Shown piece by piece: positions 1-64,000 of a stretch of DNA of 64,000 nt; position 1 is the first letter of the stretch; the number at the start of each line of letters is the position of its first letter. The position numbers and the translations under genes are program-made. The DNA lies in assembly GCA_949740725.1 (NCBI GenBank), contig CATJIO010000174.1:8137-72136 (forward strand), in the 5' to 3' direction. Below the pieces are notes generated by a model. That model saw only the letters and a program-made list of their open reading frames with translations. It was not told where the DNA came from and made no database searches. Origin of the DNA: an uncultured Lachnospiraceae bacterium. Lineage in GTDB: Bacteria; Bacillota; Clostridia; Lachnospirales; Lachnospiraceae.

Positions 1-110
1 TACAGAAGAGCACGGGTTTGGATCTTCGGGTATTTGAGGATGCCATCACCTTTAAGATCGCCCTTATGGTGGTGAAATATATGAAATATATGGAAAGCCA
101 GGAATATTAA
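1..110 (+). CDS. 3' end of CdaR/PucR-family HTH regulator (partial)
   Basis: Frame from base 3 reads QKSTGLDLRVFEDAITFKIALMVVKYMKYMESQEY*; TGLDL is typical of the PucR C-terminal HTH; such a gene commonly precedes ftsE in Clostridia. Confidence 0.7.
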   Translation, partial: QKSTGLDLRVFEDAITFKIALMVVKYMKYMESQEY

Positions 111-113
111 GGC

Positions 114-830
114 ATGATTCGCCTGACGAATGTTAGCAAGATCTATGAGACAGGGAATAAGGCTCTCCGGGGGATTAACCTGACCATTAAAGATGGGGAA
201 TTCGTCTTTATCGTTGGACGGAGCGGATCCGGAAAGACTACGCTTTTAAAACTGCTGTTGAAGGAGATGGAGCCCAGCTCCGGTCGGATCGTAGTCAATG
301 ATGTGGAATTAGGCCGGATGAAGCGTCGTCACGTCCCCAGATACCGGAGAAGCCTAGGGGTGGTTTTTCAGGATTTCCGGCTGCTGAATGACCGGACTGT
401 CTTTGAGAATGTGGCTTTCGCCCAGCGGGTTATCGGAGAGTCGAATCGCTCCATAAAAGAATCGGTTCCCAGAATCCTTGGGCTGGTGGGCCTGTCCTCC
501 AAGTATAAGGTGTATCCAAGACAGCTTTCCGGCGGAGAGCAGCAGCGGGTGGCCATTGCCAGAGCATTGATTAATCGGCCGGAGGTGCTTCTGGCTGACG
601 AGCCCACCGGGAATCTGGACGGTTTTCATGCAGGGGAGATCATGAAGCTTTTGGAGGAAATCAACCGGCAGGGGACTACCGTCATTGTGGTCACTCACGG
701 CCAGGAGATGGTGGATTCCATGAAAAAGCGGGTGATCACCATGGATCGCGGACAGGTGGTAAGGGACACCAATCCTGTTCAGGAGCCCAGGGTTTCTACT
801 AGGAGATCACACAGGAGGGTTGAAAGCTGA
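114..830 (+). CDS. ftsE: Cell division ABC ATPase FtsE
   Basis: Walker [43 protein letters not shown]; followed by ftsX. Confidence 0.93.
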
Positions 831-875
831 CTTTCTAGCAGAAAGTACGTTACTAAGGCAAAAGGCGGTATCCGT

Positions 876-1784
876 ATGAGATTAAGCACATTTTTTTATT
901 GCCTGAAACAGGGCCTGATCAATATACGCAGAAATTTCCTTCATTCGCTGGCTTCCGCGGCTACGATTTCTGCGTGTATTTTTTTATTCTGTCTTTTCTT
1001 TGCCATTATTGGTAATGTGAGGCATTTCGCCCAGTCTGCGGAGACTACAGTTGGGATTACGGTGTTCTTTGACGAAAATTACACGGAAGAACAGATCTGG
1101 AAGGTGGGCGATTTGATCGCGGCCAGGCCAGAGGTGAGGGAGATGGACTTTATCTCGGAGGAGGCGGCCTGGGAAAACTTTCAGATGGAGTATTTTGCAG
1201 GAATGGAAGAGCTGGCAGAGGGGTTTGCGGAGGATAATCCTCTGGCAGGCTCTGCTTCCTTTGAAATCTTTTTGCACGATATCAGCACCCAGGATGAGAT
1301 GGTAGAATACCTCTCTTCCATACAGGGAATTCGAAAGGTAAATTATTCCAATTCTGTGGCAGAAGGCCTGGAAAATGCGAACCAGATGATTGGCATGGTA
1401 TCTGGCATGGTTATCGCTGTTTTGCTGGCAGTAGCGATTTTCCTAATCAGCAATACCATTTCCGTGGCGGCTGCTTTCCGGAAAAATGAGAACCGCATTA
1501 TGATGCTTATCGGCGCTACCAACAGCATTGTCCGGGCGCCTTTCCTGGTAGAGGGGCTTTTTTTAGGCATTGTGGGCGCGGTGGTGCCTTTGGCAGGGAT
1601 CTACTTCCTGTACCAAAAAGCTGTACAGTATATTATGGAGCATTATGTGATTATGAGCGGGATCTTTACCCCTATCCCTATCGAAAGCCTCCTTCCGGCC
1701 ATGGCTGGGGCGGCTTTTGCCCTAGGGGGCGGTGTGGGATTTTTCGTCAGCTTTTTTACTATACAGAAGCATTTGAAGCTGTAG
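876..1784 (+). CDS. ftsX: Cell division permease FtsX
   Basis: Four TM segments, NPL motif, ISNTI...GAT..IVRAPFLVEG; adjacent to ftsE. Confidence 0.92.
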   Translation: MRLSTFFYCLKQGLINIRRNFLHSLASAATISACIFLFCLFFAIIGNVRHFAQSAETTVGITVFFDENYTEEQIWKVGDLIAARPEVREMDFISEEAAWENFQMEYFAGMEELAEGFAEDNPLAGSASFEIFLHDISTQDEMVEYLSSIQGIRKVNYSNSVAEGLENANQMIGMVSGMVIAVLLAVAIFLISNTISVAAAFRKNENRIMMLIGATNSIVRAPFLVEGLFLGIVGAVVPLAGIYFLYQKAVQYIMEHYVIMSGIFTPIPIESLLPAMAGAAFALGGGVGFFVSFFTIQKHLKL

Positions 1785-1794
1785 TTAGGAAGAG

Positions 1795-3030
1795 GTGGGA
1801 AAGGTGAAACATTTAACAGGGAGACGTAAAATAGCCCTGAAGCGGATATGGGCTGGCGGGGCAATGTGTTTGCTGCTTGCGCTGTTTGCCTTTCCCGCCT
1901 ATGGAACAAAGCAGGATGTGGACACGGCAAAAAAAGAAGTTTCCGCCATAGAGGAAGAGAAGGAACGGGTGGAACAGACGTTGAAAGGTCTGGAGGGACA
2001 GAAGGCGGACACGGTGGAGTATGTGCGGCTGCTGGATGGGAATCTGGAGGCGATCAGCGATGAGCTGGAGCTCCTGGGAAGTCAGACTGCAGCCAAGGAG
2101 GAGGAGATCCACGCCACCCAGGCACAGCTTGAAGAGGCGCGCCGGACGGAGGAGCAGCAGTATGCTTCCATGAAATTGCGTATAAAATATATGTATGAAA
2201 AGGGTGACACCAGTTTTCTGGATCTTTTGATGGAATCCAGGGATTTCGCAGAGCTGCTTAACCGGGCAGAATATGTGAGCAAGATATCGGAGTATGACCG
2301 GGAACAGCTGGATCTCTATGTGGCGACCAAGGAGGCCATCGCTGAACATGAACGTGTCCTGGAGGCAGAGCATCAGGAGCTCCTGAGTCTTCAGGAGGCG
2401 GCCCAAGCCAAGCAGGCGTCGGTGGAACAGCTTCTGGCCGCCAAGCAGCAGGAATTAAAAAATTACGAAGCGAAGATTGCCTCGGCACAGGTGCAGATCG
2501 ATCAGTATCAAAAGGATTTGGCGGCACAGGAGGCTAAGATAAAACAGCTGGAGGAAGAAATCCGGCGAAAAGAGGAGGAAGAGCGAAAGCGTGCCCAGGA
2601 AGCGGGAAAATCGTATACTACGGCCAATTTAGGGAATATTAAGTTTATATGGCCATGCCCTTCCAGCTCCAGGATAACCTCCGGTTTTGGGAGCCGAAGC
2701 TCTCCTACAGAGGGGGCTTCCGCCAATCACCAGGGAATTGACATCGGCGCAGCAACAGGAAATGATATTCTAGCTGCGGCAGACGGCACGGTGACCATTG
2801 CCACCTATAGCTATTCTGCAGGGAATTATGTGATGATCAGTCATGGAGGAGGAATTTCCACGGTGTATATGCACTGCTCAAAGCTGAATGTATCAGCGGG
2901 GCAGGCGGTGAAGCAGGGGCAGGTGATCGGGGCAGTGGGATCCACTGGTTATTCGACCGGGCCGCATCTGCATTTCGGTATCCGAAGCGGCGGCACTTAT
3001 GTGAATCCGTCCCAGTATGTCAGTCCTTAG
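1795..3030 (+). CDS. Coiled-coil M23 peptidase / EnvC-like murein hydrolase activator
   Basis: Signal peptide, long coiled coil, HQGID...YMHCS...STGPHLHF M23 motifs. Confidence 0.88.
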   Translation: MGKVKHLTGRRKIALKRIWAGGAMCLLLALFAFPAYGTKQDVDTAKKEVSAIEEEKERVEQTLKGLEGQKADTVEYVRLLDGNLEAISDELELLGSQTAAKEEEIHATQAQLEEARRTEEQQYASMKLRIKYMYEKGDTSFLDLLMESRDFAELLNRAEYVSKISEYDREQLDLYVATKEAIAEHERVLEAEHQELLSLQEAAQAKQASVEQLLAAKQQELKNYEAKIASAQVQIDQYQKDLAAQEAKIKQLEEEIRRKEEEERKRAQEAGKSYTTANLGNIKFIWPCPSSSRITSGFGSRSSPTEGASANHQGIDIGAATGNDILAAADGTVTIATYSYSAGNYVMISHGGGISTVYMHCSKLNVSAGQAVKQGQVIGAVGSTGYSTGPHLHFGIRSGGTYVNPSQYVSP

Positions 3031-3118
3031 GGTAGCATATCCCAGGGCTTCCCGGGTTACTGGCGTGAACAGCAGTAACGAAAAATCGTTGGTTAGCGAC
3101 AGATAGGAGATAAAAGCA

Positions 3119-4570
3119 TTGGAAAGCGGAAATAAATTTTGGAAGGGTATATTAATCGGTTCGCTGGTGACGGCCTTTGCAGGTCTGATGATAGTGGGGA
3201 TGTCGGCTGGGATTTTCCTGGTGGGTAGAAGTATGATTCATAATCAGGTCCAGGCCCAGAGCAGCGAGTCTCCGGAAAACGGGGAGATCCACTGGGGACA
3301 GGTAGAGTCCAAGGCAAAGCGGATCCAGAGTATTGTTCAGGAATACTTTTTATTTGACGAGGATAGGGAAGAAGTGGAAGAGTTTATCTATAAAGGGTTG
3401 ATGGCAGGCCTTAAGGATCCCTACTCGGTGTATTATACAAAGGAAGAATTCGCTGATTTAATGGAGGATACTTCTGGAGAGTACTGCGGGATCGGGGCCA
3501 TGGTCTCCAAAAACCCAAATACTGGAACTGTATCCATCGCTAAGGTCTTTGAAGGAACCCCGGCCGAAGAGGCTGGGCTGCAAAACGGTGATATTTTTTA
3601 CCAGGTGGATGAGATAGAGGTGACTGCTGACATAGATTTGGATATTCTGGTAAAGCAGCATGTGAAGGGCGAGGAGGGGAGTACGGTCCATTTAAAAATG
3701 TACCGGCCGTCTCTGGAGGACTTTGTGGAAATGGATGTGGTGAGGCGTCAGATCGAGGTTCCCACAGTAGAGTGGAAGATGCTGGCGGATCAGGTGGGCT
3801 ATATTACGATCAGCCAGTTTGACGAGATTACCTCGGGACAGTTTGCCGCCGCACTGGATGAACTGGAAAGTGAGGGGATGGAAGGTTTGCTTATCGATCT
3901 TAGGGGTAATCCGGGCGGAGTACTGGACGCAGCGGTGGAAATGATCGATTATATGCTCCCGGATGATTTAGACCAGTATTCCCAGGAGAAGGGGAAAACG
4001 CTGATCGTATCTACAGCAGATAAACAGGAAAAGGGCCAAAAGTATTACTGCAGTGACGGGCACAGCGTGGATATTCCAACGGTGATCCTGATTGACGGCA
4101 ATTCCGCCAGTGCGTCAGAGGTGTTCTCTGGAGCGCTTCGGGACTATGGCCGGGCAGATTTGGTGGGAACCACCACCTTTGGAAAGGGGATCGTCCAGAC
4201 GCTCCTGCCACTGGGAGATGGATCTGCAGTAAAGATGACCACAGCCCACTACTACAGTCCCAGCGGCTATGATCTTCATGGCATTGGATTAGAGCCGGAT
4301 GTGGAAGTGGCCTATGAACCGCCCCAGACGGAGAAAGCAGAACTCAAGGAAGAGGAGGAGAGGCCACAGCCAGGTCAAGATAATGAGGCTGTGGAAAAGA
4401 TAGACGGCCAAGATGGGGAAAGCAGCGGGCAGGACAAGGAAGAGAAGCAGACGGAAGACGGCGCTACCCAAGTGTTCCAGGAGGAGGAATTTGATAACCA
4501 GCTGGAGAAGGCTCTGGAAGTACTGAAGGAGAAGATAAAGAAGGCCCAGAGGATGGCGCCAGCAGCATAG
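3119..4570 (+). CDS. ctpA: S41 carboxyl-terminal processing protease (CtpA-like)
   Basis: N-terminal TM, PDZ domain, DLRGNPGG, SASASE, TFGKG; TTG start with GGAG RBS. Confidence 0.88.
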   Translation: MESGNKFWKGILIGSLVTAFAGLMIVGMSAGIFLVGRSMIHNQVQAQSSESPENGEIHWGQVESKAKRIQSIVQEYFLFDEDREEVEEFIYKGLMAGLKDPYSVYYTKEEFADLMEDTSGEYCGIGAMVSKNPNTGTVSIAKVFEGTPAEEAGLQNGDIFYQVDEIEVTADIDLDILVKQHVKGEEGSTVHLKMYRPSLEDFVEMDVVRRQIEVPTVEWKMLADQVGYITISQFDEITSGQFAAALDELESEGMEGLLIDLRGNPGGVLDAAVEMIDYMLPDDLDQYSQEKGKTLIVSTADKQEKGQKYYCSDGHSVDIPTVILIDGNSASASEVFSGALRDYGRADLVGTTTFGKGIVQTLLPLGDGSAVKMTTAHYYSPSGYDLHGIGLEPDVEVAYEPPQTEKAELKEEEERPQPGQDNEAVEKIDGQDGESSGQDKEEKQTEDGATQVFQEEEFDNQLEKALEVLKEKIKKAQRMAPAA

Positions 4571-4757
4571 AAGATTTTGCACGAGAGGAAAACAACGAGA
4601 GTTAGATAAAAGAAAAAGGCTGCAGCAAAGCTAAAGCGTGATATCCGATAGGAATCCGCAGGCTTTGCGCAGCCGCTTTTTATGCAGTTTTCCTTCTGAA
4701 ATACATAACCGTTTAAGCTGGCATCTTTCCTGCTTGCCTGCTTCCTCCGCTGGAATG

Positions 4758-5795
4758 CTACTGAAATGCCGCTGCCAGCCTCCGGAAATCCTCCGCAAAC
4801 TGCTGCACCGCGTCTTCTCTAGTAGCCCAGGAAGTGACGAAACGGACAGCGGTGTGCTCCTCGTCTACGACCTGCTGATCCTGAAATTCGTAGCTCTCCC
4901 GCAGCTTTGCAATGAGGACATTGGGCAGGATGGGGAACTGCTGGTTGGTACAGGACTGGGAAAAGAAGGGGAAGCCACAATCTGCGAACGTCTTCTTTAG
5001 CACAGCGGCAGTTTCGTTGGCGTGAGAGGCCATCTCATAAAATAAATCATGTTGAAATAATTCTTCAAACTGGATTCCCAGGAGAAAGCCCTTGGCCAGC
5101 ATGGCTCCCTTCTGCTTGATCATAAACCGGAAATCTGGCTTAAGATCAGGATGGAGGATCACCAGCGCCTCGCCAAACAGGGCGCCGTTTTTCGTGCCGC
5201 CGATATAGAATACGTCGGTCAACCGGGCAATATCAGCCATGGTTAAGTCATTGGCCGGGCTGGTTAAGGCTGCGCCTAGACGGGCGCCGTCCAGGAACAG
5301 ATACAGATTTTTCTGCCGGCAGAAGGCGGACAGAGCTTCCAACTCTGCCAGAGTATACTGAGTACCCAGCTCGGTGGTATTGGAGATGTAGACCATCTTA
5401 GGCTGCACCATGTGCTCATCAATGTGCCAGTCTAAGGTCTTCTGGATCATGTCCGGGGTCAGCTTTCCATCGGGAGTGGGCTGAGTTAATACTTTGTGGC
5501 CGGTAGACTCGATGGATCCAGTTTCGTGGACATTAATATGGCCAGTCTCCGCGGCGATAACTGCCTGATGGGGACGGAGTGCAGCGCTGATGGTGATCAT
5601 ATTCGTCTGGGTTCCACCGACGATGAGATGGATGTCCGCGTCGTTTTGTTTGATTTCTTTACGAATCAGCTCTTTGGCATGTTCGGTGTGGGTATCTAGG
5701 CTGTAGCCTGCATGTTGGATTAGGCTGGCCTGGATGAAGGATTCCAAGATCTTTGGATGTGCGCCTTCACTGTAATCATTATTAAAACAGTACAT
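4758..5795 (-). CDS. ltaE: Low-specificity L-threonine aldolase (PLP)
   Basis: FNNDYSEG, GGTQTN, HETG, LDGARL, GGTKNG motifs. Confidence 0.88.
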   Translation of the reverse strand: MYCFNNDYSEGAHPKILESFIQASLIQHAGYSLDTHTEHAKELIRKEIKQNDADIHLIVGGTQTNMITISAALRPHQAVIAAETGHINVHETGSIESTGHKVLTQPTPDGKLTPDMIQKTLDWHIDEHMVQPKMVYISNTTELGTQYTLAELEALSAFCRQKNLYLFLDGARLGAALTSPANDLTMADIARLTDVFYIGGTKNGALFGEALVILHPDLKPDFRFMIKQKGAMLAKGFLLGIQFEELFQHDLFYEMASHANETAAVLKKTFADCGFPFFSQSCTNQQFPILPNVLIAKLRESYEFQDQQVVDEEHTAVRFVTSWATREDAVQQFAEDFRRLAAAFQ

Positions 5796-5856
5796 TGATG
5801 TATCCTCCTTGTTGTGCGGGTTGGCATAATATGGTACGGCTGCCTATAGGGCAAAT

Positions 5857-6627
5857 TTACACAGGAATAGAAAACAACTGATTCTCCTTTCTCCCGCCGC
5901 ACTTACTCTTCATCTTTAGCCCAGCGGCAGTAAGGAGCAGCTTATCCAGTTTTCTGGTATGTTGGGGACAGGCTGACACACAGTGCATGCAGGAGATGCA
6001 GAGATCCTTTTTCACCTTATCCGGCTGATCAGCGGGGATGGCCTGCACCGGGCATTCTCTGGCGCAGATGCCGCAGCTGCTGCAGTTGTGCCCCACAGGA
6101 TTCATAGGGATAGTATGGTAGGTCTTGTAGGGACGGTTCCCGGGAACAGGCGGAGCATCAAGAGGCGTGTGCCGCTCTAATGAGGAGCGGATCTGCTGGG
6201 CAAAACAGGTCAGCTCCGCCTGATCTGTATCATCGGGCCGGTTCTGGGCAAATTGGGGGAAGATGGAGTGCTGAGCCACGGCACTGATGGCGGCTACAGG
6301 GGAGAAACCAGCATCGGAGAGAATATCGGCAAGCTCCACCAAGGTATCTTCAAAAGCCCGGTTTCCGTAGACGGTGACCAGGATGGCAGCTGCGCGGCCA
6401 CCCTGCATCTGGCGAAGCCTCTCGGCGGCAATGGCAGGGACGCGTCCTCCGAAGGAGGGGACAGCTACAATGCAGAGATCCTCCGGTGTAAAGGCAAAAT
6501 GGTAGGCGTTATCGCCTGGCGGGAGAAGGTCTATGGTTTCGCTTTCCCAATTCCAGGTCTGGCTGATGATTTGGGCGACTTGCTTAGTCCCTCCGGTAGG
6601 GCTGAAATAAATTGGGTATAATTTCAT
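5857..6627 (-). CDS. EFR1-type ferredoxin (flavodoxin-like domain plus two 4Fe-4S clusters)
   Basis: True start MKLYPIYFSPTGGT at 6627 with GGAGGA RBS (ORF track over-extends to 6924); VYGNRAFED; CxxCxxCxxxCP twice. Confidence 0.85.
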   Translation of the reverse strand: MKLYPIYFSPTGGTKQVAQIISQTWNWESETIDLLPPGDNAYHFAFTPEDLCIVAVPSFGGRVPAIAAERLRQMQGGRAAAILVTVYGNRAFEDTLVELADILSDAGFSPVAAISAVAQHSIFPQFAQNRPDDTDQAELTCFAQQIRSSLERHTPLDAPPVPGNRPYKTYHTIPMNPVGHNCSSCGICARECPVQAIPADQPDKVKKDLCISCMHCVSACPQHTRKLDKLLLTAAGLKMKSKCGGRKENQLFSIPV

Positions 6628-6664
6628 TGGTAAATCCTCCTGTGTTCCTGATTCGCTTTGGGTG

Positions 6665-7867
6665 TTAATCGGCGTCTTTTTTCTCCGCCAGGAGATCCCG
6701 GTAAAAACCGTCCAGCTCTTTCTTGGTCTTAAAGGTAGCGATGTACATGTGGTTTCCCATGGCATCTGCAAGAACTTCCGGGAGCCGGCCTTCCATCTTG
6801 ATCCGATTCTTATATTTCTCCAAAATTTCCTCGCGACGCATAACATAATTTTTCTCGTCCCTGAGCCCTGCAAAGGCGCAGTATCCATGCTCGCCAACCA
6901 GCTTAGTGGACTGGTCAAAGGCAATCATGTCTGCCCAGATTTTATAGACGTCAGTATTGTGTGCAAAGTTGATCATATCTGGTGTAAATCCGCCGCAGGG
7001 GCGCATATTCACTTCCAATGCCACCAGATCCCCTTTTTTCCCAATAGGCTGCTCCTTTAACAAGCGAAAGAATTCGAAGTGGACGAAGCGGCTTTTTACA
7101 CCAAAGCTCTTTACCGCTGCCCGTCCGGCATTTAATACATCTGCAGGAAGCTTTTTCACAATATAATAAATGGAATTATCCCCGTTATTGACAATATCCA
7201 TGATCGAGCAGGGAGTCACATTACCGGTTTCAAACATGGGATTTCCATGAGAGTCAATGATCGCGTCATAGGAATTAACCTCGGCGTCAATGAATTCTTC
7301 CATAATGTAAGGGGTGCCTGGGTGACGTTCATGGAGGAAGCGCAGAAGCTCGTCTTTATCGCTGAGCTTATAGGTATGGGCTGCGCCTACGCCATTATCC
7401 GGCTTTACGATCACAGGATATCCTACCTCCCGGATAAATGCGGTACAGCTTCTCTCGTCATCTACTAGGTGATATCTGGCAGCAGGGATCCCTGCTATCC
7501 GATAATACTCTTTCATTTTTGATTTGAATTTGATCCGGGGGATATCCTCCTCCTGGAATCCACTGGTAATGTGGAAGTCTGTGCGGAATCTGGCGTCTCT
7601 CTCCAGCCAGTACTCATTATTGGATTCCAGCCAGTCAATGCGGCCATGCTTGTAGATGAAAAAGGCGATGCCTCGGTATACCTCATCATCATTTTCCAGA
7701 TTACTTACCTTATAATATTCGTTCAGGCTGTCTTTCAGATCTTGGCTCAGCTCATCATAGGGCTGATCGCCGATACCCAGTACATTCATGCCGTTTTTCT
7801 TTAATTCGCGGCAGAATTGCCAATAGTTTGTGGGGAAATTTGGAGAAATAAAAATCACATTTTTCAT
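6665..7867 (-). CDS. ATP-grasp domain protein of unknown substrate
   Basis: GYPVIVKPDNGVGA, YIMEEFI, HFEFF, LEVNMRP ATP-grasp motifs. Confidence 0.8.
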   Translation of the reverse strand: MKNVIFISPNFPTNYWQFCRELKKNGMNVLGIGDQPYDELSQDLKDSLNEYYKVSNLENDDEVYRGIAFFIYKHGRIDWLESNNEYWLERDARFRTDFHITSGFQEEDIPRIKFKSKMKEYYRIAGIPAARYHLVDDERSCTAFIREVGYPVIVKPDNGVGAAHTYKLSDKDELLRFLHERHPGTPYIMEEFIDAEVNSYDAIIDSHGNPMFETGNVTPCSIMDIVNNGDNSIYYIVKKLPADVLNAGRAAVKSFGVKSRFVHFEFFRLLKEQPIGKKGDLVALEVNMRPCGGFTPDMINFAHNTDVYKIWADMIAFDQSTKLVGEHGYCAFAGLRDEKNYVMRREEILEKYKNRIKMEGRLPEVLADAMGNHMYIATFKTKKELDGFYRDLLAEKKDAD

Positions 7868-7983
7868 AACTCATCCTCTTATTTTGGAAGTATTTCGTAC
7901 GTTTACTTGTCCCGCCATTGCGATGCGCCCCATCTAAATATGATTTCCTTGCCTTTGCCAAAAGGGACAAAGAATATGGGACA

Positions 7984-8745
7984 TTACTCAGCCTGCCCCA
8001 GCATATAGGGGACAAAATAATCCACTTGCTTATACCACCAGTACCAGTCGTGGCTGCAGTCGTAGCCCCAGTAATCCACCCAGAGGTGAATTCCCTTTTG
8101 CTGGAGAATCTGGTGGAGCTGCCTGGTAGAATCTGGGATCTCCCATGGCCCTTGTCCCACACAGATCACTGCCTTCCGTTCATTGTACATGGGAATATAT
8201 GGATGATTTTCTGGCATGTTGGGCAGGAAATGGATGGGGGAATTATGGTATACCAGCTCATTCATGTAGTAGCCAAATCCGTATTCTGCCGTATAGATGC
8301 CGCTTAAAGCCAGCAGGCCGTCGAATCGGTCAGGAAAGCGGAAAAATAAGTTGGCGGCATGGGTGGCGCCCAGGCTGCAGCCAAAGGCGATGATTCCCGG
8401 GAATCCATCCCAGCCATTTTTCTGCTTTACCATATTGCCGATAAAGGGAACCACCTCGTTTACAATGTACTGAATCCACTGCTCATAGCGCCAGATTCGC
8501 CAGCCGGGATCCCCGCGCTTGTTGGACCAGGTCTCCCGGTCTACTGAGTCGATCGCAAATACCATCACCTGCCCAGAGTCAATCCAGGGCTTCCAGGCAT
8601 CCGTCATTTTATAATTTTCAAAATCATAAAACCGGCCATCCTGGCAGGGAATGAACAACACCGGCCGTCCTCCGTGGCCATAAACCTTGCATTCCATTTC
8701 CTGGTTTAATGCCGGACTGTAATCTTTAACGTATTGTGTTTCCAT
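7984..8745 (-). CDS. Esterase family alpha/beta hydrolase
   Basis: GCSLG nucleophile elbow, SHDW catalytic His region; likely start ATG at 8745. Confidence 0.8.
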   Translation of the reverse strand: METQYVKDYSPALNQEMECKVYGHGGRPVLFIPCQDGRFYDFENYKMTDAWKPWIDSGQVMVFAIDSVDRETWSNKRGDPGWRIWRYEQWIQYIVNEVVPFIGNMVKQKNGWDGFPGIIAFGCSLGATHAANLFFRFPDRFDGLLALSGIYTAEYGFGYYMNELVYHNSPIHFLPNMPENHPYIPMYNERKAVICVGQGPWEIPDSTRQLHQILQQKGIHLWVDYWGYDCSHDWYWWYKQVDYFVPYMLGQAE

Positions 8746-8750
8746 TTCCT

Positions 8751-9521
8751 TCACGATCCTTTCTCATACAGCAGTGTATTCATAAAAAAGGGGAGCTGTC
8801 TCTCCCAACTGGCCTCGCAGTGAGTTCCTCCTGGAACCAGACGGCAGGTTAGCAGGATACCCTTATCCATCAGTTTGGCGGCGATAATTCCAAAATCCTT
8901 TTGCATTCCCGGATGATTGCAGAATTCCTCTTGCCCGTAATCCATATACAGCACAGTATCCTTTTCGACCCGGGCCAGGGTAATCATATCCTGGATCTTA
9001 TCTGCCGCGGTCCATAAGGAGGGGGAGAGCGCAGCCGCCCGGGAATAGACAAAATTATATTGAATCAGCCCATAAAGGCTCATCAGCCCGCCCATGGAGC
9101 TGCCGGCGATCCAGGTATGTTCTCGTCCTGGCAGGGTCCGATAATGCTGGTCAATGGTTGGCTTCAAGGTATGTACCATCCAGTCCATGGTGACTTTCCC
9201 CAGGCCGGTGATCCGCCCAAGCTGGGGATCCTGGAAGGAGAAAGGGGAATATTCCCTTAGCCGCCCGTGATCCGGGCTGTGGTTGCACTCTACAGCGGCC
9301 ACGATGATCTGATCCTGGGTACTGTCCAGATATTCCTTCATTCCCCATGATTTTCCATAGGTGGCATCCTGATCGAAAAATACATTATGACCGTCAAACA
9401 TATATAAAACCGGATAGCGCTTTTCATGGTCCCATTCATAGGAGTCCGGCAGATAAAGGTAAACATTCCGCTGTTCAATTCCAGTCAGCTCCGGTATGGT
9501 AATCTTCCATTTTTTTACCAT
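8751..9521 (-). CDS. Alpha/beta hydrolase (esterase)
   Basis: RYPVLYMFDGHN, GSSMGG, GGTHCE; start MVKKWK at 9521 with AAGGA RBS. Confidence 0.82.
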   Translation of the reverse strand: MVKKWKITIPELTGIEQRNVYLYLPDSYEWDHEKRYPVLYMFDGHNVFFDQDATYGKSWGMKEYLDSTQDQIIVAAVECNHSPDHGRLREYSPFSFQDPQLGRITGLGKVTMDWMVHTLKPTIDQHYRTLPGREHTWIAGSSMGGLMSLYGLIQYNFVYSRAAALSPSLWTAADKIQDMITLARVEKDTVLYMDYGQEEFCNHPGMQKDFGIIAAKLMDKGILLTCRLVPGGTHCEASWERQLPFFMNTLLYEKGS

Positions 9522-9538
9522 GATGATCTTCCTTTCTT

Positions 9539-10585
9539 CTAAGAGAGTAGGATGGCGTCCCCACGCTCCATCACCAGACGATAGCCTGCTCTCTGCACCC
9601 TTTGCTCCAGGCTGCCCAAGCACTCTGCCGCCTCTTCTCCAGTGCAGATTTTATTATCATACAGGTCATACTGCTTACGGTTCTTTATAGGGGACAGATT
9701 GGGCATGATCACATTCGCCCCGGCGGCCAGCCCCTTTTCTCTGCCCTCCGGATCCAGTGTGCCCAGGGCTGTGGTGGCAGGCAGAAGTACTCTTGGCAGG
9801 AGAATGCGGATAAGGGATAACAGGTATACGGTCAACTCCACGCTTCCTGCCGGTTCCCCGGCGAAGGGCGTATTGTGGTGAGGGATAAATGGGCCAATTC
9901 CTACCATATGGGGATTCAATTCCTTTAAAAACAGCAGATCTTTTGCCAGATCTTCCGGCTGCTGACCGGGGGAGCCGACCATAAATCCGGCGCCGGTCTG
10001 AAATCCCAGTTGTTTGAGCTGGAGAAGGCACTGTTTCCGATGCTCCAGACTCATTTCCGGCGGATGAAGACGGCGATAATGAGTTGAGTCAGCTGTCTCG
10101 TGGCGCAGCAGATATCGGTCTGCTCCAGCCTCCCGAAACTGCCGATAGCTGTCATAGGATTGTTCACCAATGGACAGGGTGAGGGCGCAGTCGGGATGTG
10201 CCTCCTTGATGGAACGGATGATGTCAGCCATCCGCTCATCAGTAAAATGAGGATCCTCGCCGCCCTGAAGCACAAAGGTGCGAAATCCCAGGGCATAGCC
10301 CTGGCGGCAGCAGTCCAGAATCTCCTCTTTGGTCAAACGGTAGCGGTGGGCGTTGAGATTGTCCCGGCGGATTCCACAGTAATAGCAATTATTTTTGCAA
10401 TAATTAGAAAATTCGATGAGGCCCCGGATATATACTTTATCCCCGTAATAGCTTCGGCGGATTGCCACCGCCGCTTCCCGCAGCCGCCGTACAGCCAGAG
10501 GATCTGTAGACTGATGAATCAACTGGACATAGTCCTCGCGGGTCAAATTCTGTCCCTGAATCAGTTTTTCTGTCACATCCATCAT
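9539..10585 (-). CDS. hydE: [FeFe]-hydrogenase maturase HydE (radical SAM)
   Basis: RGLIEFSNYCKNNCYYCG, VLQGGED, YLLRHET, GANVIMPN, YDLYDNKIC. Confidence 0.85.
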   Translation of the reverse strand: MMDVTEKLIQGQNLTREDYVQLIHQSTDPLAVRRLREAAVAIRRSYYGDKVYIRGLIEFSNYCKNNCYYCGIRRDNLNAHRYRLTKEEILDCCRQGYALGFRTFVLQGGEDPHFTDERMADIIRSIKEAHPDCALTLSIGEQSYDSYRQFREAGADRYLLRHETADSTHYRRLHPPEMSLEHRKQCLLQLKQLGFQTGAGFMVGSPGQQPEDLAKDLLFLKELNPHMVGIGPFIPHHNTPFAGEPAGSVELTVYLLSLIRILLPRVLLPATTALGTLDPEGREKGLAAGANVIMPNLSPIKNRKQYDLYDNKICTGEEAAECLGSLEQRVQRAGYRLVMERGDAILLS

Positions 10586-10662
10586 TGTCTGCTCCTTTTC
10601 TAATGTTGAACATTGTGGGTAAATCTTTTATGGGAAGCTGTAAAAGTGTGAACAGCAACGAT

Positions 10663-11454
10663 TTATGGGGAAATCCCGGCAGCTTCCATAGCGCTTAAGA
10701 AGGATGCCTTATCTCTGCTGGCGATTAACTCCTGAGGGAAGTGGATTTCCTCCAGCACTTGGGCCACCTGATCAAACCGCCCAATTTTACAAGAAATATG
10801 GGCATCGCTGGCCACGGATACCGGCACGCCCAGCTCCCCACACCGCAGGGCGATGGCCCGGCAGCGCTTTATGGCATCTGGGGAGCTCTTATCAAAGCTG
10901 TGTTCATTCAGCTCGATTAATTTATGCTTTTCTTTGGCGGCGAGAAGCACTGGATCCAGCTCAAAGGGAATGCCAGATCGGCCGATGTGGCCCAGGATCA
11001 GCACCTTCCGGTTATCCATGGCCTTGATATACATCTCCGTAGTCTGAGCCAGAGAAGCTTCTGCAGTAAATGACTTTCCATGAATACTTGCAATCACGAA
11101 ATTCATCTTAGAACAGATAAATTCATCCAGATCCTGGATATGCTTGTATTTCATCCCGACAATATTTTCTGTAACCGGGATGTGATGGCCGAATAAATGC
11201 CCATCCAGGTCCACGATATCTGCTTCGCAGCCGTGGAGCAGCCTTACTCCATACCAGACTTCCGGCAGAGTGGCCTGGTTAAATAAGTATTGGAAATGCT
11301 TAATATGCACTTCCGGATACAACATGTCACTGAAATGATCGGTAATCGCCAGCAATTCCAAACCTTGAGCCGCAGCCTCCCGCACATTCTCCTCTATTGT
11401 GGAATAGGCGTGGCGGGAATACAAGGAGTGGGTGTGGGTGTCACATTTTAGCAT
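10663..11454 (-). CDS. PHP-domain phosphatase (YcdX-like)
   Basis: DTHTHS..S.HAYST, ITDH, ASIH, LGH, ELNEHS, SDAH. Confidence 0.85.
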   Translation of the reverse strand: MLKCDTHTHSLYSRHAYSTIEENVREAAAQGLELLAITDHFSDMLYPEVHIKHFQYLFNQATLPEVWYGVRLLHGCEADIVDLDGHLFGHHIPVTENIVGMKYKHIQDLDEFICSKMNFVIASIHGKSFTAEASLAQTTEMYIKAMDNRKVLILGHIGRSGIPFELDPVLLAAKEKHKLIELNEHSFDKSSPDAIKRCRAIALRCGELGVPVSVASDAHISCKIGRFDQVAQVLEEIHFPQELIASRDKASFLSAMEAAGISP

Positions 11455-11600
11455 GGATAAACTCCTTTCAACGGGGAAACTATAGTTCCTCTGTTGCCGC
11501 AGACCGGCAGGGATGGGAACAGCAACGCTTTAAATAAATAAAGCATCTATATTCTAGCACGCTTTCACCCGCTTTTCAATCCTAATTATTTTTATCCGTT

Positions 11601-14600
11601 TTACCCCTTTAAGATCTCCAACAGTTCTTCTTTGGTGGCCAGGGTGTCCTTTAAACTTCCTTCGGAGATGATCTCATCCGAGAGCTGAGCCTTTTGCTCC
11701 TGGAGCTTTTGAATCTTTTCTTCCAGGGTATTTTTCATCAAAAGTTTGTATACCGTCACCACCTGCTTCTGGCCAATGCGGTGGGCGCGATCGGTGGCCT
11801 GATTCTGAGCGGCCATATTCCACCAGGGATCAAAGTGAATCACAATGCTGGCGGCGGTAAGATTTAATCCAGTTCCTCCGGCTTTTAGCGAGATCAAAAA
11901 TACCGGGGTCTTATCCTGATTAAAATCCGCTGCCATCTGGGCCCGTTTTTCCTTGGAGGTACTGCCGGTGAGCATGTAGTAAGGGATCCCTTCCTTGGAA
12001 AGCCGCGCCGCGATAATGTCTAAGGCGGTGGTAAACTGGGAGAATAAGAGAAGCTGATTCTTCCCTGCCACTGCGCTTTTGATTAATTCTATACAGGTAT
12101 CGACTTTCGCCGCCTCCCCGGTATAGTTTTCATAGACCATTGCCGGATCGCAACAGAGCTGCCGTAACTTGGTCAGTTCTGCCAGAATCTGCAGCTTGCC
12201 AGTGCAAAACTCCTCCTGGCTTTGCTGGCTGAGGGATGCTAGGAGCTGCTGCAGATTTGCATCATAAAGCTTTCTCTGCTCTCCCCCCATTTGGGAATAG
12301 ACAACCTTTTCGATCTTATCTGGAAGCTCCTTTAATACCTGAGACTTTACCCGGCGGAGGATATAGGGGCGGATCATCTTTTTTAGCCGTGTGGAGGCGC
12401 GTTCATCTTGATTAGAGGTGATGGGTTGCTCATAATTATCCCGAAACCGTTTATTGGAGTTTAAGATTCCTGGCATCAGGAAATCAAAGATGCTCCACAG
12501 CTCGCTTAAGGAATTTTCAATGGGCGTCCCGGTGAGGGCAAACCGCTGGGCACATTTCAAGGCCTTTACCGACTTAGCGGCCTGGGTGGTATAGTTCTTG
12601 ATATTCTGGGCTTCATCGATGATCACGTTCTGGAAGGAGATGGTTTCGTAGGCTTCTAAATCCCGTTTTAACAGATCGTAGGAGGTAATAAGCACATCGC
12701 CCATTCCTCCATGAATCTTTTCCCGGCGGCAGGCGGCACTTCCGGTCACGGTCACGGTCTCCAGCTCAGGGGCGAATCGCCTGATTTCACTTTCCCAGTT
12801 ATAGACCAGGGAAGCTGGACAGACGATCAGCCCCAGATATGGGGAGGAATTCCCCGCTGCCTTTTTCTGGGCCAGCAGGTAGGTAATGGCCTGTACCGTC
12901 TTCCCCAGCCCCATGTCATCGGCCAGGATGCCGCAAAAGCCCAGCTGCTTTAAAGTCATCATCCATCGAAAGCCAAATTTCTGATATGGGCGGAGCTGAG
13001 TATTCAGCCCGTCAGGCACCTCGAAGTCACTGTTTTCCACATTTTTCATTTCCCTGAGGAGGGCTTTAAAATTCTGATCCCGCTTTACCTGAAGATCTCC
13101 TTCATTTTCCCGCAATATCTGATCAAAATAGAAAGAACGGTAACCAGGGACGGTGAGATGGCCTTGGGCCAGCTGCTTTCCCGTCAGTTCCAACCCCTCC
13201 GCCATCTCCGCCACCGCTGCCAGGGCATTATCCTCCAGACGAAGAAAGGCGCCGTCGGCTAGACGGTAAAATTTCCGTTTTCGGCGATAGCTCTGAAGGA
13301 TGGCCTCCAGCTCTGATGCAGGCAGCTGTCCAGTCTCCAGATTCACATCCAGCAATCCGGTCTTCATAGTAATCCCGATTTTGAACTTTGGGGCTGGAAG
13401 GATCTGGATCCGTTTCAGGCGGTCAGAAATCATCACCTCGCCCAGGTGCTGAAGAGTGGAAATCCCTTGACTTAACAGAAGATATACCAGCTCTTCATCT
13501 TCCTCGGACAGCCGGTACAAATTTTGTATCTGGTCCACAGAGGAAAAGAAGTGGCCCAGGGTATCGATCAGGGTACGTTCTTTCTGGAAATCCCGATGCA
13601 TCTGGCTTACCGTGAGCTCTTCAATAGGATTATAGCTGCTTTCTCCGTAGAAGCAAAGGGGGGCGGCGGTAATTTCACCATTTTGCCGATCCAGATAGAC
13701 TTGAATCTGGCAGGGCTGAGGCTCATACCGGGCAAATTCCTCCGGGATCTGGCAGCTGGTGCATTGCTTCAGCACCGGCAGCACGGAACTGCAGAAGGCG
13801 CGGACATCATTGGGATGGATAAAATACGTCTTCTTCTTTCCTAAAAACAGCTCCCCTATACCCCTTATTTGCTGGGAAAAATCAGGGCTGCACAGGTAGA
13901 TGACACCTGCCATACCGATGCAGAGACGGCTGCTTCCGGAAAACACTTCCGCGGCTGGGACCGACAGCTGGTAACTGCCATCCTTTTCCTCCACAGTAAC
14001 CGGAATCCGGGGATTCTGCTCCAGGAAGGCTAGCTGGGAGGATTCTATGCCGCTCACGGCGTAGGCTTCTCCGGCCAGCACCTGGGCAAACTGCACCATC
14101 CATTCTCCGGAAAGCGGCAACTTCCGCTTCGTCAAGGTTTCCACATAATTATAGTAGGAATACTTGTAATGGCTGTAGTAGGAATGGAGCACCTCCTTCT
14201 CGTGGAGAACATACTGCTTCAGCAGGGCAAAAAGCTTCTGGCTTTGAGGGGTAAACACGCTTTGCTCATGATAAAATGCCAGCTTCTTCCCATATTCTAC
14301 CCATTCATGCTGGGCCATAGCCTCCACCATATAGGGAATATTTTTTAAAATATATTTGTGGGAAGCGCCGATCTTAAATTCCACAGTCCAGCGATTATCC
14401 TGTTTATCAAAGAGGGGGATCAGCTCCACCTGGCCAGTCAGCCCTGGCTGCAGATATTGGGCCTTTTCCTTCATGGAGCTAGTATAGATGATATTGGTGA
14501 GAGCGGCATCGGTAGCCTTGGCATAGCTGGTGATTTTTTCTGGAGAGGAAGAGGCATTGCTTCTTCCCTGGCGCTTTTCCATATAGTGAGATTCCAGGGC

Positions 14601-14870
14601 GACGGCAATACAATGTTTACACATTCCAGAGTAGGAATAAAATGCCTCACATTCACACTGGTAACGTTCAAAAACTTCGTTTTCGTGGTTGTAGATCAGA
14701 TTTACCTGGTATTGATTTCCATAGGATCCAGTTACATCCGCGTCCACCTGGGTTCGTTCATGGTCATCCGTGTAATGATACCGAACAATCTTTCCGCTTT
14801 TATAAAGCTGATTTCCTTTGGCGTAGGCAGCGGATTTGGAGATCCTTCGTATGGACGATAAGGTGATCAT
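11601..14870 (-). CDS. SWIM zinc-finger SNF2-family helicase
   Basis: CEC...CKHC SWIM finger, LADDMGLGKT, IIDEAQ, LTGTPIEN, DPWWN, QATDRAHRIGQ; likely start MITLSS at 14870. Confidence 0.9.
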   Translation of the reverse strand: MITLSSIRRISKSAAYAKGNQLYKSGKIVRYHYTDDHERTQVDADVTGSYGNQYQVNLIYNHENEVFERYQCECEAFYSYSGMCKHCIAVALESHYMEKRQGRSNASSSPEKITSYAKATDAALTNIIYTSSMKEKAQYLQPGLTGQVELIPLFDKQDNRWTVEFKIGASHKYILKNIPYMVEAMAQHEWVEYGKKLAFYHEQSVFTPQSQKLFALLKQYVLHEKEVLHSYYSHYKYSYYNYVETLTKRKLPLSGEWMVQFAQVLAGEAYAVSGIESSQLAFLEQNPRIPVTVEEKDGSYQLSVPAAEVFSGSSRLCIGMAGVIYLCSPDFSQQIRGIGELFLGKKKTYFIHPNDVRAFCSSVLPVLKQCTSCQIPEEFARYEPQPCQIQVYLDRQNGEITAAPLCFYGESSYNPIEELTVSQMHRDFQKERTLIDTLGHFFSSVDQIQNLYRLSEEDEELVYLLLSQGISTLQHLGEVMISDRLKRIQILPAPKFKIGITMKTGLLDVNLETGQLPASELEAILQSYRRKRKFYRLADGAFLRLEDNALAAVAEMAEGLELTGKQLAQGHLTVPGYRSFYFDQILRENEGDLQVKRDQNFKALLREMKNVENSDFEVPDGLNTQLRPYQKFGFRWMMTLKQLGFCGILADDMGLGKTVQAITYLLAQKKAAGNSSPYLGLIVCPASLVYNWESEIRRFAPELETVTVTGSAACRREKIHGGMGDVLITSYDLLKRDLEAYETISFQNVIIDEAQNIKNYTTQAAKSVKALKCAQRFALTGTPIENSLSELWSIFDFLMPGILNSNKRFRDNYEQPITSNQDERASTRLKKMIRPYILRRVKSQVLKELPDKIEKVVYSQMGGEQRKLYDANLQQLLASLSQQSQEEFCTGKLQILAELTKLRQLCCDPAMVYENYTGEAAKVDTCIELIKSAVAGKNQLLLFSQFTTALDIIAARLSKEGIPYYMLTGSTSKEKRAQMAADFNQDKTPVFLISLKAGGTGLNLTAASIVIHFDPWWNMAAQNQATDRAHRIGQKQVVTVYKLLMKNTLEEKIQKLQEQKAQLSDEIISEGSLKDTLATKEELLEILKG

Positions 14871-14944
14871 TTCTATCCCTCCCAAGTGAAAAGATGCGTT
14901 AAAAGTTTTCCCGGAACCCTCTGGACGGAGGATTCCGGGAAATG

Positions 14945-16198
14945 TTATCGAATCTGAAAATCCTCCTCCATCTGACATAAGAGAGAGGATAGCCTGCAAT
15001 CAGAAAGAGCAGAGCCATTTTCCTTCATTTGCTTTACTACATTGAAAATAGAGCTGGCAGAGATATACTCCTGGTAAATTTGATTCCCATCCTCCCCAAA
15101 AGTGCCGTCCTGGAAAGCGGAAATCAGCACATCCCACATGGGCCAGTAGTCGGCCAGCTGGGTAGCATAGCAAGTCACAGCCGGCGCGCTGCCCAAGGTG
15201 ATATCGAGTGTCTCGCTGAAAGAGATATCTGGAAACGCATTCTGTGCGCACAGCTCTGGAAGGAAGAGGTAGCACTCCTGAGCCAGGGTAGCGTCACCGA
15301 TGGCTTTTGCCAGCCGATCACGCAGAGAATCGTAGAGCTCCTGGGTATTCGCCTGATGGAATAGCTTTGCCGCCTGGATCACGGCGTTACGAAACTGTTC
15401 CCGTCCCTGGGGGCCGGAATAAGGATAGGGCAGATAAGTGCTCTCCTCCTGGCGGATCAGGAAAAACTGCTTGTGGGATGCAAAGGGCCCATTCTCCCAC
15501 TTTTCCACCAGATGGGCCACCTTCTGGCTTAATTCCTCGCTTTTTTTATCATCGATCCGGCACTCACCAGTAATCTGGCCATTTACCTTCGCGGCATAAA
15601 CCTTGACAAAGCAAAACTCCTGGTTCCCCAATCGCTTGCGGATATCCTCCTTTAGGAGCCTCCAGTACACATCCGGAGCAGACTGGGGGGAATTCCCCAT
15701 CCCCACAATGTTGCTTAAATATACCTGGAAGTCATGGGGGTTTTCTGCAAACTCTGTATGTAAGAGCTTAGGACGGTCATTGCTTTCCATGGCTCCGATT
15801 CCATCCATCAAAGAGAACAGGAAGGATCCCACGGCCATGGCGAAGGCCTGCTTTAAGTCTGTTCCCATACCGGCGGAGCACTCGTAGATTTCTTTTCCCC
15901 ATACCGGGAAATACAGGTAAATGTCCAGTACTACGCTGGTATGGGTGATCTGGCTGATCTGAGGGGTAATGGCGACCTTCCACTCTGGGATATGGATGCA
16001 GTCCTCATCGTCGCCTACTGTGTCCGGCACCTCGAATCCATGGTGGAGAACGCCGTGGAGAAGATATTTTTGGATGTATGGGGTCAGCTCTGTGTAGCTG
16101 CGTTCTTCCTCGGGAATATCCAGGATGGCATCGATGATTTCCTGATATTTGTTCTTTTGACACAGTGATTCCAGGGCTTCCTGATATTTGGGTTCCAT
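14945..16198 (-). CDS. Conserved hypothetical protein, DUF6348-like
   Basis: Long ORF with GGAGG RBS before MEPKYQ (16198); family call from recalled resemblance only. Confidence 0.5.
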   Translation of the reverse strand: MEPKYQEALESLCQKNKYQEIIDAILDIPEEERSYTELTPYIQKYLLHGVLHHGFEVPDTVGDDEDCIHIPEWKVAITPQISQITHTSVVLDIYLYFPVWGKEIYECSAGMGTDLKQAFAMAVGSFLFSLMDGIGAMESNDRPKLLHTEFAENPHDFQVYLSNIVGMGNSPQSAPDVYWRLLKEDIRKRLGNQEFCFVKVYAAKVNGQITGECRIDDKKSEELSQKVAHLVEKWENGPFASHKQFFLIRQEESTYLPYPYSGPQGREQFRNAVIQAAKLFHQANTQELYDSLRDRLAKAIGDATLAQECYLFLPELCAQNAFPDISFSETLDITLGSAPAVTCYATQLADYWPMWDVLISAFQDGTFGEDGNQIYQEYISASSIFNVVKQMKENGSALSDCRLSSLLCQMEEDFQIR

Positions 16199-16619
16199 AA
16201 TGCTTCCTCCTGATTTGGTGGTTTTATTCTGGGAGATGAATATTTCTGTGCTTCCTGTCACTTTATAGTATCATAGACAGGGGGAGCATTCAATCCTTTT
16301 TGGAGGATGAGGGGATATTTTGTTAAGTCTTTTTTTACCTAGATTACCTTAATGATTGATGTTTCCATGGATGTTCTGTACAATGAAAAAAGAAACCTAA
16401 CTTTTTGTAAGGTGGAGAGGAAAGGAGGGAAGGGAAAATTAGGAAGAAAATCAAACAAAAAGTTTGCTTTTAGTATAAAATAGATGAAAATATTGTGGAA
16501 TATATACATGATACTAACAATAAATACCACATAATTCACAAAAACATAAAAACATTACAAAAAGTCTTTACGGATAACAAAAAGTATGGTATTCTATAAC
16601 CAGTAAAGGAAAGGGAAAG

Positions 16620-17282
16620 ATGAAGGAATTAAAACAAGAAAAAGAGTTTTTGACACAGCTGATGGATATGCTGGAACAGCAGATGGGCCCTCATACAGAG
16701 ATTGTTCTCCATGACCTGAAGAAGGATTATGCTACGACCATCGTGGATATCCGCAATGGCCATGTGACTGGACGGAAGGTTGGGGGGACTGGGAGTAATC
16801 TGGGACTGGAGGTTTTACAGGGGACGGTGAAGGATGGCAATCGGTTTAACTATGTTACCCGATTAAAGGATAACCGGATGCTTCGCTCCTCGTCCTTGTA
16901 TATTGAAGATGATGAGGGGAACCTGATCGGATGCCTTTGTGTGAATACGGATATTACTGAGAGCATCAAGCTGGAGAATTACTTAAAGGAGATTAATCAG
17001 TACGACATAAGCCCGGCGGATAAGCAGGAGGTCTTTGTCACAGAGGTTAATCAGCTTTTGGAATATCTTCTCCAGGAGGGACAAAAGATCGTAGGGAAGC
17101 CGGCCTGTGTGATGAACCGTGAGGAGAAGCTCCAGTTTCTGAAATATTTAAACGATAAGGGGGCATTTCTCATTACAAAATCCGGGGAACGAATCCAATC
17201 GTTTTTAGGGATCTCCAAATATACCATGTATACCTATCTGGATATCATTAAGAAGGAAGAGGCAGGATCAAAAACTGAATAA
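16620..17282 (+). CDS. YheO/DauR-type PAS-HTH transcriptional regulator
   Basis: EIVLHDL, IRNGHVTGRKVGG, LRSSSLYI, GCLCVN, GAFLITKS, GISKYTMYTYL. Confidence 0.88.
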   Translation: MKELKQEKEFLTQLMDMLEQQMGPHTEIVLHDLKKDYATTIVDIRNGHVTGRKVGGTGSNLGLEVLQGTVKDGNRFNYVTRLKDNRMLRSSSLYIEDDEGNLIGCLCVNTDITESIKLENYLKEINQYDISPADKQEVFVTEVNQLLEYLLQEGQKIVGKPACVMNREEKLQFLKYLNDKGAFLITKSGERIQSFLGISKYTMYTYLDIIKKEEAGSKTE

Positions 17283-17509
17283 GCAGCAGTAATGGATGCA
17301 GCACAATAAAATACACCGGATGATAAGTTCTTTCTTGAGAATATTAGAGAAGGTGTATTTTTTGTACCCAAAATAGGCACGATCTTTACTGTGGAGGGCT
17401 AAATCAATGTTATTGTCGCAATGAGCTGAATAGTAGGAAAGGGGAGGCGATTTTGACTGACGCTGGAAGATCAAGGAGCAAATAGAAGAAGGGACAAGGG
17501 AGGTTACGC

Positions 17510-18271
17510 ATGAAAAAATTAGAAGGAAAAATTACGGTAATGACAGGGGCTGGCTGCGGATATGGGATGAGCAGCGGGTTTCCGAGAATTTTTGCCAGGG
17601 AGGGCTCTCATCTGGTGCTGAATTATTTTAAACAGGATGAGGATGGGATGAGGGCATTTCAAGAGGAGTTAGAGAATCTGGGGGTGAATGTGGTTCTGGT
17701 AGAGGGAGATATCTCAGAGGAGTCAGTGGCAAAAAGGCTGATCGACCAGGCTGTGGAGCGGTTTGGCCGTATTGATGTGCTGATTAACTGCGCGGGGATT
17801 TCGAATCCAAAGCTTCTTACCGACATCACTACAGAAGAATGGAACCGTATGATCGCGGTGGACTTAACCAGCAATTATTTTACCTGTAAATACGCGGTTC
17901 CGGTGATGATCCGTCAGAAATTCGGGCGAATCATTAATATCGCCTCCCAGGTGGGGCAAAAGGGAAGTGTGGAGCACTGCCATTATGCGGCGGCTAAGGC
18001 GGGGGTGATTGGGTTTACCAAATCCCTGGCAAGGGAAGTGGGAAAATTCAATATTACCGCCAACTGCATCGCCCCTGGCCCGATTGAGACACAGCTGATG
18101 GGAGTGGTGAGTGATGAATGGAGGAAAAATAAGGAGGCAGAGCTGGTGCTTCCAAGATTTGGGGAGTTGGAGGAGATCCTTCCCACAGCAGTATTCCTGG
18201 CAGCAGAGCCGGATGGAAATCTGTATACAGGGCAGACTTTGGGACCGAATCTTGGGGATGTGATGTATTAA
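17510..18271 (+). CDS. Short-chain dehydrogenase/reductase
   Basis: TGAGCGYGM glycine motif, NCAG, catalytic YAAAK, IAPGPIET. Confidence 0.88.
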   Translation: MKKLEGKITVMTGAGCGYGMSSGFPRIFAREGSHLVLNYFKQDEDGMRAFQEELENLGVNVVLVEGDISEESVAKRLIDQAVERFGRIDVLINCAGISNPKLLTDITTEEWNRMIAVDLTSNYFTCKYAVPVMIRQKFGRIINIASQVGQKGSVEHCHYAAAKAGVIGFTKSLAREVGKFNITANCIAPGPIETQLMGVVSDEWRKNKEAELVLPRFGELEEILPTAVFLAAEPDGNLYTGQTLGPNLGDVMY

Positions 18272-18327
18272 GAGTATCGAGGATGCTGAGTGGCAGGGAT
18301 GGAGGCGGAAAGGAGCTGGGCAATGAG

Positions 18328-19863
18328 ATGAAGGAATATTTACTGGAGACCAGAGGAATATCAAAGTCTTTCAGCACAGTGAAGGTGTTGGATGGGATTG
18401 ACTTGAAGATAAAGAGAGGAGAGGTTCATGCCCTGCTAGGGGAAAATGGAGCGGGGAAGTCCACATTGATGAAGATATTAACCGGGGTATTGGAGCCGGA
18501 TGGGGGAGAGATTTTGTATGAGGGAAAACCGCTGCATATCCGTCATCCCAGGGAAATTTATGATTACGGTATCGGTATTGTCTATCAGGAATTTAATCTT
18601 CTCCCGGATCTGACTGTGGCGGAGAATATTTTTATCGGAAGAGAGCCGGCGCTTCCGCTGAAGGGATTTATCAATGACAGGCGGCTGAATCGGGATGCAG
18701 CCAACCTGCTGGAGCAGTTAAACTGTTCTTCTATATCGCCGGGCCGGAAGGTAGCCACCTTAAGTGTGGCCCAGCAGCAGATGGTGGAGATTGGGAAGGC
18801 GCTGTCCTCCAACTGCCGGCTGCTGATTATGGACGAACCTACAGCGGCCTTAACGGATTCTGAGATTGAGACATTGTTTGATACCATACGGAGGCTGAAA
18901 GCCAGCGGAGTGGCGATTATTTATATTTCTCACCGTATGAGCGACTTAGATGCCATTGTGGATCGGGTTACGGTGCTGCGGGATGGTAAGTTAATATCCG
19001 AACGGAAGTACGACTGTACGTTAAAGGACTTGCTGATCCAGGAAATGGTGGGAAGGGAACTGAATCAGAAGTTCCCGCCCAGGCCGGATTACAAGAGAGG
19101 GAAGAAAACCCTGGAGGTAAAGGGGCTAAATGTAGCGGACAAGCTATTTGATATTCATTTCCAGGCTTACGAGGGGGAAATATTAGGGATTGCCGGATTA
19201 ATGGGAGCCGGCCGGACCGAGCTGGCCAGGGCGATCTTTGGGGCAGAGAGGATTACCTCGGGAGAAATATGGATTGATGGGGTGCGAAAGCAGATCACTT
19301 CTCCCAATAAAGCCATAGCAGAAGGAATTGGTTATATCACCGAGGACAGGAAAAAAGACGGGCTGATGCTGGAGCAGACCCTTCGGGATAATATTTCCGC
19401 AGCCAGCTTGGATCAATTCAGCAGGAATGGATGGGTAAAGGATTATCAGGTGGAGGCAGCAGCGGAGGAATATATCCGGAAGATGCGGATTAAGACGAGA
19501 GGAAGCGGACAGCTGGCGAAAACCTTGTCCGGAGGTAATCAGCAAAAGGTGATTCTTGCCCGCTGGCTTTGCCGCAAATCCCGGATTTTAATCCTGGATG
19601 AGCCCACCAGAGGGATTGATGTAAATGCCAAGTATGAGATTTACGAGCTGATGTACCAGCTGGTAGGCCAGGGGGTGACCGTGATTATGATCTCTTCGGA
19701 GCTCCCGGAGATCATCGGCATGAGTGACCGTGTGCTGGTGATGTGTGAGGGAAAGATTACTGGCGAGTTGGCAGCAGTTGAGTTGGAACAGGATAAAATC
19801 CTGCGATATGCAATGGCAAATGGAATGAAAGATAGTGGTTCATCGCCGGTGGGGCGTGAATAG
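18328..19863 (+). CDS. Sugar/nucleoside (CUT2, RbsA-like) ABC transporter ATPase
   Basis: GENGAGKST, two ABC domains, EDRKKDGL, LSGGNQQK, DEPTRGID. Confidence 0.92.
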   Translation: MKEYLLETRGISKSFSTVKVLDGIDLKIKRGEVHALLGENGAGKSTLMKILTGVLEPDGGEILYEGKPLHIRHPREIYDYGIGIVYQEFNLLPDLTVAENIFIGREPALPLKGFINDRRLNRDAANLLEQLNCSSISPGRKVATLSVAQQQMVEIGKALSSNCRLLIMDEPTAALTDSEIETLFDTIRRLKASGVAIIYISHRMSDLDAIVDRVTVLRDGKLISERKYDCTLKDLLIQEMVGRELNQKFPPRPDYKRGKKTLEVKGLNVADKLFDIHFQAYEGEILGIAGLMGAGRTELARAIFGAERITSGEIWIDGVRKQITSPNKAIAEGIGYITEDRKKDGLMLEQTLRDNISAASLDQFSRNGWVKDYQVEAAAEEYIRKMRIKTRGSGQLAKTLSGGNQQKVILARWLCRKSRILILDEPTRGIDVNAKYEIYELMYQLVGQGVTVIMISSELPEIIGMSDRVLVMCEGKITGELAAVELEQDKILRYAMANGMKDSGSSPVGRE

Positions 19864-19893
19864 CAAGAGAAAGCAAAGGATATGGAGTAGGCT

Positions 19894-20847
19894 ATGGACG
19901 TAAAATTCAATAAAAAGGAACGGAATACGCAGATTTTATTTACCTTAATGGGGCTTCTCATACTATGTATCTTTTTTTCGATAACAACAGAGAGCTTCCT
20001 GACTCAGCGGAATTTATTAAATATCGCGACACAGACCTCGGTGGCAGTGATTGTCGCCATCGCGGAAACTTACATTATTGCCAGCGGGTGTATTGATCTG
20101 TCTGTGGGCTCTGGGGTGGCCTTTTCCGGGTTGATTGCGGCTACGGCGATGAAGGCGGGGATGCCAGTACCCTTGGCCATGCTTCTGGCGCTGATGACCG
20201 GTATGATGCTGGGGGCGGTGAATGCCTTTGTGATTACCGTGCTAGGCATTGTCCCCTTTATCGCGACCTTGGGTACCAATAGCATTTTCCGGGGAATTGT
20301 GCTGGTCATTATGGATGGAGTGCCGATGTCCGGATTAAAAAGTGAATTTACCTGGATAGGCTCCGGAAAGCTCTTTGGATGGCTTCCATGGGCAGTGATT
20401 TTTATGGCCGTGATCGCGGTGGTTATGGCGGTTCTGCTGAAAAAGAGTAAATTCGGCCGTTATGTCTACGCCATTGGAAGCAATGAGCAGGCGGCGTTTT
20501 TATCGGGAATCCCGGTAAAGAAAATCAAGGTAATGAATTATATTATCAGTGGCGCTCTGGTAGCCTTTGCCGGGATGCTCCTGGCGGCCAGAGTTTCCTC
20601 AGCAGCCCCCACAGCAGGTGAGCTGTATGAGACCAATGCTATCGCAGCCTCTGTCATCGGCGGGGCAAGTCTCACTGGAGGAAAGGGCAGTATTGCGGGA
20701 ACCATTGTGGGAGCCTTTATTATCGGTGTGCTGAGCAATGGATTGAATCTGATCGGACTGAATTATTTCTGGCAGCAGGTAGCCATCGGCGTGGTGATCA
20801 TTGCCGCGGTATTCCTGGAGGTGGTTCGGGAACGGTTAAAGAAGTAA
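19894..20847 (+). CDS. RbsC-like ABC transporter permease
   Basis: IDLSVGS, PFIATLG, GRYVYAIGSNEQAA, IAASVIGGASLTGGKG. Confidence 0.92.
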   Translation: MDVKFNKKERNTQILFTLMGLLILCIFFSITTESFLTQRNLLNIATQTSVAVIVAIAETYIIASGCIDLSVGSGVAFSGLIAATAMKAGMPVPLAMLLALMTGMMLGAVNAFVITVLGIVPFIATLGTNSIFRGIVLVIMDGVPMSGLKSEFTWIGSGKLFGWLPWAVIFMAVIAVVMAVLLKKSKFGRYVYAIGSNEQAAFLSGIPVKKIKVMNYIISGALVAFAGMLLAARVSSAAPTAGELYETNAIAASVIGGASLTGGKGSIAGTIVGAFIIGVLSNGLNLIGLNYFWQQVAIGVVIIAAVFLEVVRERLKK

Positions 20848-20908
20848 CGTTGATTCTGGGGCGCCGCCTGGACGGCGGCTGCCAGAAAGAAAAATATAAA
20901 GGAGAAGA

Positions 20909-21991
20909 GTGAATATGAAGAGAAGATTAGCAGCAGGATTAGCGGCAATGATGTTGGCAGGGGCAGTGTGGGGCTGTTCTGGATCCGGGAATAATTCCGC
21001 CCAGCCGCCGGAGGCAGCAGCGGAGAAGACAGAGAATGGACCGGGGGGAGAGGAAGAAGGAGCGCAGGCACAGGAGACGGGGGAGGGCCAGGAACCGGCG
21101 GCAGGTTCCCAGACCAAGGTGATCGGTGTGATCCCTAAGTCTACCTTATTTGACTTCTATAAGATGGTGCGCCAGGGAGCAGAGGACGCGGCGGCGGAGC
21201 ATGGATATACCATCAATTACCAGGGAACCAATTCCTCTACCGATACGGCTGCCCAGCAGAATATTGTGGAAGATATGGATATGGCAGGCATGGATGCGTT
21301 GGTCATCTCCGCCATTGACGCCAAGGCTATCGGGGATGCAATCGGCGCATTAAAGGTTCCGGTGGTTACCTTTGACGATGAGATGGATCCTTCGGTATGC
21401 TATACCACGGTTTCCGTAAATCATGAGAGAGCGGCAGCGGCGGGGGCCGCCTACATTGCCCAGAAGCTCCCAGACGGAGGCAAGGTGGCAGTGGTTTCCT
21501 CAGAGGCAGGCGCAGACGTAATTCAGCAGAGGGACAGAGGCTTTAGTGAAGAGCTGGCCAAGCATGAACAGTTTGAACTGGTGGGAATTTACCATACTGA
21601 GGGAGACCGGGAGAAGGCCACGAATATTATGCAGGATCTCTTGTCCGAGCACCCGGATCTGGTGGCGGTGTTCTGCTGTAATGAGGGTTCTTCCGGCGGC
21701 GTAAGCAAGGTATTAAAGGATGAGGGCCGCACCGATATCCTGGCGGTGGGCTATGATTCCTCTGAGGAATTAATTAACAATATTTACGATGGAAGCCTGG
21801 ATGCCCTTATCTCCCAGAACCCCTATGGCTTAGGCTATAATTCGGTAACTGCGGCCATCGAGGCCATCGAGGGAAAGACGGATTTCCCAGATGTGACGGA
21901 GAGCCCCTACTGGCTCATTGACCAGGAAAACATCCATGATCCGGAGGTGATCCAGATACTGGATCCTCTAGGGACCCTGAATTTACAATAA
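20909..21991 (+). CDS. RbsB-like ABC substrate-binding lipoprotein
   Basis: Lipobox VWGC, low-complexity linker, periplasmic-binding-protein class I motifs (VGYDS, QNPYGLGY). Confidence 0.88.
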   Translation: MNMKRRLAAGLAAMMLAGAVWGCSGSGNNSAQPPEAAAEKTENGPGGEEEGAQAQETGEGQEPAAGSQTKVIGVIPKSTLFDFYKMVRQGAEDAAAEHGYTINYQGTNSSTDTAAQQNIVEDMDMAGMDALVISAIDAKAIGDAIGALKVPVVTFDDEMDPSVCYTTVSVNHERAAAAGAAYIAQKLPDGGKVAVVSSEAGADVIQQRDRGFSEELAKHEQFELVGIYHTEGDREKATNIMQDLLSEHPDLVAVFCCNEGSSGGVSKVLKDEGRTDILAVGYDSSEELINNIYDGSLDALISQNPYGLGYNSVTAAIEAIEGKTDFPDVTESPYWLIDQENIHDPEVIQILDPLGTLNLQ

Positions 21992-22017
21992 GGATTTAAA
22001 AGGCGGGGAAAGAAATT

Positions 22018-23376
22018 TTGGGAAGATATTTTAGCAAAATCATTAAAAATGGAACGTTGGTTCTGGAAAATGGATGCGAGAGGGCGGATCTGGGGATCCG
22101 AGGAGAGAAGATTGCCGGGATTCTTGCGCCGGGAAATGAACTGGAGGCAGAGGAGATGGTGGACGCTTCCGGGCTGACGATCTTCCCAGGAGGAATTGAC
22201 ACCCATACCCATTTTTTCGAACCAGGAGCCAATTACCGGGAGGATTGGCTATGTGGAACCAGGGCGGCGGCCGCTGGAGGCTATACCCTGGTAATGGAAA
22301 TGCCTAACAGCAGCCCTCCGGTGATTGATGAGCGGACATTTGGAGTGAAGTATGGGCTGGCAGAGGGCCGATCCCTGGTGGATTTTGCCCTGTGGGGCGG
22401 TGCAATCGCGGGAAACCAGGCGGAACTGGAGAAATTAAGCGCCCTGGGCTGCATCGCCTTTAAGGGATTTACCCTGGAGGCGGGGCCGGAATTTCTCTGG
22501 CTGAATCATCAGCAGCAGGTAGATGCCATGAGGGAGGTAAGGAGGCTGGGGAAGGTCCTGGGATTCCACGCGGAGGATGATGCCATTATCCGGGAGCTGA
22601 AGGCGCGTTTCCAGAGCCAGCCCTGGGATCTCCGGCTCCATGATGAGGCCAGACCTTATTATGGAGAACTGGCAGCCATTCAGAATGCCATTACCTTTGC
22701 AGAACATACCGGCTGTGCCATCCACATCTGCCATCTTTCAATTCCAGAAGGAGCAGAGTGCATTAAGAGGGCAAAAGCGCGGGGGGTGGATGTGACGGTG
22801 GAGAGCTGCGCTCATTATTTCCTTTTGAATTATGAGGAGCAGTTTGCGTCAGGGACCTATGGCCTGATCCAGCCGCCGTTGCGGAGCAGGGAGCGGATGG
22901 AAAGGATGTGGCCCTATCTCATGGATGGCACCATTGATTATCTGGGGACAGACCACGCGCCCTACACAAAGGAGGATAAGGAGCCAGAGGATGGGGATGG
23001 GTGGCAGGTGATGGGAGGCGCACCTTCAATCGATATTGCTTACCCCCTGATGGTGACCGAGTGTCTAAAGAGAGGGATGGCACCTCACCGTCTGGCGGCT
23101 CTGTGCGCTGGCAATGGGGCCAGGCGGTTTGGCTTATATCCAGAAAAAGGCGTGATCCAGGTGGGGGCAGACGCGGATCTGGCACTGATGGATTTAGACT
23201 ATCCCTGGAATTACACTAGGAAAAACAGCTTTTCAAAGACAAAATGCACGAAATTTCCTTATGAGGGGAGAGCGCTTTCATGCCGGGTGGTCAGCACCTT
23301 CCTCCGGGGAAGGGAGATCTATTGTGACGGGGAAATCTTGGCGAAGTCAGGGTATGGAAAATTTGTTCGCAAATAG
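22018..23376 (+). CDS. Cyclic amidohydrolase (allantoinase/hydantoinase/dihydroorotase superfamily)
   Basis: PGGIDTHTH, AAAAGG, EMPN, FK (carbamylated Lys), HAED, HICH, GTDHAP, GADADL. Confidence 0.85.
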   Translation: MGRYFSKIIKNGTLVLENGCERADLGIRGEKIAGILAPGNELEAEEMVDASGLTIFPGGIDTHTHFFEPGANYREDWLCGTRAAAAGGYTLVMEMPNSSPPVIDERTFGVKYGLAEGRSLVDFALWGGAIAGNQAELEKLSALGCIAFKGFTLEAGPEFLWLNHQQQVDAMREVRRLGKVLGFHAEDDAIIRELKARFQSQPWDLRLHDEARPYYGELAAIQNAITFAEHTGCAIHICHLSIPEGAECIKRAKARGVDVTVESCAHYFLLNYEEQFASGTYGLIQPPLRSRERMERMWPYLMDGTIDYLGTDHAPYTKEDKEPEDGDGWQVMGGAPSIDIAYPLMVTECLKRGMAPHRLAALCAGNGARRFGLYPEKGVIQVGADADLALMDLDYPWNYTRKNSFSKTKCTKFPYEGRALSCRVVSTFLRGREIYCDGEILAKSGYGKFVRK

Positions 23377-23423
23377 AATGAAGATGGTTTGCGGTATCTG
23401 CAGGAAGTGGAGAGGAATGAATC

Positions 23424-24680
23424 ATGGTTGAGATGAATAAGGAACGTTTATGGGAGAGATTACAGTATGTGGGGGGAATTGGCGCGGACCCGAGAGGGGG
23501 AATCAGCCGCTTCGCCTGGACACCTGCCTACAGGGAGGCTTGTGAGGTCCTGATGGGGTGGATGCGAGAGGCCGGGCTTACTGTCCGCATGGATACGGTA
23601 GGAAATATTTATGGGAGGCTGGAGGGTGAGGAAGATTTGCCGCCGATCCTTACAGGTTCTCACTTTGATACCGTACCTATGGGAGGAAAGTTCGACGGCC
23701 TGGCTGGGGTGATGGCGGCCTTGGAGGCGCTCACCGCCATGGCAGAGGCAGGGAAGAAGCCCAGGCGGCCAGTGGAGATGATCGCCTTTGTGAATGAAGA
23801 GGCAAGCCAGTTCCTGGGAGGGCATTTCGGAAGCAAGGCCATCTGTGGGATGCTTCCGGAGGATTACGCCCGTACTTCTGTGGATCGGGTAACCGGGATT
23901 ACCATGAAACAGGCTATGCTGGACTTTGGGATGGGGCTGGATCCGGATCACTTTGATAAAAGTTACATTAAGGAGGGGGATTATTTCGCCTTTATCGAAC
24001 TCCACATCGAGCAAGGCTGCTATCTCCTCCACGAAAACCTTCCCATGGCAGTGGTGACGGATATTGCCGGAATCAAACAGTTTTATATTACCTTACATGG
24101 AGTATCTGCCCATGCCGGCGGGATGGCTATGGAGGATCGGCACGACGCCATGGCCGCGGCGGCGGCCATTGCCTGTGAAGTGGAGCGTTTGGCGCGGGAA
24201 TCCGGATCCACCACCAGAGGTACAGTGGGGTACATCCAGGCACATCCGGCAGAGCATAATATTGTGGCAAATCAGGCGATTGTCCCGGTGGATTTTCGGG
24301 AAAAGGAGGATGGGTTGTGGCAGCAGCTGTATGACGATCTGATGCTATTCGTGGAAAAGCAGTGTGAGGCAAGAGGGCTTACCTATTCTGTCAGGAGCAC
24401 CATTAACACTTCCCCGGTGCATTGTGACAAACGTCTTGTGGATTTGATTAACCAGTGTGCGGATCAAGAGAAGATTCCCCATAAATATATGGTGAGTTAT
24501 CCGGCCCATGATGCCATGCAGATGGGGAGATTGTATCCTATGGGGATGATATTCCTCAGAAGCTCGAATGAAGGGGTAAGCCATTGCCCAGATGAATATA
24601 CTACCCCGGAGGATATGGCGGATGGAACCAGGGTGCTGTTGCGGACGATTGAACATTTGTCTGAGCAGGACAATCTGTGA
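23424..24680 (+). CDS. M20 Zn-dependent N-carbamoyl amidohydrolase (allantoate amidohydrolase/L-carbamoylase family)
   Basis: GSHFDTVPMGGKFDG, NEEA, ELHIEQG, HAG, AHDA, SHCPDE. Confidence 0.88.
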   Translation: MVEMNKERLWERLQYVGGIGADPRGGISRFAWTPAYREACEVLMGWMREAGLTVRMDTVGNIYGRLEGEEDLPPILTGSHFDTVPMGGKFDGLAGVMAALEALTAMAEAGKKPRRPVEMIAFVNEEASQFLGGHFGSKAICGMLPEDYARTSVDRVTGITMKQAMLDFGMGLDPDHFDKSYIKEGDYFAFIELHIEQGCYLLHENLPMAVVTDIAGIKQFYITLHGVSAHAGGMAMEDRHDAMAAAAAIACEVERLARESGSTTRGTVGYIQAHPAEHNIVANQAIVPVDFREKEDGLWQQLYDDLMLFVEKQCEARGLTYSVRSTINTSPVHCDKRLVDLINQCADQEKIPHKYMVSYPAHDAMQMGRLYPMGMIFLRSSNEGVSHCPDEYTTPEDMADGTRVLLRTIEHLSEQDNL

Positions 24681-24769
24681 CAGCAGAATGTAAAGGTGTC
24701 AGCACAGGGCCCGTCGGGTTTTTAAGCAAATGCCGGCAGGTTAAGAGAAGAAAGGAAATGAGGAGGATA

Positions 24770-25162
24770 ATGGAAGCGATTCGGATTTCAACAGACAAGT
24801 GCCCTCAGCCGGGGGGATGGTATTCTCAGGCATATCGGGCGGGAGGCCTGATTTTCACCGCCGGGGTGACGGCTCATGACCCGGTGACCCAGGAACTGGT
24901 GGGGCCGGGAGATATTGTAAAGCAGACAGAACAGGTATTAAAAAATATGGATATGCTCTTAAAAGAGGCAGGATCCGATCTAAAGCATGTGATCAAAACA
25001 TTGGTTTTTGTGTCTGATATTGACGACTTTCAGATTTTTAATGAAACGTATAAAGGGTTTTTCCCGGAAAATCCCCCAGCAAGAAGTACCATGCAGATTG
25101 GGAAGTTTAATCATGGCATGGTGATCGAGATAGAAGCGGTGGCTGTGGTGGCAGAGGGATAA
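24770..25162 (+). CDS. RidA family enamine/imine deaminase
   Basis: YSQA, FNETYKGFF, PPARS (catalytic Arg), IEIEAVA; start trimmed from ORF track. Confidence 0.88.
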   Translation: MEAIRISTDKCPQPGGWYSQAYRAGGLIFTAGVTAHDPVTQELVGPGDIVKQTEQVLKNMDMLLKEAGSDLKHVIKTLVFVSDIDDFQIFNETYKGFFPENPPARSTMQIGKFNHGMVIEIEAVAVVAEG

Positions 25163-25175
25163 ACATTCGTTACCG

Positions 25176-25214
25176 AAAAGGGCAGCCCTGTGTGAGAGCA
25201 GGGCTGCCTTTTTT
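25176..25214. terminator. Bidirectional intrinsic terminator
   Basis: AAAAG-GGCAGCCCTG-8nt-CAGGGCTGCC-TTTTTT between convergent ridA and uraA. Confidence 0.85.
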
Positions 25215-25226
25215 GGGAATTATTGC

Positions 25227-26477
25227 TTAATCATTGGTCAGATGCATCTGATCCAACACATAGAATACCAGGCTCAGCCCCATTCCCACTACACAGGCCA
25301 GCACCATTCCGGTGAGCTGGATATTGCCGATTTTTAGCGCGATGCCGGAAAGCCCGGTAACGAAGATCACGGAAGTCAGGCTCAAATTTCGGGAATTTCC
25401 ATAATCAACTTTAGAGTCCACCAGGATTCGCAGGCCAGAGGTACCGATCATACCGTAGAGCAGGAAGGAGATCCCGCCGATGACCGGGCCGGGGATGGTG
25501 CTGATTAAGGTGGACAGCTTTCCGCTGAAGGAACAGATTACTGAGAGAACGGCAGCTCCGGCGATGACGTAGACACTGTACACCCCAGTTACGGCCATGA
25601 CCCCAATATTTTCACCGTAGGTGGTGGTGGGCACGGAACCGATGAGGCCGGAGAGCATGGTGGAGAAATTATCTCCAAAAAGGGAACGGTGAAGCCCAGG
25701 TTCTTCCAGCAGATCACGGCCGATAATCTTGCTGGTAACTACCTGGTGCCCGATATGTTCGGAGGTGATGACCAGAATAACCGGGAGGATAATCAGGATG
25801 GCCTCCGCGCTGAATTTGGGCATCTGAAAATTGGGGATGGCAAAAAACGGCGCGGCGGACACTTCCGTAAAGTCCACAATCCCACAGAAAAGGGCGGCCA
25901 CATAGCCAGCAATGACGGCAATCAGGATGGGAATAACCGACAAAAATCCCCGGAACAGGATATTCCCAAAGACAGCGATCCCTAAGGTAACCAGAAAGAC
26001 GATAATATTTTTCGGCTGAATGACTTCATCCAAAAGCCCTGCGTTGCTTGCGGCGGAAGCGGACAGCTCCAGGCCGATCAGGGCCACCACTGGCCCCATG
26101 GCCGCTGGGGGAAGGACGATGTCGATCCATTTGGTGCCGAACTTATACACGATAAAGGCCAGGATACAGCCGCAGAAGCCAACCGCCACAAAGCCGCCCA
26201 GGGCATAGGGATAGCCGAAGTTTGCTATGACGATTCCCGCCGGGGCAAGGAAGGCAAAGCTGGAGCCTAAATATGCGGGGGCTTTTCCCTTTGTTACAAA
26301 GATAAAGAGGAGGGTTCCCACGCCGTTCATGAACAGCACAATCGCTGGATTGATGCCGAAGATAAAGGGCACTAGCACCGACGCGCCGAACATGGCGAAC
26401 ATATGCTGGATGCTTAAGGGGATCAGCATGTTTACGGGGACCTTTTCCTCAACTTGAATGATACGTTTCCCTACCAT
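25227..26477 (-). CDS. uraA: Uracil permease (NCS2)
   Basis: QHMFAMFGASVLVP, YLGSSFAF, EHIGH, TTYGENIGV signature. Confidence 0.9.
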   Translation of the reverse strand: MVGKRIIQVEEKVPVNMLIPLSIQHMFAMFGASVLVPFIFGINPAIVLFMNGVGTLLFIFVTKGKAPAYLGSSFAFLAPAGIVIANFGYPYALGGFVAVGFCGCILAFIVYKFGTKWIDIVLPPAAMGPVVALIGLELSASAASNAGLLDEVIQPKNIIVFLVTLGIAVFGNILFRGFLSVIPILIAVIAGYVAALFCGIVDFTEVSAAPFFAIPNFQMPKFSAEAILIILPVILVITSEHIGHQVVTSKIIGRDLLEEPGLHRSLFGDNFSTMLSGLIGSVPTTTYGENIGVMAVTGVYSVYVIAGAAVLSVICSFSGKLSTLISTIPGPVIGGISFLLYGMIGTSGLRILVDSKVDYGNSRNLSLTSVIFVTGLSGIALKIGNIQLTGMVLACVVGMGLSLVFYVLDQMHLTND

Positions 26478-26658
26478 TTTCTTACCTCCATAGTGGAAGA
26501 CGCCTGCAAAGTAACTGGTCTCAAACCGATATAGCGGGATGCATGGACTAAGCTATTGCCAACAGTCCATCTTTGGGGCGTCAGGTGAGCAGTGTCCGGG
26601 GAAAGCTCCGTTGCGGTTTACTGGCGCGAGTAGCAATGGAGATTCCACCCTTCTACCG

Positions 26659-26687
26659 ATTATGACATATTTTGCCCTATTCGTCTA
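26659..26687 (-). promoter_or_regulatory. Putative sigmaA promoter of uraA
   Basis: TAGACG-17nt-CATAAT with TG extension on minus strand. Confidence 0.5.
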
Positions 26688-27584
26688 CGGGAAATCAAAT
26701 AAACTGAGCTGGGTATTTTCGTAACCGCGCTTGTAAGCAGGGATAATGTCGCTCATGCGGTACAGGATTTTCTTTTCTTCACAGGCCTTTGCAAAGGTAT
26801 CCCACAACTGCTTTGCCCGGGAGCTAGTGCAGAAATAGGCATTTTTGTAGGTCTTCAGATACCTGGATTTTAACCCATCTCCGGGAAAAAGCTCTTCCAG
26901 ACGATCCAGATACCATTCTTTTTGATTATCCCGCAGGGTCATTCCAAAGGCAGGATAGATAAACCGCGCTCCGGCCTCCCCTGCCATGGAGATCAGGCGC
27001 AGGATGTCTTCTTCCCGATCTTCCAGAAAGGGGAGGACGGGCATCAGGAGGATCCCGGCGAAGAGCCCACGGGAGGAGAGGCGGGCGATAAGCTCCATCC
27101 GCTGGGAGGATGGGGGAGCATAAGGCTCTACCTTTTTGGATAATTCATCATGGGGAGTGGTGATGGTTATCTTACAGAGCACAGGGGAGTGCTCCCGAAT
27201 GCTCTGTAGAATGTCCGCGTCCCGTTCCAGCAGCGTACTTTTGGTCGCAATGCCGATGCCGAACCCGAAGGCATCCGCCAGCTCCAGGGCATGTCGGGTA
27301 AGCTGTAGCTCTTTTTCAAAGGGATTATAAGGGTCGCTCATGGAGCCGGTCCCTAACACCCCCTTTTTCACCTTTCGTCGCAGATCATCCCGGATTATGG
27401 CCAGGGCATTTTCCTTAACCTTTACCTGTTCGAACTCTTTGATCTGGTAGCAGGAGGATCGGCTGGCGCAGGAGATGCATCCGTGACAGCAACCACGGTA
27501 GATATTCATATTGTAGTTTATTCCGAACCAGCTGCTGTCTTTGGTTCGGGTGACAATGTGCTTTGCGGGTATTTGTTCGATCAT
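26685..27584 (-). CDS. Radical SAM protein (SPL-like/Rv2578c-type)
   Basis: NIYRGCCHGCISC, GSMSDPY, TKS, LMPVLPF, C-terminal QLSLF. Confidence 0.8.
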   Translation of the reverse strand: MIEQIPAKHIVTRTKDSSWFGINYNMNIYRGCCHGCISCASRSSCYQIKEFEQVKVKENALAIIRDDLRRKVKKGVLGTGSMSDPYNPFEKELQLTRHALELADAFGFGIGIATKSTLLERDADILQSIREHSPVLCKITITTPHDELSKKVEPYAPPSSQRMELIARLSSRGLFAGILLMPVLPFLEDREEDILRLISMAGEAGARFIYPAFGMTLRDNQKEWYLDRLEELFPGDGLKSRYLKTYKNAYFCTSSRAKQLWDTFAKACEEKKILYRMSDIIPAYKRGYENTQLSLFDFP

Positions 27585-27597
27585 GGCCTATTCTCCA

Positions 27598-28527
27598 TTA
27601 TGTCTTTTCACCAAAATATTTTTGAAACAGACGTCGTGCATCTTTGGCAAGCTCATTTTCCATGGCCAGATAACGGGTTAAGTAATCCTTTGATTTGGGG
27701 GTAAGCTGGGAAAAGCCGCCGTCAGCACCGCCGGACTGAGTGAGTAAAAGGGGGAAGCCCAGGTGCTTTTCTGCCTCTTTTACAATCTTCCAGCCTTTGC
27801 TGTAGGACATGTGCATCTGCCGGCAGGCGGTCTGCATGGATCCGGTGTGCTCCACCAGACTTAAAAACTGGGCGATCCCAGGGCCGAAAAAGATGTCGTC
27901 CCCTTCCAGATACAGCTGCAGGACGCTGTGGATGGGGATCTTTTGGGAGCGGTCATAGCGGCTTTTACAGTCTTCCTCCGTCTCAATGGAAAGGCTGATT
28001 CCTTGATCCTCCACGGGAATTTCTTCAATCAGAGTATTAATGGAATCCTGGCGCAGGGCGCCATTCAGTCCACCAGGGCCTTCATAGCGGAGGAGAGAAG
28101 GAATAAGGGAGGTGGATAAAAGGACTGGATGACCGCGCCGCCCATTATACACGGGACAGGCGGCCTTTTTTTTGGTCTGGAGAAGCTGCCTGACGGTATT
28201 CTCCAGAAATAAAGGATATTTTACTGGAAGAATCAGCACTTGACTGCAGAGATCCTCCACATAATTCAATCCCATCCGCACACTGTCAAACATTTGGGTA
28301 GTCTGGTATTCTTCATTGCGCAGACAGATGATCCGCAATTTGGACACATGTTTTTCGACTTGGTCTCCGTCCCGGCCGGTGACGATGACGATGGGGTCGA
28401 TTTCCGCCTGCCTGAGCATGATAATGATGCGGCGGATCACTGTGGTTCCCCCGATAGGCATCAGAGGCTGAAAATTTTCCTGAGACAGATTGTGGCCGGC
28501 TGCGATGATAACGGCTCCTGTTTTCAT
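27598..28527 (-). CDS. Fusion of degenerate MocA/MobA-like NTP-transferase domain and C-terminal ModE-type winged HTH
   Basis: N-term GAVIIAAG...GRRGHPVL; C-term FFGPG...TGS...MSYSKGW...LGFPLL...GGADGG..LT; start MKTGAV at 28527. Confidence 0.8.
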   Translation of the reverse strand: MKTGAVIIAAGHNLSQENFQPLMPIGGTTVIRRIIIMLRQAEIDPIVIVTGRDGDQVEKHVSKLRIICLRNEEYQTTQMFDSVRMGLNYVEDLCSQVLILPVKYPLFLENTVRQLLQTKKKAACPVYNGRRGHPVLLSTSLIPSLLRYEGPGGLNGALRQDSINTLIEEIPVEDQGISLSIETEEDCKSRYDRSQKIPIHSVLQLYLEGDDIFFGPGIAQFLSLVEHTGSMQTACRQMHMSYSKGWKIVKEAEKHLGFPLLLTQSGGADGGFSQLTPKSKDYLTRYLAMENELAKDARRLFQKYFGEKT

Positions 28528-28602
28528 AATGGCTTCCTCGCTGGACATTTTTTTGAAACAAATAGAGTATACCACGGATGCAGGAGTCTGAACAGTAACC
28601 AT

Positions 28603-28631
28603 TTGTAATCCCTTCACCTATACGGTATACT
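28603..28631 (+). promoter_or_regulatory. sigmaA promoter of yqeC fusion (divergent extended -10 TGGTATACT on minus strand at 28566-28574)
   Basis: TTGTAA-17nt-TATACT. Confidence 0.6.
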
Positions 28632-28665
28632 AAGGACAGAATTAGGATGTGCTTAAAGGAGTGCT

Positions 28666-29961
28666 GTGCAGATGAAAAAAGGATATGTAATTGCTGTGGT
28701 GGGTTCCGGGGGAAAGACCACTCTGATAGAAACCATTGCCAGGCAGGCTAAGAATTCTGGAAAGAAGGTGGTAGTGATGACCACCACTCATATGAGACTT
28801 CCAGAACGGGACAGCGCAGTAGGAAGGCCTCTGGAGGAGGCGGCAAAGCAGATGGAGCGGGAGGGATTAATCTATTATGGCGTTTATGGGGATGAAGAGG
28901 GAAAGATGGGATATCCAGGAAGGGAGGCATATGAAAGGCTGTGCGAAAGGGCGGATGTGGTGTTGGTAGAGGCAGACGGATCCCGAAGGCTTCCCATGAA
29001 GGCGCCTGACTGGTCCAGGGAGCCGGTAATCCCGGTAAATGCGGACATGGTGCTGGTGGTATTTGGCCTTTCCGCTTTGGGAAGACCTCTGAAAGAAGTA
29101 TGCCACCGTTGGAGGCTGGGCCTTCCATGGATTTTGGACACTCAGGGACAGGCGCCCAAGGAGCCGGGTTGCAGCCTTGTTACAGAGGACATGGCAGCAG
29201 AATTTCTGGAGAAGGGGTATTTAAAGGCTATCCGTACACGCTATCCGGATGCGGGCCTGGTCACGCTCCTGAATCAGGCTGATGGAAAGGCAGCGCAGGA
29301 GAAAGGGGAGCGGATAAGGAAAGGTCTGGCACAGAAGGGCTATGCGGCGCAGGTGATTTGCCTAAGGCAGATGACCTTATCGGTGATTTACCTGGCCTCC
29401 GGCTTTGGAAAGCGGTTTGGGAAGAATAAGCTTTTGGAAATACTGGAGGGAAAGCCTCTGTTTGCCCATGGGCTGGGGACAATCCTGAAATTGAGGGCTT
29501 ATTTAGAGGCGGAAATGGGGATCCGGACCAGAGTGGTATTGGTGAGCCAGTATCCGGAGATTCTGGATTTTGGAAAAGAGATGGGGGTGGAAGTGGTGGA
29601 AAATCCCTGTGCGGCAGAAGGGATTACCGCGTCTATCCGTCTGGGGACGGAGGCAGCTGGGGAGAATGAGGATTATTACCTCTATGCTGTAGCCGATCAA
29701 CCCTGGCTAAGGTGGGAGACCGTGGCAGGGCTGATCCAGCATTTTCTCCCCCGAACCTATTCGGATCAGGTATCCATAGGATGTTTGGCCTGCGGCAAAA
29801 GGCAGGGGAACCCGGTGATCTTTCATAAAAGGCACCGGGCAGAACTTCTCACCCTGAAGGGGGATAGGGGGGGAAGCCAGCTGATAAAGCGGTACCCTGA
29901 AGAGGTGATGGAATATCCGGCAGAGGCCGGGGAGCTGGTGGATATTGACACGCCAGTTTAA
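28666..29961 (+). CDS. yqeC: YqeC selenium-cofactor protein fused to MocA-like Moco cytidylyltransferase
   Basis: VVGSGGKTT, MTTTHM, VEADGSRRLPMKAP..EP (YqeC); LASGFGKRFGKNKLL, VADQP, GNPV, GDRGG, DIDTP (MocA). Confidence 0.87.
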   Translation: MQMKKGYVIAVVGSGGKTTLIETIARQAKNSGKKVVVMTTTHMRLPERDSAVGRPLEEAAKQMEREGLIYYGVYGDEEGKMGYPGREAYERLCERADVVLVEADGSRRLPMKAPDWSREPVIPVNADMVLVVFGLSALGRPLKEVCHRWRLGLPWILDTQGQAPKEPGCSLVTEDMAAEFLEKGYLKAIRTRYPDAGLVTLLNQADGKAAQEKGERIRKGLAQKGYAAQVICLRQMTLSVIYLASGFGKRFGKNKLLEILEGKPLFAHGLGTILKLRAYLEAEMGIRTRVVLVSQYPEILDFGKEMGVEVVENPCAAEGITASIRLGTEAAGENEDYYLYAVADQPWLRWETVAGLIQHFLPRTYSDQVSIGCLACGKRQGNPVIFHKRHRAELLTLKGDRGGSQLIKRYPEEVMEYPAEAGELVDIDTPV

Positions 29962-31337
29962 GTGGGGGCGTCTTTTCCCAGCTCAGGCCAAAGAGTATAG
30001 AACATCGTACCGTAGCAGGCTAGACCGCCGATGAAGTTGGAGATGGGTTCTGCCATAAAGATTCCGTTTGTGCCCAGATGGAACAGGTTGGGGAGGATGA
30101 GAATCAGCGGGATGACGATGATCACCTTCCGGAAGATGGAGAAAAATACAGCATTCCTGGATTTTCCCAGGGCGACAAAGGCGGACTGTCCTGCGAACTG
30201 CAGCGACATCATGAAGAAGCCAAAGTAGTAGATCTGCATGGCGGGGATGCCGGCAGCCACCAGATCCCCTTCGTGATTGAAGATCCGGATAAAGAAGCCG
30301 GGAAACCCGTGCACCAGGCTCCAGACGATGGTGGTGTAGGCGATGGAGACGACGGACATAAAGAGGATCGCCTGCTTTACCCGCTTGTATTCTCCGGCGC
30401 CGTAATTGTAGCCCATTACCGGCTGGGCGCTGTTGGTAAGGCCGCTGACGGGAAGGGAGATTACCTCCCGGACCGAGTTCACTACAGTCATAATGCCTAC
30501 GTACAAGTCGCCGCCGAAGTGGGCCAGACTGGCATTATACATGATTTGCACCAGGCTGTTGGTGATGGACATGGTGAAGCCGGAAAGCCCCAGGCCCATG
30601 ATCTCTAGCACGCGCCGCTTTTTCAGCCGGAAGGATCGCCGCTGTAGCTTCAGGATGGTTCTCTTCCCGGTTAAAAATCGGATAATCCACAGGGCGGAGA
30701 GACCCTGGGAGATAATGGTGGCCCACGCGGCTCCCTGGACGCCCAGCCCCAGGACAAAGATAAAGATAGGATCCAGAATAATGTTGCTGAGCGCCCCCAG
30801 GAGCACCGTGCACATGCCGATGGTCCCAAAGCCCTGGGAATTAATAAAGCTGTTCATCCCCAGGCCGATCATGACGAAGATGCTGCCTAACAGGTAGATG
30901 GTGACATAGGAATCCGCATAGGGGATGGTAGCGTCGGAAGCACCGAAGAGATACAGCATGGGACGCTTAAAGACCAACCCCAGGATCGTCAGGATCAGGC
31001 CGCATAGCACCATCATGATAAAGGAATTGCCCATGATGGCTTCCGCCTCCTCCTCATTTCCCCGTCCCCGCTGGATGGAGCACAGGGGAGCGCCACCCAT
31101 GCCGAAGAGGTTGGCGAAGGCGATGACCATAGAGATGATGGGGAGGCAGAGGCCAAGGCCAGTTAAAGCCATGGTGGCGTCATTGGGTATCCGCCCGATG
31201 TAAATTCGGTCTACGATATTATATAGTACATTGATCAGCTGAGCCAAAGTCATGGGCAGAGCCAGACCCAGGATATTTTTGATCACGCTTCCCTGGGAGA
31301 AGTCGTTTTTACTGCCAGCATTTATGGAAGAAGACAT
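29958..31337 (-). CDS. MATE family efflux transporter
   Basis: LYNIVDRIYIG, NIILDPIFI, GVQGAAWAT, GYNYGAG; about 12 TM segments. Confidence 0.9.
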   Translation of the reverse strand: MSSSINAGSKNDFSQGSVIKNILGLALPMTLAQLINVLYNIVDRIYIGRIPNDATMALTGLGLCLPIISMVIAFANLFGMGGAPLCSIQRGRGNEEEAEAIMGNSFIMMVLCGLILTILGLVFKRPMLYLFGASDATIPYADSYVTIYLLGSIFVMIGLGMNSFINSQGFGTIGMCTVLLGALSNIILDPIFIFVLGLGVQGAAWATIISQGLSALWIIRFLTGKRTILKLQRRSFRLKKRRVLEIMGLGLSGFTMSITNSLVQIMYNASLAHFGGDLYVGIMTVVNSVREVISLPVSGLTNSAQPVMGYNYGAGEYKRVKQAILFMSVVSIAYTTIVWSLVHGFPGFFIRIFNHEGDLVAAGIPAMQIYYFGFFMMSLQFAGQSAFVALGKSRNAVFFSIFRKVIIVIPLILILPNLFHLGTNGIFMAEPISNFIGGLACYGTMFYTLWPELGKDAPT

Positions 31338-31527
31338 GTGAAGCACCACCTTTATGTATAATTATGATATGTTCACGGTCAGTATCCCATCAGCATATCC
31401 GTTTTGCCAGAATAATTGACTGGATATAATCGTAGCACAATATTTTCATCTGGGCAAGATGAATCGAAGAAAGCGCGGCTGTCCGGGGAAAGCCGGGGGA
31501 ATTCCGATGCTGGACAGAAAGAAAGTA

Positions 31528-31556
31528 TTGACAGATTCCCTCTTTTGGAAGATAAT
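31528..31556 (+). promoter_or_regulatory. sigmaA promoter of ilvE
   Basis: TTGACA-17nt-GATAAT. Confidence 0.7.
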
Positions 31557-31624
31557 TAAAAATCAAAGACTAAGGTACAAAATCGTCCAGCAATGGGATA
31601 AACTATAGAAAGGGAGATGGAGAT

Positions 31625-32695
31625 ATGCAGACAATCAGAGTAGAGCGGACCACTTGTCCAAAGGAGAAACCAGGAGAGGATAACCCATTAGTATTCGGCA
31701 CAATTTTTACTGACCATATGTTTGAGATGGATTACGAAGAGGGAAAGGGATGGATTGACCCCAGAGTGGTTCCTTACCATAATCTGGAATTAGAACCTTC
31801 CTGTATGGTATTCCACTACGGTCAGGAGATGTTTGAGGGATTAAAGGCGTATAAGGCTGAGGATGGAAGGATCTTATTATTTCGGCCAGATATGAACGCA
31901 AAGCGCGCCAATCGCAGCAACCGGAGAATTTGTATCCCGGAGATCCCGGAGGAGCTTTTTATCGATGCCATTAAGGCAGTGGTGAAGGTGGATCAGGACT
32001 GGATTCCCACCAAGCCGGGAACTTCTCTGTATATCCGCCCCTTTATTATCGCAACGGATCCATTTTTAGGCGTCCGTCCCTCCCATACCTATAAGTTTAT
32101 GGTGATTCTGTCGCCGGTAGGCGCTTATTATGCCAGTGGACTTGATCCGGTGAAGATCTGGATTGAGGATGAGTATGTGCGGGCAGTGAAGGGCGGAATC
32201 GGCGAGGCGAAAACCGGAGGAAACTATGTAGCCTCCCTTGCCAGTCAGGTGAAAGCCCATGATGAGGGCTATGCCCAGGTATTATGGCTGGATGGCGTGG
32301 AGAGAAAATATATCGAAGAAGTTGGAGCCATGAATATCTTCTTTAAGATTAACGGAAAGGTGGTAACGCCCCAATTAAATGGAAGCATTCTTCCTGGCGT
32401 AACCAGAGATTCTGCCATTCAGCTCTGTAAGAAGTGGGGAATTCCAGTGGAGGAGAGAAGAATCTCTGTTGATGAGGTAGTGAAGGCGGCAGAGAGCGGA
32501 GAGATGGAGGAATGCTTCGGCACTGGAACCGCTGCGGTTGTTTCCCCGGTGGGCGAGCTTCGCTTTGAGCAGGAGAAGATGCTGATCAGCGGGAATCAGA
32601 TCGGGGAGCTGACCCAGAAGATCTATGATACCATCACTGGGATCCAGCTGGGAAGGATCGAAGGGCCTGAGGGCTGGAGTATAGAGGTGAAATAA
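31625..32695 (+). CDS. ilvE: Branched-chain amino acid aminotransferase
   Basis: FTDHM, HYGQEMFEGLKAY, LYIRP, KTGGNY, EEVGAMN, ILPGVTR, GTGTAA. Confidence 0.95.
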   Translation: MQTIRVERTTCPKEKPGEDNPLVFGTIFTDHMFEMDYEEGKGWIDPRVVPYHNLELEPSCMVFHYGQEMFEGLKAYKAEDGRILLFRPDMNAKRANRSNRRICIPEIPEELFIDAIKAVVKVDQDWIPTKPGTSLYIRPFIIATDPFLGVRPSHTYKFMVILSPVGAYYASGLDPVKIWIEDEYVRAVKGGIGEAKTGGNYVASLASQVKAHDEGYAQVLWLDGVERKYIEEVGAMNIFFKINGKVVTPQLNGSILPGVTRDSAIQLCKKWGIPVEERRISVDEVVKAAESGEMEECFGTGTAAVVSPVGELRFEQEKMLISGNQIGELTQKIYDTITGIQLGRIEGPEGWSIEVK

Positions 32696-32776
32696 TGCGC
32701 TCACAGCAAAAGGCTGTGGGAGGCATAGGCCGGCAGGAGTGAACCCATGCCGGCCTTTGTGATAATGGAGGGAAAT

Positions 32777-33238
32777 ATGATGAAGAGCAGAGTAGAGGAT
32801 GCGCGGGGATTATTCCTGTCTGGATATAATTGCTGTCAGTCAGTATTTGCCCCCTACGCAGAGCTTTTGGGGATGGATCGGGAGACGGCGCTCAGGCTCT
32901 CCTGTTCCCTGGGAGGGGGGATCGGACGGATGCGGGAAGTGTGTGGCGCGGCGTCAGCCATGTTTCTGGTTGCCGGGCTAGTGTGCGGCAATACAGAGGC
33001 CGGGAACCAGGAGGCGAAAACGAGAAATTACGAGACCGTGCGGCAGATGGCGGATGCTTTTAAGAAGGAGCATCAGACCATTATCTGCCGGGAGATCCTG
33101 GGGCTCAGGGCGGCGGAGAAAAGCGCGGCGCCCTCAGAGCGGACACCGGAGTATTATCAGAAGCGTCCCTGTGTCAGAATGGTAGAGACGGCGGCCAGGA
33201 TTATTGAGGAGACATTTCCGGATATTGTTGAGCAGTGA
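32777..33238 (+). CDS. C_GCAxxG_C_C family redox protein
   Basis: GYNCCQSV, GGGIGRMREVCGA, ICREIL, RPC. Confidence 0.85.
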   Translation: MMKSRVEDARGLFLSGYNCCQSVFAPYAELLGMDRETALRLSCSLGGGIGRMREVCGAASAMFLVAGLVCGNTEAGNQEAKTRNYETVRQMADAFKKEHQTIICREILGLRAAEKSAAPSERTPEYYQKRPCVRMVETAARIIEETFPDIVEQ

Positions 33239-33295
33239 TGGCAAATATCACTGCTTATCTCAGGCGTTTTGCGGGACTCTTAAGAGGAAGACGGC

Positions 33296-33323
33296 TTGAT
33301 AAAATCAGGATTTTTGATATAAT
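33296..33323 (+). promoter_or_regulatory. sigmaA promoter of thrS
   Basis: TTGATA-16nt-TATAAT with TG extension. Confidence 0.65.
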
Positions 33324-33395
33324 CATTTAGGAAATTAATTGTGGATCCAGTGACTGCCAGAGAGGGATTAGGCAGGGAAGGAGAGGGAAATTGTC

Positions 33396-35321
33396 ATGAA
33401 AATAACATTAAAAGACGGAACAGAAAAGGAATATGCCCAGCCTATGGCCTTGCTGGATATTGCAAAGGACATCAGCGAGGGGCTGGGGCGGATGGCCTGC
33501 CTGGGAGAGATCAATGGGGAGGCGGCGGACTTGCGCACAGTGGTCAGCGAGGATTGTCAGGTGAATATTCTCACCGCCAAGGAGGAGAAGGGGCTGGCAG
33601 CTCTTCGGCACTCGGCCAGCCATGTGATGGCTCAGGCCATTAAGCGGCTGTACCCGGAGACAAAGCTGGCAATCGGCCCTTCCATTGCCGACGGATTTTA
33701 TTACGATGTGGATCTGGCAGAGCCGATTACAGCAGAGGATCTGCCCAAGATCGAGGCGGAGATGAAAAAAATCATCAAGGAGGCGTTGCCTATACGCCGC
33801 TTTACCCTTCCAAGAGAAGAGGCAATAGCCCTGATGGAGGAGAAAGGCGAGCCCTACAAGGTGGAACTGATCCGCGACTTGCCAGAGGATGCCTTGATTA
33901 GCTTTTATGAGCAGGGAGAATTTACGGATCTCTGCGCTGGCCCTCATCTGATGAATACGAAAGATGTGGGGAAGGCCTATCAGCTGACCAGCATTGCGGG
34001 GGCTTATTGGCGGGGAGATGAGCACAATAAGATGTTGACCCGGATCTATGCCACAGCATTTGCGAAGAAAGAGGAGTTAGATCACTATCTGACTATGATG
34101 GAGGAGGCAAGGAAGAGAGATCATCGAAAGCTGGGCAGAGAACTTAAGCTATTTATGATGCATGAGGCAGGGCCCGGCTTCCCCTTCTTCCTGCCCAAGG
34201 GCATGATATTAAAGAATACCCTTCTGGACTACTGGCGGGAGATCCACAAGGAGGCAGGCTATGTGGAGATCTCCACACCAGTGATCTTAAACCGAAGTCT
34301 GTGGGAGACCTCCGGGCATTGGGATCACTATAAAAATAATATGTACACCACAGTAATTGATGAGGCGGATTATGCGGTGAAGCCCATGAACTGTCCTGGC
34401 GGTGTGCTGGTTTATGCCTCGGAATCCCGTTCTTACCGAGATCTTCCTTTGCGGATGGGAGAGTTGGGGCTGGTTCATCGCCATGAGAAATCCGGGCAGT
34501 TGCACGGGCTGATGCGAGTGCGCTGCTTTACCCAGGACGATGCCCACATCTTTATGACTCCGGAACAGATTAAGGATGAGATTAAAGGTGTGGCTAATCT
34601 GATTCACCAGGTATATTCCCTGTTCGGCTTTACCTATCATGTAGAATTATCGACCAGGCCGGAGGACAGCATGGGAAGTGATGAAGACTGGGACATGGCC
34701 ACAGACGGCCTTCGGGGCGCTCTGGAGGAGCTAGGGCTTCCCTATGTGGTGAATGAAGGGGATGGGGCGTTTTATGGCCCTAAGATCGACTTCCACTTGG
34801 AGGACTCCATCGGCAGGACCTGGCAGTGCGGCACCATCCAGCTGGACTTCCAGCTTCCCCAGCGGTTTGAGCTGGAGTATATTGGCGCGGATGGGGAGAA
34901 GCATCGCCCCATTATGATTCACCGGGTAGCTTTTGGATCCATAGAGCGGTTTATTGGGATTTTGATTGAGCATTTTGCAGGAGCCTTCCCCACCTGGCTA
35001 GCTCCGGTACAGGTGAAGGTGTTGCCTATCTCAGACAAGTTCGCTGCCTATGGAAGGCAGGTATTCCAGGAATTAGAGCAGGCGGGAATCCGGGCTGAGC
35101 TGGATACCCGGTCAGAGAAGATCGGCTATAAGATCAGGGAAGCCCAGACGGCGAAAATTCCTTATATGCTGGTGGTTGGCCAGAAAGAGGAGGAGGAAGG
35201 AAATGTGTCTGTCCGCAGCCGCGTAGGCGGAGATGAGGGGATCAGCAGCCTGAAGGACTTTATCGTTGCAATACAAAGAGAGATCCATGAGAAAGCTATC
35301 CGCAAGGGAGAGTCACAATGA
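33396..35321 (+). CDS. thrS: Threonine--tRNA ligase
   Basis: TGS domain, HSASH, DLCAGPH, RDHRKLG, KPMNCP, GAFYGPKID, IHR...ERF. Confidence 0.97.
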   Translation: MKITLKDGTEKEYAQPMALLDIAKDISEGLGRMACLGEINGEAADLRTVVSEDCQVNILTAKEEKGLAALRHSASHVMAQAIKRLYPETKLAIGPSIADGFYYDVDLAEPITAEDLPKIEAEMKKIIKEALPIRRFTLPREEAIALMEEKGEPYKVELIRDLPEDALISFYEQGEFTDLCAGPHLMNTKDVGKAYQLTSIAGAYWRGDEHNKMLTRIYATAFAKKEELDHYLTMMEEARKRDHRKLGRELKLFMMHEAGPGFPFFLPKGMILKNTLLDYWREIHKEAGYVEISTPVILNRSLWETSGHWDHYKNNMYTTVIDEADYAVKPMNCPGGVLVYASESRSYRDLPLRMGELGLVHRHEKSGQLHGLMRVRCFTQDDAHIFMTPEQIKDEIKGVANLIHQVYSLFGFTYHVELSTRPEDSMGSDEDWDMATDGLRGALEELGLPYVVNEGDGAFYGPKIDFHLEDSIGRTWQCGTIQLDFQLPQRFELEYIGADGEKHRPIMIHRVAFGSIERFIGILIEHFAGAFPTWLAPVQVKVLPISDKFAAYGRQVFQELEQAGIRAELDTRSEKIGYKIREAQTAKIPYMLVVGQKEEEEGNVSVRSRVGGDEGISSLKDFIVAIQREIHEKAIRKGESQ

Positions 35322-36460
35322 GATCTGGCTTTCAACGGCTGTTTTACCTGGATGTGATACGGGCTATATCGGCGATTCTGATTGTGGTGTATCACTTCTC
35401 CGGATCCATCTATTTACCTGGGAGGTGGAGCGGGGTAGATGTACTTCATTCCACCATCAACGGAAGCTGGGGAATGACTCCGGTGTACTGCTTCTTCATG
35501 GTGTCTGGAGCGGCTTTGATGCACCGGCATCCGGCAGAGGAAAGGCTGGATACCTGGAAATTTTACCAGAAGCGCTTTATGAGCATTTATCCCCTATTTT
35601 GGATTGCCTATGGGCTGGGATTTGTTTCTGTGTTCTGGCGTCTGGGCCATCTGTATGATCTGCCCTCTTGGTGCCTGATCTGGTCCTTGTTCGGCATGGA
35701 TGGCTGGGTGGTAAACTGGGTCCCCACTTTTTATATGGTGGGGGAGTGGTTCCTGGGAAGCATTATCCTCCTCTATCTGTTCTTTCCCCTGGCGCACCGT
35801 GCCTGGTGGAGGAACCGCCATCTTACTATGGCGGTCTGTGCTACAGCTGCCGCGGGGCTCTTCTGGTATCATCCTTTCCCCATGGATATCAAGCAGAATC
35901 CAGTAGTTGATCTTTTTTACTTCCTTCTGGGGGCCTGGATTGAAGAAGCGCGGCGCCGGCATTTCCAGGCGGTTCAAGAGAATGGGGAGCGGAGGAAAAA
36001 GAGCCGTCAAAATACAATCGCTCTGGTAGCCTGGTGGGCTAGCCTGGCGGTGATGGCGGCGTGGTTCCTTCTCCCGGTTACGGAAGGCCTTCCAACGATG
36101 GAGCTGACTTACTCGGCCCAGGCCTATGGGCTGGGAATGTTTTTGCGCCAAGGCTTTATCCTGGTGTGCACAGTGAGCTTTTACGTGTTTTCTATGGGAA
36201 TTTCCCAGTGGATGGAACGCCAGAATGGAGAGGGCCCGAGATTTGTGAGGACGCGAAGGCTTATTCTGGAAATCAGTGGGAAATCTTACGGTATTTTTCT
36301 TACTCATCATGTGGTTAGCCAACTGATTTGCCTCCATTTTGATCTGGTTAACTTATCAAAAAGAGAAATATTGGTACTGCTGGCGATGGTTTTTGCGGCC
36401 ACATGGGTGATGACACTGGCGATTTACCAGATTTGGCAGTGCATAAAAAAGCAGATTTGA
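35318..36460 (+). CDS. Acyltransferase-3 (OafA/OatA-like) membrane acyltransferase
   Basis: RLFYLDVIRAIS..VVYH, FFMVSG, FYQKRFMSIYP, WFL, SYGIFLTH; ATGA overlap with thrS stop. Confidence 0.85.
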   Translation: MRSGFQRLFYLDVIRAISAILIVVYHFSGSIYLPGRWSGVDVLHSTINGSWGMTPVYCFFMVSGAALMHRHPAEERLDTWKFYQKRFMSIYPLFWIAYGLGFVSVFWRLGHLYDLPSWCLIWSLFGMDGWVVNWVPTFYMVGEWFLGSIILLYLFFPLAHRAWWRNRHLTMAVCATAAAGLFWYHPFPMDIKQNPVVDLFYFLLGAWIEEARRRHFQAVQENGERRKKSRQNTIALVAWWASLAVMAAWFLLPVTEGLPTMELTYSAQAYGLGMFLRQGFILVCTVSFYVFSMGISQWMERQNGEGPRFVRTRRLILEISGKSYGIFLTHHVVSQLICLHFDLVNLSKREILVLLAMVFAATWVMTLAIYQIWQCIKKQI

Positions 36461-36469
36461 CCCATACTA
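36441..36469 (+). promoter_or_regulatory. Putative sigmaG (forespore) promoter
   Basis: GCATA-17nt-CATACTA matches the sigmaG consensus, upstream of the DUF1540 gene. Confidence 0.6.
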
Positions 36470-36514
36470 ACTTTGTCTTATTCAAAACCATGTTTGATTG
36501 AAGGAGGAACTCGT

Positions 36515-36829
36515 ATGACAAAGTTAGACTGCAATGTTACCAGCTGTATGCACAATTCAGACAACTGCTGCTGCAAAAGCGAGATCATTGTCGACGGAAG
36601 CAAGGCAAAGGAGTGCTGCGAAACCTGCTGTGGAAGTTTTGACGAGAATAAGGGCGGCGCATTTACTAATTTATTTAAAACTCCGGAGAAAAAGCTGGAG
36701 GTAGGCTGCGAGGCAATGAACTGTATCTATAATGAAAATCACCGCTGCAGCGCAGATCATATCGGCATCACTGGAGACGGGGCAAATGAGGCTTCTCAGA
36801 CAGAGTGCAGCAGCTTCCGGGCAAAATAG
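36515..36829 (+). CDS. DUF1540 domain Cys-rich protein (two repeats)
   Basis: C.V.SC.HN...C....I.V...T.C.SF repeated twice; AAGGAGG RBS. Confidence 0.85.
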   Translation: MTKLDCNVTSCMHNSDNCCCKSEIIVDGSKAKECCETCCGSFDENKGGAFTNLFKTPEKKLEVGCEAMNCIYNENHRCSADHIGITGDGANEASQTECSSFRAK

Positions 36830-36867
36830 GAAAAGGTAAAGGAAAGAGAGCAATACGGTTATAGAAG

Positions 36868-36896
36868 AGACGGCGATCCACCGCCGTCTTTTCTTT
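36868..36896 (+). terminator. Intrinsic terminator
   Basis: AGACGGCG-6nt-CGCCGTCT followed by TTTCTTT. Confidence 0.75.
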
Positions 36897-37009
36897 ATGC
36901 ATTGTTCACTCTGCTTTCTTGGGCTATTTCGGGGGCTGGTTACCTTGACAGAGCAACAATTCTCCTTCTAAACGGGTTCCCATCCGGCCCAACCTGTGGT
37001 ATCATGGTA

Positions 37010-37023
37010 GTTGACAAGACAAC
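37010..37023. promoter_or_regulatory. Putative GntR/FadR autoregulatory operator
   Basis: GTTGACAAGACAAC near-palindrome just downstream of TATCAT -10, upstream of the gntR-type gene. Confidence 0.4.
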
Positions 37024-37041
37024 ATTAAGGATGGTGACAAT

Positions 37042-37731
37042 ATGGATTTGCAGAAGCGCAGTATGATTACCAGTGAAGCGATTTATCGGGAACTCTGCCG
37101 GAAAATTGAAAACCTCGAATACATGCCGGGGAATGCCATCAGCGAGAATGAGCTTTGCACCCAGTATGAAACCTCCAGACACGTGGTTCGGGGAGCCATC
37201 GCCATGCTAAAGCAGAGACGGCTTCTGGAGGTCTATCCTCAAAGGGGAAGCTTTGTCAGCCTGATTGATATGGGCTATGTTTCGGATATTGTTTATATGA
37301 GGGAAGCCATTGAGCAGGAAGCCGTTCTGCGGATTCTGGAGGAGGACAAGGCAGTGGACAGAGTCTGTGAGAAGATGGCAGACTGTATCGAACGTCAGAT
37401 AGAGTATCAGGGAGAGACTATTCTGGAAGATGAATTTCATCGGCTGGATACAGAATTTCATGAGTATATTTTGGAGGCTGCGGGGAAAAAGGATATTATG
37501 AAGATGATGGACGAATCTTACATTCATTTCCGGCGGTGGAGGAATCTGGAGCTCCGATCGGTGATCACAGTGGATCAGCTTATTGATCAGCACAGGGAGA
37601 TCGTGAAGCACTTAAAAGAGCGCGACAGGCAGGCCCTTAGAAAAAGTATCCATGCCCACATTGATAAGATGGACTTTCTTCCTGAGAGTGGCGAACCGTC
37701 GAAGAATGAATATTTTTACAAGCGAGGCTAA
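37042..37731 (+). CDS. GntR (FadR/FCD) family transcriptional regulator
   Basis: PG..ISENEL...SR..VR.A...YPQRGSFV; FCD domain DTEFH, HREIV. Confidence 0.88.
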   Translation: MDLQKRSMITSEAIYRELCRKIENLEYMPGNAISENELCTQYETSRHVVRGAIAMLKQRRLLEVYPQRGSFVSLIDMGYVSDIVYMREAIEQEAVLRILEEDKAVDRVCEKMADCIERQIEYQGETILEDEFHRLDTEFHEYILEAAGKKDIMKMMDESYIHFRRWRNLELRSVITVDQLIDQHREIVKHLKERDRQALRKSIHAHIDKMDFLPESGEPSKNEYFYKRG

Positions 37732-37962
37732 TAAGCCAAAGAATGATGGATGAGAAATCAGCTGGAGATTTTTGGCATGCTCCGGCAGAGAGTGTGATGA
37801 CGAAAAAGGCTGTTTCTGAATGCCGAGGTATCGACAATGCAAAAACAGCCATGAAAAAGAGGGGGATGAAACAATCTATGTAAAAAGGCTTACTGCTTTG
37901 CCTGTGATGATAAGATACGATATTTTTGTGTCGAATCTGTGTTGATTTTCTAAAAAATTTGT

Positions 37963-38010
37963 AAAAGGGGAATGCTGCCAGGGATGATTATTTGGCGGCA
38001 TTCCTCTTTT
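37963..38010. terminator. Bidirectional terminator
   Basis: AAAAGGGGAATGCTGCCA...TGGCGGCATTCCTCTTTT inverted repeat between convergent genes. Confidence 0.75.
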
Positions 38011-38022
38011 CATGGCGGTGTT

Positions 38023-38166
38023 TCAGCCTTCTTCCACGATCTCTTCCAGCACCTGGATTAAATCATAGACGGTGTGGAGCGGTACATTCCGCGCCAGGAT
38101 CTGATCTCTTAAACCGTCGGACAGTTCATCCAGCTTCTGCCGGACAGCGGGAGAAATATAAGACAT
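38023..38166 (-). CDS. Small 47-aa protein missed by the ORF track
   Basis: MSYISPAVRQKLDELSDGLRDQILARNVPLHTVYDLIQVLEEIVEEG*, strong GGAGGTGA RBS, sigmaF-like promoter upstream, terminator downstream. Confidence 0.78.
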   Translation of the reverse strand: MSYISPAVRQKLDELSDGLRDQILARNVPLHTVYDLIQVLEEIVEEG

Positions 38167-38183
38167 ATTTATCACCTCCAACA

Positions 38184-38213
38184 TAGGGTTTCCAGAGATG
38201 ATGATCCGGATAC
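38184..38213 (-). promoter_or_regulatory. Putative sigmaF-type promoter
   Basis: GTATC-15nt-GGAAACCCTA versus consensus GYWTA-15-GGnrAnAnTw. Confidence 0.45.
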
Positions 38214-38247
38214 TGGAAAAATTTTAAAATGGAAGAGGGCTGATCTT

Positions 38248-38550
38248 CTAAAAAGGCCAGGGCCGGTTCCCGGGACGGCATCCAAAGAGGCCGCATGGCC
38301 TGTTCGGCTTTCCGGGGTGAGGAGGTCTGGGGGAAGGTCCGAAGGGAGGCCTGGGGGGTGGTCCTGGAGGCGGCCCAAAGGGAGGCCTAGGAGGAGGTCC
38401 TGGGGGAGGTCCAAAGGGAGGTCTAGGAGGCGGTCCTGGAGGAGGTCCGAAAGGAGGTCTTGGAGGAGGTCCAAAAGGCGGCCTGTTGGAATGAGAAGGG
38501 GAATTGCCGTGAGGATGTTGCCATTGCATCCACAAAATGTTTTTTGACAT
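38248..38550 (-). CDS. Proline-rich repeat protein, possibly spore surface
   Basis: RPPFG five times within PPPRPPFGPPPG repeats; sigmaK-like promoter upstream; RBS weak. Confidence 0.55.
   Translation of the reverse strand: MSKNILWMQWQHPHGNSPSHSNRPPFGPPPRPPFGPPPGPPPRPPFGPPPGPPPRPPFGPPPGPPPRPPFGPSPRPPHPGKPNRPCGLFGCRPGNRPWPF
38320..38484 (-). repeat. Degenerate 36-bp coding tandem repeat
   Basis: GGAGGAGGTCC(A/G)AA-type units recur; synonymous differences keep the PPPRPPFGPPPG frame. Confidence 0.75.
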
Positions 38551-38570
38551 AGGCAAAACTCTTTTTGTTT

Positions 38571-38599
38571 TATCCTATGCAGAAAAAGAGAAAGTGGTT
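38571..38599 (-). promoter_or_regulatory. Putative sigmaK (mother-cell) promoter
   Basis: AACC-16nt-CATAGGATA matches mACm-N16-CATAnnnTA. Confidence 0.5.
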
Positions 38600-38800
38600 C
38601 GGAAGTGGATATTTCCGGGGATACCTCCTAAAAAGGGAGGAGGCCGGCAAGATATCCCCTGCCGGCCGAATATTATGAAAAAAAGTTTGTAAGCATTTGC
38701 TTTTACAGTTATTAATATATCCGAAATATATGGAGAATATTTAAGTGAATTGTAAAAAAATTGTGAACAATAAAAAAATGAGAAAAAAAGATCAAAAAAA

Positions 38801-38830
38801 TGAACCCTTTGTTGTGAGGCAGGCTCTTAT
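38801..38830 (+). promoter_or_regulatory. Possible ECF autoregulatory promoter
   Basis: TGAACC...GCTCTTAT upstream of the ECF sigma gene. Confidence 0.35.
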
Positions 38831-38870
38831 ATAACAGATGCATCGAAAAAAAACGGAAAGGAAGCAGGCA

Positions 38871-39542
38871 ATGAAGGAAGAGACAATAGCTTTCGTGGAA
38901 AAAATGATCGAAGGTGATGAAAGGGCATTTGATGAGATATACCATTCCTATTCCGGAAAGCTGTACCGTATGGCGTATTTTATAACTGGAAATAAAAATG
39001 ACAGTGAGGATGTACTGCAGGAGACGTTTACCACGTGCTTTCTGCATCGAAGATCCTTAAAGGATCCAGAACGATTTGACTCCTGGATATACCGGATACT
39101 GGTTCGGACTTCCTGGAAGATGGGAAAGAAGAGGAAACGGCAGGGCGAATTATCTTATGAAGGAATTCTGGAACAAGGAAGAGAGGACGGTTTTCAACTG
39201 GCAAGACGGTTGGAGGAAGATCCTGGGAGAGGGCCTCTGGAGCAGATTATCCAACAGGAAGCTTCTAAGGAAGTGCGGCAGGTGATTGGCCAGCTGGATA
39301 TCAAGTATCGGACCGTTGTCCTTTTATACTACTTTAATGAACTGGGAGTCAAAGATATCGCGGAAATAACTGGGCTGTTTGAGGGCACAGTGAAGTCCAG
39401 GTTAAGCAGGGCAAGATTCCTGTTAAGACAAGGGCTAGAGAAAAGGCCGGGGGAGGCGCGGCAGGGAATGCAGCCTGGAAAAGAGAAGCCAAGGCGAGAA
39501 ATTTGTGTGAAGATGAACCGGCACGAGGAGGTATCAGGATGA
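38871..39542 (+). CDS. ECF RNA polymerase sigma factor
   Basis: GDERAFDEIY, SEDVLQETF, FDSWIYRI, LYYFNEL..KDIA...GTVKSRLSRAR. Confidence 0.9.
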   Translation: MKEETIAFVEKMIEGDERAFDEIYHSYSGKLYRMAYFITGNKNDSEDVLQETFTTCFLHRRSLKDPERFDSWIYRILVRTSWKMGKKRKRQGELSYEGILEQGREDGFQLARRLEEDPGRGPLEQIIQQEASKEVRQVIGQLDIKYRTVVLLYYFNELGVKDIAEITGLFEGTVKSRLSRARFLLRQGLEKRPGEARQGMQPGKEKPRREICVKMNRHEEVSG

Positions 39543-40318
39543 GGCATGAGGAAGGACGTTTAAGAGATCGGATTCAGGCGGAGGTATCATCCGCCGAATT
39601 TACGAAAGAGGCAGAAGATAGAATCCTGGACAGAATCCACTGCCAGATAAGTGAGAGGAGAATAGTGATGAGATTATCAAAGAAGAAAACAGGAGTGATT
39701 TTAGCAGCAGCAATGATCGTGCTGGGCGCGGCTACAGCGATTGGGGCCGGGAGGATCGCCTATACCAGCGGGGGAACTAATCTGAATGAGGGAATCCGTT
39801 CGATCAGTCAGTTGACCGGGGAGGCGAAAAAGCAGCTGGGGCAGGCGCCAAAACTGGCGGAGAGCTTTTCTGATGGATCAGCTTTTCAGGTAGGCTATGT
39901 GACAGAAGTGGATGCCTGGGATGAGATGGGCAACCGGGTGGGTACGTATCCGGAGGTTCAAGTGAATTATAGCGGAAACAAGGATCTGATGCTAAGCATT
40001 TCAAAGCCTATAGGAGGAGAATATTCCTCTTCGGGAGATTATGACAGAACCGAGAATTATGAAGGTATTGTACTAAAAGGAAAGGCGGACAATTACCTTT
40101 TCCTGCCTCCGGATGAGGAACCAAGTGAGGCAGATAAAAGCCTGGAGCAGGCGGGAAAACTGATGATTAGTTATGGCAGTCAGACAGAAGAGCGGCAGTG
40201 CTTTAAGAGTGTTTCCTGGACGGAAGACGGTCTGCTTTATCTCCTGCATACCTTTGAAGATGTGGATATGGGTCAGATGATGGCGATGGCAAAAGAAGTG
40301 ATCGACAGTGGAGAGTAA
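39539..40318 (+). CDS. Putative membrane-anchored anti-sigma factor
   Basis: ATGA overlap with sigma gene, short cytoplasmic N-terminus, single TM segment, extracellular domain. Confidence 0.65.
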   Translation: MRHEEGRLRDRIQAEVSSAEFTKEAEDRILDRIHCQISERRIVMRLSKKKTGVILAAAMIVLGAATAIGAGRIAYTSGGTNLNEGIRSISQLTGEAKKQLGQAPKLAESFSDGSAFQVGYVTEVDAWDEMGNRVGTYPEVQVNYSGNKDLMLSISKPIGGEYSSSGDYDRTENYEGIVLKGKADNYLFLPPDEEPSEADKSLEQAGKLMISYGSQTEERQCFKSVSWTEDGLLYLLHTFEDVDMGQMMAMAKEVIDSGE

Positions 40319-40357
40319 CCTGCAGAAATCATAAATTTTGAAGTGAAGAGTACAGTT

Positions 40358-40390
40358 GCAAAAAGGAGCTCATCATGAGCTCCTTTTTGC
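40358..40390. terminator. Bidirectional terminator
   Basis: Perfect 16-bp inverted repeat GCAAAAAGGAGCTCAT-C-ATGAGCTCCTTTTTGC. Confidence 0.85.
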
Positions 40391-40484
40391 TGTGTCGAAT
40401 AGAAATTTTACAAAATTTTATGAAAATCATGTCACAACTTACATGCTCAAACGATATAGGTATATACGTACTTGATGCAGGAGA

Positions 40485-40703
40485 TTATAAGAATTGATCT
40501 TGGTCAGAAGCAACGTATAAGGCGATATCCTCTACATTGCAGTTTAAAATCCGGCATAAGTCATTGATGGTTGTTGTGGTAAGAGGCTGATTTTTCCGGA
40601 GTCGGTCAATGGTGGAACTGGATACGTTATGGTGATTAATGAGTGTATAGGTTGATTCGCCAGCTTTTTTCATGGTTTCCCAAAACGGAGTGTATTGGAT
40701 CAT
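40485..40703 (-). CDS. Small Cro/C1-type HTH regulator (HTH_26-like)
   Basis: MIQYTPFWETM...SSSTIDRLRKN...TINDLCRILNCNVEDI; start trimmed to 40703. Confidence 0.82.
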   Translation of the reverse strand: MIQYTPFWETMKKAGESTYTLINHHNVSSSTIDRLRKNQPLTTTTINDLCRILNCNVEDIALYVASDQDQFL

Positions 40704-40840
40704 AAAAATCTCTTTTCTATGGCGGGGAAGCGCAAACGGCCTTCTTTGCAGTTTGTGCGCATCGCGTGTGGGGTCATTGAGAGTAGCCCCATATGGTGTA
40801 GACAGTAACCTCAAATACATTCTATGGGATTGTTACTGCA

Positions 40841-40869
40841 TTGGCTATAGTCGTTAGATAGACTATAAT
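40841..40869 (+). promoter_or_regulatory. sigmaA promoter with embedded palindromic operator
   Basis: TTGGCT-17nt-TATAAT overlapping TATAGTC-8nt-GACTATA (40846-40867). Confidence 0.6.
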
Positions 40870-40897
40870 ATTACTAGGAAATAGCGAGGTGAAAGGC

Positions 40898-41110
40898 ATG
40901 TCAGGTGAAAGAAATGGGGCGTGGACGGAAGCAGAATGGAGGGCTTTGCGAGAAGAACAGAGAGTACTGAGAAGGGTGCTGGATTTTATTATGGAAGATG
41001 ATGAAGTGTTTTTTTACAAGATGATTGACGGATTAAATGATGATGAGATTGAGGAATATTTAACGGAATGTCCGGAGTTCCGCAAGTACTGGAAGGGACC
41101 GAAAATGTAA
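40898..41110 (+). CDS. Small acidic hypothetical protein
   Basis: GAGGTG RBS and promoter directly upstream; no recognised motif. Confidence 0.55.
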   Translation: MSGERNGAWTEAEWRALREEQRVLRRVLDFIMEDDEVFFYKMIDGLNDDEIEEYLTECPEFRKYWKGPKM

Positions 41111-41204
41111 GAAGGATTCCGGAATTTGATATGAAACCGTAAGAGAAAAGAAATACATTTTCCTCTTATTTCCGATATACTAGAGGTATTGATTTGAGAG
41201 GAGA

Positions 41205-41996
41205 ATGGTTATTATGAAAAAGAAGATTTGTACCATTGGCGCAGTGTGCGCTTTGCTGTTAACCGCTTGTGGAAAGGCGGGGAGCGCGGTGCTGACCACC
41301 ACAGATCCTTCCTTAAAGGGGAGTCAGCCGTCCTCTGGGAAGATTCAGGTGGAAACCATGGAAAGTCAGGTAATAACGGTGACCAGCCGGGAGACTGTAC
41401 AGGTAGTTCCGGACAAGGCGGAGCTGATTTACGCAGTGGCGACACAGGATGAAGATGCCGCCCGCTGTCAGAGTGAGAACAGCGAGAAGCTGAACCAGCT
41501 GGTGGAGACGCTGAAGTCTTTGGGCGTGGAGGAGACCTCCATACAGACCTCAGGCTTTGACTTAAATCCCCGGCATGACTGGGACCAGAACGGGGCGATC
41601 GTTGGTTATGAGGCAGTTACCCAGGTGACAGTATCCGATGTGGATCTGGACCGGGCAGGGGAAATCATCACCAAGTCTGTGGAGTCCGGCGTCAATCAGA
41701 TACAGTCTGTATCCTTCTTGTCCAGCCAGTATGATGAAAAATATCAGGAGGCCTTAAGGCTGGCTGTGGCCAGGGCACAGGATAAGGCTCAGGCTCTGGC
41801 GGATGCCAGCGGCTGCACTTTAGGGCAGGCGGTACGGATAACCGAGCACACGGCCGGTGAGAGCTACCGCTATAGTACGATGAATGTCCAGCGAAGCATG
41901 GGAATTAAGGAGGAAGCGGCCATGGATATGGCTGCAGTCATGCCGGGAGAGATTGAAGTAGAGGCGAATATCAGCGTAGAATATGCGATTCAGTAG
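41205..41996 (+). CDS. SIMPL (DUF541) domain lipoprotein
   Basis: Lipobox LTAC, V.PD.A, IQTS, ALRLAVARAQDKAQALA, PGEIEV. Confidence 0.85.
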   Translation: MVIMKKKICTIGAVCALLLTACGKAGSAVLTTTDPSLKGSQPSSGKIQVETMESQVITVTSRETVQVVPDKAELIYAVATQDEDAARCQSENSEKLNQLVETLKSLGVEETSIQTSGFDLNPRHDWDQNGAIVGYEAVTQVTVSDVDLDRAGEIITKSVESGVNQIQSVSFLSSQYDEKYQEALRLAVARAQDKAQALADASGCTLGQAVRITEHTAGESYRYSTMNVQRSMGIKEEAAMDMAAVMPGEIEVEANISVEYAIQ

Positions 41997-42046
41997 AACG
42001 ATGGATGTTAACGGTTTGTGAATGCCGTTCTGACAGGGAATAAAAA

Positions 42047-42081
42047 TACAGCGTCCGGAGTGACTCCTTCCGGGCGCTGTA
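42047..42081. terminator. Hairpin terminator between convergent genes
   Basis: TACAGCGTCCGGA...TCCGGGCGCTGTA. Confidence 0.7.
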
Positions 42082-42110
42082 CGATTTATGACATGGTTTA
42101 TTTTTTCCTT

Positions 42111-43466
42111 TTAGTATACATCATTGGTGGTCTGAACTTTATTTTTCCGCGGCTCCTTGGGAAGTATCACATTTAAAAGGATTGCGGTGATGGTGGCAAT
42201 AACCACCGGAGAGCGGCCAAAAATAGTGGTGGCCCAGGCAGGGAATTGAGCCAGGGAAGCGGAGGCCTGGGAGACACCCATGCCCAGGGCAGCAGCCAAC
42301 CCTACGATGGAGGTGTTCCGGTAATTCATATCCTCGGTCATCACCAGCTTGATTCCGGTCATGGCGATGGAAGCGAATACGGTTACCGTGGCTCCTCCAA
42401 GTACACACTGAGGTATGGTAGTTAAGAGGGCGGAGAACTTGGGGAATAGTCCGGCTACCAGGATAATCAGGGCAGCTAGTCCCAGAGTACAGCGGTTCAC
42501 CACCTTGGTGGTGGAGACAATTCCTACATTTTGGCTGTAGGTGGCAGTGGGAAGGCATCCAAAAAGGGCGCCAAAGATATTGGTGATGCCGTATCCTAGG
42601 ATAGCTCCCTGGAGCTCATCCGTTCTGGGCTCCCGGCCTAATCCCCCGCTGGTGGTAGCGGAGAAGTCTCCGATGGCCTGGACAGCATTGATGGCGAAGA
42701 GAAGTCCAATGGCTACACAGGAGGAGATCTCAAACTCCACCGGGAAGTGAAGGAACTGGGGCAGCTGGAAGATGCCTGCATCCGCCACGCTGGTGAAGCT
42801 TACCATGCCGCAGATCATAGCCAACACATAGCCGCAGGCCATGCCGATGAGGATGGAGGCCAGCTTTAAGATGCCTGTGGCGAAGTGATTTAATATGGTC
42901 ACAACCGCCAGGGTGAAGAAGGCGATTGCCCAGTTCTTAGGAGAACCGTATTCCGGGCTGGAGGCTCCTCCGGCCATGTAATTGATCGCCGTGGGGTAGA
43001 GGGAAAGCCCGATGGTAAACACTACTGTCCCCGCGATGAGCGGCGGAAAAAGGCGGCGGATTTTCTTAATGGAAAGTCCTACCAGGATGGCTACCACGCC
43101 CCCTATGATCTGCGCGCCCAGAATGGCGCCGATCCCAAAGCCCTCGGCGATGGCCTGCATACTAGGTACATAAGCGAAGGACACACCGATAATCACAGGA
43201 AGGGCAGAGCCCAGATGAAATCCTGTTTTGGATCCTATAGGAAACAGCTGAAGAATCGTGGATAAGGCAGAGATCACCAGAGATGCCTGGATCAGGATCA
43301 CCCGGTCAGCCCCGCTAATTCCCGCTGCGCCAGATATAATGATGGCAGGAGTCACGCAGCCTACGATCATGGCTACCACATGCTGTAAAGCAAGGGGAAG
43401 GGCTTGACTTAATTTCGGCACGCCATTCAGTTCGAAGATGGATGCGTAAGTACGTTCTTGTTTCAT
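42111..43466 (-). CDS. NCS2 purine (xanthine/urate) permease
   Basis: LQHVVAM, GVSFA, YSQNVGIV signature (Q-N-x-G, purine type). Confidence 0.88.
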   Translation of the reverse strand: MKQERTYASIFELNGVPKLSQALPLALQHVVAMIVGCVTPAIIISGAAGISGADRVILIQASLVISALSTILQLFPIGSKTGFHLGSALPVIIGVSFAYVPSMQAIAEGFGIGAILGAQIIGGVVAILVGLSIKKIRRLFPPLIAGTVVFTIGLSLYPTAINYMAGGASSPEYGSPKNWAIAFFTLAVVTILNHFATGILKLASILIGMACGYVLAMICGMVSFTSVADAGIFQLPQFLHFPVEFEISSCVAIGLLFAINAVQAIGDFSATTSGGLGREPRTDELQGAILGYGITNIFGALFGCLPTATYSQNVGIVSTTKVVNRCTLGLAALIILVAGLFPKFSALLTTIPQCVLGGATVTVFASIAMTGIKLVMTEDMNYRNTSIVGLAAALGMGVSQASASLAQFPAWATTIFGRSPVVIATITAILLNVILPKEPRKNKVQTTNDVY

Positions 43467-43528
43467 GATGGATTGTAACCTCCCTTATGGCTTTTTCGCT
43501 GTTGTTCACAGATATTCATCAATTCTTT

Positions 43529-44473
43529 TTACTGATGAATCCTGGTGCCTGTCTTACCTAAAATACCGTCCTTTGCTTTCTCCAGCAGAGTGATTAGCGA
43601 GGTGCGCCCTTCCTTGGAACGGGCGAAACGTACTGCTGCTTCTACCTTCGGCAGCATGGATCCCGGGGCAAAGTGGCCTTCCTGGATATAAGTTTCTGCC
43701 TCGTCCACCGATAAATCATCCAGCCATTTTACGTCCGGTTTGCCGAAGCGGATAGCCGCCTTTTCGACAGCGGTGAGGATAATCAAGAAATCCGCATCCA
43801 GCTCTTCGGCCAAAAGGCAGCTGGCGAAATCTTTATCGATAACCGCGCTTGCGCCTTTGAGATGATTTCCCTGCCGGGTAACCGGGATGCCGCCTCCGCC
43901 ACAAGCGATTACCAGCTGTCCGGAATCCACTAAGGAGCGGATGGCGTCGATCTCAATGATCTCTGCTGGCTTTGGAGAAGCTACCACACGGCGGTAGCCA
44001 CGTCCAGAGTCTTCCTTCATGATATAGCCATACTTTTCTTCGGCATTTTTCGCCTGTTCCTGATCCATAAAATGGCCGATAGGCTTCGAGGGATTCTGGA
44101 ACGCCGGGTCATCCTGATCTACTCGGATCTGGGTAATCATGGTTGCCACCGGGATATTATAAATATTGCGGTTATAGAGCTCTTCCCTCAGGGCATTCTG
44201 CAGATCATAACCGATGTAGGCCTGGCTCATGGCAACGCAGACAGAGAGAGGGGTATTGGGCTGATTTTCGTCTTCCCGGCTTAAGGCTGCCATAGCATTG
44301 TTAATCATGCCTACCTGTGGCCCGTTTCCATGGGCGACTACCACTTCACAACCTTCCTCAATTAGGTCCACAATAGCCTTGGAGGTAATTTTTACCGCGG
44401 CCATCTGCTCCGGCAGTGTATTTCCAAGGGCGTTTCCCCCCAGTGCGATGACGATTCGCTTTTTCTTATTCAT
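43529..44473 (-). CDS. arcC: Carbamate kinase (YqeA-like)
   Basis: IALGGNAL, HGNGPQVG, PSKPIG, GYRRVVASP, VIDKD, GSMLPKV. Confidence 0.93.
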   Translation of the reverse strand: MNKKKRIVIALGGNALGNTLPEQMAAVKITSKAIVDLIEEGCEVVVAHGNGPQVGMINNAMAALSREDENQPNTPLSVCVAMSQAYIGYDLQNALREELYNRNIYNIPVATMITQIRVDQDDPAFQNPSKPIGHFMDQEQAKNAEEKYGYIMKEDSGRGYRRVVASPKPAEIIEIDAIRSLVDSGQLVIACGGGGIPVTRQGNHLKGASAVIDKDFASCLLAEELDADFLIILTAVEKAAIRFGKPDVKWLDDLSVDEAETYIQEGHFAPGSMLPKVEAAVRFARSKEGRTSLITLLEKAKDGILGKTGTRIHQ

Positions 44474-44539
44474 AGATAATTCCCCACTTTCTTAGATATT
44501 TTCTGTAATTTTATAGGTAAAAACCTTGAAAAAAAGTGC

Positions 44540-44570
44540 AAAAAGCTGCCTGGGACGAAAACCAGGCAGC
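44540..44570 (-). terminator. Internal terminator-like hairpin after ygeW
   Basis: GCTGCCTGG-8nt-CCAGGCAGC then a U-tract on the minus strand. Confidence 0.6.
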
Positions 44571-44582
44571 CTTATCTGTTGC

Positions 44583-45776
44583 TTACTTAAAGATACGGGA
44601 AGTGTTTCTTTCTTCCAGCTTCTTTAAGATTTCCTGAGGATTTTCGAACTTTGCCAGGAATATCATGGCAGCGATGATATATGGCTTAAAGCTTGCTTCC
44701 TTATATAATGGATCACGGTAGCGATCGAATACGGAAGCATCCACCTCGCCGGTCTCACAGCTTACGCCAGAGATGTCGGCTGGCAGGCAGTGGAGATACA
44801 ATGCCTTTCCATCCTTGGTGGTCTTCATCAGCTCTTCGGTACATGCCCAGTCCTTGTGCTGTGCATTCTGTGCCAGAAGCTCTTTCTCTAGAGCCTTAAT
44901 GCCTTCGGAATCACCTTTGCCGTAGAGATCGGTTCTCTTCTCCATAGCCGCAAATGGAGCCCAGCTCTTGGGATATACGATGTCCGCATCTTTGAAGGCT
45001 TCTTCCATGGAATTCACCCGCTTGAAGGATCCGCCGGTCTTCTCTGCGTTTTTCTTTGCTACCTCTTCTACCTCGGGCATTACCTCGTAGCCCTCCGGAT
45101 GAGCCAGAACCACGTCCATACCAAAACGGGTCATCAGGCCGATCACACCCTGGGGAACGGATAAGGGCTTTCCATAGGAAGGAGAATAAGCCCAGGTCAT
45201 GGCAAGCTTTTTGCCCTTTAAGTTCTCCACGCCGCCAAATTCATGAATGATGTGAAGCATATCGGCCATACACTGGGTGGGATGGTCGATGTCACACTGC
45301 AGGTTTACCAAGGTTGGTTTCTGCTCTAAAATGCCTGCCTGGTTGCCCTCGGTCACCGCGTCTACCACATCGTGCATGTACTTATTGCCCTTGCCAATGT
45401 ACATGTCGTCACGGATACCGATAACGTCTGCCATAAAGGAGATCATGTTGGCGGTCTCACGAACGGTCTCGCCGTGAGCGATCTGAGACTTGCCCTCATC
45501 TAAATCCTGCACTTCCAAGCCCAGTAGATTGCAGGCGGAAGCAAAGGAGAAACGGGTACGGGTGGAATTGTCGCGGAATAAGGAGATACCTAAGCCGCTC
45601 TCGAATACCTTGGTGGAGATATTATTCTCACGCATGTAGCGGAGAGCATCGGCTACGGTGAATACCGCCTCCAGCTCCTCATCAGTTTTCTCCCAGGTTA
45701 AGAAAAAGTCATTATTGTACATTTCTTTGAAATTTAACGCGTTTAATTTGTCGATATACGTCTGAAGAGTTTGCAT
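44583..45776 (-). CDS. ygeW: Knotted carbamoyltransferase YgeW
   Basis: FRDNSTRTRFS, NLQCDIDHPTQ, WAYSPSYGKPLSVPQG, HCLPADI. Confidence 0.95.
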   Translation of the reverse strand: MQTLQTYIDKLNALNFKEMYNNDFFLTWEKTDEELEAVFTVADALRYMRENNISTKVFESGLGISLFRDNSTRTRFSFASACNLLGLEVQDLDEGKSQIAHGETVRETANMISFMADVIGIRDDMYIGKGNKYMHDVVDAVTEGNQAGILEQKPTLVNLQCDIDHPTQCMADMLHIIHEFGGVENLKGKKLAMTWAYSPSYGKPLSVPQGVIGLMTRFGMDVVLAHPEGYEVMPEVEEVAKKNAEKTGGSFKRVNSMEEAFKDADIVYPKSWAPFAAMEKRTDLYGKGDSEGIKALEKELLAQNAQHKDWACTEELMKTTKDGKALYLHCLPADISGVSCETGEVDASVFDRYRDPLYKEASFKPYIIAAMIFLAKFENPQEILKKLEERNTSRIFK

Positions 45777-45928
45777 TTTGTTTGCTCCTTTTTCCTATTT
45801 GATTTTCATTTACGGGTGCTCATCGGCGGGTTTAAACTGTGCAGGAATAAACACGCCGATGAAACAGTGATTTCGTTGTCTCGAAGATGATGCAGCTGCA
45901 GCGTTGCCCTCGTATTTTATGGGATGAA

Positions 45929-47239
45929 TTATTTACAGTATAAGGTGGGAAGCGCAGCGTATACGGCGGCGCATCTTACCAGGTCGTCCTTCCAGGTCTT
46001 CTCATTGGGCGCGTGAGCCTGCGCCTCTGCGCCTGGCCCAAAGCCGATGCAGGGGATACCGTTGCGGCCCATGATGGAAACGCCATTGGTGGAGAAGGTC
46101 CATTTATCCGTTAAGGGGCGAACTTTTCTTACTTCTAAGGTCTCGGTGTTGCCCTGACGCTCATCGCCGTAGAGGCGCTTATGCGCTTCTTCTAAGGCTT
46201 TGGTTACCTTGTGATCTTCCGGGATTACCCAGGTAGGGAAGTAGCACTCGATGGGGTACACCAGATCTTTATAGGATGGACGGGCGTACTCATACATGGA
46301 TACGGTGACATCCTTGCCGTATTTCTGCACGCTTGGCAGAGCACGGATCTCGTCTAAACAGCTTTCCCAGGTCTCGCCGGCAGTCATACGGCGGTCTAAG
46401 GAAACGGAACAGGAGTCAGCTACAGCACAGCGGCTGGGGGAGGTGAAGAAGATCTCAGAGGTAGTCACGGTTCCCCGTCCCAGGAAGCGGGCTTCCTTCC
46501 ACTGAGGGTTATACTTTTCATCCAGCATCTTTACCAAGCCCTTGATTTCGGTGGAGTCGTCAGCATTATTTTCATTTAATGCCCGGATATCCTGAAGGAT
46601 GTCCGCCATCTTGTAAATGGCATTGTCTCCCCGTTCCGGGGCGGAACCATGGCAGGAAACGCCAGTTACGTCCACGCGGATTTCCATACGTCCTCTCTGG
46701 CCACGGTAGATTCCGCCGTCAGTAGGCTCGGTGGATACCACAAATTCCGGGCGCACCTTGTCTTCGTTGATAATGTACTGCCAGCATAAGCCGTCGCAAT
46801 CCTCTTCCTGAACTGTTCCGGTTACCAGGACAGTATATTTATCGCTTAATAAACCTAAGTCCTTCATGATCTTGGCGCCGTATACAGCCGATACGATGCC
46901 GCCTAACTGGTCGGAGGTACCACGCCCGCCGATTTCCAGCTCATTTTCAAAACCCTCATAGGGATCAAAATTCCAGTTATCACGGTTGCCAATTCCCACA
47001 GTGTCAATGTGCGCGTCAAAGGCGATTAAGGTTTCGCCGGTTCCCATGTATCCAAGCACATTTCCCATGGGGTCGATCTCTACCTTATTAAAGTCAAGCT
47101 TTCTCATCTCTTCGGCGATCCGGTCGATATGCTCCTTCTCACCGCAGCTCTCGCCGGGGAACTTTACAATGTCACGTAAAAATTTGGTCATGTCTGCTTC
47201 GTAATTTTTTGCTGCTTCTCTGATTCGATTGAAATCCAT
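45929..47239 (-). CDS. ygeY: YgeY M20 hydrolase
   Basis: [45 protein letters not shown]. Confidence 0.95.
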
Positions 47240-47459
47240 GATTCATTCCTCCATTTGATTTTTTGAGCGCCATTTGCCCATGCCCTCAGGAGAATCTCCA
47301 AGGCGCCGCATTTTCGGCGGCAGGAGCGCTCACGTGATGTTTCCTGAAATGTGGGTTGTATATTTTTTTTTGAATACCCCGTATCCCCAGCCGGAAGTAT
47401 GGATTTGCTGTCAGCGATTATGGTTGAAACATTTTATGTAAAAGAGAAAGCGATATATC

Positions 47460-48668
47460 TTATCGTTCCTTCCCCTCCCATACAATATTTTTGTATCTTT
47501 CCGGATCCGTGTCTCCCTCGGTGGAGAAGAGGAGCACCTTCGAGTTCTGATCCAGGCCGATGGCATCCCGTAGGTCTTTGTACTCGTCCATGGTCATCAT
47601 GGCGGCAAGTGCTCCGAAGGGAGCTGCGCCAGACTCTCCGCTGACTACCTGAGGATCGCCCTTGATGGGAGCGGAGAGCATCCGCATACCTTTGGCGGCT
47701 ACCCAGTCAGGAGCAGAGATAAATACGTGAACATGGTTCTTTAAGATATCCCAGGAGATGGTATTGGGCTCGCCACAGGCAAGGCCGGCCATGATGGTCT
47801 GCATATCTCCGTCAACGATGCGTAGCTCTCCGTCCCCGGCGGCAGCGCCTTTGTAGAGGCACGCGGCTACGTCGGCTTCCACCACCACCACTATCGGAGG
47901 ATTTTCAGGATAGCGATTGGCAAAATAGCCTTGTACGGCTCCAGCTAAAGATCCTACGCCGGCCTGGACGAATACATGGGTGGGCCGGTCGCAGCCCAGC
48001 TTCTCCAGCTGCTCATTGGCCTCCATAGCCATAGTTCCATAGCCCTGCATGATCCAGGCGGGAATCTCTTCATAGCCGTCCCAGGCTGTATCCTGTACCA
48101 CTACGCCGTTAGGCGTCTTGGCCGCGGCGGCTGCTGCCATGCGGACACATTCATCATAATTTACTTCTTCGATGGTGGCGGTGGCTCCTTCCTTCTGGAT
48201 ATTTTCTAAACGGGTCTGGGTAGAGCCCTTGGGCATAAATACCACAGCCTTTTGCTTCAGACGGTTTGCCGCCCAGGCAACGCCACGGCCGTGGTTTCCA
48301 TCAGTAGCAGTGAAAAAGGTGGCCTGGCCGAATTCCTCACGAAGCTTGTCGGAGGTTAATACATGATAAGGAAGCTGTGAAACATCCTTTCCAGTCTGCT
48401 TTGCAATGTATCGTGCCATGGCGAAGGATCCGCCCAATACCTTAAAGGCATTTAAGCCGAACCGGTAAGATTCGTCCTTGATGTAGACTTCCTTCAGTCC
48501 TAAGTAGTCCGCCATACCTTCCAGCTTGCAAAGTGGTGTCTCACTGTACTGTGGGAAGCTCTCGTGGAAGGTTCTGGCCTTTTTGATTTCGTCCAGAGCC
48601 ATTACCTTCAGCTGGGAATCGGAAGTTTTTGGCATCTGGTTAGTTACCCATTTCATTGGCTGGTTCAT
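47460..48668 (-). CDS. dpaL: Diaminopropionate ammonia-lyase (YgeX)
   Basis: KDESYRFGLNAFKVLG, ATDGNHGRG, QDTAW, MAGLACGEP, STEGDTDP. Confidence 0.95.
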   Translation of the reverse strand: MNQPMKWVTNQMPKTSDSQLKVMALDEIKKARTFHESFPQYSETPLCKLEGMADYLGLKEVYIKDESYRFGLNAFKVLGGSFAMARYIAKQTGKDVSQLPYHVLTSDKLREEFGQATFFTATDGNHGRGVAWAANRLKQKAVVFMPKGSTQTRLENIQKEGATATIEEVNYDECVRMAAAAAAKTPNGVVVQDTAWDGYEEIPAWIMQGYGTMAMEANEQLEKLGCDRPTHVFVQAGVGSLAGAVQGYFANRYPENPPIVVVVEADVAACLYKGAAAGDGELRIVDGDMQTIMAGLACGEPNTISWDILKNHVHVFISAPDWVAAKGMRMLSAPIKGDPQVVSGESGAAPFGALAAMMTMDEYKDLRDAIGLDQNSKVLLFSTEGDTDPERYKNIVWEGKER

Positions 48669-48761
48669 GTTCTTTTCCTCCTTATATTCCAGCGCGTTTT
48701 AACGCAGCAGTTACGTATTAATCTCCTGTGAGTAAAGGCCACAGGAAAGTCGAGGGCAGAA

Positions 48762-49433
48762 TCAGGATGCGGTTTCCTCCTCATGCTTTCGGTTATTCAC
48801 ATCAATGTAACTGTAGAGCGTGAACTTGGAAATCCCGAAATACTTAGAAACCTTGTCTCCTGATTTGGTAATCAGGAATGCTCCCGCATCGTTGAGAAAC
48901 TGAATGGCCTTGATCTTTTCCTCCTTATTCATCAGGGCCGCCGGCTTCCCTACCAGGCTGACGGACTGCTCCAACAGGTGGTCCAGCAGGTCATTTACAT
49001 TGGTTACAATCTGCTCCAGCGGGGTGTCATTTACCGGCTTATCGGTCTGAATTAAGGACTTGATCGCCTGGTCGAAGCTTACCAGCCCGGTGATATCATA
49101 ATTAATCGAAAGCATGTACCGGACCTCGCCCTTTTCATTCCGGATGTAAAGAGTGCTGGACTTTAAAATCCGACCGTCCGAGGTCTTTGTCAGGTAACCG
49201 GTGTGATCTTGGAGGGAATCGGGATGGCGCTTCACCGCGTCCATGGCTTCTAAAGCGGCTTTGGAAGGCCCGCCGCCCACCTGGCGATGAGTGATATGCC
49301 CATTTTCAATGTAGACAATGGAACGTTCCATATCCTGGGACTTCAGATCGTGGATGACGATTTCGCAGTCAGAACCAAATTGACTGGCGAAGCCCTTTGC
49401 GATCTGGATTAACAATTCTAAGGTATAGTTCAT
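48762..49433 (-). CDS. YheO/DauR-type PAS-HTH regulator of the purine cluster
   Basis: EIVIHDL, IENGHIT.RQVGG, LKSSTLYI, GAFLITKSG, GISKFTLYSY. Confidence 0.88.
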   Translation of the reverse strand: MNYTLELLIQIAKGFASQFGSDCEIVIHDLKSQDMERSIVYIENGHITHRQVGGGPSKAALEAMDAVKRHPDSLQDHTGYLTKTSDGRILKSSTLYIRNEKGEVRYMLSINYDITGLVSFDQAIKSLIQTDKPVNDTPLEQIVTNVNDLLDHLLEQSVSLVGKPAALMNKEEKIKAIQFLNDAGAFLITKSGDKVSKYFGISKFTLYSYIDVNNRKHEEETAS

Positions 49434-49508
49434 ATCCGTCCTTTCTGTGAATAATTAACAAGTCGCATTCCGTCGTTTTTCTGTCTCTATTAAGTGCCTT
49501 ATGACTCC

Positions 49509-49615
49509 ATCATAGCACAAAAATCTGGAATTGCAAGAGGAAAATACAAAAATTTTTAGATAATCTAATTTTTTTTGTAAAACCACTTGCAAAGTACTAA
49601 TTATAGTGATAGTAT
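49509..49615. promoter_or_regulatory. Divergent sigmaA promoters flanking a 35-bp imperfect palindrome
   Basis: Minus: TTGCAA(49536-49531)-16-TATGAT; plus: TTGCAA(49587-49592)-17-TAGTAT; palindrome at 49545-49579, 14/17 matching. Confidence 0.65.
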
Positions 49616-49737
49616 TAGGGTATCAAGATGATGCTGCGGGAAAACTGTGCACATTGCACAGAAATCAGGCTGTCTTTTGTGCAGAAAGACAGCTGGAGAA
49701 AAATGTAAATCATTCTGATGGGAAAAGAAAGGAGACA

Positions 49738-51072
49738 ATGATGATTATAATCGGAAATGGCCGTCTGGTAACCAGAGATGAGGAGCATCCCTTCTTCGAA
49801 AACGGGGCAGTGGCAGTAGACGGAGGCGCTATCCTGGAGGTGGGAGAGCTGTCTCAGATCAAAGAGAAATACCCGGATGGGGAATTTGTGGACGCCAAGG
49901 GCGGCGTGATCATGCCGGCTTTCATTAATACCCATGAACATATTTACAGTGCCATGGCCAGAGGCCTAAGCATTAATGGCTACGACCCTCATGGCTTTCT
50001 GGATATCCTGGACGGGCAGTGGTGGACCATTGACCGTCACCTGACCTTAGAGCAGACCAGGCAGAGCGCCATGACTACCTATATTGACAGCATTAAGAAT
50101 GGGGTGACTACGGTATTTGACCATCACGCCAGCTTCGGAGAGATTCCGGACAGCCTGTCCGCCATCGAGGACGCGGCGAGAAAGCTGGGGATTCGCACCT
50201 GTCTCTGCTATGAGATCTCGGATCGGGACGGGAAAGAAAAGACTAGGGAATCAGTGCTGGAGAATGAGCGGTTTATCAAACATGCCTTGAAGGATGACAG
50301 CGGCATGATTGCCGGGATGATGGGAATGCACGCATCCTTTACCATATCGGATGAGACCATGGCGATGTGCCAGGAGCACAAGCCGGATGGCGTAGGTTAT
50401 CACATCCATGTGGCAGAAGGGATCGAGGATCTTCATCATTGCTTAAAGCATTATGGAAAGCGGATCTTAGACCGTCTCTACGATTGGGATATCTTAGGGC
50501 CAAAGACCATCACCGCTCACTGCATCTATGTGAATGAGCACGAGATGCAGCTGCTAAAGGATACCGATACGATGGTGGTACATAACCCAGAGTCCAATAT
50601 GGGTAATGCCTGCGGCTGTCCGCCCACCATGGCCATCGTCCATCACGGAGTTTTAACCGGATTGGGTACGGACGGCTACACTCATGATATCCTGGAGTCC
50701 TATAAGGTGGCGAATATTCTTCACAAGCACCATCTCTGCGACGCCACGGCAGCCTGGGGAGAGATCCCGGAGATGCTTTTTAAAGGGAACGCGGCCATTG
50801 CCGGCCGGTATTTCAAACAGGATCTGGGTGTATTAAAGCCTGGCGCGGCGGCGGACGTGATTGTGACGGATTATATTCCCAGGACACCGATGAATGGCTC
50901 TAATGTAAACGGCCATATTCTCTTTGGCATGATGGGCCGAAGTGTAGTGACTACCATGTGCAATGGCCGGATTCTGATGAAAGATCGGGAACTAATTGGG
51001 ATTGACGAGGAGAAGGTGCTGGCGGAGGTAAGAGCGGAAGCAGCGAAACTTTGGAAGCGTATTAATGGATAG
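49738..51072 (+). CDS. ssnA: Amidohydrolase SsnA
   Basis: NTHEHIYSAMARG, DHHAS, GMHASFT, HIHVAEG, HNPESNMGN, LGTDG; start at 49738 with AAGGAG RBS. Confidence 0.93.
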   Translation: MMIIIGNGRLVTRDEEHPFFENGAVAVDGGAILEVGELSQIKEKYPDGEFVDAKGGVIMPAFINTHEHIYSAMARGLSINGYDPHGFLDILDGQWWTIDRHLTLEQTRQSAMTTYIDSIKNGVTTVFDHHASFGEIPDSLSAIEDAARKLGIRTCLCYEISDRDGKEKTRESVLENERFIKHALKDDSGMIAGMMGMHASFTISDETMAMCQEHKPDGVGYHIHVAEGIEDLHHCLKHYGKRILDRLYDWDILGPKTITAHCIYVNEHEMQLLKDTDTMVVHNPESNMGNACGCPPTMAIVHHGVLTGLGTDGYTHDILESYKVANILHKHHLCDATAAWGEIPEMLFKGNAAIAGRYFKQDLGVLKPGAAADVIVTDYIPRTPMNGSNVNGHILFGMMGRSVVTTMCNGRILMKDRELIGIDEEKVLAEVRAEAAKLWKRING

Positions 51073-51085
51073 AGAGGAAAATATA

Positions 51086-54076
51086 ATGAGCGATAAGATG
51101 ACACCAATTCCATTTTCTAATTTAATGGAGTGGATTTTAGCAGAACAGAAAAAGGGTACAGTTTTCGGGATTCACCGTCCGTTTATTGCTGAGGAGAAAA
51201 AGGCATATGAAATTTTTGGCCGGAAGCTGGAGACGCCTTTTGGCCCGGCTGCAGGCCCCCACACCCAGCTGGCGCAAAATATCATGGCAGCTTACTATGG
51301 AGGCAGCCGGTTTTTCGAGTTAAAAACAGTACAGATTTTAGACGGGGAGGATCTTCCAGTATCTAAGCCCTGTATCAAGGCAGACGATGAGTGCTACAAT
51401 GTGGAGTGGTCTACGGAGCTGTATGTGCCCCAGGCCTTTGACGAGTATGTAAAGGCCTGGTTTGCCTGCCAGGTGATGGCGAAGGAATTCGGCCTGGGCG
51501 CTATGGACGGTTTCCAGTTTAATATGAGCGTGGGATATGATCTGGCGGGAATCAAGACGGAGAAAATTGACCAGTTCATTGAGGGAATGAAAGATGCGTC
51601 AGGAACTTCTGTATATAAGGAATGCCGGCAGTGGCTTCTGGAGAACTTGGATCGATTCTCTAAGCTGACCAGAGAGGATGTGGAGGCTATTTCTCCGGCA
51701 GTGTGCAACAGCATCACCCTTTCCACCCTTCACGGCTGCCCTCCGGATGAGATCGAACGGATCGCGGTATACTTGCTGACAGAGAAGAAGACCAACACCT
51801 TCATTAAATGTAATCCTACGCTGCTGGGCTATGAGTACGCCAGAAGCCTGATGGATGAGATGGGCTATGACTATGTGGCTTTTGGGGACTTCCACTTTAA
51901 GGATGACCTTCAGTACAGCGATGCCATTCCCATGTTAAAGCGTCTCCAGGCCCTGGCCGATGAGAAGGGGCTGGCTTTCGGCGTAAAGATTACCAATACC
52001 TTCCCAGTGGACATTAAGGCCGGCGAGCTCCCGGGCAATGAGATGTATATGTCTGGAAAGTCCTTGTACGCCCTGTCTATGTCAGTGGCAAAAAAGCTTT
52101 CCACGGATTTCGGTGGCAAGCTGCGGATCTCTTACTCCGGTGGTGCGGATGCATTTAATATTGAAGAGATTGTAGATGCAGGGATCTGGCCGGTGACTAT
52201 GGCGACCACCCTGTTAAAGCCAGGCGGATATCAGAGACTGTCCCAGATCGGTGAGATCTTTGCCAGTAAGGAGGCGGCTGCTTTTACTGGGGTAAAGACA
52301 GAGCGGGTGGCAGAGCTGGTGGAAGAGGTAAAGAAGAATAAATACCATGTAAAGCCAGTGAAACCCCTTCCCTCCAGGAAGATGAAAAGCCAGGTACCCC
52401 TGGTGGACTGCTTTGTGGCGCCCTGTAAGGAGGGCTGCCCTATCCATCAGGACATCACCTGCTACGTAAAGCTGGTAGGAGAAGGAAAATACGAAGAGGC
52501 CATGAAGGTGATCACCGAGAAGAACCCTCTTCCTTTTATCACCGGAACGATCTGCGCCCACAACTGCATGAGTAAATGTACAAGAAACTTTTATGAGGAT
52601 TCGGTAAACATCCGTGGGGCAAAGCTTGCGGCAGCCCAGGGCGGCTATGAGGACTTTATGGCAGGTTGGAGGCCGGAGATCAAAACCAATGGAAAGAAGG
52701 CAGCGATAGTAGGCGGCGGACCTGCAGGCCTCTCTGCAGCCTATTTCCTGGCAAAGGGCGGCTATCAGGTAACCTTGTTTGAAAAGGACGAGGCTCTGGG
52801 CGGCGTAGTCCGGAATATTATTCCTGGCTTCCGCATCTCAGAGGAAGCCATTGAGAAAGATGTGGCTTTGGTAAAGGCCCTGGGTGTGGAGATGATTACC
52901 GGTTCCCAGATCCAGGATGTGAAAGGGTTAAAGGGGCAGTATGACGCGGTGGTATTAGCCGTAGGCGCTTCTGAGCCGGGCGTGCTCCGGCTGGAGGAGG
53001 GGACTCCGGTCAATGCTCTGGCATTCCTGAGGGAGTTTAAGGAAACCGACGGCAAGGCTGACATAGGAAAGAACGTGGTGGTAATCGGCGGAGGAAATAC
53101 AGCTATGGATACAGCCCGGGCAGCAAAGAGAAATGCCGGGGTGGAGAAGGTTTCCCTGGTATATCGCCGGACCAGACGGTACATGCCTGCAGACGCGGAA
53201 GAGCTGGAGATGGCTATGGAGGACGGCGTAGAGTTCGCGGAGCTGCTTTCCCCGGTAAAATTAGCAAAAGGCGTGCTTACCTGCAGGAAAATGGCGCTGG
53301 GAGACTATGACGCCAGCGGAAGAAGAAGCGTGGTGGAAACCCAGGAGGTGGTAGAGATTCCCGCTGACACAGTGATTGCGGCAGTTGGGGAGAAGGTTCC
53401 CTCAGATTTCTACCAGGCAAACGGTATTGCTGTGGATGACCGGGGCCGCGCAGTGGTGAATCCAGAGACGTTGGAGACCAGCGTAAAGGGCATTTACGTG
53501 GCCGGCGACGGCGTAAAGGGCCCGGCTACGGTGGTAGAGGGAATCCGGGACGGCCGCATGGCAGCGGAAGCCATCGCAGGATATGCTCTGGTATCGGATT
53601 TTGACCAGCCTGACGATGAGATGGAAATCTATGAAAAGAAGGGCCGTCTGTTAACGGAGAGCCAAAAGCCAGAGAGCAGCCGCTGTCTCACCTGCTCTGC
53701 TGTGTGTGAGAATTGTGTAGAGGCCTGCCCCAATCGGGCGAATGTTTCCATCACTGTGCCTGGACGCGCTATGCACCAGATTATCCATGTGGACTACATG
53801 TGCAATGAGTGTGGAAACTGCAAGAGCTTCTGTCCTTATGACAGCGCGCCGTATCTGGATAAGTTTACCTTATTTGCCAATGAGGCGGATATGGAAAACA
53901 GCAAGAATAACGGCTTTGCCGTACTGGATCCGAAGGCTGGCTCCTGCAAGGTGAGATTGTTTGGAACCAATTATGATTACACTGTGGGAACGAATCCTGA
54001 GGAGATTCCTGAGGGAATCCGCCAGATTATGGATACCGTGGTTAAGGACTATAGCTATTTATTGATGAGAGCGTAA
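51086..54076 (+). CDS. ygfK: YgfK Fe-S flavoprotein oxidoreductase
   Basis: GPAAGPHTQLAQN, STLHGCPPDEIE, GGGPAG, GGGNTAMD, C-terminal CNECGNC..FCP. Confidence 0.95.
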   Translation: MSDKMTPIPFSNLMEWILAEQKKGTVFGIHRPFIAEEKKAYEIFGRKLETPFGPAAGPHTQLAQNIMAAYYGGSRFFELKTVQILDGEDLPVSKPCIKADDECYNVEWSTELYVPQAFDEYVKAWFACQVMAKEFGLGAMDGFQFNMSVGYDLAGIKTEKIDQFIEGMKDASGTSVYKECRQWLLENLDRFSKLTREDVEAISPAVCNSITLSTLHGCPPDEIERIAVYLLTEKKTNTFIKCNPTLLGYEYARSLMDEMGYDYVAFGDFHFKDDLQYSDAIPMLKRLQALADEKGLAFGVKITNTFPVDIKAGELPGNEMYMSGKSLYALSMSVAKKLSTDFGGKLRISYSGGADAFNIEEIVDAGIWPVTMATTLLKPGGYQRLSQIGEIFASKEAAAFTGVKTERVAELVEEVKKNKYHVKPVKPLPSRKMKSQVPLVDCFVAPCKEGCPIHQDITCYVKLVGEGKYEEAMKVITEKNPLPFITGTICAHNCMSKCTRNFYEDSVNIRGAKLAAAQGGYEDFMAGWRPEIKTNGKKAAIVGGGPAGLSAAYFLAKGGYQVTLFEKDEALGGVVRNIIPGFRISEEAIEKDVALVKALGVEMITGSQIQDVKGLKGQYDAVVLAVGASEPGVLRLEEGTPVNALAFLREFKETDGKADIGKNVVVIGGGNTAMDTARAAKRNAGVEKVSLVYRRTRRYMPADAEELEMAMEDGVEFAELLSPVKLAKGVLTCRKMALGDYDASGRRSVVETQEVVEIPADTVIAAVGEKVPSDFYQANGIAVDDRGRAVVNPETLETSVKGIYVAGDGVKGPATVVEGIRDGRMAAEAIAGYALVSDFDQPDDEMEIYEKKGRLLTESQKPESSRCLTCSAVCENCVEACPNRANVSITVPGRAMHQIIHVDYMCNECGNCKSFCPYDSAPYLDKFTLFANEADMENSKNNGFAVLDPKAGSCKVRLFGTNYDYTVGTNPEEIPEGIRQIMDTVVKDYSYLLMRA

Positions 54077-54145
54077 TGAACATAGCGTTTCCGGAGGCCT
54101 TGGCCGGGATATAGGGACAAAGCTTCCGGGAGAAGGGAGAGCATA

Positions 54146-54385
54146 ATGGCGAGAGTAAAGAAGCCAATGGTGGTGTTTACCTTTCATACCACCACCCAGG
54201 CGATGCTTATGGAGCAATGGGGTAAAAAGGAGGGCGCTGGGGGACGGCTGATTCCGGTGCCCAGGCAGATCTCCGCCGGATGCGGCATGGCTTGGTGCGC
54301 TCCCCTCTCGGAACGCCCGAGATTGGAACAACTGACAAGAGAACGTGAAATAGAAGTGGAGGATGTGTATGAGCTCCTTTTGTAA
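54146..54385 (+). CDS. DUF3343 domain protein
   Basis: VFTFHTTTQAM..E, GRLIPVPRQISAGCGMAW. Confidence 0.85.
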   Translation: MARVKKPMVVFTFHTTTQAMLMEQWGKKEGAGGRLIPVPRQISAGCGMAWCAPLSERPRLEQLTREREIEVEDVYELLL

Positions 54386-56954
54386 AGTTTGGATTAATGG
54401 GACAGAGATGGAAGTGGATTCGGAGAGAAAGCTCATTGATGTGCTGAGGAGAGACTGCCATTGCAAATCCGTAAAGGACGGCTGCAGCGAGGGCGCCTGC
54501 GGCACTTGCACAGTTTTGGTGGACGGAAAAGCCACCAAGGCCTGTGTGCAGAAGATGAGCCGGATGGAGGGAAAGCATATCCTGACGGTAGAGGGATTAA
54601 GCCAGCGGGAGAAGGATGTTTTCGTCTACGCCTTCGGAGAGGCAGGGGCGGTACAGTGCGGATTCTGCATTCCTGGCATGGTAATCTGCGGCAAAGGGCT
54701 TTTAGACAGCAACCCCGACCCAAGCCGGGTGGAGATCGCCTTTGCTATTCGGAATAATTTCTGCCGCTGCACTGGCTATAAGAAGATTATCGATGGGATC
54801 CAGCTGGCAGGGAGAATGCTCCGGGAAAGCCTGACTCCGGAGGATATGGAGAAAGAGAAGAATGCCGGGGAAAAGGTGAAGGTGGGCAGCCCCATCCACC
54901 GGGTTGATGTGGAAGGAAAGGTGCTGGGAACAGGGGAGTATGTGGATGACATTGAGTTGCCGGGGATGGTCTACGGCAGCGCGGTTCGCAGCAAATATCC
55001 CAGAGCCAGGGTACTTTCCATTGACACCAAAAAGGCCAAGGCACTTCCTGGGGTGGTGTGTGTTTTGACTAAGGAAGATGTGCCGGGAAAGAATAAAGTG
55101 GGCCATTTGAAACAGGATTGGGATACCATGATTGGCGTGGGAGAGATCACCCATTATCTGGGAGATGCCATCGCCCTGGTGGCGGCGGAAACGCCGGAGA
55201 TCCTGGCGCAGGCCAAAGAACTGGTGGAAGTAGCGTATGAGGAATTAATTCCTATGACCTGTCCGGAGGACAGCCTAGCGGAGGGTGCGCCAGAGCTTCA
55301 CGAAGGGGGAAATATCCTGAGCCATGAGCACCTGGTGCGGGGAAATGCAGAGGAAGTCATCGCCAATTCCAAATATCAGGTGACCAGGCATTATGAGACT
55401 CCCTGGACTGAGCATGCCTTCTTGGAGCCGGAGGCAGCGGTAGCGTTCCCCTTTGAAGATGGCGTTTTCGTCTATTCCACGGATCAGGGGACGTATGACA
55501 CTCGCCACGAGACATCAATCCTGCTGGGCCTTCCTCCAGAGAAGGTGATTGTGGAGAATAAGCTGGTGGGCGGCGGTTTTGGAGGCAAGGAAGATGTGAC
55601 GGTGCAGCATCATGCGGCGCTCATCGCTTATCTCACCAAAAGGACGGTGAAATGTAAGCTTACCAGAAAGGAAAGCATCCTGGTTCATCCTAAGCGCCAT
55701 CCCATGAGCATTGATATGACTCCCGCCTGTGACGAAAATGGGATGCTTACAGCCATGAAGGCAGTCGTTGTTTCCGATACCGGGGCATATGCTTCCCTGG
55801 GCGGCCCAGTCCTCCAGAGAGCCTGTACTCATGCGGCAGGACCGTATAATTATCAGGTAATCGATATAGACGGGACGGCGGTGTATACCAACAATCCTCC
55901 GGCTGGGGCGTTTCGGGGCTTTGGGGTGACCCAGACCTGTTTTGCTACAGAGTGTAATTTGAACCTGCTGGCGGAGATGGTGGGCATCAGCCCCTGGGAG
56001 ATCCGTTACCGCAATGCTATCCGGCCAGGGCAGGTGCTTCCCAACGGGCAGATCGCTGATGCTTCCACCGGATTGGCAGAGACTTTGGAGGCGGTGAAGG
56101 AGGCCTACGAGAGCAGCCCCTACGTGGGGATCGGCTGTGCCATGAAGAATGCAGGCGTGGGCGTGGGGATCCCGGATACCGGACGTGTGCGACTGATGGT
56201 GGAGGATGGGAAGGTGCATATCCATGCCGGCGCTTCCTGTATCGGCCAGGGCCTGGGAACCGTACTGGTACAGATGCTCTGCGAGACTTTGGAGGAGAGT
56301 GTGGACCGGATGGTCTATCACCAGCCAAATACCGGAAAGGCTCCGGACTCTGGCACCACCTCTGGTTCCCGCCAGACGCTGATCACCGGCGAGGCGGCCA
56401 GAAGGGCTGGCGGGGAATTAAAGGCCTGTCTGAAGGAGGCTGGCGGCGACTGGTCTAAATTGGAAGGCAGGGAGTTCTATGGAGAATATCTGGCAAAGAC
56501 GGATAAGATGGGAAGTCCAGTGCCCAACCCAGTATCTCACGTGGCTTACGGCTATGCCACCCAGGTGTGTATCCTGAACGAGGATGGCACAGTGAAAAAG
56601 ATTGTGGCGGCTCACGATGTGGGCAAGGCGGTGAATCCCAAGAGCGTAGAGGGCCAGATCGAGGGCGGAGTGGTGATGAGCTTAGGTTATGCCCTGACGG
56701 AGCAGTATCCGTTAAAGGATTGTGTGCCCAGCGCTAAATTCGGTACCTTGGGGCTCTTCCGGGCAGATAAGACGCCAGAGGTGGAGAGCATTGTGGTGGA
56801 AAAAGAGGGCATTGACGTGGCCTACGGGGCTATCGGCGTAGGGGAGATCACCTCTATTCCCACAGCGCCAGCGGTACAAGGGGCCTATTATCGATGGAAT
56901 GGAGAGTTCCAGACTTCCCTGCCATTAACAGGGACGCCTTACCGGAAGAAGTAA
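54369..56954 (+). CDS. xdh: Selenium-dependent xanthine dehydrogenase-family molybdoenzyme (2Fe-2S and Mo subunits fused)
   Basis: GCSEGACGTC, QCGFCIPG, CRCTGY, VGGGFGGKE, GAFRGFG, GQIEGG; start at 54369 behind GGAGG. Confidence 0.92.
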   Translation: MSSFCKVWINGTEMEVDSERKLIDVLRRDCHCKSVKDGCSEGACGTCTVLVDGKATKACVQKMSRMEGKHILTVEGLSQREKDVFVYAFGEAGAVQCGFCIPGMVICGKGLLDSNPDPSRVEIAFAIRNNFCRCTGYKKIIDGIQLAGRMLRESLTPEDMEKEKNAGEKVKVGSPIHRVDVEGKVLGTGEYVDDIELPGMVYGSAVRSKYPRARVLSIDTKKAKALPGVVCVLTKEDVPGKNKVGHLKQDWDTMIGVGEITHYLGDAIALVAAETPEILAQAKELVEVAYEELIPMTCPEDSLAEGAPELHEGGNILSHEHLVRGNAEEVIANSKYQVTRHYETPWTEHAFLEPEAAVAFPFEDGVFVYSTDQGTYDTRHETSILLGLPPEKVIVENKLVGGGFGGKEDVTVQHHAALIAYLTKRTVKCKLTRKESILVHPKRHPMSIDMTPACDENGMLTAMKAVVVSDTGAYASLGGPVLQRACTHAAGPYNYQVIDIDGTAVYTNNPPAGAFRGFGVTQTCFATECNLNLLAEMVGISPWEIRYRNAIRPGQVLPNGQIADASTGLAETLEAVKEAYESSPYVGIGCAMKNAGVGVGIPDTGRVRLMVEDGKVHIHAGASCIGQGLGTVLVQMLCETLEESVDRMVYHQPNTGKAPDSGTTSGSRQTLITGEAARRAGGELKACLKEAGGDWSKLEGREFYGEYLAKTDKMGSPVPNPVSHVAYGYATQVCILNEDGTVKKIVAAHDVGKAVNPKSVEGQIEGGVVMSLGYALTEQYPLKDCVPSAKFGTLGLFRADKTPEVESIVVEKEGIDVAYGAIGVGEITSIPTAPAVQGAYYRWNGEFQTSLPLTGTPYRKK

Positions 56955-57033
56955 AGACGGAACGGCTTGCGCTGGTTGAGAGTATGCAGATACGATGGAG
57001 ACTTGATTTGCCATCATGAGAAAGAGGCGGCGT

Positions 57034-58401
57034 ATGAAGAAATTATTAAAAGGCGGCCAGGTGGTTTCCCCTTCTGGCGTGTCTTTGATGGATGTGCTTT
57101 TGGAGAATGAGAAAATATCCGCAGTAGGACAGGGCCTGTCCGGTGAGGACGCCCAGGTGGAGGATGTGACAGGGAAGCTGTTGTTTCCCGGGTTTATTGA
57201 CGCCCATACCCATTTTGACCTTCATGTGGCAGGGACGGTGACCGCGGATGATTTTGCCACTGGGACCAAGGCGGCGATCCGGGGAGGCACTACCACCATC
57301 GTGGACTTTGGGACACAGTATCCGGGGGAGACCATGGAGGAGGGGCTGAGAAACTGGCGCCAGAAGGCAGATGGAAAGTGCTCCTGCGATTATGGCTTCC
57401 ACATGTCCATTACGGAGTGGAGCCCAGAGCTTAGCCAGGAGATTGACCGGATGATGGAAGCAGGGATTACCTCCTTTAAGCTGTATATGACCTATGATAC
57501 CCAGGTGGATGATAAGACGATTTACCAGGTGTTAAAGCGCCTGAAGGAAGTGAAGGGAATCGCCGGGGTGCACTGTGAGAACAGCGGCGTCATCGCGGCG
57601 CTCCAGGAGGAGGCTATTGCGGGAGGACGGATAGGGGTGGCAAGCCATCCGGCTACCAGGCCGGCTCAGGCAGAGGCAGAGGCTATCGGGCGGCTGCTCC
57701 GTCTGGCCCAGATCGCCCAGGCGCCGGTAATGGTGGTGCACCTTACCTGTGAGGAAGGATTAAAGGAAATCCGGGCGGCCAGGGAGCGGGGACAGGAGGT
57801 CTATGCGGAAACCTGTCCCCAGTACCTGCTGATGGACGACCAGCTTTACCAGCTTCCCGGCTTTGAGGGGGCAAAGTATGTGATCGCGCCTCCCCTTAGG
57901 AAAAAACGGGATCAGGATGCGCTGTGGAAAGGGCTGGAGGAGGGGGAGATTCAGACGATTTCCACAGACCATTGCAGTTTTACCACTCGGCAGAAAGAGC
58001 TGGGCAAAGAGGACTTCCGGAAGATTCCCGGCGGTATGCCCGGAGTGGAGACCAGAGGGATTTTGCTATACAGTGAAGGCGTAGAGAAGGGAAGGATTTC
58101 CCTGGAAAAGATGTGTGCCCTGTTGGCGGAAAACCCGGCGAAGCTCTATGGGATGTATCCGAAAAAAGGCGTGATCGCCCCAGGAAGTGACGGGGATATC
58201 GTGGTGTTGGACCCGGCGGCAGAGGATGTGATTACCGCCAGGGACCAGCTGCAGAATGTGGACTATACGCCTTTTGAAGGAAAGAAGGTAAAAGGGAGGA
58301 TTCAGTCTGTGTATCTGCGAGGGCAGAAGGTGGTGGAGAATCACCAGGTAGTCCAAGAATTAAAAGGGCAGTATGTGGCGCGGGGGACGTACCAGCGGTA
58401 G
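57034..58401 (+). CDS. hydA: Dihydropyrimidinase/hydantoinase (HyuA-like)
   Basis: PGFIDAHTH, GGTTTIVDF, SFKLYM, VHCEN, ETCPQYL, STDHCSF, IPGGMPGVE. Confidence 0.92.
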   Translation: MKKLLKGGQVVSPSGVSLMDVLLENEKISAVGQGLSGEDAQVEDVTGKLLFPGFIDAHTHFDLHVAGTVTADDFATGTKAAIRGGTTTIVDFGTQYPGETMEEGLRNWRQKADGKCSCDYGFHMSITEWSPELSQEIDRMMEAGITSFKLYMTYDTQVDDKTIYQVLKRLKEVKGIAGVHCENSGVIAALQEEAIAGGRIGVASHPATRPAQAEAEAIGRLLRLAQIAQAPVMVVHLTCEEGLKEIRAARERGQEVYAETCPQYLLMDDQLYQLPGFEGAKYVIAPPLRKKRDQDALWKGLEEGEIQTISTDHCSFTTRQKELGKEDFRKIPGGMPGVETRGILLYSEGVEKGRISLEKMCALLAENPAKLYGMYPKKGVIAPGSDGDIVVLDPAAEDVITARDQLQNVDYTPFEGKKVKGRIQSVYLRGQKVVENHQVVQELKGQYVARGTYQR

Positions 58402-58408
58402 AGAATAA

Positions 58409-58471
58409 AGCAAAATAGGAAACAGCGGCATATCAATGTGTGATATGATGCCGCTGTTTCCTATTTTTGCT
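58409..58471. terminator. Bidirectional terminator
   Basis: AAAATAGGAAACAGCGGCAT...ATGCCGCTGTTTCCTATTTT inverted repeat. Confidence 0.85.
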
Positions 58472-58478
58472 CTCAAAT

Positions 58479-59054
58479 TTACGAATGGTCAAGCCCCTTT
58501 AGCGCGCAAGCGCTCAGCCGGGCGAGAATCGCCTCGCGGTATTGGGCATGGTGGGGCATTCCGCCTCCCATTCCCCCAAACTTTGGCAGCATAAGCTTGA
58601 GAAAATTACCATTTTTCATGGTGATAGAGCAGTTAAACGACCCCATCCATCCCTTTTTGACGACGCATTTTCGTATCTCGTCCAGTGGGAAGCAGCTGCC
58701 CACATCCTGGACAGCGATAGTGGTATGGAGTTCCTCTGCCACAGTGCCGTTCAGATCCGGATGATCGTTAAATTCATAAAGGTGCATGTACGATTCACAT
58801 TCGGAAAGGATCAAATAATGCTGAGTTATCCCGATATATACATCCGATTTTGAGTACTTGCACTTGCTGATTTCCAGGGTAGCTCCATTTTTTTCCGGGA
58901 TCAGCTGCTCTCCGATAAGAATGCAATTTACAAAAACCTGTTTAATTTCTGATGCAATTCCAATACCATGTATGCCTGCGATCAGCGTTTCGCCTTTGGG
59001 AATCCGCTGCTCTAAATATTGTATCATAGTTTTTTCATCGAAAATACTGGACAT
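58479..59054 (-). CDS. Hypothetical protein
   Basis: 191-aa ORF with AAGGAGG RBS, directly downstream of the Imm51-like gene. Confidence 0.7.
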   Translation of the reverse strand: MSSIFDEKTMIQYLEQRIPKGETLIAGIHGIGIASEIKQVFVNCILIGEQLIPEKNGATLEISKCKYSKSDVYIGITQHYLILSECESYMHLYEFNDHPDLNGTVAEELHTTIAVQDVGSCFPLDEIRKCVVKKGWMGSFNCSITMKNGNFLKLMLPKFGGMGGGMPHHAQYREAILARLSACALKGLDHS

Positions 59055-59072
59055 AGAGGCCTCCTTTACAAA

Positions 59073-59598
59073 TTAATCCCACTCAATCTCGTTGCCTTCT
59101 TCTCTTATAATTCGATATAGCTCATCTTCATGATCAATCAAAGATACCCTTAGTGGACAAAGGGACACACGGTTTTGCACCACAGCAGTGGGATTCTGCC
59201 GCTAAGGCACAAAACTCCTTTGGATCCCAAGTACCGGATTTTGGTGACTGGCAAGGCAACGGAATGAGGCGTACTGGACGTACGCCGATTGACGGTAACG
59301 CCGCCAGCCGCCAAAAGACGGCCCTTGGGGCGTGTATCCCCTTGTCCACTGAGGGTATGATAATCTCGGCAAAGCATTCAGCCTTTTGTTCATTTTCCCT
59401 GGTTAATGTATAGAAGGCGGCATAAGAACCTGCTTCTGGGTCACTGTCCATTCCTTTCAAAAGATCCGGTGCATGTTTTGAAAGGTAGTAATTGAAAAAA
59501 GCGTCCCAGTTGTAGCCATTCATATAGGCATTTTTATTGATTTCAGCCATCCTTTCACCAATGGAAAAGGGTTTATCAATTTTTACGTAGTCAGGCAT
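59073..59598 (-). pseudogene. Imm51-like immunity protein interrupted by a MITE
   Basis: AYMNGYNW...DPEAG motif; removing 59147-59357 restores a 104-aa ORF ending AEIIISLIDHEDELYRIIREEGNEIEWD*. Confidence 0.8.
59147..59355. mobile_element. 209-bp MITE with 25-bp TIRs and TA target-site duplication
   Basis: TIRs CCCTTAGTGGACAAAGGGACACACG / CCCTCAGTGGACAAGGGGATACACG (22/25 identical), flanked by TA at 59145-59146 and 59356-59357; no transposase. Confidence 0.88.
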
Positions 59599-59812
59599 CG
59601 CAACACTCCTCCTTAAAAGATTCTAAGAGATAATCGGTTAAGTTTTTAATGATTCTATTATACTGCAATTATTTTCCATATGAAATAGGTTTTTTATAAA
59701 AAGGAGTAGTAATAAATCAGATACAAAGACGAAAAAATATCCCAATATACAAAAAAACTATGTTATGATTAAAAAAACGAAAGGCTTTGCTCACAGGCGA
59801 AGCGCGGACGGG

Positions 59813-59848
59813 AAGCCGGTCTGTTTAAAAGGCAGACGGGCTTTTTTT
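59813..59848 (+). terminator. Terminator-like hairpin in the 5' region of yedE
   Basis: AAGCCGGTCTGTTT-AAA-AGGCAGACGGGCTT followed by a T-run. Confidence 0.6.
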
Positions 59849-59855
59849 ATACCAC

Positions 59856-59879
59856 CGTTATATTTTTGAAAATATAACG
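59856..59879. promoter_or_regulatory. ModE-type operator
   Basis: Perfect palindrome CGTTATATTTT-TG-AAAATATAACG, matching the 24-bp CGTTATAT-N8-ATATAACG ModE box. Confidence 0.65.
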
Positions 59880-59906
59880 AAAATTACAATTCAGGAGGAA
59901 TGGAAA

Positions 59907-60962
59907 ATGGATACTAAGAAAATGTTGGCCCTTTGGGGCGTGCTGCTGGGAGGGATTGCCGGGGCGCTGGCATTCTTCGGAAATCCGGGAAATATGGCCT
60001 TTTGCATTGCCTGTTTCGTCAGGGACATGGCCGGGGCGGCCAGGTTTCATCAGGCGGCCATTGTTCAGTATATGCGGCCGGAAATCATGGGATTGATCCT
60101 GGGGTCTTTTGCCATCGCTCTCGCCGGAGGGGAATACCGCTCTACTGGAGGATCGTCTCCGATGATCCGCTTCTTGCTGGGGGTGATTACCATGATCGGC
60201 GCGCTGATTTTTTTAGGCTGTCCTCTGCGGATGGTGCTGCGGATGGCAGGAGGAGACTTAAATGCGTACGTGGCCTTTGTGGGCTTTGGCTTTGGGGCGG
60301 CAGTGGGAAGCTTTTTTCTGAAAAGAGGCTTCAGCCTGGGGAGGGCCTATGATACGCAGAAGACAAGTGGGTATGTGCTTCCAGGAATTATGGCGCTGCT
60401 GCTGGCCCTTAGCCTGACGACTTCCGTTTTCACCGCCAGCACAGAGGGACCGGGCAGCATGCATGCGCCTCTTCTCCTTGCCCTGTCCGGCGGCCTTCTC
60501 TTCGGCGCCATTGCCCAGAAGGCCAGGACCTGTTTCGCAGGGGGAATACGGGATGCGATCCTGATGAAAAACTTTGACCTTCTGACGGTAATCGGGGCAT
60601 TATTTGCAACAATGCTTGTTTATAATGTGGCAGCTGGGAAATTCGCCCTTGGCTTTGCAGGACAGCCGGTGGCCCATACGGAACATATCTGGAACTTCCT
60701 TGGTATGTTTACTGTGGGGCTGGCAGCAGTCCTGGCAGGGGGATGCCCTTTGCGGCAGCTGATTCTGGCGGGACAAGGATCGGGAGACTCTGGGATTTAT
60801 GTGGTCGGCATGTTTGTGGGAGCTGCGATCTGCCATAATTTTGGATTGGCCTCCAGTGGGAATGGAACTACAGCGGCGGGAAGGATTGCCTGTGTGGTCT
60901 GCATTATCTTCTTGCTGGCTGTGGGGATGGGATGCAGGAGGGAGAGCGCTATCAAAAAGTAA
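59907..60962 (+). CDS. yedE: YedE-family putative selenium transporter
   Basis: GNPGNMAFCIACFVRD, QYMRPEI, GCPLR twice, multiple TM segments. Confidence 0.9.
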   Translation: MDTKKMLALWGVLLGGIAGALAFFGNPGNMAFCIACFVRDMAGAARFHQAAIVQYMRPEIMGLILGSFAIALAGGEYRSTGGSSPMIRFLLGVITMIGALIFLGCPLRMVLRMAGGDLNAYVAFVGFGFGAAVGSFFLKRGFSLGRAYDTQKTSGYVLPGIMALLLALSLTTSVFTASTEGPGSMHAPLLLALSGGLLFGAIAQKARTCFAGGIRDAILMKNFDLLTVIGALFATMLVYNVAAGKFALGFAGQPVAHTEHIWNFLGMFTVGLAAVLAGGCPLRQLILAGQGSGDSGIYVVGMFVGAAICHNFGLASSGNGTTAAGRIACVVCIIFLLAVGMGCRRESAIKK

Positions 60963-60984
60963 AATAGATAAGGAGGAAAACAAT

Positions 60985-61188
60985 ATGGAAATCGATGTCA
61001 GAGGGTTGTCTTGTCCAGAACCGGTTTTGATGGTTATGGATGCTATGGACGAAAACCCGGGGGAAAGGCTAGTGGTGCAGTCCGATGCGGCCCATACGCG
61101 GGACAATCTGGTAAAGCTGGCTCAGACCGAGGGGCGGAAAGCGACGGTTTCTGAGCATGGCAGGATTTACGAAATTGTGATAGAATAA
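60985..61188 (+). CDS. TusA-family sulfur/selenium carrier
   Basis: [12 protein letters not shown]; AAGGAGG RBS; start trimmed from ORF track. Confidence 0.85.
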
Positions 61189-61243
61189 GATAATCCTTCA
61201 GACGGCAGGCATGCCGTCTGAAAGGCTGGTACAGAAAAGAGGG

Positions 61244-62275
61244 ATGAGATTGAAGGAAGAACAACCAGTATTTTGTAAAGGCGGTGGATGCACGGCGAAG
61301 CTGGGGCCGGGGGCGTTAAGCCGTGTCCTGGAACAGATTCCAAAAACTTATGATCCGAATCTGCTTATTGGCTACGACAGCTCTGATGACGCTGCGGTAT
61401 ATCGTCTGAGCGATGACCTGGCCATTGTGCAGACGCTGGACTTTTTTCCACCTATGGTGGAGGATCCTTATACCTTCGGCCAGATCGCCGCGGCTAATGC
61501 GCTGAGCGATATCTATGCCATGGGCGGGGAGGTGAAAACCGCATTAAATATTGTCTGCTTCCCAGAATCTATGGATTTAAATATTTTAGGGCAGATCCTC
61601 TTAGGAGGCAGCGAAAAGGTGCGGGAAGCAGGAGGTGTGCTGGCGGGGGGACATTCCATCGCAGACCAGGATGTGAAATACGGTTTGTCTGTGACCGGGG
61701 TGATTCACCCAGGCCGGATATTTGCTAATAACGGATGTCAGGAGGGGGATGTGCTTCTGCTGACTAAGCCGCTTGGCGTGGGGATTGTGTGCACGGCTTC
61801 CCGGGTGGGAGAGGCGTCGAAGGAGGCCATGGATCTGGCGGTAAAGTCCATGACCACCTTGAATAAATATGCGGCAGAGACAGTGAAAAAATACCGTACT
61901 CATGGCTGTACCGATGTGACGGGATTTGGCTTCCTGGCTCATCTGTGTGAGATGCTGGGAGACCGGTTCAGCGCGGTGATCCATCAGAAGGCGATTCCTT
62001 TTATCCCAGAATGCCCAGAGTATGTGGAGGAGTTTTACCTGACCGCCGCCGGTCAGCGAAACCGAAATCATGTTCAGGACAAAGTTCAGTTTGTGGACTG
62101 CTCCTTTGCCATTGAGGAGATCCTCTACGATGCCCAGACCTCCGGCGGCCTTTTGGTCAGCATGGAGGCGGAAGACGGAGAGAAGGCCTTGGAGGAATTA
62201 AAGGCATTGGGCCTGCCCTGCGGCATTGTAGGACGTGTGGCAAAAAAGGGCAGGAAGACAGTGGTGGTTCAGTAG
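61244..62275 (+). CDS. selD: Selenide, water dikinase (Cys form)
   Basis: [50 protein letters not shown]. Confidence 0.95.
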
Positions 62276-62415
62276 TCGATATTCAGGAAGGTGTTTTTTG
62301 CAGGGAAAACTACAGAACCCTTGGACAGCGCACGGAAGAAAAAATAGCAGGTGACTGGACATAATGTGGAAGGGATTGGCTTAAGTGAAGAAAAATTTAG
62401 AAATGGAGGACGGAG

Positions 62416-63099
62416 ATGAGGCTGGATGAGAGAGGAAAACCATGCCCGCTGCCAGTGATTGAGGCGAAGAAGGCACTGGAAAAGGTGGAGCCGGGGGACA
62501 TGGTGGAAGTTGTGGTGGATAATGAGATTGCTGTACAGAATTTAAAAAAACTTGCCAGCCATAAGGGGCTGGAATCTACTTCTGAACGGATGAGCAGTCA
62601 GGAATTTGTGGTGTCCATCAAGGCCGGGGCAGGGAAAGCACCTGAGCAGGACAGGTTATTCAATCAGAAGGGGGCGTCCGGTCAGGCCAATACCGCTGGT
62701 CAAAGGGAAGATGGGGGCCAGGAAGAGGACAGGGAAATCACCTGCCAGCCAGATATCCGGGATAAGAGTATGGTGGCAGTATTATCCTCAGACCAGATGG
62801 GGCAGGGAGATGAGGCTTTGGGAAGGCTGTTGATGAAGGGCTTTGTCTATGCATTGACTCAGCAGGACAAACTTCCGGGGACAGTCCTGCTCTATAATGG
62901 AGGCGCCAGGCTTTCCTGTGAAGGCTCAGATTCTCTGGTGGATTTGAAGGAGCTTCAAACCCAGGGGGTGGAGATCTTAACCTGCGGCACCTGCCTAAAT
63001 TATTACGGGTTGGGAGAGAAGCTGGCCGTGGGCTCGGTTACCAATATGTATGAAATCACAGAGCGGATGACTGGTGCAAAAAAGCTTGTGCGGCCTTAG
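62416..63099 (+). CDS. yedF: YedF sulfurtransferase-like selenium metabolism protein (TusA plus DsrE-like domains)
   Basis: RGKPCPLPV, VDNEIAVQNL, LGRLLMKGF, YNGG, CGTCLNYY, VGSVTNM. Confidence 0.9.
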   Translation: MRLDERGKPCPLPVIEAKKALEKVEPGDMVEVVVDNEIAVQNLKKLASHKGLESTSERMSSQEFVVSIKAGAGKAPEQDRLFNQKGASGQANTAGQREDGGQEEDREITCQPDIRDKSMVAVLSSDQMGQGDEALGRLLMKGFVYALTQQDKLPGTVLLYNGGARLSCEGSDSLVDLKELQTQGVEILTCGTCLNYYGLGEKLAVGSVTNMYEITERMTGAKKLVRP

Positions 63100-63162
63100 C
63101 CGGACAGATCTCCCGGCAGACCAGAGGGCAAAAACAATACGCAAAGAAAGGAAACAAGGAAA

Positions 63163-63990
63163 ATGTCTAATCGCAGCAGCCAGTTTATTATCGTCCGGGG
63201 AGGCGGGGATATTGCCACCGGGACCATTCATAAGCTTCACCGGTGCGGATACCCGGTGCTGGTTTTGGAGACTGGATATCCCTCGGCCATTCGCAGGCAT
63301 GTGGCCTTTTCTGAGGCAGTGTACGATGGTTTCAGCGAGGTGGAAAATGTCCGGTGCATTCATGGAAAGGATTATGAGGAGGCAAAGGAGATTCTGGCCG
63401 GAGGAGATGTAGCCCTTTTAGTGGATCCGGAATGCAGGGTATTGGAGAGGGCGCGTCCCTGGGCGCTGATCGACGGCATTCTGGCGAAGAAAAATCTGGG
63501 AACCAATCGGGATATGGCGGACAAGACCATTGCCCTTGGGCCTGGGTTTTGCGCAGGGAAGGATGTGGATCTGGTGATTGAGACCATGAGGGGCCATAAC
63601 CTGGGACGAATTATCGGGAATGGCTGTGCGCTGCCCAATACTGGAATTCCCGGGAATATTGCGGGATTTGGAAAAGAACGGGTGATCCATTCCCCGGCCA
63701 GGGGGATTCTCCGGGGACTCTGCCAGATTGGGGATAAAGTGAAAAAGGATCAGCCAATCGGGGTGGTGGTCACCGGGCAGGGGGAGGTGATGGTGAAAGC
63801 CACCATGGACGGGATTCTCCGGGGGTTAATCCGTTCTGGCTATCCAGTAACAGAAGGGCTTAAGATTGCGGATATTGACCCGAGAGAATCAGAGTTTGAA
63901 AACTGTTTTACTATCTCCGATAAGGCTAGGTGCATCGCTGGTTCGGTGCTGGAAGGCCTGCTTTACCTGGAAGAAAAGCAAGGGAAATAA
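63163..63990 (+). CDS. yqeB: Selenium-dependent molybdenum cofactor protein YqeB
   Basis: VRGGGDIATG, IRRHVAFSEAV, DGILAKKN, ETMRGHNLG, KIADIDPR, ISDKARCIAG. Confidence 0.93.
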   Translation: MSNRSSQFIIVRGGGDIATGTIHKLHRCGYPVLVLETGYPSAIRRHVAFSEAVYDGFSEVENVRCIHGKDYEEAKEILAGGDVALLVDPECRVLERARPWALIDGILAKKNLGTNRDMADKTIALGPGFCAGKDVDLVIETMRGHNLGRIIGNGCALPNTGIPGNIAGFGKERVIHSPARGILRGLCQIGDKVKKDQPIGVVVTGQGEVMVKATMDGILRGLIRSGYPVTEGLKIADIDPRESEFENCFTISDKARCIAGSVLEGLLYLEEKQGK

Positions 63991-64000
63991 GCCATGTGTA

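Follow-up and report, generated by a model that had tools for sequence, protein, structure and literature searches.

In the allB/allC system of Escherichia coli, a binuclear-metal cyclic amidohydrolase opens the ring of allantoin and an M20 ureido-amidohydrolase then releases CO2 and NH3. Ser317 of allantoinase reportedly takes part in substrate binding, an assignment said to come from Kim et al. in 2009. The same residue is given merely as a docking contact elsewhere (PMC9863593), and the QXR motif of the second enzyme (Q213-R214-R215 in E. coli) binds allantoate through its second ureido group, according to the part of PMC13751858 that cites Shin 2014. In gut anaerobes, ureide rings are also opened hydrolytically in the reductive urate (2,8-dioxopurine) pathway of SsnA, HyuA, YgeW, YgeY and YgeX, where ureido groups are taken off stepwise and an imine-forming deamination comes last (PMC12507026).

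We present here an operon that pairs a cyclic amidohydrolase with an M20 enzyme of other lineages, found in a 64-kb window (the whole stretch of DNA that was analysed). No published description of this operon was found in the literature, and it may mark an undescribed nitrogen-salvage route in the gut.

Gene content, transcription units and regulation

The operon occupies 16620-25162 on the + strand and consists of eight genes, for a YheO regulator, a short-chain dehydrogenase/reductase (SDR), a three-gene CUT2 ABC importer, an allantoinase-like cyclic amidohydrolase (AH), a carbamoylase (M20) and RidA (Table 1). Profile matches place all of them where the first-pass annotation had put them. 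Since these eight genes make up the whole operon, the absence from it of allD, allE, fdrA, dihydropyrimidine dehydrogenase, hydantoin racemase, sugar kinase and nucleosidase, as noted there, is confirmed. The operon is also separate from the purine cluster, ygeX-ygeY-ygeW-arcC / ssnA-ygfK-xdhD-hyuA, which is located at 42111-58401.

Table 1. Features of the operon and its flanks, with positions in the window
Feature	Position	Strand	Evidence
YheO/DauR-type transcription regulator, PAS_6 sensor domain + HTH_22	16620..17282	+	PF08348 4e-33; PF13309 4e-14
Classical short-chain dehydrogenase/reductase, FabG-like	17510..18271	+	adh_short 1e-48
CUT2-type ABC ATPase, two nucleotide-binding domains fused	18283..19863	+	XylG, RbsA, AraG models 540-569 bits, each under cut-off
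CUT2 permease, BPD_transp_2, RbsC-like	19894..20847	+	Pfam 7e-43; RbsC model 250 bits vs cut-off 398
Lipoprotein substrate-binding protein, Peripla_BP_4, ribose-binding-protein-like	20909..21991	+	Pfam 1e-54
Binuclear-metal cyclic amidohydrolase AH, allantoinase/L-hydantoinase-like	22018..23376	+	TIGR03178 375.7 vs cut-off 357.85
M20 N-carbamoyl-amino-acid amidohydrolase, hydantoinase/carbamoylase family	23424..24680	+	TIGR01879 380.6 vs cut-off 204
RidA enamine/imine deaminase	24770..25162 (ORF from 24677)	+	TIGR00004 122.2 vs cut-off 106.25
Terminator-like hairpin + U-run after yheO	17303..17365	+	-18.3 kcal/mol, z = -4.35
Candidate promoter/operator box TTTTGTACCCAAAAT with -10-like CAAAAT	17360..17374	+	conservation among type A loci
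Candidate operator array, 4 x ACAAAAAGT, upstream of yheO	16400..16585	+	only 4 matches in 64-kb window
Bidirectional intrinsic terminator, common to operon and convergent uraA	25181..25214	.	GGCAGCCCTG...CAGGGCTGCC then TTTTTT on + strand

The locus had been described as a single unit ending at a terminator. The terminator consists of TTTTTT preceded by a 10-bp GC-rich hairpin (25181-25208), and the convergent uracil permease gene uses the same element. Because yheO has a terminator-like hairpin and U-run of its own, the locus is probably two transcription units, not one. A long stem and U-run follows yheO in each of seven loci that were folded, although the stem sequences differ. Loci with the layout of the present operon are termed type A below.

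Both domains of YheO are above the Pfam cut-offs, and the protein is 58-95% identical to its orthologues across all type A loci. A paralogue with 41% identity (48762-49433) adjoins the urate cluster. The motif ACAAAAAGT, for which 0.30 occurrences are expected in the window against the four observed, is kept upstream of yheO in 10/10 aligned type A loci; its last copy lies within the spacer of a sigma-70-like promoter (TTTACG at 16567-16572, 17 nt, TATTCT at 16590-16595). The ACAAAAAGT boxes are listed as a candidate operator. The TTTTGTACCCAAAAT box occurs once in the window; every type A locus retains it immediately ahead of the ribosome-binding site of the SDR, and it is a candidate promoter/operator for the structural genes. 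The locus would be inducible, with YheO as a possible sensor of the substrate or of an intermediate, and with the ACAAAAAGT boxes and the one that overlaps the structural-gene promoter as its probable sites of action.

Distribution and sister clusters

The conservation of the gene set that the first-pass annotation depended on was found in a neighbourhood comparison: another 12 contigs, from gut genomes and metagenomes, have the eight genes in identical order, with protein identities of 53-97%, an arrangement far beyond chance expectation. The operon occurs in 2/18 congeners, its SDR was found in none of 300 other genera of the family, and the genomic neighbourhood is kept only as far as the two closest genomes. 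The operon is accordingly rare but well conserved among gut Clostridia.

This distribution bears on whether the operon salvages leaked intermediates of reductive urate breakdown, namely ureidomethylhydantoin, 5-ureidodihydrouracil or diureidopropionate. Such intermediates are hydantoin or ureido compounds cut by a hydantoinase and decarbamoylating enzymes (PMC12507026), and in this genome some 17 kb (25162 to 42111) separate the operon from the urate cluster downstream of it, with paralogous regulators at the two. However, SsnA is present in only about half of type A genomes, the shared neighbourhood is limited to the closest relatives, HyuA, YgeW, YgeY and YgeX are already in the genome for those steps, and the SDR would be left without a role. 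We consider this salvage very improbable.

Related clusters of other types provide information on the core of the system. AH, M20 and a Rid-family protein are present in every complete locus of types A, B, B2 and E. In locus L023, a different Rid-family protein takes the place of RidA, which points to a required imine-handling step, while type E has no SDR, so that the redox step appears accessory. The carriers vary. Type B has a permease that shares 48% identity with FrlA, the carrier of fructoselysine, and a LacI regulator alongside, as well as a TRZ/ATZ amidohydrolase whose top models are of nucleoside deaminase type, e.g. 5'-deoxyadenosine deaminase. The carrier of L109 is a GPH glycoside symporter, that of L122 has a Bmp/PnrA-type binding protein (best solved relatives Lbp and BmpA), and in L097 AH2 is accompanied by CUT2 and an extended SDR of sugar type. 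A Liv-type carrier is found in the cluster on contig C76 and an Opp-type one in L101, which terminates with a 4-hydroxy-2-oxo-acid aldolase; L026 and L101 carry an ArgE/DapE-type deacylase, and DeoR as well as LacI sugar-type regulators are found among the sister clusters.

Several of these partners would suit Maillard or glycation ureides and hydroimidazolones, that is, hydantoins derived from sugars or dicarbonyls with urea or arginine. In such a route, the SDR would oxidise a C-N bond and RidA would then hydrolyse the imine, which would make the two a deglycating pair independent of oxygen. The FrlA-like permease, the sugar-type regulators together with amino-acid/peptide-type carriers, the deacylase, and the type B TRZ/ATZ enzyme taken as an amidine/guanidine-type hydrolase are all consistent with it. 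This support is entirely circumstantial, the type A carrier is of sugar type and not of amino-acid type, and a literature search turned up no such pathway or substrate pool; we regard glycation products as quite unlikely substrates.

Enzymes, importer and substrate class

The clade alignment shows no variation in the metal ligands of AH (H63, H65, K149, H184, H239 and D312). They form the AllB-type binuclear site (HxH, carboxylated Lys, two His, Asp), which is common to all cyclic amidohydrolases and does not discriminate among them. The allantoinase model TIGR03178 is passed marginally, and equally by a 41% paralogue and a 32% relative, while NF004839 (383 vs 631) and NF005960 (292 vs 688) fail. 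AH is 36% identical to E. coli AllB and has D312-H313-A314 at the position of D315-H316-S317 (DHS also in 3hm7), with Ala314 invariant in 24 AH clade members. In a tree with E. coli AllB as the sole characterised allantoinase reference, types A and B form a sister pair (support 0.997) to which type E attaches (0.994), and E. coli AllB falls outside A+B+E. The closest solved relatives of AH include the L-hydantoinase 1gkr (265 bits), and both have an EDKEP segment after the catalytic Asp-His.

M20, the genome's sole member of its family, has its best NCBIfam score with an allantoate amidohydrolase subfamily model (402.6 vs 399) and its best PDB match with the Geobacillus L-N-carbamoylase 3n5f (266 bits). 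It keeps the motifs GSHFDT, FDG, NEEAS, ELHIEQG and GVSH. Also retained are the counterparts of His226, Asn275 and Arg288 of E. coli AllC, which we take to be binders of the alpha-carboxylate; this triad is said to have been assigned by Agarwal in 2007 and Martinez-Rodriguez in 2012. In place of QXR, M20 has I-K-Q, and the alignment gives I-[KHR]-Q throughout types A, B and E. The specificity position that is Tyr423 in ureidoglycolate amidohydrolase (UAH) and Gly in AllC is Ala (SYPAHD), as in 3n5f. Two assignments were rejected: AllC, as QXR is not present, Ala replaces Gly and the score for TIGR03176 (246) is under the cut-off (598); and UAH, as the pocket-restricting Tyr423 is replaced by Ala. 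By its TIGR01879 score, metal ligands and triad counterparts, M20 belongs to the N-carbamoyl-L-amino-acid amidohydrolase family (M20 hydantoinase/carbamoylase), with that activity predicted.

Judged from these residues and the tree, the AH/M20 pair departs in sequence from ordinary AllB/AllC. It had been asked whether the enzymes are ordinary AllB and AllC with the rest of the allantoin pathway elsewhere; ureidoglycine aminohydrolase (AllE) and AllG were not found in the operon's own genome, which is 83% complete. These absences leave room for a non-orthologous pathway for allantoin or 5-hydroxyhydantoin, with AH as allantoinase and M20 as allantoate/ureidoglycolate amidohydrolase. In place of the missing aminohydrolase, RidA would act hydrolytically on ureidoglycine or hydroxyglycine in the imine form, and the SDR would stand in for AllD (ureidoglycolate to oxalurate) or reduce glyoxylate, so that each of the four enzymes would have a chemically sensible role. 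The best-scoring models of AH and M20, the YheO paralogue beside the urate cluster, and a YgeW carbamoyltransferase with carbamate kinase 20 kb away also favour it. It is nevertheless fairly unlikely, since the whole AH clade has Ala for Ser317 and excludes E. coli AllB, M20 has neither QXR nor Tyr423 and fails the AllC equivalog, and the TRZ/ATZ amidohydrolase and sugar-conjugate carriers of sister clusters would be superfluous for allantoin.

Two enzymes remain. RidA most likely starts at ATG 24770 behind AGGAGG, giving 130 aa against 129 aa in orthologues. Its active-site Arg (PARST) and Glu (EIEA) are kept in alignment with RidA structures, and by model and active-site residues it is of the canonical 2-imino-acid type; a housekeeping paralogue elsewhere in the genome has 33% identity to it. 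The SDR has TGxxxGxG and the catalytic S...YxxxK, and is 73-95% identical among type A loci, with a 61% orthologue in L101. It reached no cut-off among the NCBIfam equivalogs, and no known amino-acid dehydrogenase model was matched.

The relatives 1gkr and 3n5f, the kept triad with its alpha-carboxylate role, and the canonical type of RidA suggest a hydantoinase/L-carbamoylase route to a hydroxy-amino acid (serine or threonine), starting from a 5-substituted L-hydantoin or an N-carbamoyl amino acid. The source might be threonylcarbamoyl-adenosine (t6A or its cyclic hydantoin form), in line with the nucleoside deaminase-type models of the type B TRZ/ATZ enzyme and the aldolase at the end of L101. 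The SDR would be a hydroxy-amino-acid dehydrogenase, and RidA would clear the 2-imino acid arising on deamination. Yet a PLP dehydratase or aminotransferase for imine formation is missing from the operon, the SDR is FabG-like, type A lacks a hydantoin racemase or amino-acid-type carrier, and a stable amino-acid product leaves the constant retention of a Rid protein unexplained. We consider this route unlikely.

The importer has CUT2 architecture, with all RbsABC-type equivalog scores below their cut-offs. The signal peptide of the binding protein terminates in Cys, and its best solved relatives are ribose-binding proteins (about 1e-29). Of the ten pocket residues of E. coli RBP, seven are retained, D89, R141, N190, D215 and Q235 among them, and the changed positions are N13 (F/Y), R90 (D/C) and F164 (G). 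The importer is therefore a relative of the ribose ABC transporter, and probably no ribose carrier.

Enzyme families and conservation support ring opening, decarbamoylation and deamination of a cyclic ureide, as first proposed, and the modified-nucleoside alternative is backed indirectly by the FrlA-like, GPH and Bmp/PnrA-type carriers of sister clusters. These and CUT2 are carriers of sugar, sugar-conjugate or nucleoside kinds. Tentatively, and short of calling it probable, we favour a sugar-bearing cyclic ureide, either a non-aromatic modified nucleoside or a glycosyl ureide, as the compound that is taken up, ring-opened and decarbamoylated, with hydrolysis of an imine to follow. We propose the following order. 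A small, very polar cyclic ureide, most probably with a sugar or polyol (nucleoside-like with a non-aromatic hydantoin/dihydropyrimidine-type ring, or a glycosyl ureide), would be imported via the lipoprotein binding protein and the CUT2 transporter. The binuclear-metal amidohydrolase would cleave the imide bond of the ring, and M20 would take off the terminal carbamoyl as CO2 and NH3. The labile amino/imino product may be a glycosylamine or an alpha-hetero-substituted amino acid, whose imine form the Rid protein would hydrolyse to yield further NH3. One oxidation or reduction with NAD(P) would fall to the SDR, which would act either on the sugar part or on the carbon skeleton once it is released.

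Some observations count against a sugar-bearing substrate. The Asp/Arg/Asn/Gln ribose-like pocket could hold a non-sugar ureide of similar size, e.g. allantoin, and none of the operon's eight genes encodes a glycosidase, nucleosidase or sugar kinase. Canonical RidA is known to act on 2-imino acids but not on glycosylamines, and M20 carbamoylases usually cleave the N-carbamoyl of primary amines, while an N1-glycosylated ring would leave the carbamoyl on a substituted nitrogen. The C76 and L101 clusters have carriers of amino-acid/peptide type, and the carrier argument is an association between paralogous clusters, whose substrates may differ.

A bolder form of the sugar-bearing reading, which we consider improbable, would make the operon the first catabolic route dedicated to a modified, non-aromatic ribonucleoside from tRNA turnover. 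Candidates would be 5,6-dihydrouridine, an oxidised hydantoin nucleoside, or the ureido/hydantoin nucleoside (c)t6A. Degradation of the base would proceed with the sugar in place, and the Rid protein would act last, hydrolysing a glycosylamine or imine. To our knowledge, no catabolic pathway is known for dihydrouridine, oxidised hydantoin nucleosides or (c)t6A, all of them abundant compounds.

Comparison with known systems

The operon shares with E. coli allB/allC the two enzyme types and their top NCBIfam models, and differs in the Ala for Ser317, the lack of QXR, the failing AllC equivalog and the separate AH branch. Unlike the all regulon, the locus has no AllE, AllD-type or AllFGH partners, uses a sugar-type ABC importer instead of an allantoin permease, and adds the SDR, RidA and YheO.

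The L-hydantoinase/L-N-carbamoylase pair (1gkr, annotated as non-ATP-dependent and L-selective; 3n5f), among the closest solved relatives, is alike in the Ala at the UAH-Tyr423 position and in counterparts of the carboxylate triad. The side-chain strand is L-I-W in the L-carbamoylase and I-K-Q in M20, and the operon has a CUT2 importer, SDR and RidA but no hydantoin racemase gene. Classical hyu clusters typically also carry an NCS1-type hydantoin permease, which the operon lacks.

ErtD and ErtE of ergothioneine breakdown (hydantoin-5-propionate and N-carbamyl-L-glutamate amidohydrolases) are the third-ranked models for AH (307 bits) and M20 (353 bits), behind two allantoinase models for AH and the allantoate-amidohydrolase subfamily and TIGR01879 for M20. 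They are alike in logic, from a polar 5-substituted hydantoin to an L-amino acid, but the scores are far under the cut-offs (650 and 520) and no ergothionase or thiourocanate genes are present. The reductive urate pathway has a YheO paralogue as its regulator in the window; the operon differs from it in enzyme lineages, lacks a carbamoyltransferase and any Mo/Se or flavin reductase, has a sugar-type importer and occurs in SsnA-less genomes. Compared with the Rut pathway (RutB, RutC, RutE/YdfG), the operon has no RutA monooxygenase, its ring opening would be hydrolytic and its Rid protein is a canonical RidA (RutC model 57 bits vs cut-off 169), but both combine a ureido-hydrolase with a deaminase of the Rid family and a reductase for the final step on the carbon skeleton.

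Layout and putative regulation of the operon

The ORF listing and domain searches recovered eight co-directional genes, the structural ones spaced 11-89 nt apart, with a GC-rich hairpin and TTTTTT behind RidA. A unit ending at a terminator, as described in the first-pass annotation, is upheld. RidA probably starts at ATG 24770, which has AGGAGG in front, and not at the GTG opening its ORF. The terminator is common to a convergent uracil permease gene. This gene probably does not belong to the system, since it neighbours the operon in no genomes but the two closest. A hydrolytic uracil route to 3-aminoacrylate, prompted by the permease, was put aside because of this restricted adjacency and because the Rid protein is of RidA type and not of RutC type. 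The spacer before yheO is 360 bp long and AT-rich (GC 0.43 over 16001-18000, about 0.50 in the window).

Features of the operon, of its surroundings and of related clusters
Feature	Location	Strand	Description
SNF2-family helicase and DUF6348 protein genes	window 11601-16261	-	upstream neighbours; helicase of 1132 aa with bacterial SNF2-associated domain
Repeated motif ACAAAAAGT	window 16400-16585		upstream of yheO
Operon	window 16620-25162	+	eight genes
YheO-type regulator	gene 1 of operon	+	PAS_6 + HTH_22
Classical SDR	gene 2 of operon	+	domain search
ABC ATPase	gene 3 of operon	+	two fused domains; domain search
Permease, single	gene 4 of operon	+	BPD_transp_2
Lipoprotein binding protein	gene 5 of operon	+	Peripla_BP_4
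Cyclic amidohydrolase (AH)	gene 6 of operon	+	amidohydrolase, allantoinase/hydantoinase/dihydroorotase group
M20 amidase	gene 7 of operon	+	hydantoinase/carbamoylase family
RidA	gene 8 of operon	+	domain search
yheO-SDR hairpin	window 17303-17365		-18.3 kcal/mol, z = -4.35 (single fold)
Conserved box TTTTGTACCCAAAAT	window 17360-17374		contains -10-like CAAAAT
Terminator hairpin	window 25181-25208		followed by TTTTTT
Uracil permease	window 25227-26477	-	NF007995, 622 bits against cut-off 477
Second YheO-type regulator	window 48762-49433	-	41% identical to the operon's
Palindrome TACAAAAATTTTTAGAT / ATCTAATTTTTTTTGTA	window 49545-49579		35 bp, between ssnA and second YheO gene
Type B clusters	L028:7240-15207, L026:6344-16295, L108-L121		M20, TRZ/ATZ amidohydrolase, AH, divergent LacI, SDR, APC permease, RidA
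Split ArgE/DapE-type M20 gene	L026:11283-12603		overlapping frames 11283-11933 and 11851-12603
Type D cluster	L101:283-11671		YheO, RidA, Opp-type ABC, SDR, ArgE/DapE deacylase, allantoinase-like enzyme, HpcH/HpaI aldolase
C76 cluster	L013:8244-16910		DeoR, 41% allantoinase-like paralogue, Liv-type ABC, TRZ/ATZ amidohydrolase
Rid protein of Herbinix operon	L023:12635-13102, L021:591-1076		YjgF_endoribonc type

The motif upstream of yheO occurs four times in the window, always at this place, against 0.30 expected. It is kept in all aligned loci of type A (the eight-gene arrangement seen here), and one copy lies inside the spacer of a sigma-70-like promoter. A long hairpin with a U-run is present directly 3' of yheO in every type A locus folded. 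RNAalifold gave no consensus structure for the yheO-SDR spacers, as their stems fall at different places in the alignment. The conserved box is located a few tens of bases 5' of the SDR start in most type A loci. From these sequence features, we infer that yheO may be autoregulated and that the structural genes would be under a separately controlled promoter. The repeat search found no inverted-repeat operator in the two intergenic regions, and Rfam gave no RNA family across the whole window. The second YheO-type gene is divergent from ssnA of the reductive urate cluster, and the palindrome between them has ACAAAAA ends similar to the boxes in front of the operon's yheO. In these bacteria, both urate and ureide catabolism may be controlled by YheO proteins.

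Distribution and related clusters

The host genome, with the window on its contig C174, amounts to 3.3 Mb and is 83% complete. All eight genes are found in the sister species G003, their proteins 84-97% identical, and the uracil permease and a radical SAM gene accompany them there. When a clade alignment of AH was used to scan one genome per prokaryote species, about 20 loci of more than 47% identity were found, all in Clostridia from guts or fermenters, and further loci were added by a metagenome scan. The same eight genes in the same order are found in 12 contigs besides the window, so the gene set is conserved, as the first-pass annotation required; outside these genes, conserved neighbours are present only in the two closest genomes. 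Type A operons are rare. Orthologues of AH and M20 were found in 2 of the 18 species of the genus, and 300 other genera of the family yielded none of the SDR.

The later purine cluster of the window is a reductive urate cluster (pbuX, arcC, ygeW, ygeY, ygeX, the second YheO, ssnA, ygfK, Se-dependent xanthine dehydrogenase and hyuA), whose chemistry has been described (PMC12507026). An obligatory tie between the two was rejected, since SsnA exceeded the cut-off in two of eight other type A genomes, with one additional partial match. The operon and the purine cluster are separate, as the first-pass annotation has it. That the operon scavenges intermediates of the urate pathway lying in the same window is highly improbable.

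The operon is one of a larger set of undescribed allantoinase-like clusters in gut Clostridia, which automatic annotation names "allantoinase AllB". Type B clusters are carried by Ruthenibacterium lactatiformans, Schaedlerella arabinosiphila and at least 12 human-gut metagenome contigs, several of them near-identical. Their SDR is 32% identical to that of type A, and full-length comparison gives 48% identity between their permease and FrlA, the fructoselysine carrier of E. coli. Beside this likeness may be set the reading that Maillard-type ureides are the substrate, which we hold to be very unlikely; in the variant locus L109 the carrier is a GPH-family (MFS_2) glycoside-type symporter, with a resolvase on the flank. 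The Ruthenibacterium cluster is located amid conjugation and integrase genes (TraG, integrase and other mobile-element genes), and its split ArgE/DapE-type gene is explained either by a true frameshift or by an error in sequencing.

Type E (L122, from human gut) comprises YheO, AH, a Bmp/PnrA-family binding protein with ABC partners, M20 and a Rid-family protein, without SDR. The best solved relatives of its binding protein are Borrelia BmpA/BmpD and Lbp, presumably the Clostridium thermocellum laminaribiose-binding protein. The AH2 group has two forms, one with a Liv-type ABC system, DeoR regulator and TRZ/ATZ enzyme (the host's own contig C76 and congeners G002 and G006) and another with a CUT2 system, extended sugar-type SDR and GntR regulator (L097). 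The TRZ/ATZ enzyme of C76 is 48% identical to that of type B, and the C76 cluster is kept in two congeners, both without any M20 carbamoylase. In type D, found in congener G005, the SDR is 61% identical to the operon's, and the HpcH-type 4-hydroxy-2-oxo-acid aldolase suggests a 4-hydroxy-2-oxo acid as end product.

AH, M20 and a Rid-family protein form the constant core of complete loci, and the SDR, absent from type E, is accessory. The Rid protein in place of canonical RidA in the Herbinix type A operon, 46% identical to that of type E, is a non-orthologous displacement within the Rid superfamily. Since a Rid-family protein is constant even when RidA is replaced, the pathway seems by its nature to pass through an imine or enamine.

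Hydrolases and binding protein

Against allantoinase models, AH gave one marginal pass (375.7 versus 357.85) and two fails, and the passed model does not discriminate, since the 41% paralogue on C76 and a 32% relative from another species pass it equally. At the catalytic Asp, solved allantoinases have Asp-His-Ser whereas AH has Asp-His-Ala, with Ala invariant in 24 clade members, at a position (Ser317 of allantoinase) whose functional weight as a discriminator we partly assume. The subsequent segment, EDKEP, is like that of the L-selective hydantoinase 1gkr and unlike solved allantoinases. In a FastTree tree rooted on the window's own HyuA, with E. coli AllB as the one characterised allantoinase, types A and B pair with support of 0.997, type E branches next to them (0.994), and AllB is placed outside.

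According to a review (PMC13751858, citing Shin 2014), the second ureido group of allantoate is bound by the QXR motif, and the residue before His-Asp is Gly in allantoate amidohydrolase (AllC) and Tyr423 in ureidoglycolate amidohydrolase. With E. coli AllC as the one characterised reference for the former, its Q213-R214-R215 aligns with I-K-Q in the operon's M20, and I-[KHR]-Q is read in every type A, B and E member. Ala occupies the Gly/Tyr position both here and in Geobacillus L-N-carbamoylase, which is the best solved match (266 bits, versus 242 for ureidoglycolate amidohydrolase and 191 for E. coli AllC). Metal ligands are intact, and likewise the residues aligned with His226, Asn275 and Arg288 of AllC, presumably carboxylate binders. 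A hydantoin route releasing a hydroxy-amino acid, (c)t6A-derived compounds included, has to be weighed beside these likenesses to L-selective enzymes, and we consider it quite unlikely.

The Asp-His-Ala and I-K-Q motifs and the branch apart from AllB argue that these enzymes are other than ordinary AllB and AllC, the identity by which the first-pass annotation would have been refuted. No ureidoglycine aminohydrolase, AllG or second carbamoylase was found in the rest of the genome (83% complete), which has two Ldh_2 proteins. An allantoin or 5-hydroxyhydantoin route through non-orthologous enzymes is unlikely.

The closest solved relatives of the operon's binding protein are ribose-binding proteins, and ten pocket residues have been described for that of E. 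coli (PMC2630998). Across ten type A orthologues, F15, D89, R141, N190, D215 and Q235 do not vary and Tyr takes the place of F16, while N13 is changed to Phe/Tyr, R90 to Asp/Cys and F164 to Gly. We take the kept polar residues to contact ribose O2-O4 and the altered ones to face the anomeric end and one ring face. In our reading, the pocket is a putative platform for polyols whose one end has been reshaped and widened; a substituted sugar would fit there, although the pocket is no proof of one. Every annotated carrier in the clade of types A, B and E (the transporter of locus L022 is not among them) is of a sugar, sugar-conjugate or nucleoside family, in a comparison of paralogous clusters whose substrates may differ.

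Proposed pathway and comparison with known systems

The operon probably serves the catabolism of a cyclic ureide other than allantoin, and we tentatively favour a ureide bearing a sugar or polyol. After import, the cyclic imide bond of the substrate would be opened by the metal-dependent enzyme, the terminal carbamoyl group would be hydrolysed, and Rid-assisted hydrolysis would act on the labile amino/imino product, with one redox step as an accessory. Identification of the substrate would correct the annotation of these clusters, would extend gut metabolism by a route of nitrogen salvage, and could show how anaerobes dispose of a class of compounds without a known pathway, for example modified nucleosides or sugar-urea adducts. 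Since Schaedlerella arabinosiphila DSM 106076 and Ruthenibacterium lactatiformans 585-1 both carry the sister cluster and are in culture, the substrate question is directly testable.

No published description of this operon was found in the literature on YheO, alone or paired with allantoinase, on RidA paired with hydantoinase-carbamoylase, on hydroimidazolones, on creatinine and N-methylhydantoin, or on the 2,8-dioxopurine pathway. Ring opening of a cyclic ureide followed by decarbamoylation is established chemistry; the gene set itself is new, combining ureide chemistry with a sugar-type importer, an SDR, an obligatory Rid protein and YheO.

What the first reader, a model, noticed from the sequence alone, without database searches (positions are those of the whole stretch)
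27598..28527. Probably inactive MocA-like domain fused to a ModE HTH: candidate cofactor-sensing regulator
Seen: the NTP-transferase domain keeps fold landmarks but has lost catalytic residues: AAGHNLSQENFQPL (no R/K of AAGxSxRxGxxK), PVKYP (no Asp of xDxP), SIETEED (for DIDTxED). The divergent neighbour YqeC-MocA keeps all three motifs. The C-terminus is a ModE-type wHTH with no molybdate-binding TOBE domains. Inference: a pseudo-enzyme sensor that reads Moco/MCD or a nucleotide instead of molybdate and controls maturation genes of the Se-dependent molybdoenzyme. I know of no characterised regulator with this architecture.
Basis: partly seen in the sequence, partly recalled or inferred. Interest (0 to 1): 0.72.

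Follow-up and report, generated by a model that had tools for sequence, protein, structure and literature searches.

The report
ModE-type regulator with dead MocA sensor
This gene encodes a conserved but uncharacterised transcription factor of gut Clostridia, in which a catalytically dead copy of a molybdenum-cofactor enzyme is joined to a ModE-type DNA-binding domain, and it most likely controls the genes that supply molybdenum, its cofactor and selenium to purine-degrading enzymes.

Summary
Residues 1-190 are a MobA/MocA-fold domain that lacks the catalytic Arg, Lys and Asp. Residues ~195-305 are a ModE-type winged helix. There is no Mop/TOBE domain.

The architecture is a large family: 281 clusters (50% identity) at E<=1e-30. 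Close orthologues (54-92% identity) share the degenerate motifs, and the dead domain is under strong purifying selection (dN/dS 0.05-0.13). Of 137 full-length fused representatives, 29 keep all three residues. The tree needs at least 13 switches between intact and degenerate.

The new evidence is a canonical ModE operator, CGTTAT-N12-ATAACG. The genome has exactly two perfect copies:
- window 59856-59879, before yedE-selD-yedF-yqeB;
- another contig, before moeA-moaC-moaA-moaB-modABC-xdhC.

In 36 related loci there are 37 boxes against 1 for a control pattern, and 36 lie just upstream of such operons. In this genome and its five nearest relatives the fusion is the only ModE-type HTH found.

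It is therefore most likely the ModE equivalent of this clade, with an enzyme-derived sensor. The ligand (Mo-MPT, MCD or a nucleotide) is inferred only. The 28530-28665 "operator" is two promoters. This is a new variant of a known kind.

The parts
27598..28527 (-). Coding sequence of the 309-aa fusion protein (MocA-like domain plus ModE-type wHTH), stop codon included
   Evidence: There are 418 homologues of the same length. The model has pLDDT 95.1.
27958..28527 (-). Residues 1-190: MobA/MocA-fold NTP_transf_3 domain with a degenerate catalytic signature (S15, Q20, K103, S180, E182 in place of R, K, D, D, D)
   Evidence: Pfam E 4.5e-22. VIA Z 22.3 to Rv0371c and 18.6 to MobA. Motif columns. 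dN/dS 0.05-0.13.
27598..27954 (-). Residues 192-309: ModE-type winged helix-turn-helix with the predicted dimer interface (strand 196-212, helix 285-305). No Mop/TOBE domain follows.
   Evidence: TIGR00637 E 9e-13. 2ijl E 3.8e-13. Foldseek best hits are 1b9m, 2ijl and 1o7l. Homodimer prediction.
28566..28574 (-). Extended -10 element (TGGTATACT) of the fusion gene's promoter
   Evidence: Read directly from the sequence. The same element lies before the orthologues in L035 and L063, with TGTTATACT in L036 and L038.
28603..28631 (+). Promoter-like site (TTGTAA-17-TATACT) of the divergent yqeC-mocA gene. It accounts for the second GGTATACT repeat.
28666..29961 (+). Divergent neighbour: YqeC fused to a catalytically intact MocA-like cytidylyltransferase
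   Evidence: TIGR03172 at 159 bits, above its cut-off. NTP_transf_3 E 4.4e-27. Motifs intact.
26685..27584 (-). Radical SAM gene (Rv2578c/PA0069-like), 13 nt downstream on the same strand, probably co-transcribed. Its role is unknown.
   Evidence: The pairing is conserved in the nearest relatives L035-L039.
59856..59879 (.). Perfect ModE-type operator (Mo-box), CGTTATAT-N8-ATATAACG, 27 nt before the yedE start codon. It is the predicted binding site of the fusion protein.
   Evidence: It is the only match with up to 1 mismatch in the window, against 0.04 expected. It is one of two perfect core sites in the genome. The same box lies before yedE or selD in G081-G084 and in L043 and L067.
59907..63990 (+). 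Predicted target operon: yedE (59907-60962), selD (61211-62275), yedF (62416-63099), yqeB (63163-63990). These supply selenium and mature selenium-dependent molybdenum hydroxylases.
   Evidence: TIGR04112, TIGR03527 and TIGR03309 all score above their cut-offs. AIRS and AIRS_C domains identify SelD.

Best explanation
The protein is the ModE-equivalent transcription factor of this Lachnospiraceae lineage.

Proposed mechanism:
- It forms a homodimer through its C-terminal ModE-type winged-helix domain.
- The dimer binds the palindromic Mo-box CGTTAT-N12-ATAACG.
- The box overlaps the transcription start or leader of two operons. One is moeA-moaC-moaA-MOSC/moaB-modABC-xdhC (another contig), which provides cofactor synthesis, molybdate uptake and the XdhC chaperone. 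The other is yedE-selD-yedF-yqeB (window 59907-63990), which provides selenium uptake and activation for selenium-dependent molybdenum hydroxylases.
- From the position of the box, it most likely represses both operons.

In place of ModE's molybdate-binding Mop domains it carries a MocA-like nucleotidyltransferase domain. That domain has lost its catalytic Arg, Lys and Asp but is strongly conserved, so it serves as the effector-binding module. The most likely effector is a substrate or product of the MocA reaction (Mo-MPT, MCD, or CTP). That would give end-product feedback on cofactor supply.

Status of each step:
- Shown here: the architecture, the loss of motifs under purifying selection, and the conserved operator and its target genes.
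- Inferred: that this protein binds the box, the direction of regulation, and the identity of the effector.
For: Architecture and fold.

The degenerate motifs are conserved in orthologues of 54-92% identity. In unsaturated pairs the N-domain has dN/dS 0.05-0.13 and the HTH 0.02-0.09.

Family-wide decay of the motifs. Of 137 full-length fused representatives, 29 are intact, 37 have lost all three residues, and the rest are mixed. On a 143-row alignment that adds 14 close orthologues, the counts are 27 intact, 43 with none and 73 partial. That tree needs at least 13 intact/degenerate changes. Catalysis is therefore dispensable for the family's common function.

The enzyme activity is covered elsewhere. 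An intact MocA lies next door. Intact standalone MocA-like paralogues occur in relatives.

Operator in this genome. There are two perfect CGTTAT-N12-ATAACG sites in 3.34 Mb. Both have AT-rich spacers and both lie before the operons named above. The moeA site starts 9 nt after a -10-like hexamer.

Operator in relatives. In 36 loci there are 37 boxes against 1 for the reversed-pattern control. 36 of them lie just upstream of moeA-like, modA, yedE, fusion or HTH-only genes.

Only one candidate binder. The fusion is the only ModE-type HTH found in this genome and in the five nearest genomes. In those five genomes all 8 perfect boxes precede moeA-like or yedE/selD genes.

The box belongs to an experimentally bound ModE operator class. 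M. acetivorans ModE binds RTTATGT-N8-RCATAAY (PMC12327845).

Synteny. The gene sits where modE usually sits: moeA...modABC-FUSION-xdhC. This also holds in Eubacterium barkeri.

Homodimer prediction. Score 0.72, best of 3 controls 0.00. That mark was reached by 20 of 30 proteins solved as pairs of one chain and by 1 of 23 proteins solved as single chains. The runs agree in at least 94% of contacts and the partner's pLDDT is at least 86. The interface is residues 196-212, 285-305 and 26-36. ModE dimers have been solved, so this pass may only reflect likeness.

No competing sensor was found. There is no Moco riboswitch. The only TOBE match lies in a 382-aa frame that was not examined further, so no Mop-type protein was identified.
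Against:
- The genome is only 83% complete, so another ModE-type protein could be missing from it.
- Several more distant relatives also carry an HTH-only ModE-N protein inside the yedE-selD operon. That protein could be the box binder there.
- No Mo-box lies before the fusion gene or before yqeC-mocA in this genome.
- No sigma-70-like promoter was recognised before yedE. A terminator-like hairpin sits just upstream of that box.
- Nothing tested here identifies the effector. Lys103 or His12 could in principle support an unusual catalytic or binding mode.
- Distant family members (L072, L082) show no box of this sequence.
Confidence: 0.62

Rival explanations
1. The protein binds the Mo-box, but its dead MocA-like domain senses a protein partner rather than a small molecule. 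The partner would be the XdhC chaperone or the MocA/MoeA machinery. The loading state of the cofactor-insertion chaperone would then set DNA binding.
For: In most relatives the gene directly precedes xdhC and overlaps it. XdhC here is of the XdhC_rel_AOR type (NF045664). NCBI's model for that type has the adjacent accession number to the DVU_1551-type NTP transferase model, which is the best match of the N-domain. From memory, E. coli MocA is reported to interact with cofactor-handling proteins.
Against: In this genome and its nearest relatives the gene is no longer next to xdhC. No interaction was tested, because the one complex job went to the homodimer. The P-loop-like segment (residues 11-20) is the only part of the domain that is both variable and of lower confidence. 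That fits a remodelled ligand pocket as well as it fits a remodelled protein interface.
Confidence: 0.15
2. The Mo-boxes are bound by a different ModE-type protein: an HTH-only ModE-N paralogue, or a ModE encoded in the unassembled 17% of the genome. The fusion protein would regulate something else or have a different operator.
For: HTH-only proteins of 125-145 aa, 40-47% identical to residues 192-308, lie inside yedE-[HTH]-selD operons behind a Mo-box in L043, L055, L067 and L048. Seven of 81 sampled family genomes have only such short forms. The genome is 83% complete.
Against: tblastn and the TIGR00637 model find only the fusion in this genome. They also find only the fusion in the five nearest genomes, which still have the boxes at the same operons. 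In Hungatella and Lacrimispora the box lies directly before the fusion gene itself.
Confidence: 0.1
3. The N-terminal domain is still an enzyme, using Lys103 and His12 in place of the usual residues. The protein would be a bifunctional MocA-like transferase and regulator, as the intact family members may be.
For: 29 of 137 fused representatives keep Arg, Lys and Asp. E. citroniae has a second, intact fusion. The GHP motif and the fold are fully kept. Lys103 and His12 are nearly invariant in the clade.
Against: Five signature positions are replaced together: R15, K20, D103, D180 and D182. An intact MocA is encoded next door. Intact and degenerate forms alternate on the tree at least 13 times, which points to relaxed selection on catalysis.
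Confidence: 0.06
4. The domain senses molybdate or tungstate itself, or a plain nucleotide pool signal (CTP or GTP), rather than a pterin cofactor. Function would then equal classical ModE, with a different anion or nucleotide pocket.
For: The regulon contains modABC, as for classical ModE. The fold is a nucleotide-binding fold. Related operons include FecCD/PBP2-type transporters that may import a metal species.
Against: To my knowledge (from memory) no oxyanion-binding motif is known in this fold. The phosphate-binding Arg and Lys of the nucleotide loop are the very residues that were lost.
Confidence: 0.07

Closest known systems
ModE of Escherichia coli (PDB 1b9m, 1o7l)
   Same: It has the same type of winged-helix DNA-binding and dimerisation domain, which gives the best structural hits for residues 192-309. 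It uses the same class of palindromic operator. It sits in the same genomic position next to modABC, and its predicted targets overlap (mod and moa genes).
   Different: The domain order is reversed, with the HTH at the C-terminus. The two molybdate-binding Mop/TOBE domains are absent and are replaced by a MocA-like nucleotidyltransferase fold. The regulon also covers selenium genes (yedE-selD-yedF-yqeB) and xdhC. The full-length ModE model scores 19 bits against a cut-off of 369.
ModE-N-only proteins (Agrobacterium 'putative ModE' 2ijl; HTH-only paralogues in Lachnospiraceae)
   Same: They consist of the ModE N-domain without Mop domains (2ijl E 3.8e-13, TM 0.73/0.78). They are 40-47% identical to the C-domain here, and the same Mo-box lies upstream of their genes.
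   Different: They have no sensor domain at all. Here a 190-residue enzyme-derived domain is fused and packs against the HTH (pTM 0.92).
MocA / MobA (molybdenum cofactor cytidylyl- and guanylyltransferases) and the DVU_1551-type NTP transferases
   Same: The fold is the same (Z 18.6-22.3). The best sequence model is NF045665 over its positions 2-196. The genomic association with xdhC and cofactor genes is shared.
   Different: The catalytic signature is lost. Scores are below the equivalog cut-offs (75.9 against 186, and 153.7 against 315). The DVU_1551-like relatives scanned carry a C-terminal HD domain (P0266, P0237) or a histidine-phosphatase domain (P0248), not an HTH.
Moco riboswitch (Rfam RF01055)
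   Same: If the effector is the cofactor, the logic is the same: end-product feedback on moa and mod genes.
   Different: It is RNA, not protein. No copy was found in this genome or the related loci.
Other ModE-HTH regulators with alternative sensors (TunR/TaoR of Desulfovibrio), and pseudo-nucleotidyltransferase sensors such as GMPPA
   Same: They are precedents for swapping the sensor on a ModE-type DNA-binding domain. TaoR is cited in PMC12327845. TunR's domain make-up is from memory. They are also precedents for an inactive nucleotidyltransferase paralogue that binds the pathway product. GMPPA (7d72) appears among the fold matches, but its sensing role is from memory.
   Different: They have different sensor folds (TunR/TaoR), or have no DNA-binding domain and come from a different pathway (GMPPA).

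Membership tests
ModE (full-length molybdate-responsive regulator) | ModE-type winged helix-turn-helix and dimerisation domain | tested here: met
   TIGR00637 matches residues 216-301 at E 9e-13. The score of 48 bits is below the curated 98.5. 2ijl gives E 3.8e-13. The best Foldseek hits of the isolated domain are 1b9m, 2ijl and 1o7l, ahead of LysR DNA-binding domains.
ModE (full-length molybdate-responsive regulator) | Two C-terminal molybdate-binding Mop/TOBE domains | tested here: not met
   No TOBE/Mop match. The protein ends 4 residues after the HTH domain's last helix. PRK10676 scores 19.4 bits against a cut-off of 369.
ModE (full-length molybdate-responsive regulator) | Binds a palindromic Mo-box at mod and moa promoters | not testable with these tools
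   A conserved CGTTAT-N12-ATAACG box lies before moeA/modA/yedE operons in genomes where this is the only ModE-type protein. Binding itself is not shown.
ModE (full-length molybdate-responsive regulator) | Homodimer | tested here: inconclusive
   Prediction only. Score 0.72, best control 0.00. The mark was reached by 20 of 30 proteins solved as pairs of one chain and by 1 of 23 solved as single chains. The runs agree in at least 94% of contacts and the partner's pLDDT is at least 86. This may reflect likeness to solved ModE dimers.
MocA (molybdenum cofactor cytidylyltransferase, TIGR03310) | MobA-like NTP transferase fold | tested here: met
   PF12804 E 4.5e-22. Z 22.3 to Rv0371c and 18.6 to MobA.
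MocA (molybdenum cofactor cytidylyltransferase, TIGR03310) | Catalytic signature: G-x-S-x-R-x-G-x-x-K loop, D-x-P metal site, D-x-D-T | tested here: not met
   Residues 11-20 are GHNLSQENFQ, 101-105 are PVKYP and 180-183 are SIET. The neighbouring MocA and the standalone paralogues keep all of these.
MocA (molybdenum cofactor cytidylyltransferase, TIGR03310) | Score above the equivalog cut-off | tested here: not met
   75.9 bits against 186.45.
DVU_1551 family NTP transferase (NF045665) | Full-length match, including the C-terminal half of the 359-position model | tested here: not met
   Only positions 2-196 match. The score is 153.7 bits against a cut-off of 315. Relatives with other C-terminal ends carry an HD or a His_Phos_1 domain instead.
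LysR-type transcriptional regulators | N-terminal HTH_1 plus C-terminal LysR substrate-binding domain | tested here: not met
   HTH_1 scores 25.9 bits, just under the cut-off of 26.6, and lies at the C-terminus. No LysR_substrate domain was found. Some database names call relatives 'LysR family'.

The most novel reading that the evidence does not exclude
The dead MocA-like domain binds the finished or nearly finished cofactor (Mo-MPT or MCD). This would make it the first protein transcription factor known to sense the molybdenum cofactor itself. It would be a protein counterpart of the Moco riboswitch. In gut Clostridia it would replace molybdate sensing by ModE and would couple molybdate uptake, cofactor synthesis, XdhC and selenium delivery to cofactor demand. 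Lys103 may stand in for the Mg2+ that normally contacts the pyrophosphate.
Probability: 0.3. Interest if true: 0.8.

Novelty: new variant of a known kind. Interest (0 to 1): 0.62.

Why it matters
Selenium-dependent molybdenum hydroxylases drive anaerobic degradation of purines and uric acid by gut bacteria. That process is now linked to host urate balance (bioRxiv 10.1101/2025.04.24.650524). How these bacteria regulate their supply of molybdenum, cofactor and selenium is unknown.

This work defines a large uncharacterised regulator family, with at least 281 clusters (50% identity) at E<=1e-30. It gives a precise operator and a predicted regulon that joins Mo and Se supply in one circuit.

The family is also a natural series of intact, partly decayed and fully decayed enzyme domains on one DNA-binding scaffold. 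That makes it a tractable case of an enzyme turning into a sensor.

If the effector is the cofactor, this would be a protein-based Moco sensor, which could also serve as a biosensor part.

Tried and rejected
- Operator in 28530-28665. The 17-nt direct repeat and the 8-nt inverted repeat are the -10 elements of the two divergent promoters. TGGTATACT is conserved before the orthologues. No Mo-box with up to 3 mismatches lies there.
- Full 16-position box with up to 1 mismatch across 81 family genomes. There were 9 genomes with a hit against 11 with a control hit, so loose matches are background. Only perfect or in-context sites were used.
- The same box in distant family members. L072 (an intact fusion next to moeA) gave only chance-level hits. 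None was visible before the E. barkeri gene. Distant members probably use other operators.
- Rfam. No family matched in the window or the related loci. No Moco riboswitch was found in the genome.
- Standalone Mop/TOBE. There is one TOBE match, inside a 382-aa frame outside the window. It was not examined further.
- Literature. No paper was found on DVU_1551, on MocA-ModE fusions or on a clostridial ModE regulon. The E. barkeri nicotinate paper is not held.
- Earlier findings of this scan: nothing.
- Promoter of yedE. No sigma-70-like site was recognised.
- The longer GTG-started ORF (339 aa) was rejected from the orthologue starts and the ribosome-binding site.
It was redone from stored loci.
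Full report
**1. The gene and its domains**

window:27598-28527(-) encodes a 309-aa protein. The start at 28527 is preceded by GAGGA and matches the MKTGAV start of every orthologue. The longer GTG frame listed is not used.

Sequence models:
- Pfam finds NTP_transf_3 at residues 5-160 (E 4.5e-22). It finds HTH_1 at 225-277, at 25.9 bits against a cut-off of 26.6.
- NCBIfam's best model is the DVU_1551-type NTP transferase. Only positions 2-196 of 359 match (153.7 bits, cut-off 315).
- MocA scores 75.9 bits (cut-off 186).
- The ModE repressor domain matches residues 216-301 (E 9e-13).
- No TOBE/Mop domain is present.

A profile of orthologues hits two solved structures: the Sulfolobus MobA-like protein 3d5n over residues 1-191, and the 135-aa Agrobacterium ModE-N-only protein 2ijl over residues 195-298.

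Structure prediction:
- The AlphaFold2 model is confident (pLDDT 95.1, pTM 0.92). Only residues 11-20 dip, to 71.
- The N-domain matches Rv0371c (Z 22.3), 3d5n (Z 21.9) and E. coli MobA (Z 18.6).
- The C-domain, modelled alone (pLDDT 91.4), best matches E. coli ModE (1b9m, 1o7l) and 2ijl, ahead of LysR-type DNA-binding domains.

**2. The degenerate motifs**

The divergent neighbour (28666-29961, a YqeC plus MocA-like fusion) keeps the canonical R, K, D-x-P and D-x-D-T.

All 13 close orthologues aligned (56-74% identity; Enterocloster, Hungatella, Lacrimispora and uncultured Lachnospiraceae) share the AAGH..., LPxK(Y/F)P and xE(T/S)(D/E)ED versions.

The domain is not decaying. For pairs with unsaturated dS, dN/dS is 0.05-0.13 for residues 1-190 and 0.02-0.09 for the HTH. 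This is a conserved non-catalytic domain.

**3. The family**

A search of 1.84 billion cluster representatives gives 281 clusters at E<=1e-30. Most of the best 150 are full-length fusions of about 305-320 aa, down to 30% identity.

Among the 137 full-length fused representatives:
- 29 keep Arg15, Lys20 and Asp103, with AAGxSSRMGxFKP, DxP and DADT;
- 37 have lost all three;
- the rest are mixed.

A second count used a 143-row alignment that adds 14 close orthologues. It gives 27 intact, 43 with none and 73 partial. On a tree built without the motif columns, intact and degenerate states need at least 13 changes, of which at least 5 are forced by well-supported branches.

Relatives of the same subfamily that are not fused to an HTH are all intact. 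These are standalone proteins of about 200 aa, or proteins with an HD or His_Phos_1 domain at the C-terminus. In several relatives an intact standalone copy sits just upstream of moeA, and E. citroniae has a second, intact fusion.

It holds only for a minority of distant members. The pattern is repeated loss of catalysis on a scaffold whose HTH is the most conserved part.

**4. Genomic context**

In 36 loci of close relatives the typical order is moeA-like, moaC, moaA, MOSC/moaB, modA, modB, modC, FUSION, xdhC, often followed by yqeC, mocA and matE. The gene thus sits where modE usually sits.

Other arrangements:
- In Hungatella and Lacrimispora it heads FUSION-xdhC-NTPase_1-FecCD-ABC-DUF364-PBP2.
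- In Eubacterium barkeri it heads xdhC-moeA-moaA-MOSC-modABC-FecCD....
- One Lachnospiraceae genome has three paralogues. One lies in a yqeC-yqeB-yedF-mocA-FUSION-modABC-xdhC cluster and one lies next to xanthine-dehydrogenase-like genes.
- In this genome and its nearest relatives the gene has moved beside yqeC-mocA and is followed by a radical SAM gene. The moeA...modABC-xdhC operon lies on another contig.

**5. The operator**

The palindrome at 59856-59879, CGTTATAT-N8-ATATAACG, is perfect. It lies 27 nt before the yedE start codon.

In this genome:
- The core CGTTAT-N12-ATAACG has exactly two perfect matches in the 3.34-Mb assembly, both with AT-rich spacers.
- One is the yedE site. The other lies 17 nt before the moeA-like start codon.
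- The moeA site starts 9 nt after a -10-like hexamer, a position typical of repression.

In the 36 related loci (654,607 bp):
- The pattern with up to 3 mismatches occurs 37 times, against once for the reversed control.
- 36 of the 37 lie within about 60 nt of the start of a relevant gene: moeA-like (25), modA (5), yedE (2), the fusion gene (2) or an HTH-only ModE-N gene (2).
- Mismatches fall in the inner positions, and the CGTTAT arms are about 96-100% conserved. The sites were chosen with the pattern, so part of this conservation is by construction.

The box belongs to the established ModE operator class. M. acetivorans ModE binds RTTATGT-N8-RCATAAY in EMSA (PMC12327845).

**6. Who binds it**

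Searches with TIGR00637 and with the HTH-only paralogues find only the fusion in this genome. The genome is 83% complete.

The five nearest genomes also have only the fusion. All 8 perfect boxes in them lie before moeA-like or yedE/selD genes.

More distant relatives also carry an HTH-only paralogue inside the yedE-selD operon. It may share the box there, and this is the main caveat.

A homodimer is predicted. The score is 0.72 and the best of 3 controls is 0.00. That mark was reached by 20 of 30 proteins solved as pairs of one chain and by 1 of 23 solved as single chains. The runs agree in at least 94% of contacts and the partner's pLDDT is at least 86. The interface uses the strand at residues 196-212 and the helix at 285-305, plus N-domain residues 26-36, which adjoin the degenerate loop. 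Solved ModE dimers may explain the pass.

**7. What is not supported**

- The 28528-28665 intergenic region has no Mo-box. Its repeats are TGGTATACT and TATACT promoter elements.
- No Moco riboswitch was found.
- The only TOBE match was not examined further, so no Mop-type protein was identified.
- The effector was not tested.

**8. Reading**

The best-supported explanation is a ModE-type, Mo-box-binding regulator, probably a repressor. It would control cofactor synthesis, molybdate uptake and xdhC, and also selenium supply (yedE-selD-yedF-yqeB). Its sensor is a catalytically dead MocA-like domain.

The ligand is most plausibly a substrate or product of the MocA reaction. This is inference from the domain's ancestry, the loss of the catalytic residues with the fold kept, and the regulon.

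No publication on this architecture was found. Databases name members only by domain. I rate it a new variant of a known kind.

Noticed in passing
L043:17541-17975, L055:14661-15041, L067:19987-20361, L048:707-1093: Standalone ModE-N-like HTH-only proteins (125-145 aa, 40-47% identical to residues 192-308 of the fusion). They lie between yedE and selD, or before yqeB, in several Enterocloster and Lacrimispora relatives, each behind a Mo-box. None is found in the window's genome.
   Followed up: partly
L013:8001-14302, L025:8001-14543, L028, L030: An NTPase_1-FecCD-ABC-DUF4213/DUF364-PBP2 transporter cluster is co-oriented with the fusion gene and xdhC in Hungatella and Lacrimispora. Elsewhere it has its own Mo-box (a perfect box in G033). 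This suggests an uncharacterised uptake system linked to Mo or W.
   Followed up: partly
L020, L021, L022 (genome G033): One Lachnospiraceae genome has three fusion paralogues (33-41% identity). One lies directly upstream of xanthine-dehydrogenase-like genes. This hints at enzyme-specific local regulators within the family.
   Followed up: partly
window 59818-59842: A terminator-like hairpin with a T-run lies immediately upstream of the Mo-box, and no sigma-70-like promoter was recognised before yedE. In relatives an amidohydrolase gene directly precedes the box. Here two minus-strand genes are inserted between them: 58479-59054 and the Imm51-like gene at 59134-59598.
   Followed up: partly
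window 26685-27584 (-): A radical SAM gene of the Rv2578c/PA0069 type lies 13 nt downstream of the fusion gene. The pairing is conserved in the nearest relatives (L035-L039). No link to Mo or Se metabolism is known to me.
   Followed up: no
window 16620-17282 (+) and 48762-49433 (-): Two YheO-like PAS plus HTH_22 regulators lie next to amidohydrolase/transport genes and ygeW/ygeY-type purine-catabolism genes. They are likely the substrate-level regulators of the pathway.
   Followed up: no
P0174, P0226, P0214, P0258, P0244 (metagenomic relatives): Further architectures occur in the family: HTH_1 + NTP_transf_3 + NTPase_1 (HTH at the N-terminus), two NTP_transf_3 domains + HTH, HTH_17 + NTP_transf_3 + HTH_1, and fusion + His_Phos_1.
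   Followed up: no
L049:2505, L053:2995, L056:2724, L058:1644, L059:2613, L069:533; L046:1100: Catalytically intact standalone MocA-like genes of the same subfamily lie just upstream of the moeA operon in several relatives. E. citroniae also has a second, intact full-length fusion.
   Followed up: yes

Follow-up and report, generated by a model that had tools for sequence, protein, structure and literature searches.

A ModE-type operator candidate shared by a selenium operon and a molybdenum cofactor/molybdate transport operon in an uncultured Lachnospiraceae bacterium

The window analysed here is a stretch of 64,000 nucleotides on contig C174 of the genome assembly of an uncultured Lachnospiraceae bacterium (3.34 Mb in 185 contigs, 83% complete). 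At its 3' end lies an operon of selenium-related genes, preceded by a structured leader and by a 24-bp palindrome, to which we refer below as the box. The features of this locus are the following.

59761..59769, + strand: extended -10-like element TGTTATGAT, read from the sequence as the likely promoter for leader and operon
59783..59852, + strand: leader RNA with two hairpins (terminator scan; folding at -31.3 kcal/mol, z -4.4)
59856..59879, no strand assigned: ModE-type operator candidate (the box), with a CGTTAT-N12-ATAACG core and an AT-rich spacer, 13 nt 5' of the yedE ribosome-binding site (RBS)
59893..59898, + strand: RBS of yedE, AGGAGG, from the sequence
59907..60962, + strand: yedE, putative selenium transporter (TIGR04112, 466.7 bits; cut-off 200)
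60985..61188, + strand: small TusA-like sulfur/selenium carrier (PF01206, E 5e-14), listed as an open reading frame from 60799 but with its probable start at 60985
61211..62275, + strand: selD, selenophosphate synthetase of the Cys type (TIGR00476, 386 bits; GGGC active-site motif in the translation)
62416..63099, + strand: yedF, selenium-metabolism sulfurtransferase-like (TIGR03527, 207.7 bits)
63163..63990, + strand: yqeB, selenium-dependent molybdenum cofactor maturation protein (TIGR03309, 335.7 bits)
L130:1160-2368, past the window, + strand: sclA-like gene, cysteine desulfurase/selenocysteine lyase (TIGR01977), the last gene of the operon
L130:2376-3320, - strand: LysR regulator, convergent to the operon, after the sclA-like gene (NF040786, 145 bits against a cut-off of 250)

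The gene names yedE-tusA-selD-yedF-yqeB had been proposed in a first-pass annotation made from the letters of the window alone, and the NCBIfam and Pfam matches bear them out. The same annotation cautioned that mod or molybdenum cofactor (Moco) genes might lie further along the operon. This is not so: the sclA-like gene begins 32 nt past yqeB, just outside the window, and closes the operon, which, followed to that end, contains neither mod genes nor genes of Moco biosynthesis. Searches of the genome, 83% complete as assembled, found neither selA nor selU nor tRNA-Sec. The organism looks like the "orphan SelD" type, in which selenium is used for the cofactor of selenium-dependent molybdenum hydroxylases, and the window codes for several such enzymes, one of them at 54363-56954. 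As selA, selU and tRNA-Sec did not appear, these hydroxylases are the sole recognisable use of selenium, which makes a co-regulation of selenium and molybdenum supply sensible.

The box matches the pattern CGTTATAT-N8-ATATAACG without a single mismatch in a pattern scan of the window, and its 3' end lies 27 nt 5' of the yedE ATG at 59907, exactly where the palindrome had first been described. It is built of two arms of 11 bp around a non-complementary central TG, so that 22 of its 24 positions are palindromic. The next-best match in the window differs at 3 positions, and none besides the box has fewer than 3 mismatches; at this tolerance (3 mismatches or fewer), 0.11 matches were expected by chance, and none of 100 shuffles gave two. 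On the scale of the genome, the CGTTAT-N12-ATAACG core occurs exactly twice in 3.34 Mb, in the yedE leader and at a Moco/mod operon. By base composition, 0.23 genomic matches would be expected, or 0.006 when at least 10 of the 12 spacer positions are required to be A or T. The hexamer pair at other spacings from 8 to 16 never gave more than one exact genomic match, and a position weight matrix (PWM) made of 25 sites from the genus scored the yedE box at 37.4 bits and the second box at 36.0 bits, all other positions of the genome remaining below 12 bits. When up to 3 mismatches were tolerated, the 16-base pattern showed no genomic enrichment (15 matches vs. 22 for a reversed control). Since these loose matches are no commoner than the control, only the exact hexamer pair with its 12-bp spacing is informative. 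Judged by the latter, the box is more than a chance match.

Several additional sites were considered and set aside. The one at C156:5332 was dropped, as it lies inside a coding region, and those at C75:41490, C141:6889 and position 40852 of the window were inspected and found unconvincing. A palindrome at G000:C82:63043-63066 (GTTATAC-N8-GTATAAC, one mismatch from the core), found at a contig end 15 nt 5' of a gene for a GntR-family regulator, is probably the operator of that gene itself and unrelated to the box. The PWM scan of the organism's own genome placed no site at the xdh genes, at yqeC-mocA or at the gene of the candidate regulator described below, and so we see no sign here of autoregulation or of direct control of the hydroxylases.

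The second box lies at G000:C69:11090-11113, 14 nt 5' of the ATG of a minus-strand operon composed of a moeA-like gene, moaC, moaA, a MOSC-moaB/Mog fusion, modA, modB, modC and an xdhC-like gene. Such a Moco/modABC operon is the classical kind of ModE target. Thus, the genome-wide scan, which the first-pass annotation had suggested as a check, led to a single other site, and this site heads the molybdate transport and Moco genes of the same organism. In the leader of this operon, TTTACA is followed after 17 nt by TATGCT, after 8 nt by the box and after a further 5 nt by GGAG, which places the box between a sigma-70 promoter and the RBS. About a dozen relatives share the arrangement TTTACA-N17-TATGCT, box, RBS; in these Moco/mod leaders, 8-13 nt separate the -10 hexamer from the box, which covers the start region and stops just 5' of the RBS. 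The operator of E. coli modA is generally described as overlapping the start region likewise.

A candidate for the protein that binds both sites is encoded in the window itself, next to a gene for a related transferase.

27598..28527, - strand: degenerate MocA/MobA-like NTP-transferase domain and ModE-type winged HTH (Pfam PF12804 and PF00126), hereafter the fusion
28666..29961, divergent from the former: YqeC-MocA fusion gene with the transferase motifs kept

The fusion gene had been noticed in the first-pass annotation; it does exist, but its strand had to be corrected to minus. The open reading frame spans 27598-28617, and translation probably starts at ATG 28527, because all homologs begin there. 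Over its C-terminal 100 residues, the protein matches TIGR00637, the ModE repressor domain (E 1e-12 to 4e-13; 48-51 bits, below the curated cut-off of 98.5), and the HTH matches the N-domain of a ModE-type repressor of known structure (PDB 2ijl, E 4e-10). Hence, the genome encodes a ModE-type winged-HTH domain, located C-terminally in the fusion and scoring under the curated cut-off. Apart from the fusion and its orthologs, no ModE-type HTH was found either in this genome (83% complete) or in five relatives that are 93-99% complete; a separate canonical ModE, the competing binder that had been foreseen for the box, did not appear in these genomes. Mop/TOBE domains are absent from the fusion, the sole genomic TOBE match falls in a 382-aa open frame, and the genome search found no ModE with Mop/TOBE domains. 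For want of these domains, the fusion is, by its domain composition, to be regarded as a relative of ModE and not as a canonical ModE.

The N-terminal domain of the fusion has lost the catalytic motifs of MocA/MobA. Its nucleotide-binding loop (G-x-x-R-x-G-x-x-K) has suffered an 8-residue deletion that includes the conserved Arg and Lys, and VKYP or AKFP stands in place of the DQP or DMP of the DxP motif; each change was seen in 9/9 aligned sequences of the fusion family, while the GRRGHPV block is kept. The in-window YqeC-MocA, aligned alongside, retains both motifs. We read the degenerate MocA-like domain as a putative non-catalytic ligand sensor, which would sense a pterin or Mo-cofactor species rather than molybdate. 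The intergenic gap that separates the regulator gene from the YqeC-MocA gene (28618-28665) contains no box.

Among 40 relatives searched for yedE, 11 matches came from 17 same-genus genomes. All 11 of these yedE leaders carry the box, set in flanks that are variable or even unrelated, and the distance from the box to the yedE ATG is 45-127 nt in the 10 leaders where it could be measured. In G006, a member of the genus without yedE, the box stands directly 5' of selD-yedF-yqeB. In G009, which belongs to the same genus and has the fusion, selD is found inside a longer operon, and no box occurs within 1.5 kb 5' of it. The box at the Moco/mod operon is present, exact or with 1 mismatch, in 14/14 same-genus genomes that encode a 66-91% identical fusion ortholog (the G016 leader was left out), and it is absent from the three same-genus genomes (3/3) that have the Moco operon and no close ortholog, although these genomes are kin and the counts are not independent. 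Two expectations that followed from the first-pass annotation, namely that the box should be conserved in orthologous leaders and that it should co-occur with the fusion gene, are thereby supported within the genus. Of the three genomes without the box, G007 has no homolog of the fusion, and G004 and G005 possess only a 37% identical MocA-like/ModE-HTH homolog. As this homolog adjoins a moeA-like operon that has no CGTTAT-N12-ATAACG box (loci L114 and L112, respectively), G004 and G005 may differ in operator specificity. The fusion gene and the Moco/mod box share a contig, 7-11 kb apart, in seven relatives.

To look beyond the genus, we surveyed the family with one genome for each of 300 genera, a sample less bound by kinship than the genus counts. 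Full-length fusions are present in about 30 genera, and stand-alone ModE-N HTH proteins (120-170 aa) in about 20. Orthologs of the fusion with 58-63% identity are known from Lacrimispora, Hungatella and Enterocloster aldenensis. Across the family, the 12-base core as such shows no enrichment (40 vs. about 63 of 301 genomes for the reversed control, the latter counted by eye). Outside the genus, therefore, the bare core gains meaning from genomic context only. Boxes at the Moco/mod operon exist in at least 3 other genera; in HTH-bearing genomes, where the surroundings of the core form a consistent picture, a box was seen before moeA-like or modABC operons in G116, G202, G189, G122, G130, G184, G305, G315 and G125, those of G202 and G189 with one mismatch each. 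Boxes less than 100 nt from ModE-type HTH genes are also found in other genera. In the six genera listed below, ModE-type HTH genes or the box occur inside selenium operons or directly 5' of them.

G186 (L121): box, stand-alone ModE-N HTH, selD-yedF-yqeB
G206 (L123): HTH, box, selD-yedF
G150 (L127): box, modAB, HTH, selD-yedF-yqeB
G115 (L156): one-mismatch box, HTH, mocA, selD-yedF-yqeB
G319: box, sclA-selD-yedE-tusA, with a ModE-type HTH elsewhere in the genome
G185: HTH, box, yqeB-moeA-moaA

No yedE leader from 29 other genera, several of them carriers of the fusion, showed a box in 700 bp at up to 2 mismatches, and only 4 of the selD loci from 29 other genera had a box or an adjacent HTH. 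The link between the box and selenium operons is, then, recurrent but not general across the family. For the fusion this means that its connection with selenium stands in the genus but does not extend to the fusion family as a whole, given those 29 boxless yedE leaders. As for the stand-alone HTH genes, those of G186, G150 and G115 are open frames of 134-163 aa, and that of G206 is a 122-aa open frame with a stop inside the match; none of them has a sensor domain.

The region between the probable promoter and the box deserves a separate description. Elements of the form TGnTATGAT or TATAAT occupy the place equivalent to TGTTATGAT in the yedE leaders of relatives. A consensus scan of the + strand from 59400 to 60000 returned no sigma-70 promoter, and none is conserved between the hairpin and the box. 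The second hairpin of the leader (approximately 59811-59845) is terminator-like, its T-run ending 7 nt 5' of the box; a hairpin lies 7-13 nt 5' of the box in 10/10 leaders shown and is terminator-like in most of them. A motif, GACGGRAAGCCGGTCTG..CAGACCGGC, is unique in the genome and recurs in 7/10 same-genus yedE leaders shown, always 7-9 nt 5' of the box. Such a structured leader may be an attenuator or a riboswitch-like element. In an Rfam search of 59000-60400 at permissive thresholds, nothing reached the gathering score, the best match being caiA with 19.6 bits against a gathering score of 55.5, and the Moco riboswitch gave no match even at E<=10. The yedE box is found in a less usual place for an operator, about 90 nt 3' of the likely promoter and after a terminator-like hairpin. 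The stretch is present in mouse-gut metagenomes (public runs). Metatranscriptome contigs are sparse; one contig of 151 nt from mouse gut covers 59797-59947, that is, the hairpin, the box and the yedE start, and offers a slight hint of read-through transcription. In a relative (L020), the 5' half of the leader is duplicated, and alternative pairing is possible there.

How does the box compare with systems already described? The E. coli ModE consensus is ATCGCTATATA-N6-TATATAACGAT (PMC2700814), and the sequence at 59856-59879 contains the repeat CGnTATAT-N8-ATATAnCG, in agreement with this consensus both in sequence and in geometry. The E. coli modABCD operator has the same repeat, the same 24-bp length and an AT-rich centre, and, like the second box, it is placed at or immediately past the point where transcription of a molybdate transporter operon begins. 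With the ModE regulon, the system shares molybdate uptake and Moco biosynthesis as targets and, as proposed here, a dimeric ModE-type winged HTH as regulator. Unlike E. coli ModE, the likely binder is devoid of Mop/TOBE and carries a MocA/MobA-like domain N-terminal to the HTH, which is the reverse domain order; unlike the ModE regulon, ours would comprise two operons only, one of them being yedE, tusA, selD, yedF, yqeB, sclA. The ModE regulons that we found in the literature contain molybdate transport, Moco synthesis, molybdoenzyme and nitrogenase-related genes only, and our literature search found no description of ModE-type control of selD, yedE, yedF, yqeB or selenium-dependent hydroxylases. 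What seems to be new, as far as can be judged from the literature searched, is a ModE-type regulon with selenium-cofactor supply as its second arm, together with a ModE relative whose sensor domain is probably cofactor-related.

Three further systems invite comparison. The Moco riboswitch (RF01055) lies 5' of moa/mod genes in Clostridia and Proteobacteria and responds to the cofactor, not to molybdate (PMC2408646). It has Moco biosynthesis and molybdate transport operons as targets, as the box does, but it is an RNA, whereas the box is a conserved DNA dyad and the sensing is proposed to fall to a protein domain. LysR_Se and HrsM are the only transcription factors proposed earlier for prokaryotic selenium-utilisation genes (PMC5322559); their main association is with selenocysteine decoding, and selenophosphate is thought to be the compound that they sense. 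A weak relative of theirs adjoins the yedE operon, but they belong to another DNA-binding family with another type of site, and they would leave the identical box at the Moco/mod operon unexplained. BirA is similar in its logic only, as a cofactor-handling enzyme fold joined to an HTH, through which cofactor sufficiency could feed back on supply genes. BirA is, however, catalytically active, with its reaction intermediate serving as the corepressor, while the fusion has lost its transferase motifs and is not homologous to BirA.

Overall, we hold it to be quite probable that the box is an operator for a dimeric ModE-family winged-helix regulator, most likely the fusion, which couples the supply of selenium with that of the Mo cofactor. 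The first-pass reading, ModE-type control of the selenium genes with the fusion as candidate, hence finds support in the conservation of the box, in the genome scan and in the co-occurrence with the fusion. As we infer, the fusion, being the most likely binder, attaches to the box through its ModE-type DNA-binding domain, joined to the catalytically degenerate MocA/MobA-like domain. By means of one operator sequence, the bound regulator would act on two operons, one for selenium import, activation and insertion into the cofactor, and the other for cofactor synthesis and molybdate uptake. Since both boxes lie 3' of promoter elements, repression by blocked initiation or elongation is most likely the sign of control. 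Under repression, the selenium-dependent molybdenum hydroxylases would have their two supply lines switched in concert. In the yedE leader, with the box near +90, the bound protein might work as a roadblock layered on the putative attenuator.

A more daring version of this scheme, which we offer as a tentative and rather doubtful suggestion, makes the degenerate MocA-like domain a protein sensor of molybdopterin or Mo-cofactor species. It would shut down Mo uptake, cofactor synthesis and selenium supply together once the selenium-dependent hydroxylases are saturated, and the roadblock at yedE may reinforce termination. If true, a cofactor of two elements (Mo and Se) would be under BirA-like feedback, and the domain would be a protein counterpart of the Moco riboswitch.

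Other explanations differ from the preferred one in the sign of control, in the binder or in the nature of the site. It is improbable, yet worth keeping in mind, that the fusion, once on the box, activates transcription or serves as an apo-repressor that a ligand releases, so that the sensed pterin or intermediate would induce the selenium and Moco genes. More selenium supply while the cofactor is being made would be physiologically sensible, and E. coli ModE itself represses modABC and activates moaABCDE (PMC11980592). The positions of the box are, however, those typical of repression: 3' of the -10 element and just 5' of the RBS in every Moco/mod leader examined, and far 3' of the likely promoter in the yedE leader, with no box found 5' of a -35 element. 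We consider it unlikely that the box is a real operator bound by another protein, the fusion having some other role. A canonical ModE could be hidden in the unassembled 17% of the genome, which is 83% complete; the convergent LysR just after the operon has sub-threshold similarity to NF040786, the model for LysR proteins of selenium metabolism; and a GntR-type protein could be thought of, since a GntR gene on another contig stands behind a similar one-mismatch palindrome. On the other hand, none of the five relatives with 93-99% completeness has a ModE-type HTH beyond the fusion ortholog, an identical box stands at the head of the modABC/Moco operon, a classical ModE target, and the presence of the box follows the fusion ortholog within the genus. 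The proximity of boxes to ModE-type HTH genes in other genera (less than 100 nt) speaks for a regulator of this type as well. So does the geometry, a 24-bp dyad with a 12-bp spacer being that of ModE, while the usual LysR site is T-N11-A.

Very unlikely, in our judgement, is that the palindrome is no protein-DNA site at all but an RNA hairpin of the yedE leader, acting as a stabiliser, a ribosome-access element or a part of an attenuator, as the first-pass annotation had allowed. As RNA, the yedE box does fold into an AU hairpin of 10 bp (-6.7 kcal/mol, z -5.1), and it apparently belongs to the transcribed leader, preceded as it is by a promoter-like element and a hairpin resembling a terminator; the 151-nt metatranscriptome contig speaks faintly in the same direction, as does the weak match to caiA, which is nevertheless far under the gathering score. 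In the copies at Moco operons, however, only the outer 6-7 bp pair (-2.5 kcal/mol), although these copies are conserved equally well. Variation of the box is confined to position 7 (A/G), the centre and positions 17-18, and changes at 7 occur without compensation at 18, where G7 faces T, A or G. The invariant part coincides exactly with the outer hexamers at their fixed spacing, and the motif is the known ModE consensus for DNA. Such invariant hexamers, uncompensated changes in the inner arms and identity with the ModE consensus lead us to favour a protein-binding DNA site over an RNA stem, on the pattern of substitutions in the aligned copies.

If the box does operate as a binding site of the fusion, a concrete circuit emerges in which a single candidate regulator serves two operons through one operator sequence, and YedE, SelD, YedF, YqeB and SclA would be tied to Mo uptake and Moco synthesis. 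This bears on how selenium supply is regulated where molybdenum hydroxylases, such as xanthine dehydrogenase and other purine-degrading enzymes of gut anaerobes, depend on a labile selenium cofactor. It would also provide regulatory evidence, besides that of gene neighbourhood, for placing yedE, yedF and yqeB in the Mo-hydroxylase pathway, and it points to a ModE relative in which a dead cofactor-transferase domain has been swapped in for the molybdate sensor. How gut Lachnospiraceae degrade purines and urate currently attracts interest, and so the conditions under which these genes are switched on matter.

Finally, two arrangements of the box in other genomes should be mentioned. In G125 (C22; L119:4432-4494), two identical boxes, 39 bp apart from start to start, lie 5' of modA, and modA in turn precedes a ModE-type HTH gene. 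In G015, a member of the same genus, a third box (C78; L071:6035-6058) is located about 175 nt 5' of a gene for an XdhA-like molybdenum hydroxylase; a HutC-type GntR gene lies upstream of it on the same strand, and a degenerate second box-like repeat follows about 30 nt further on.
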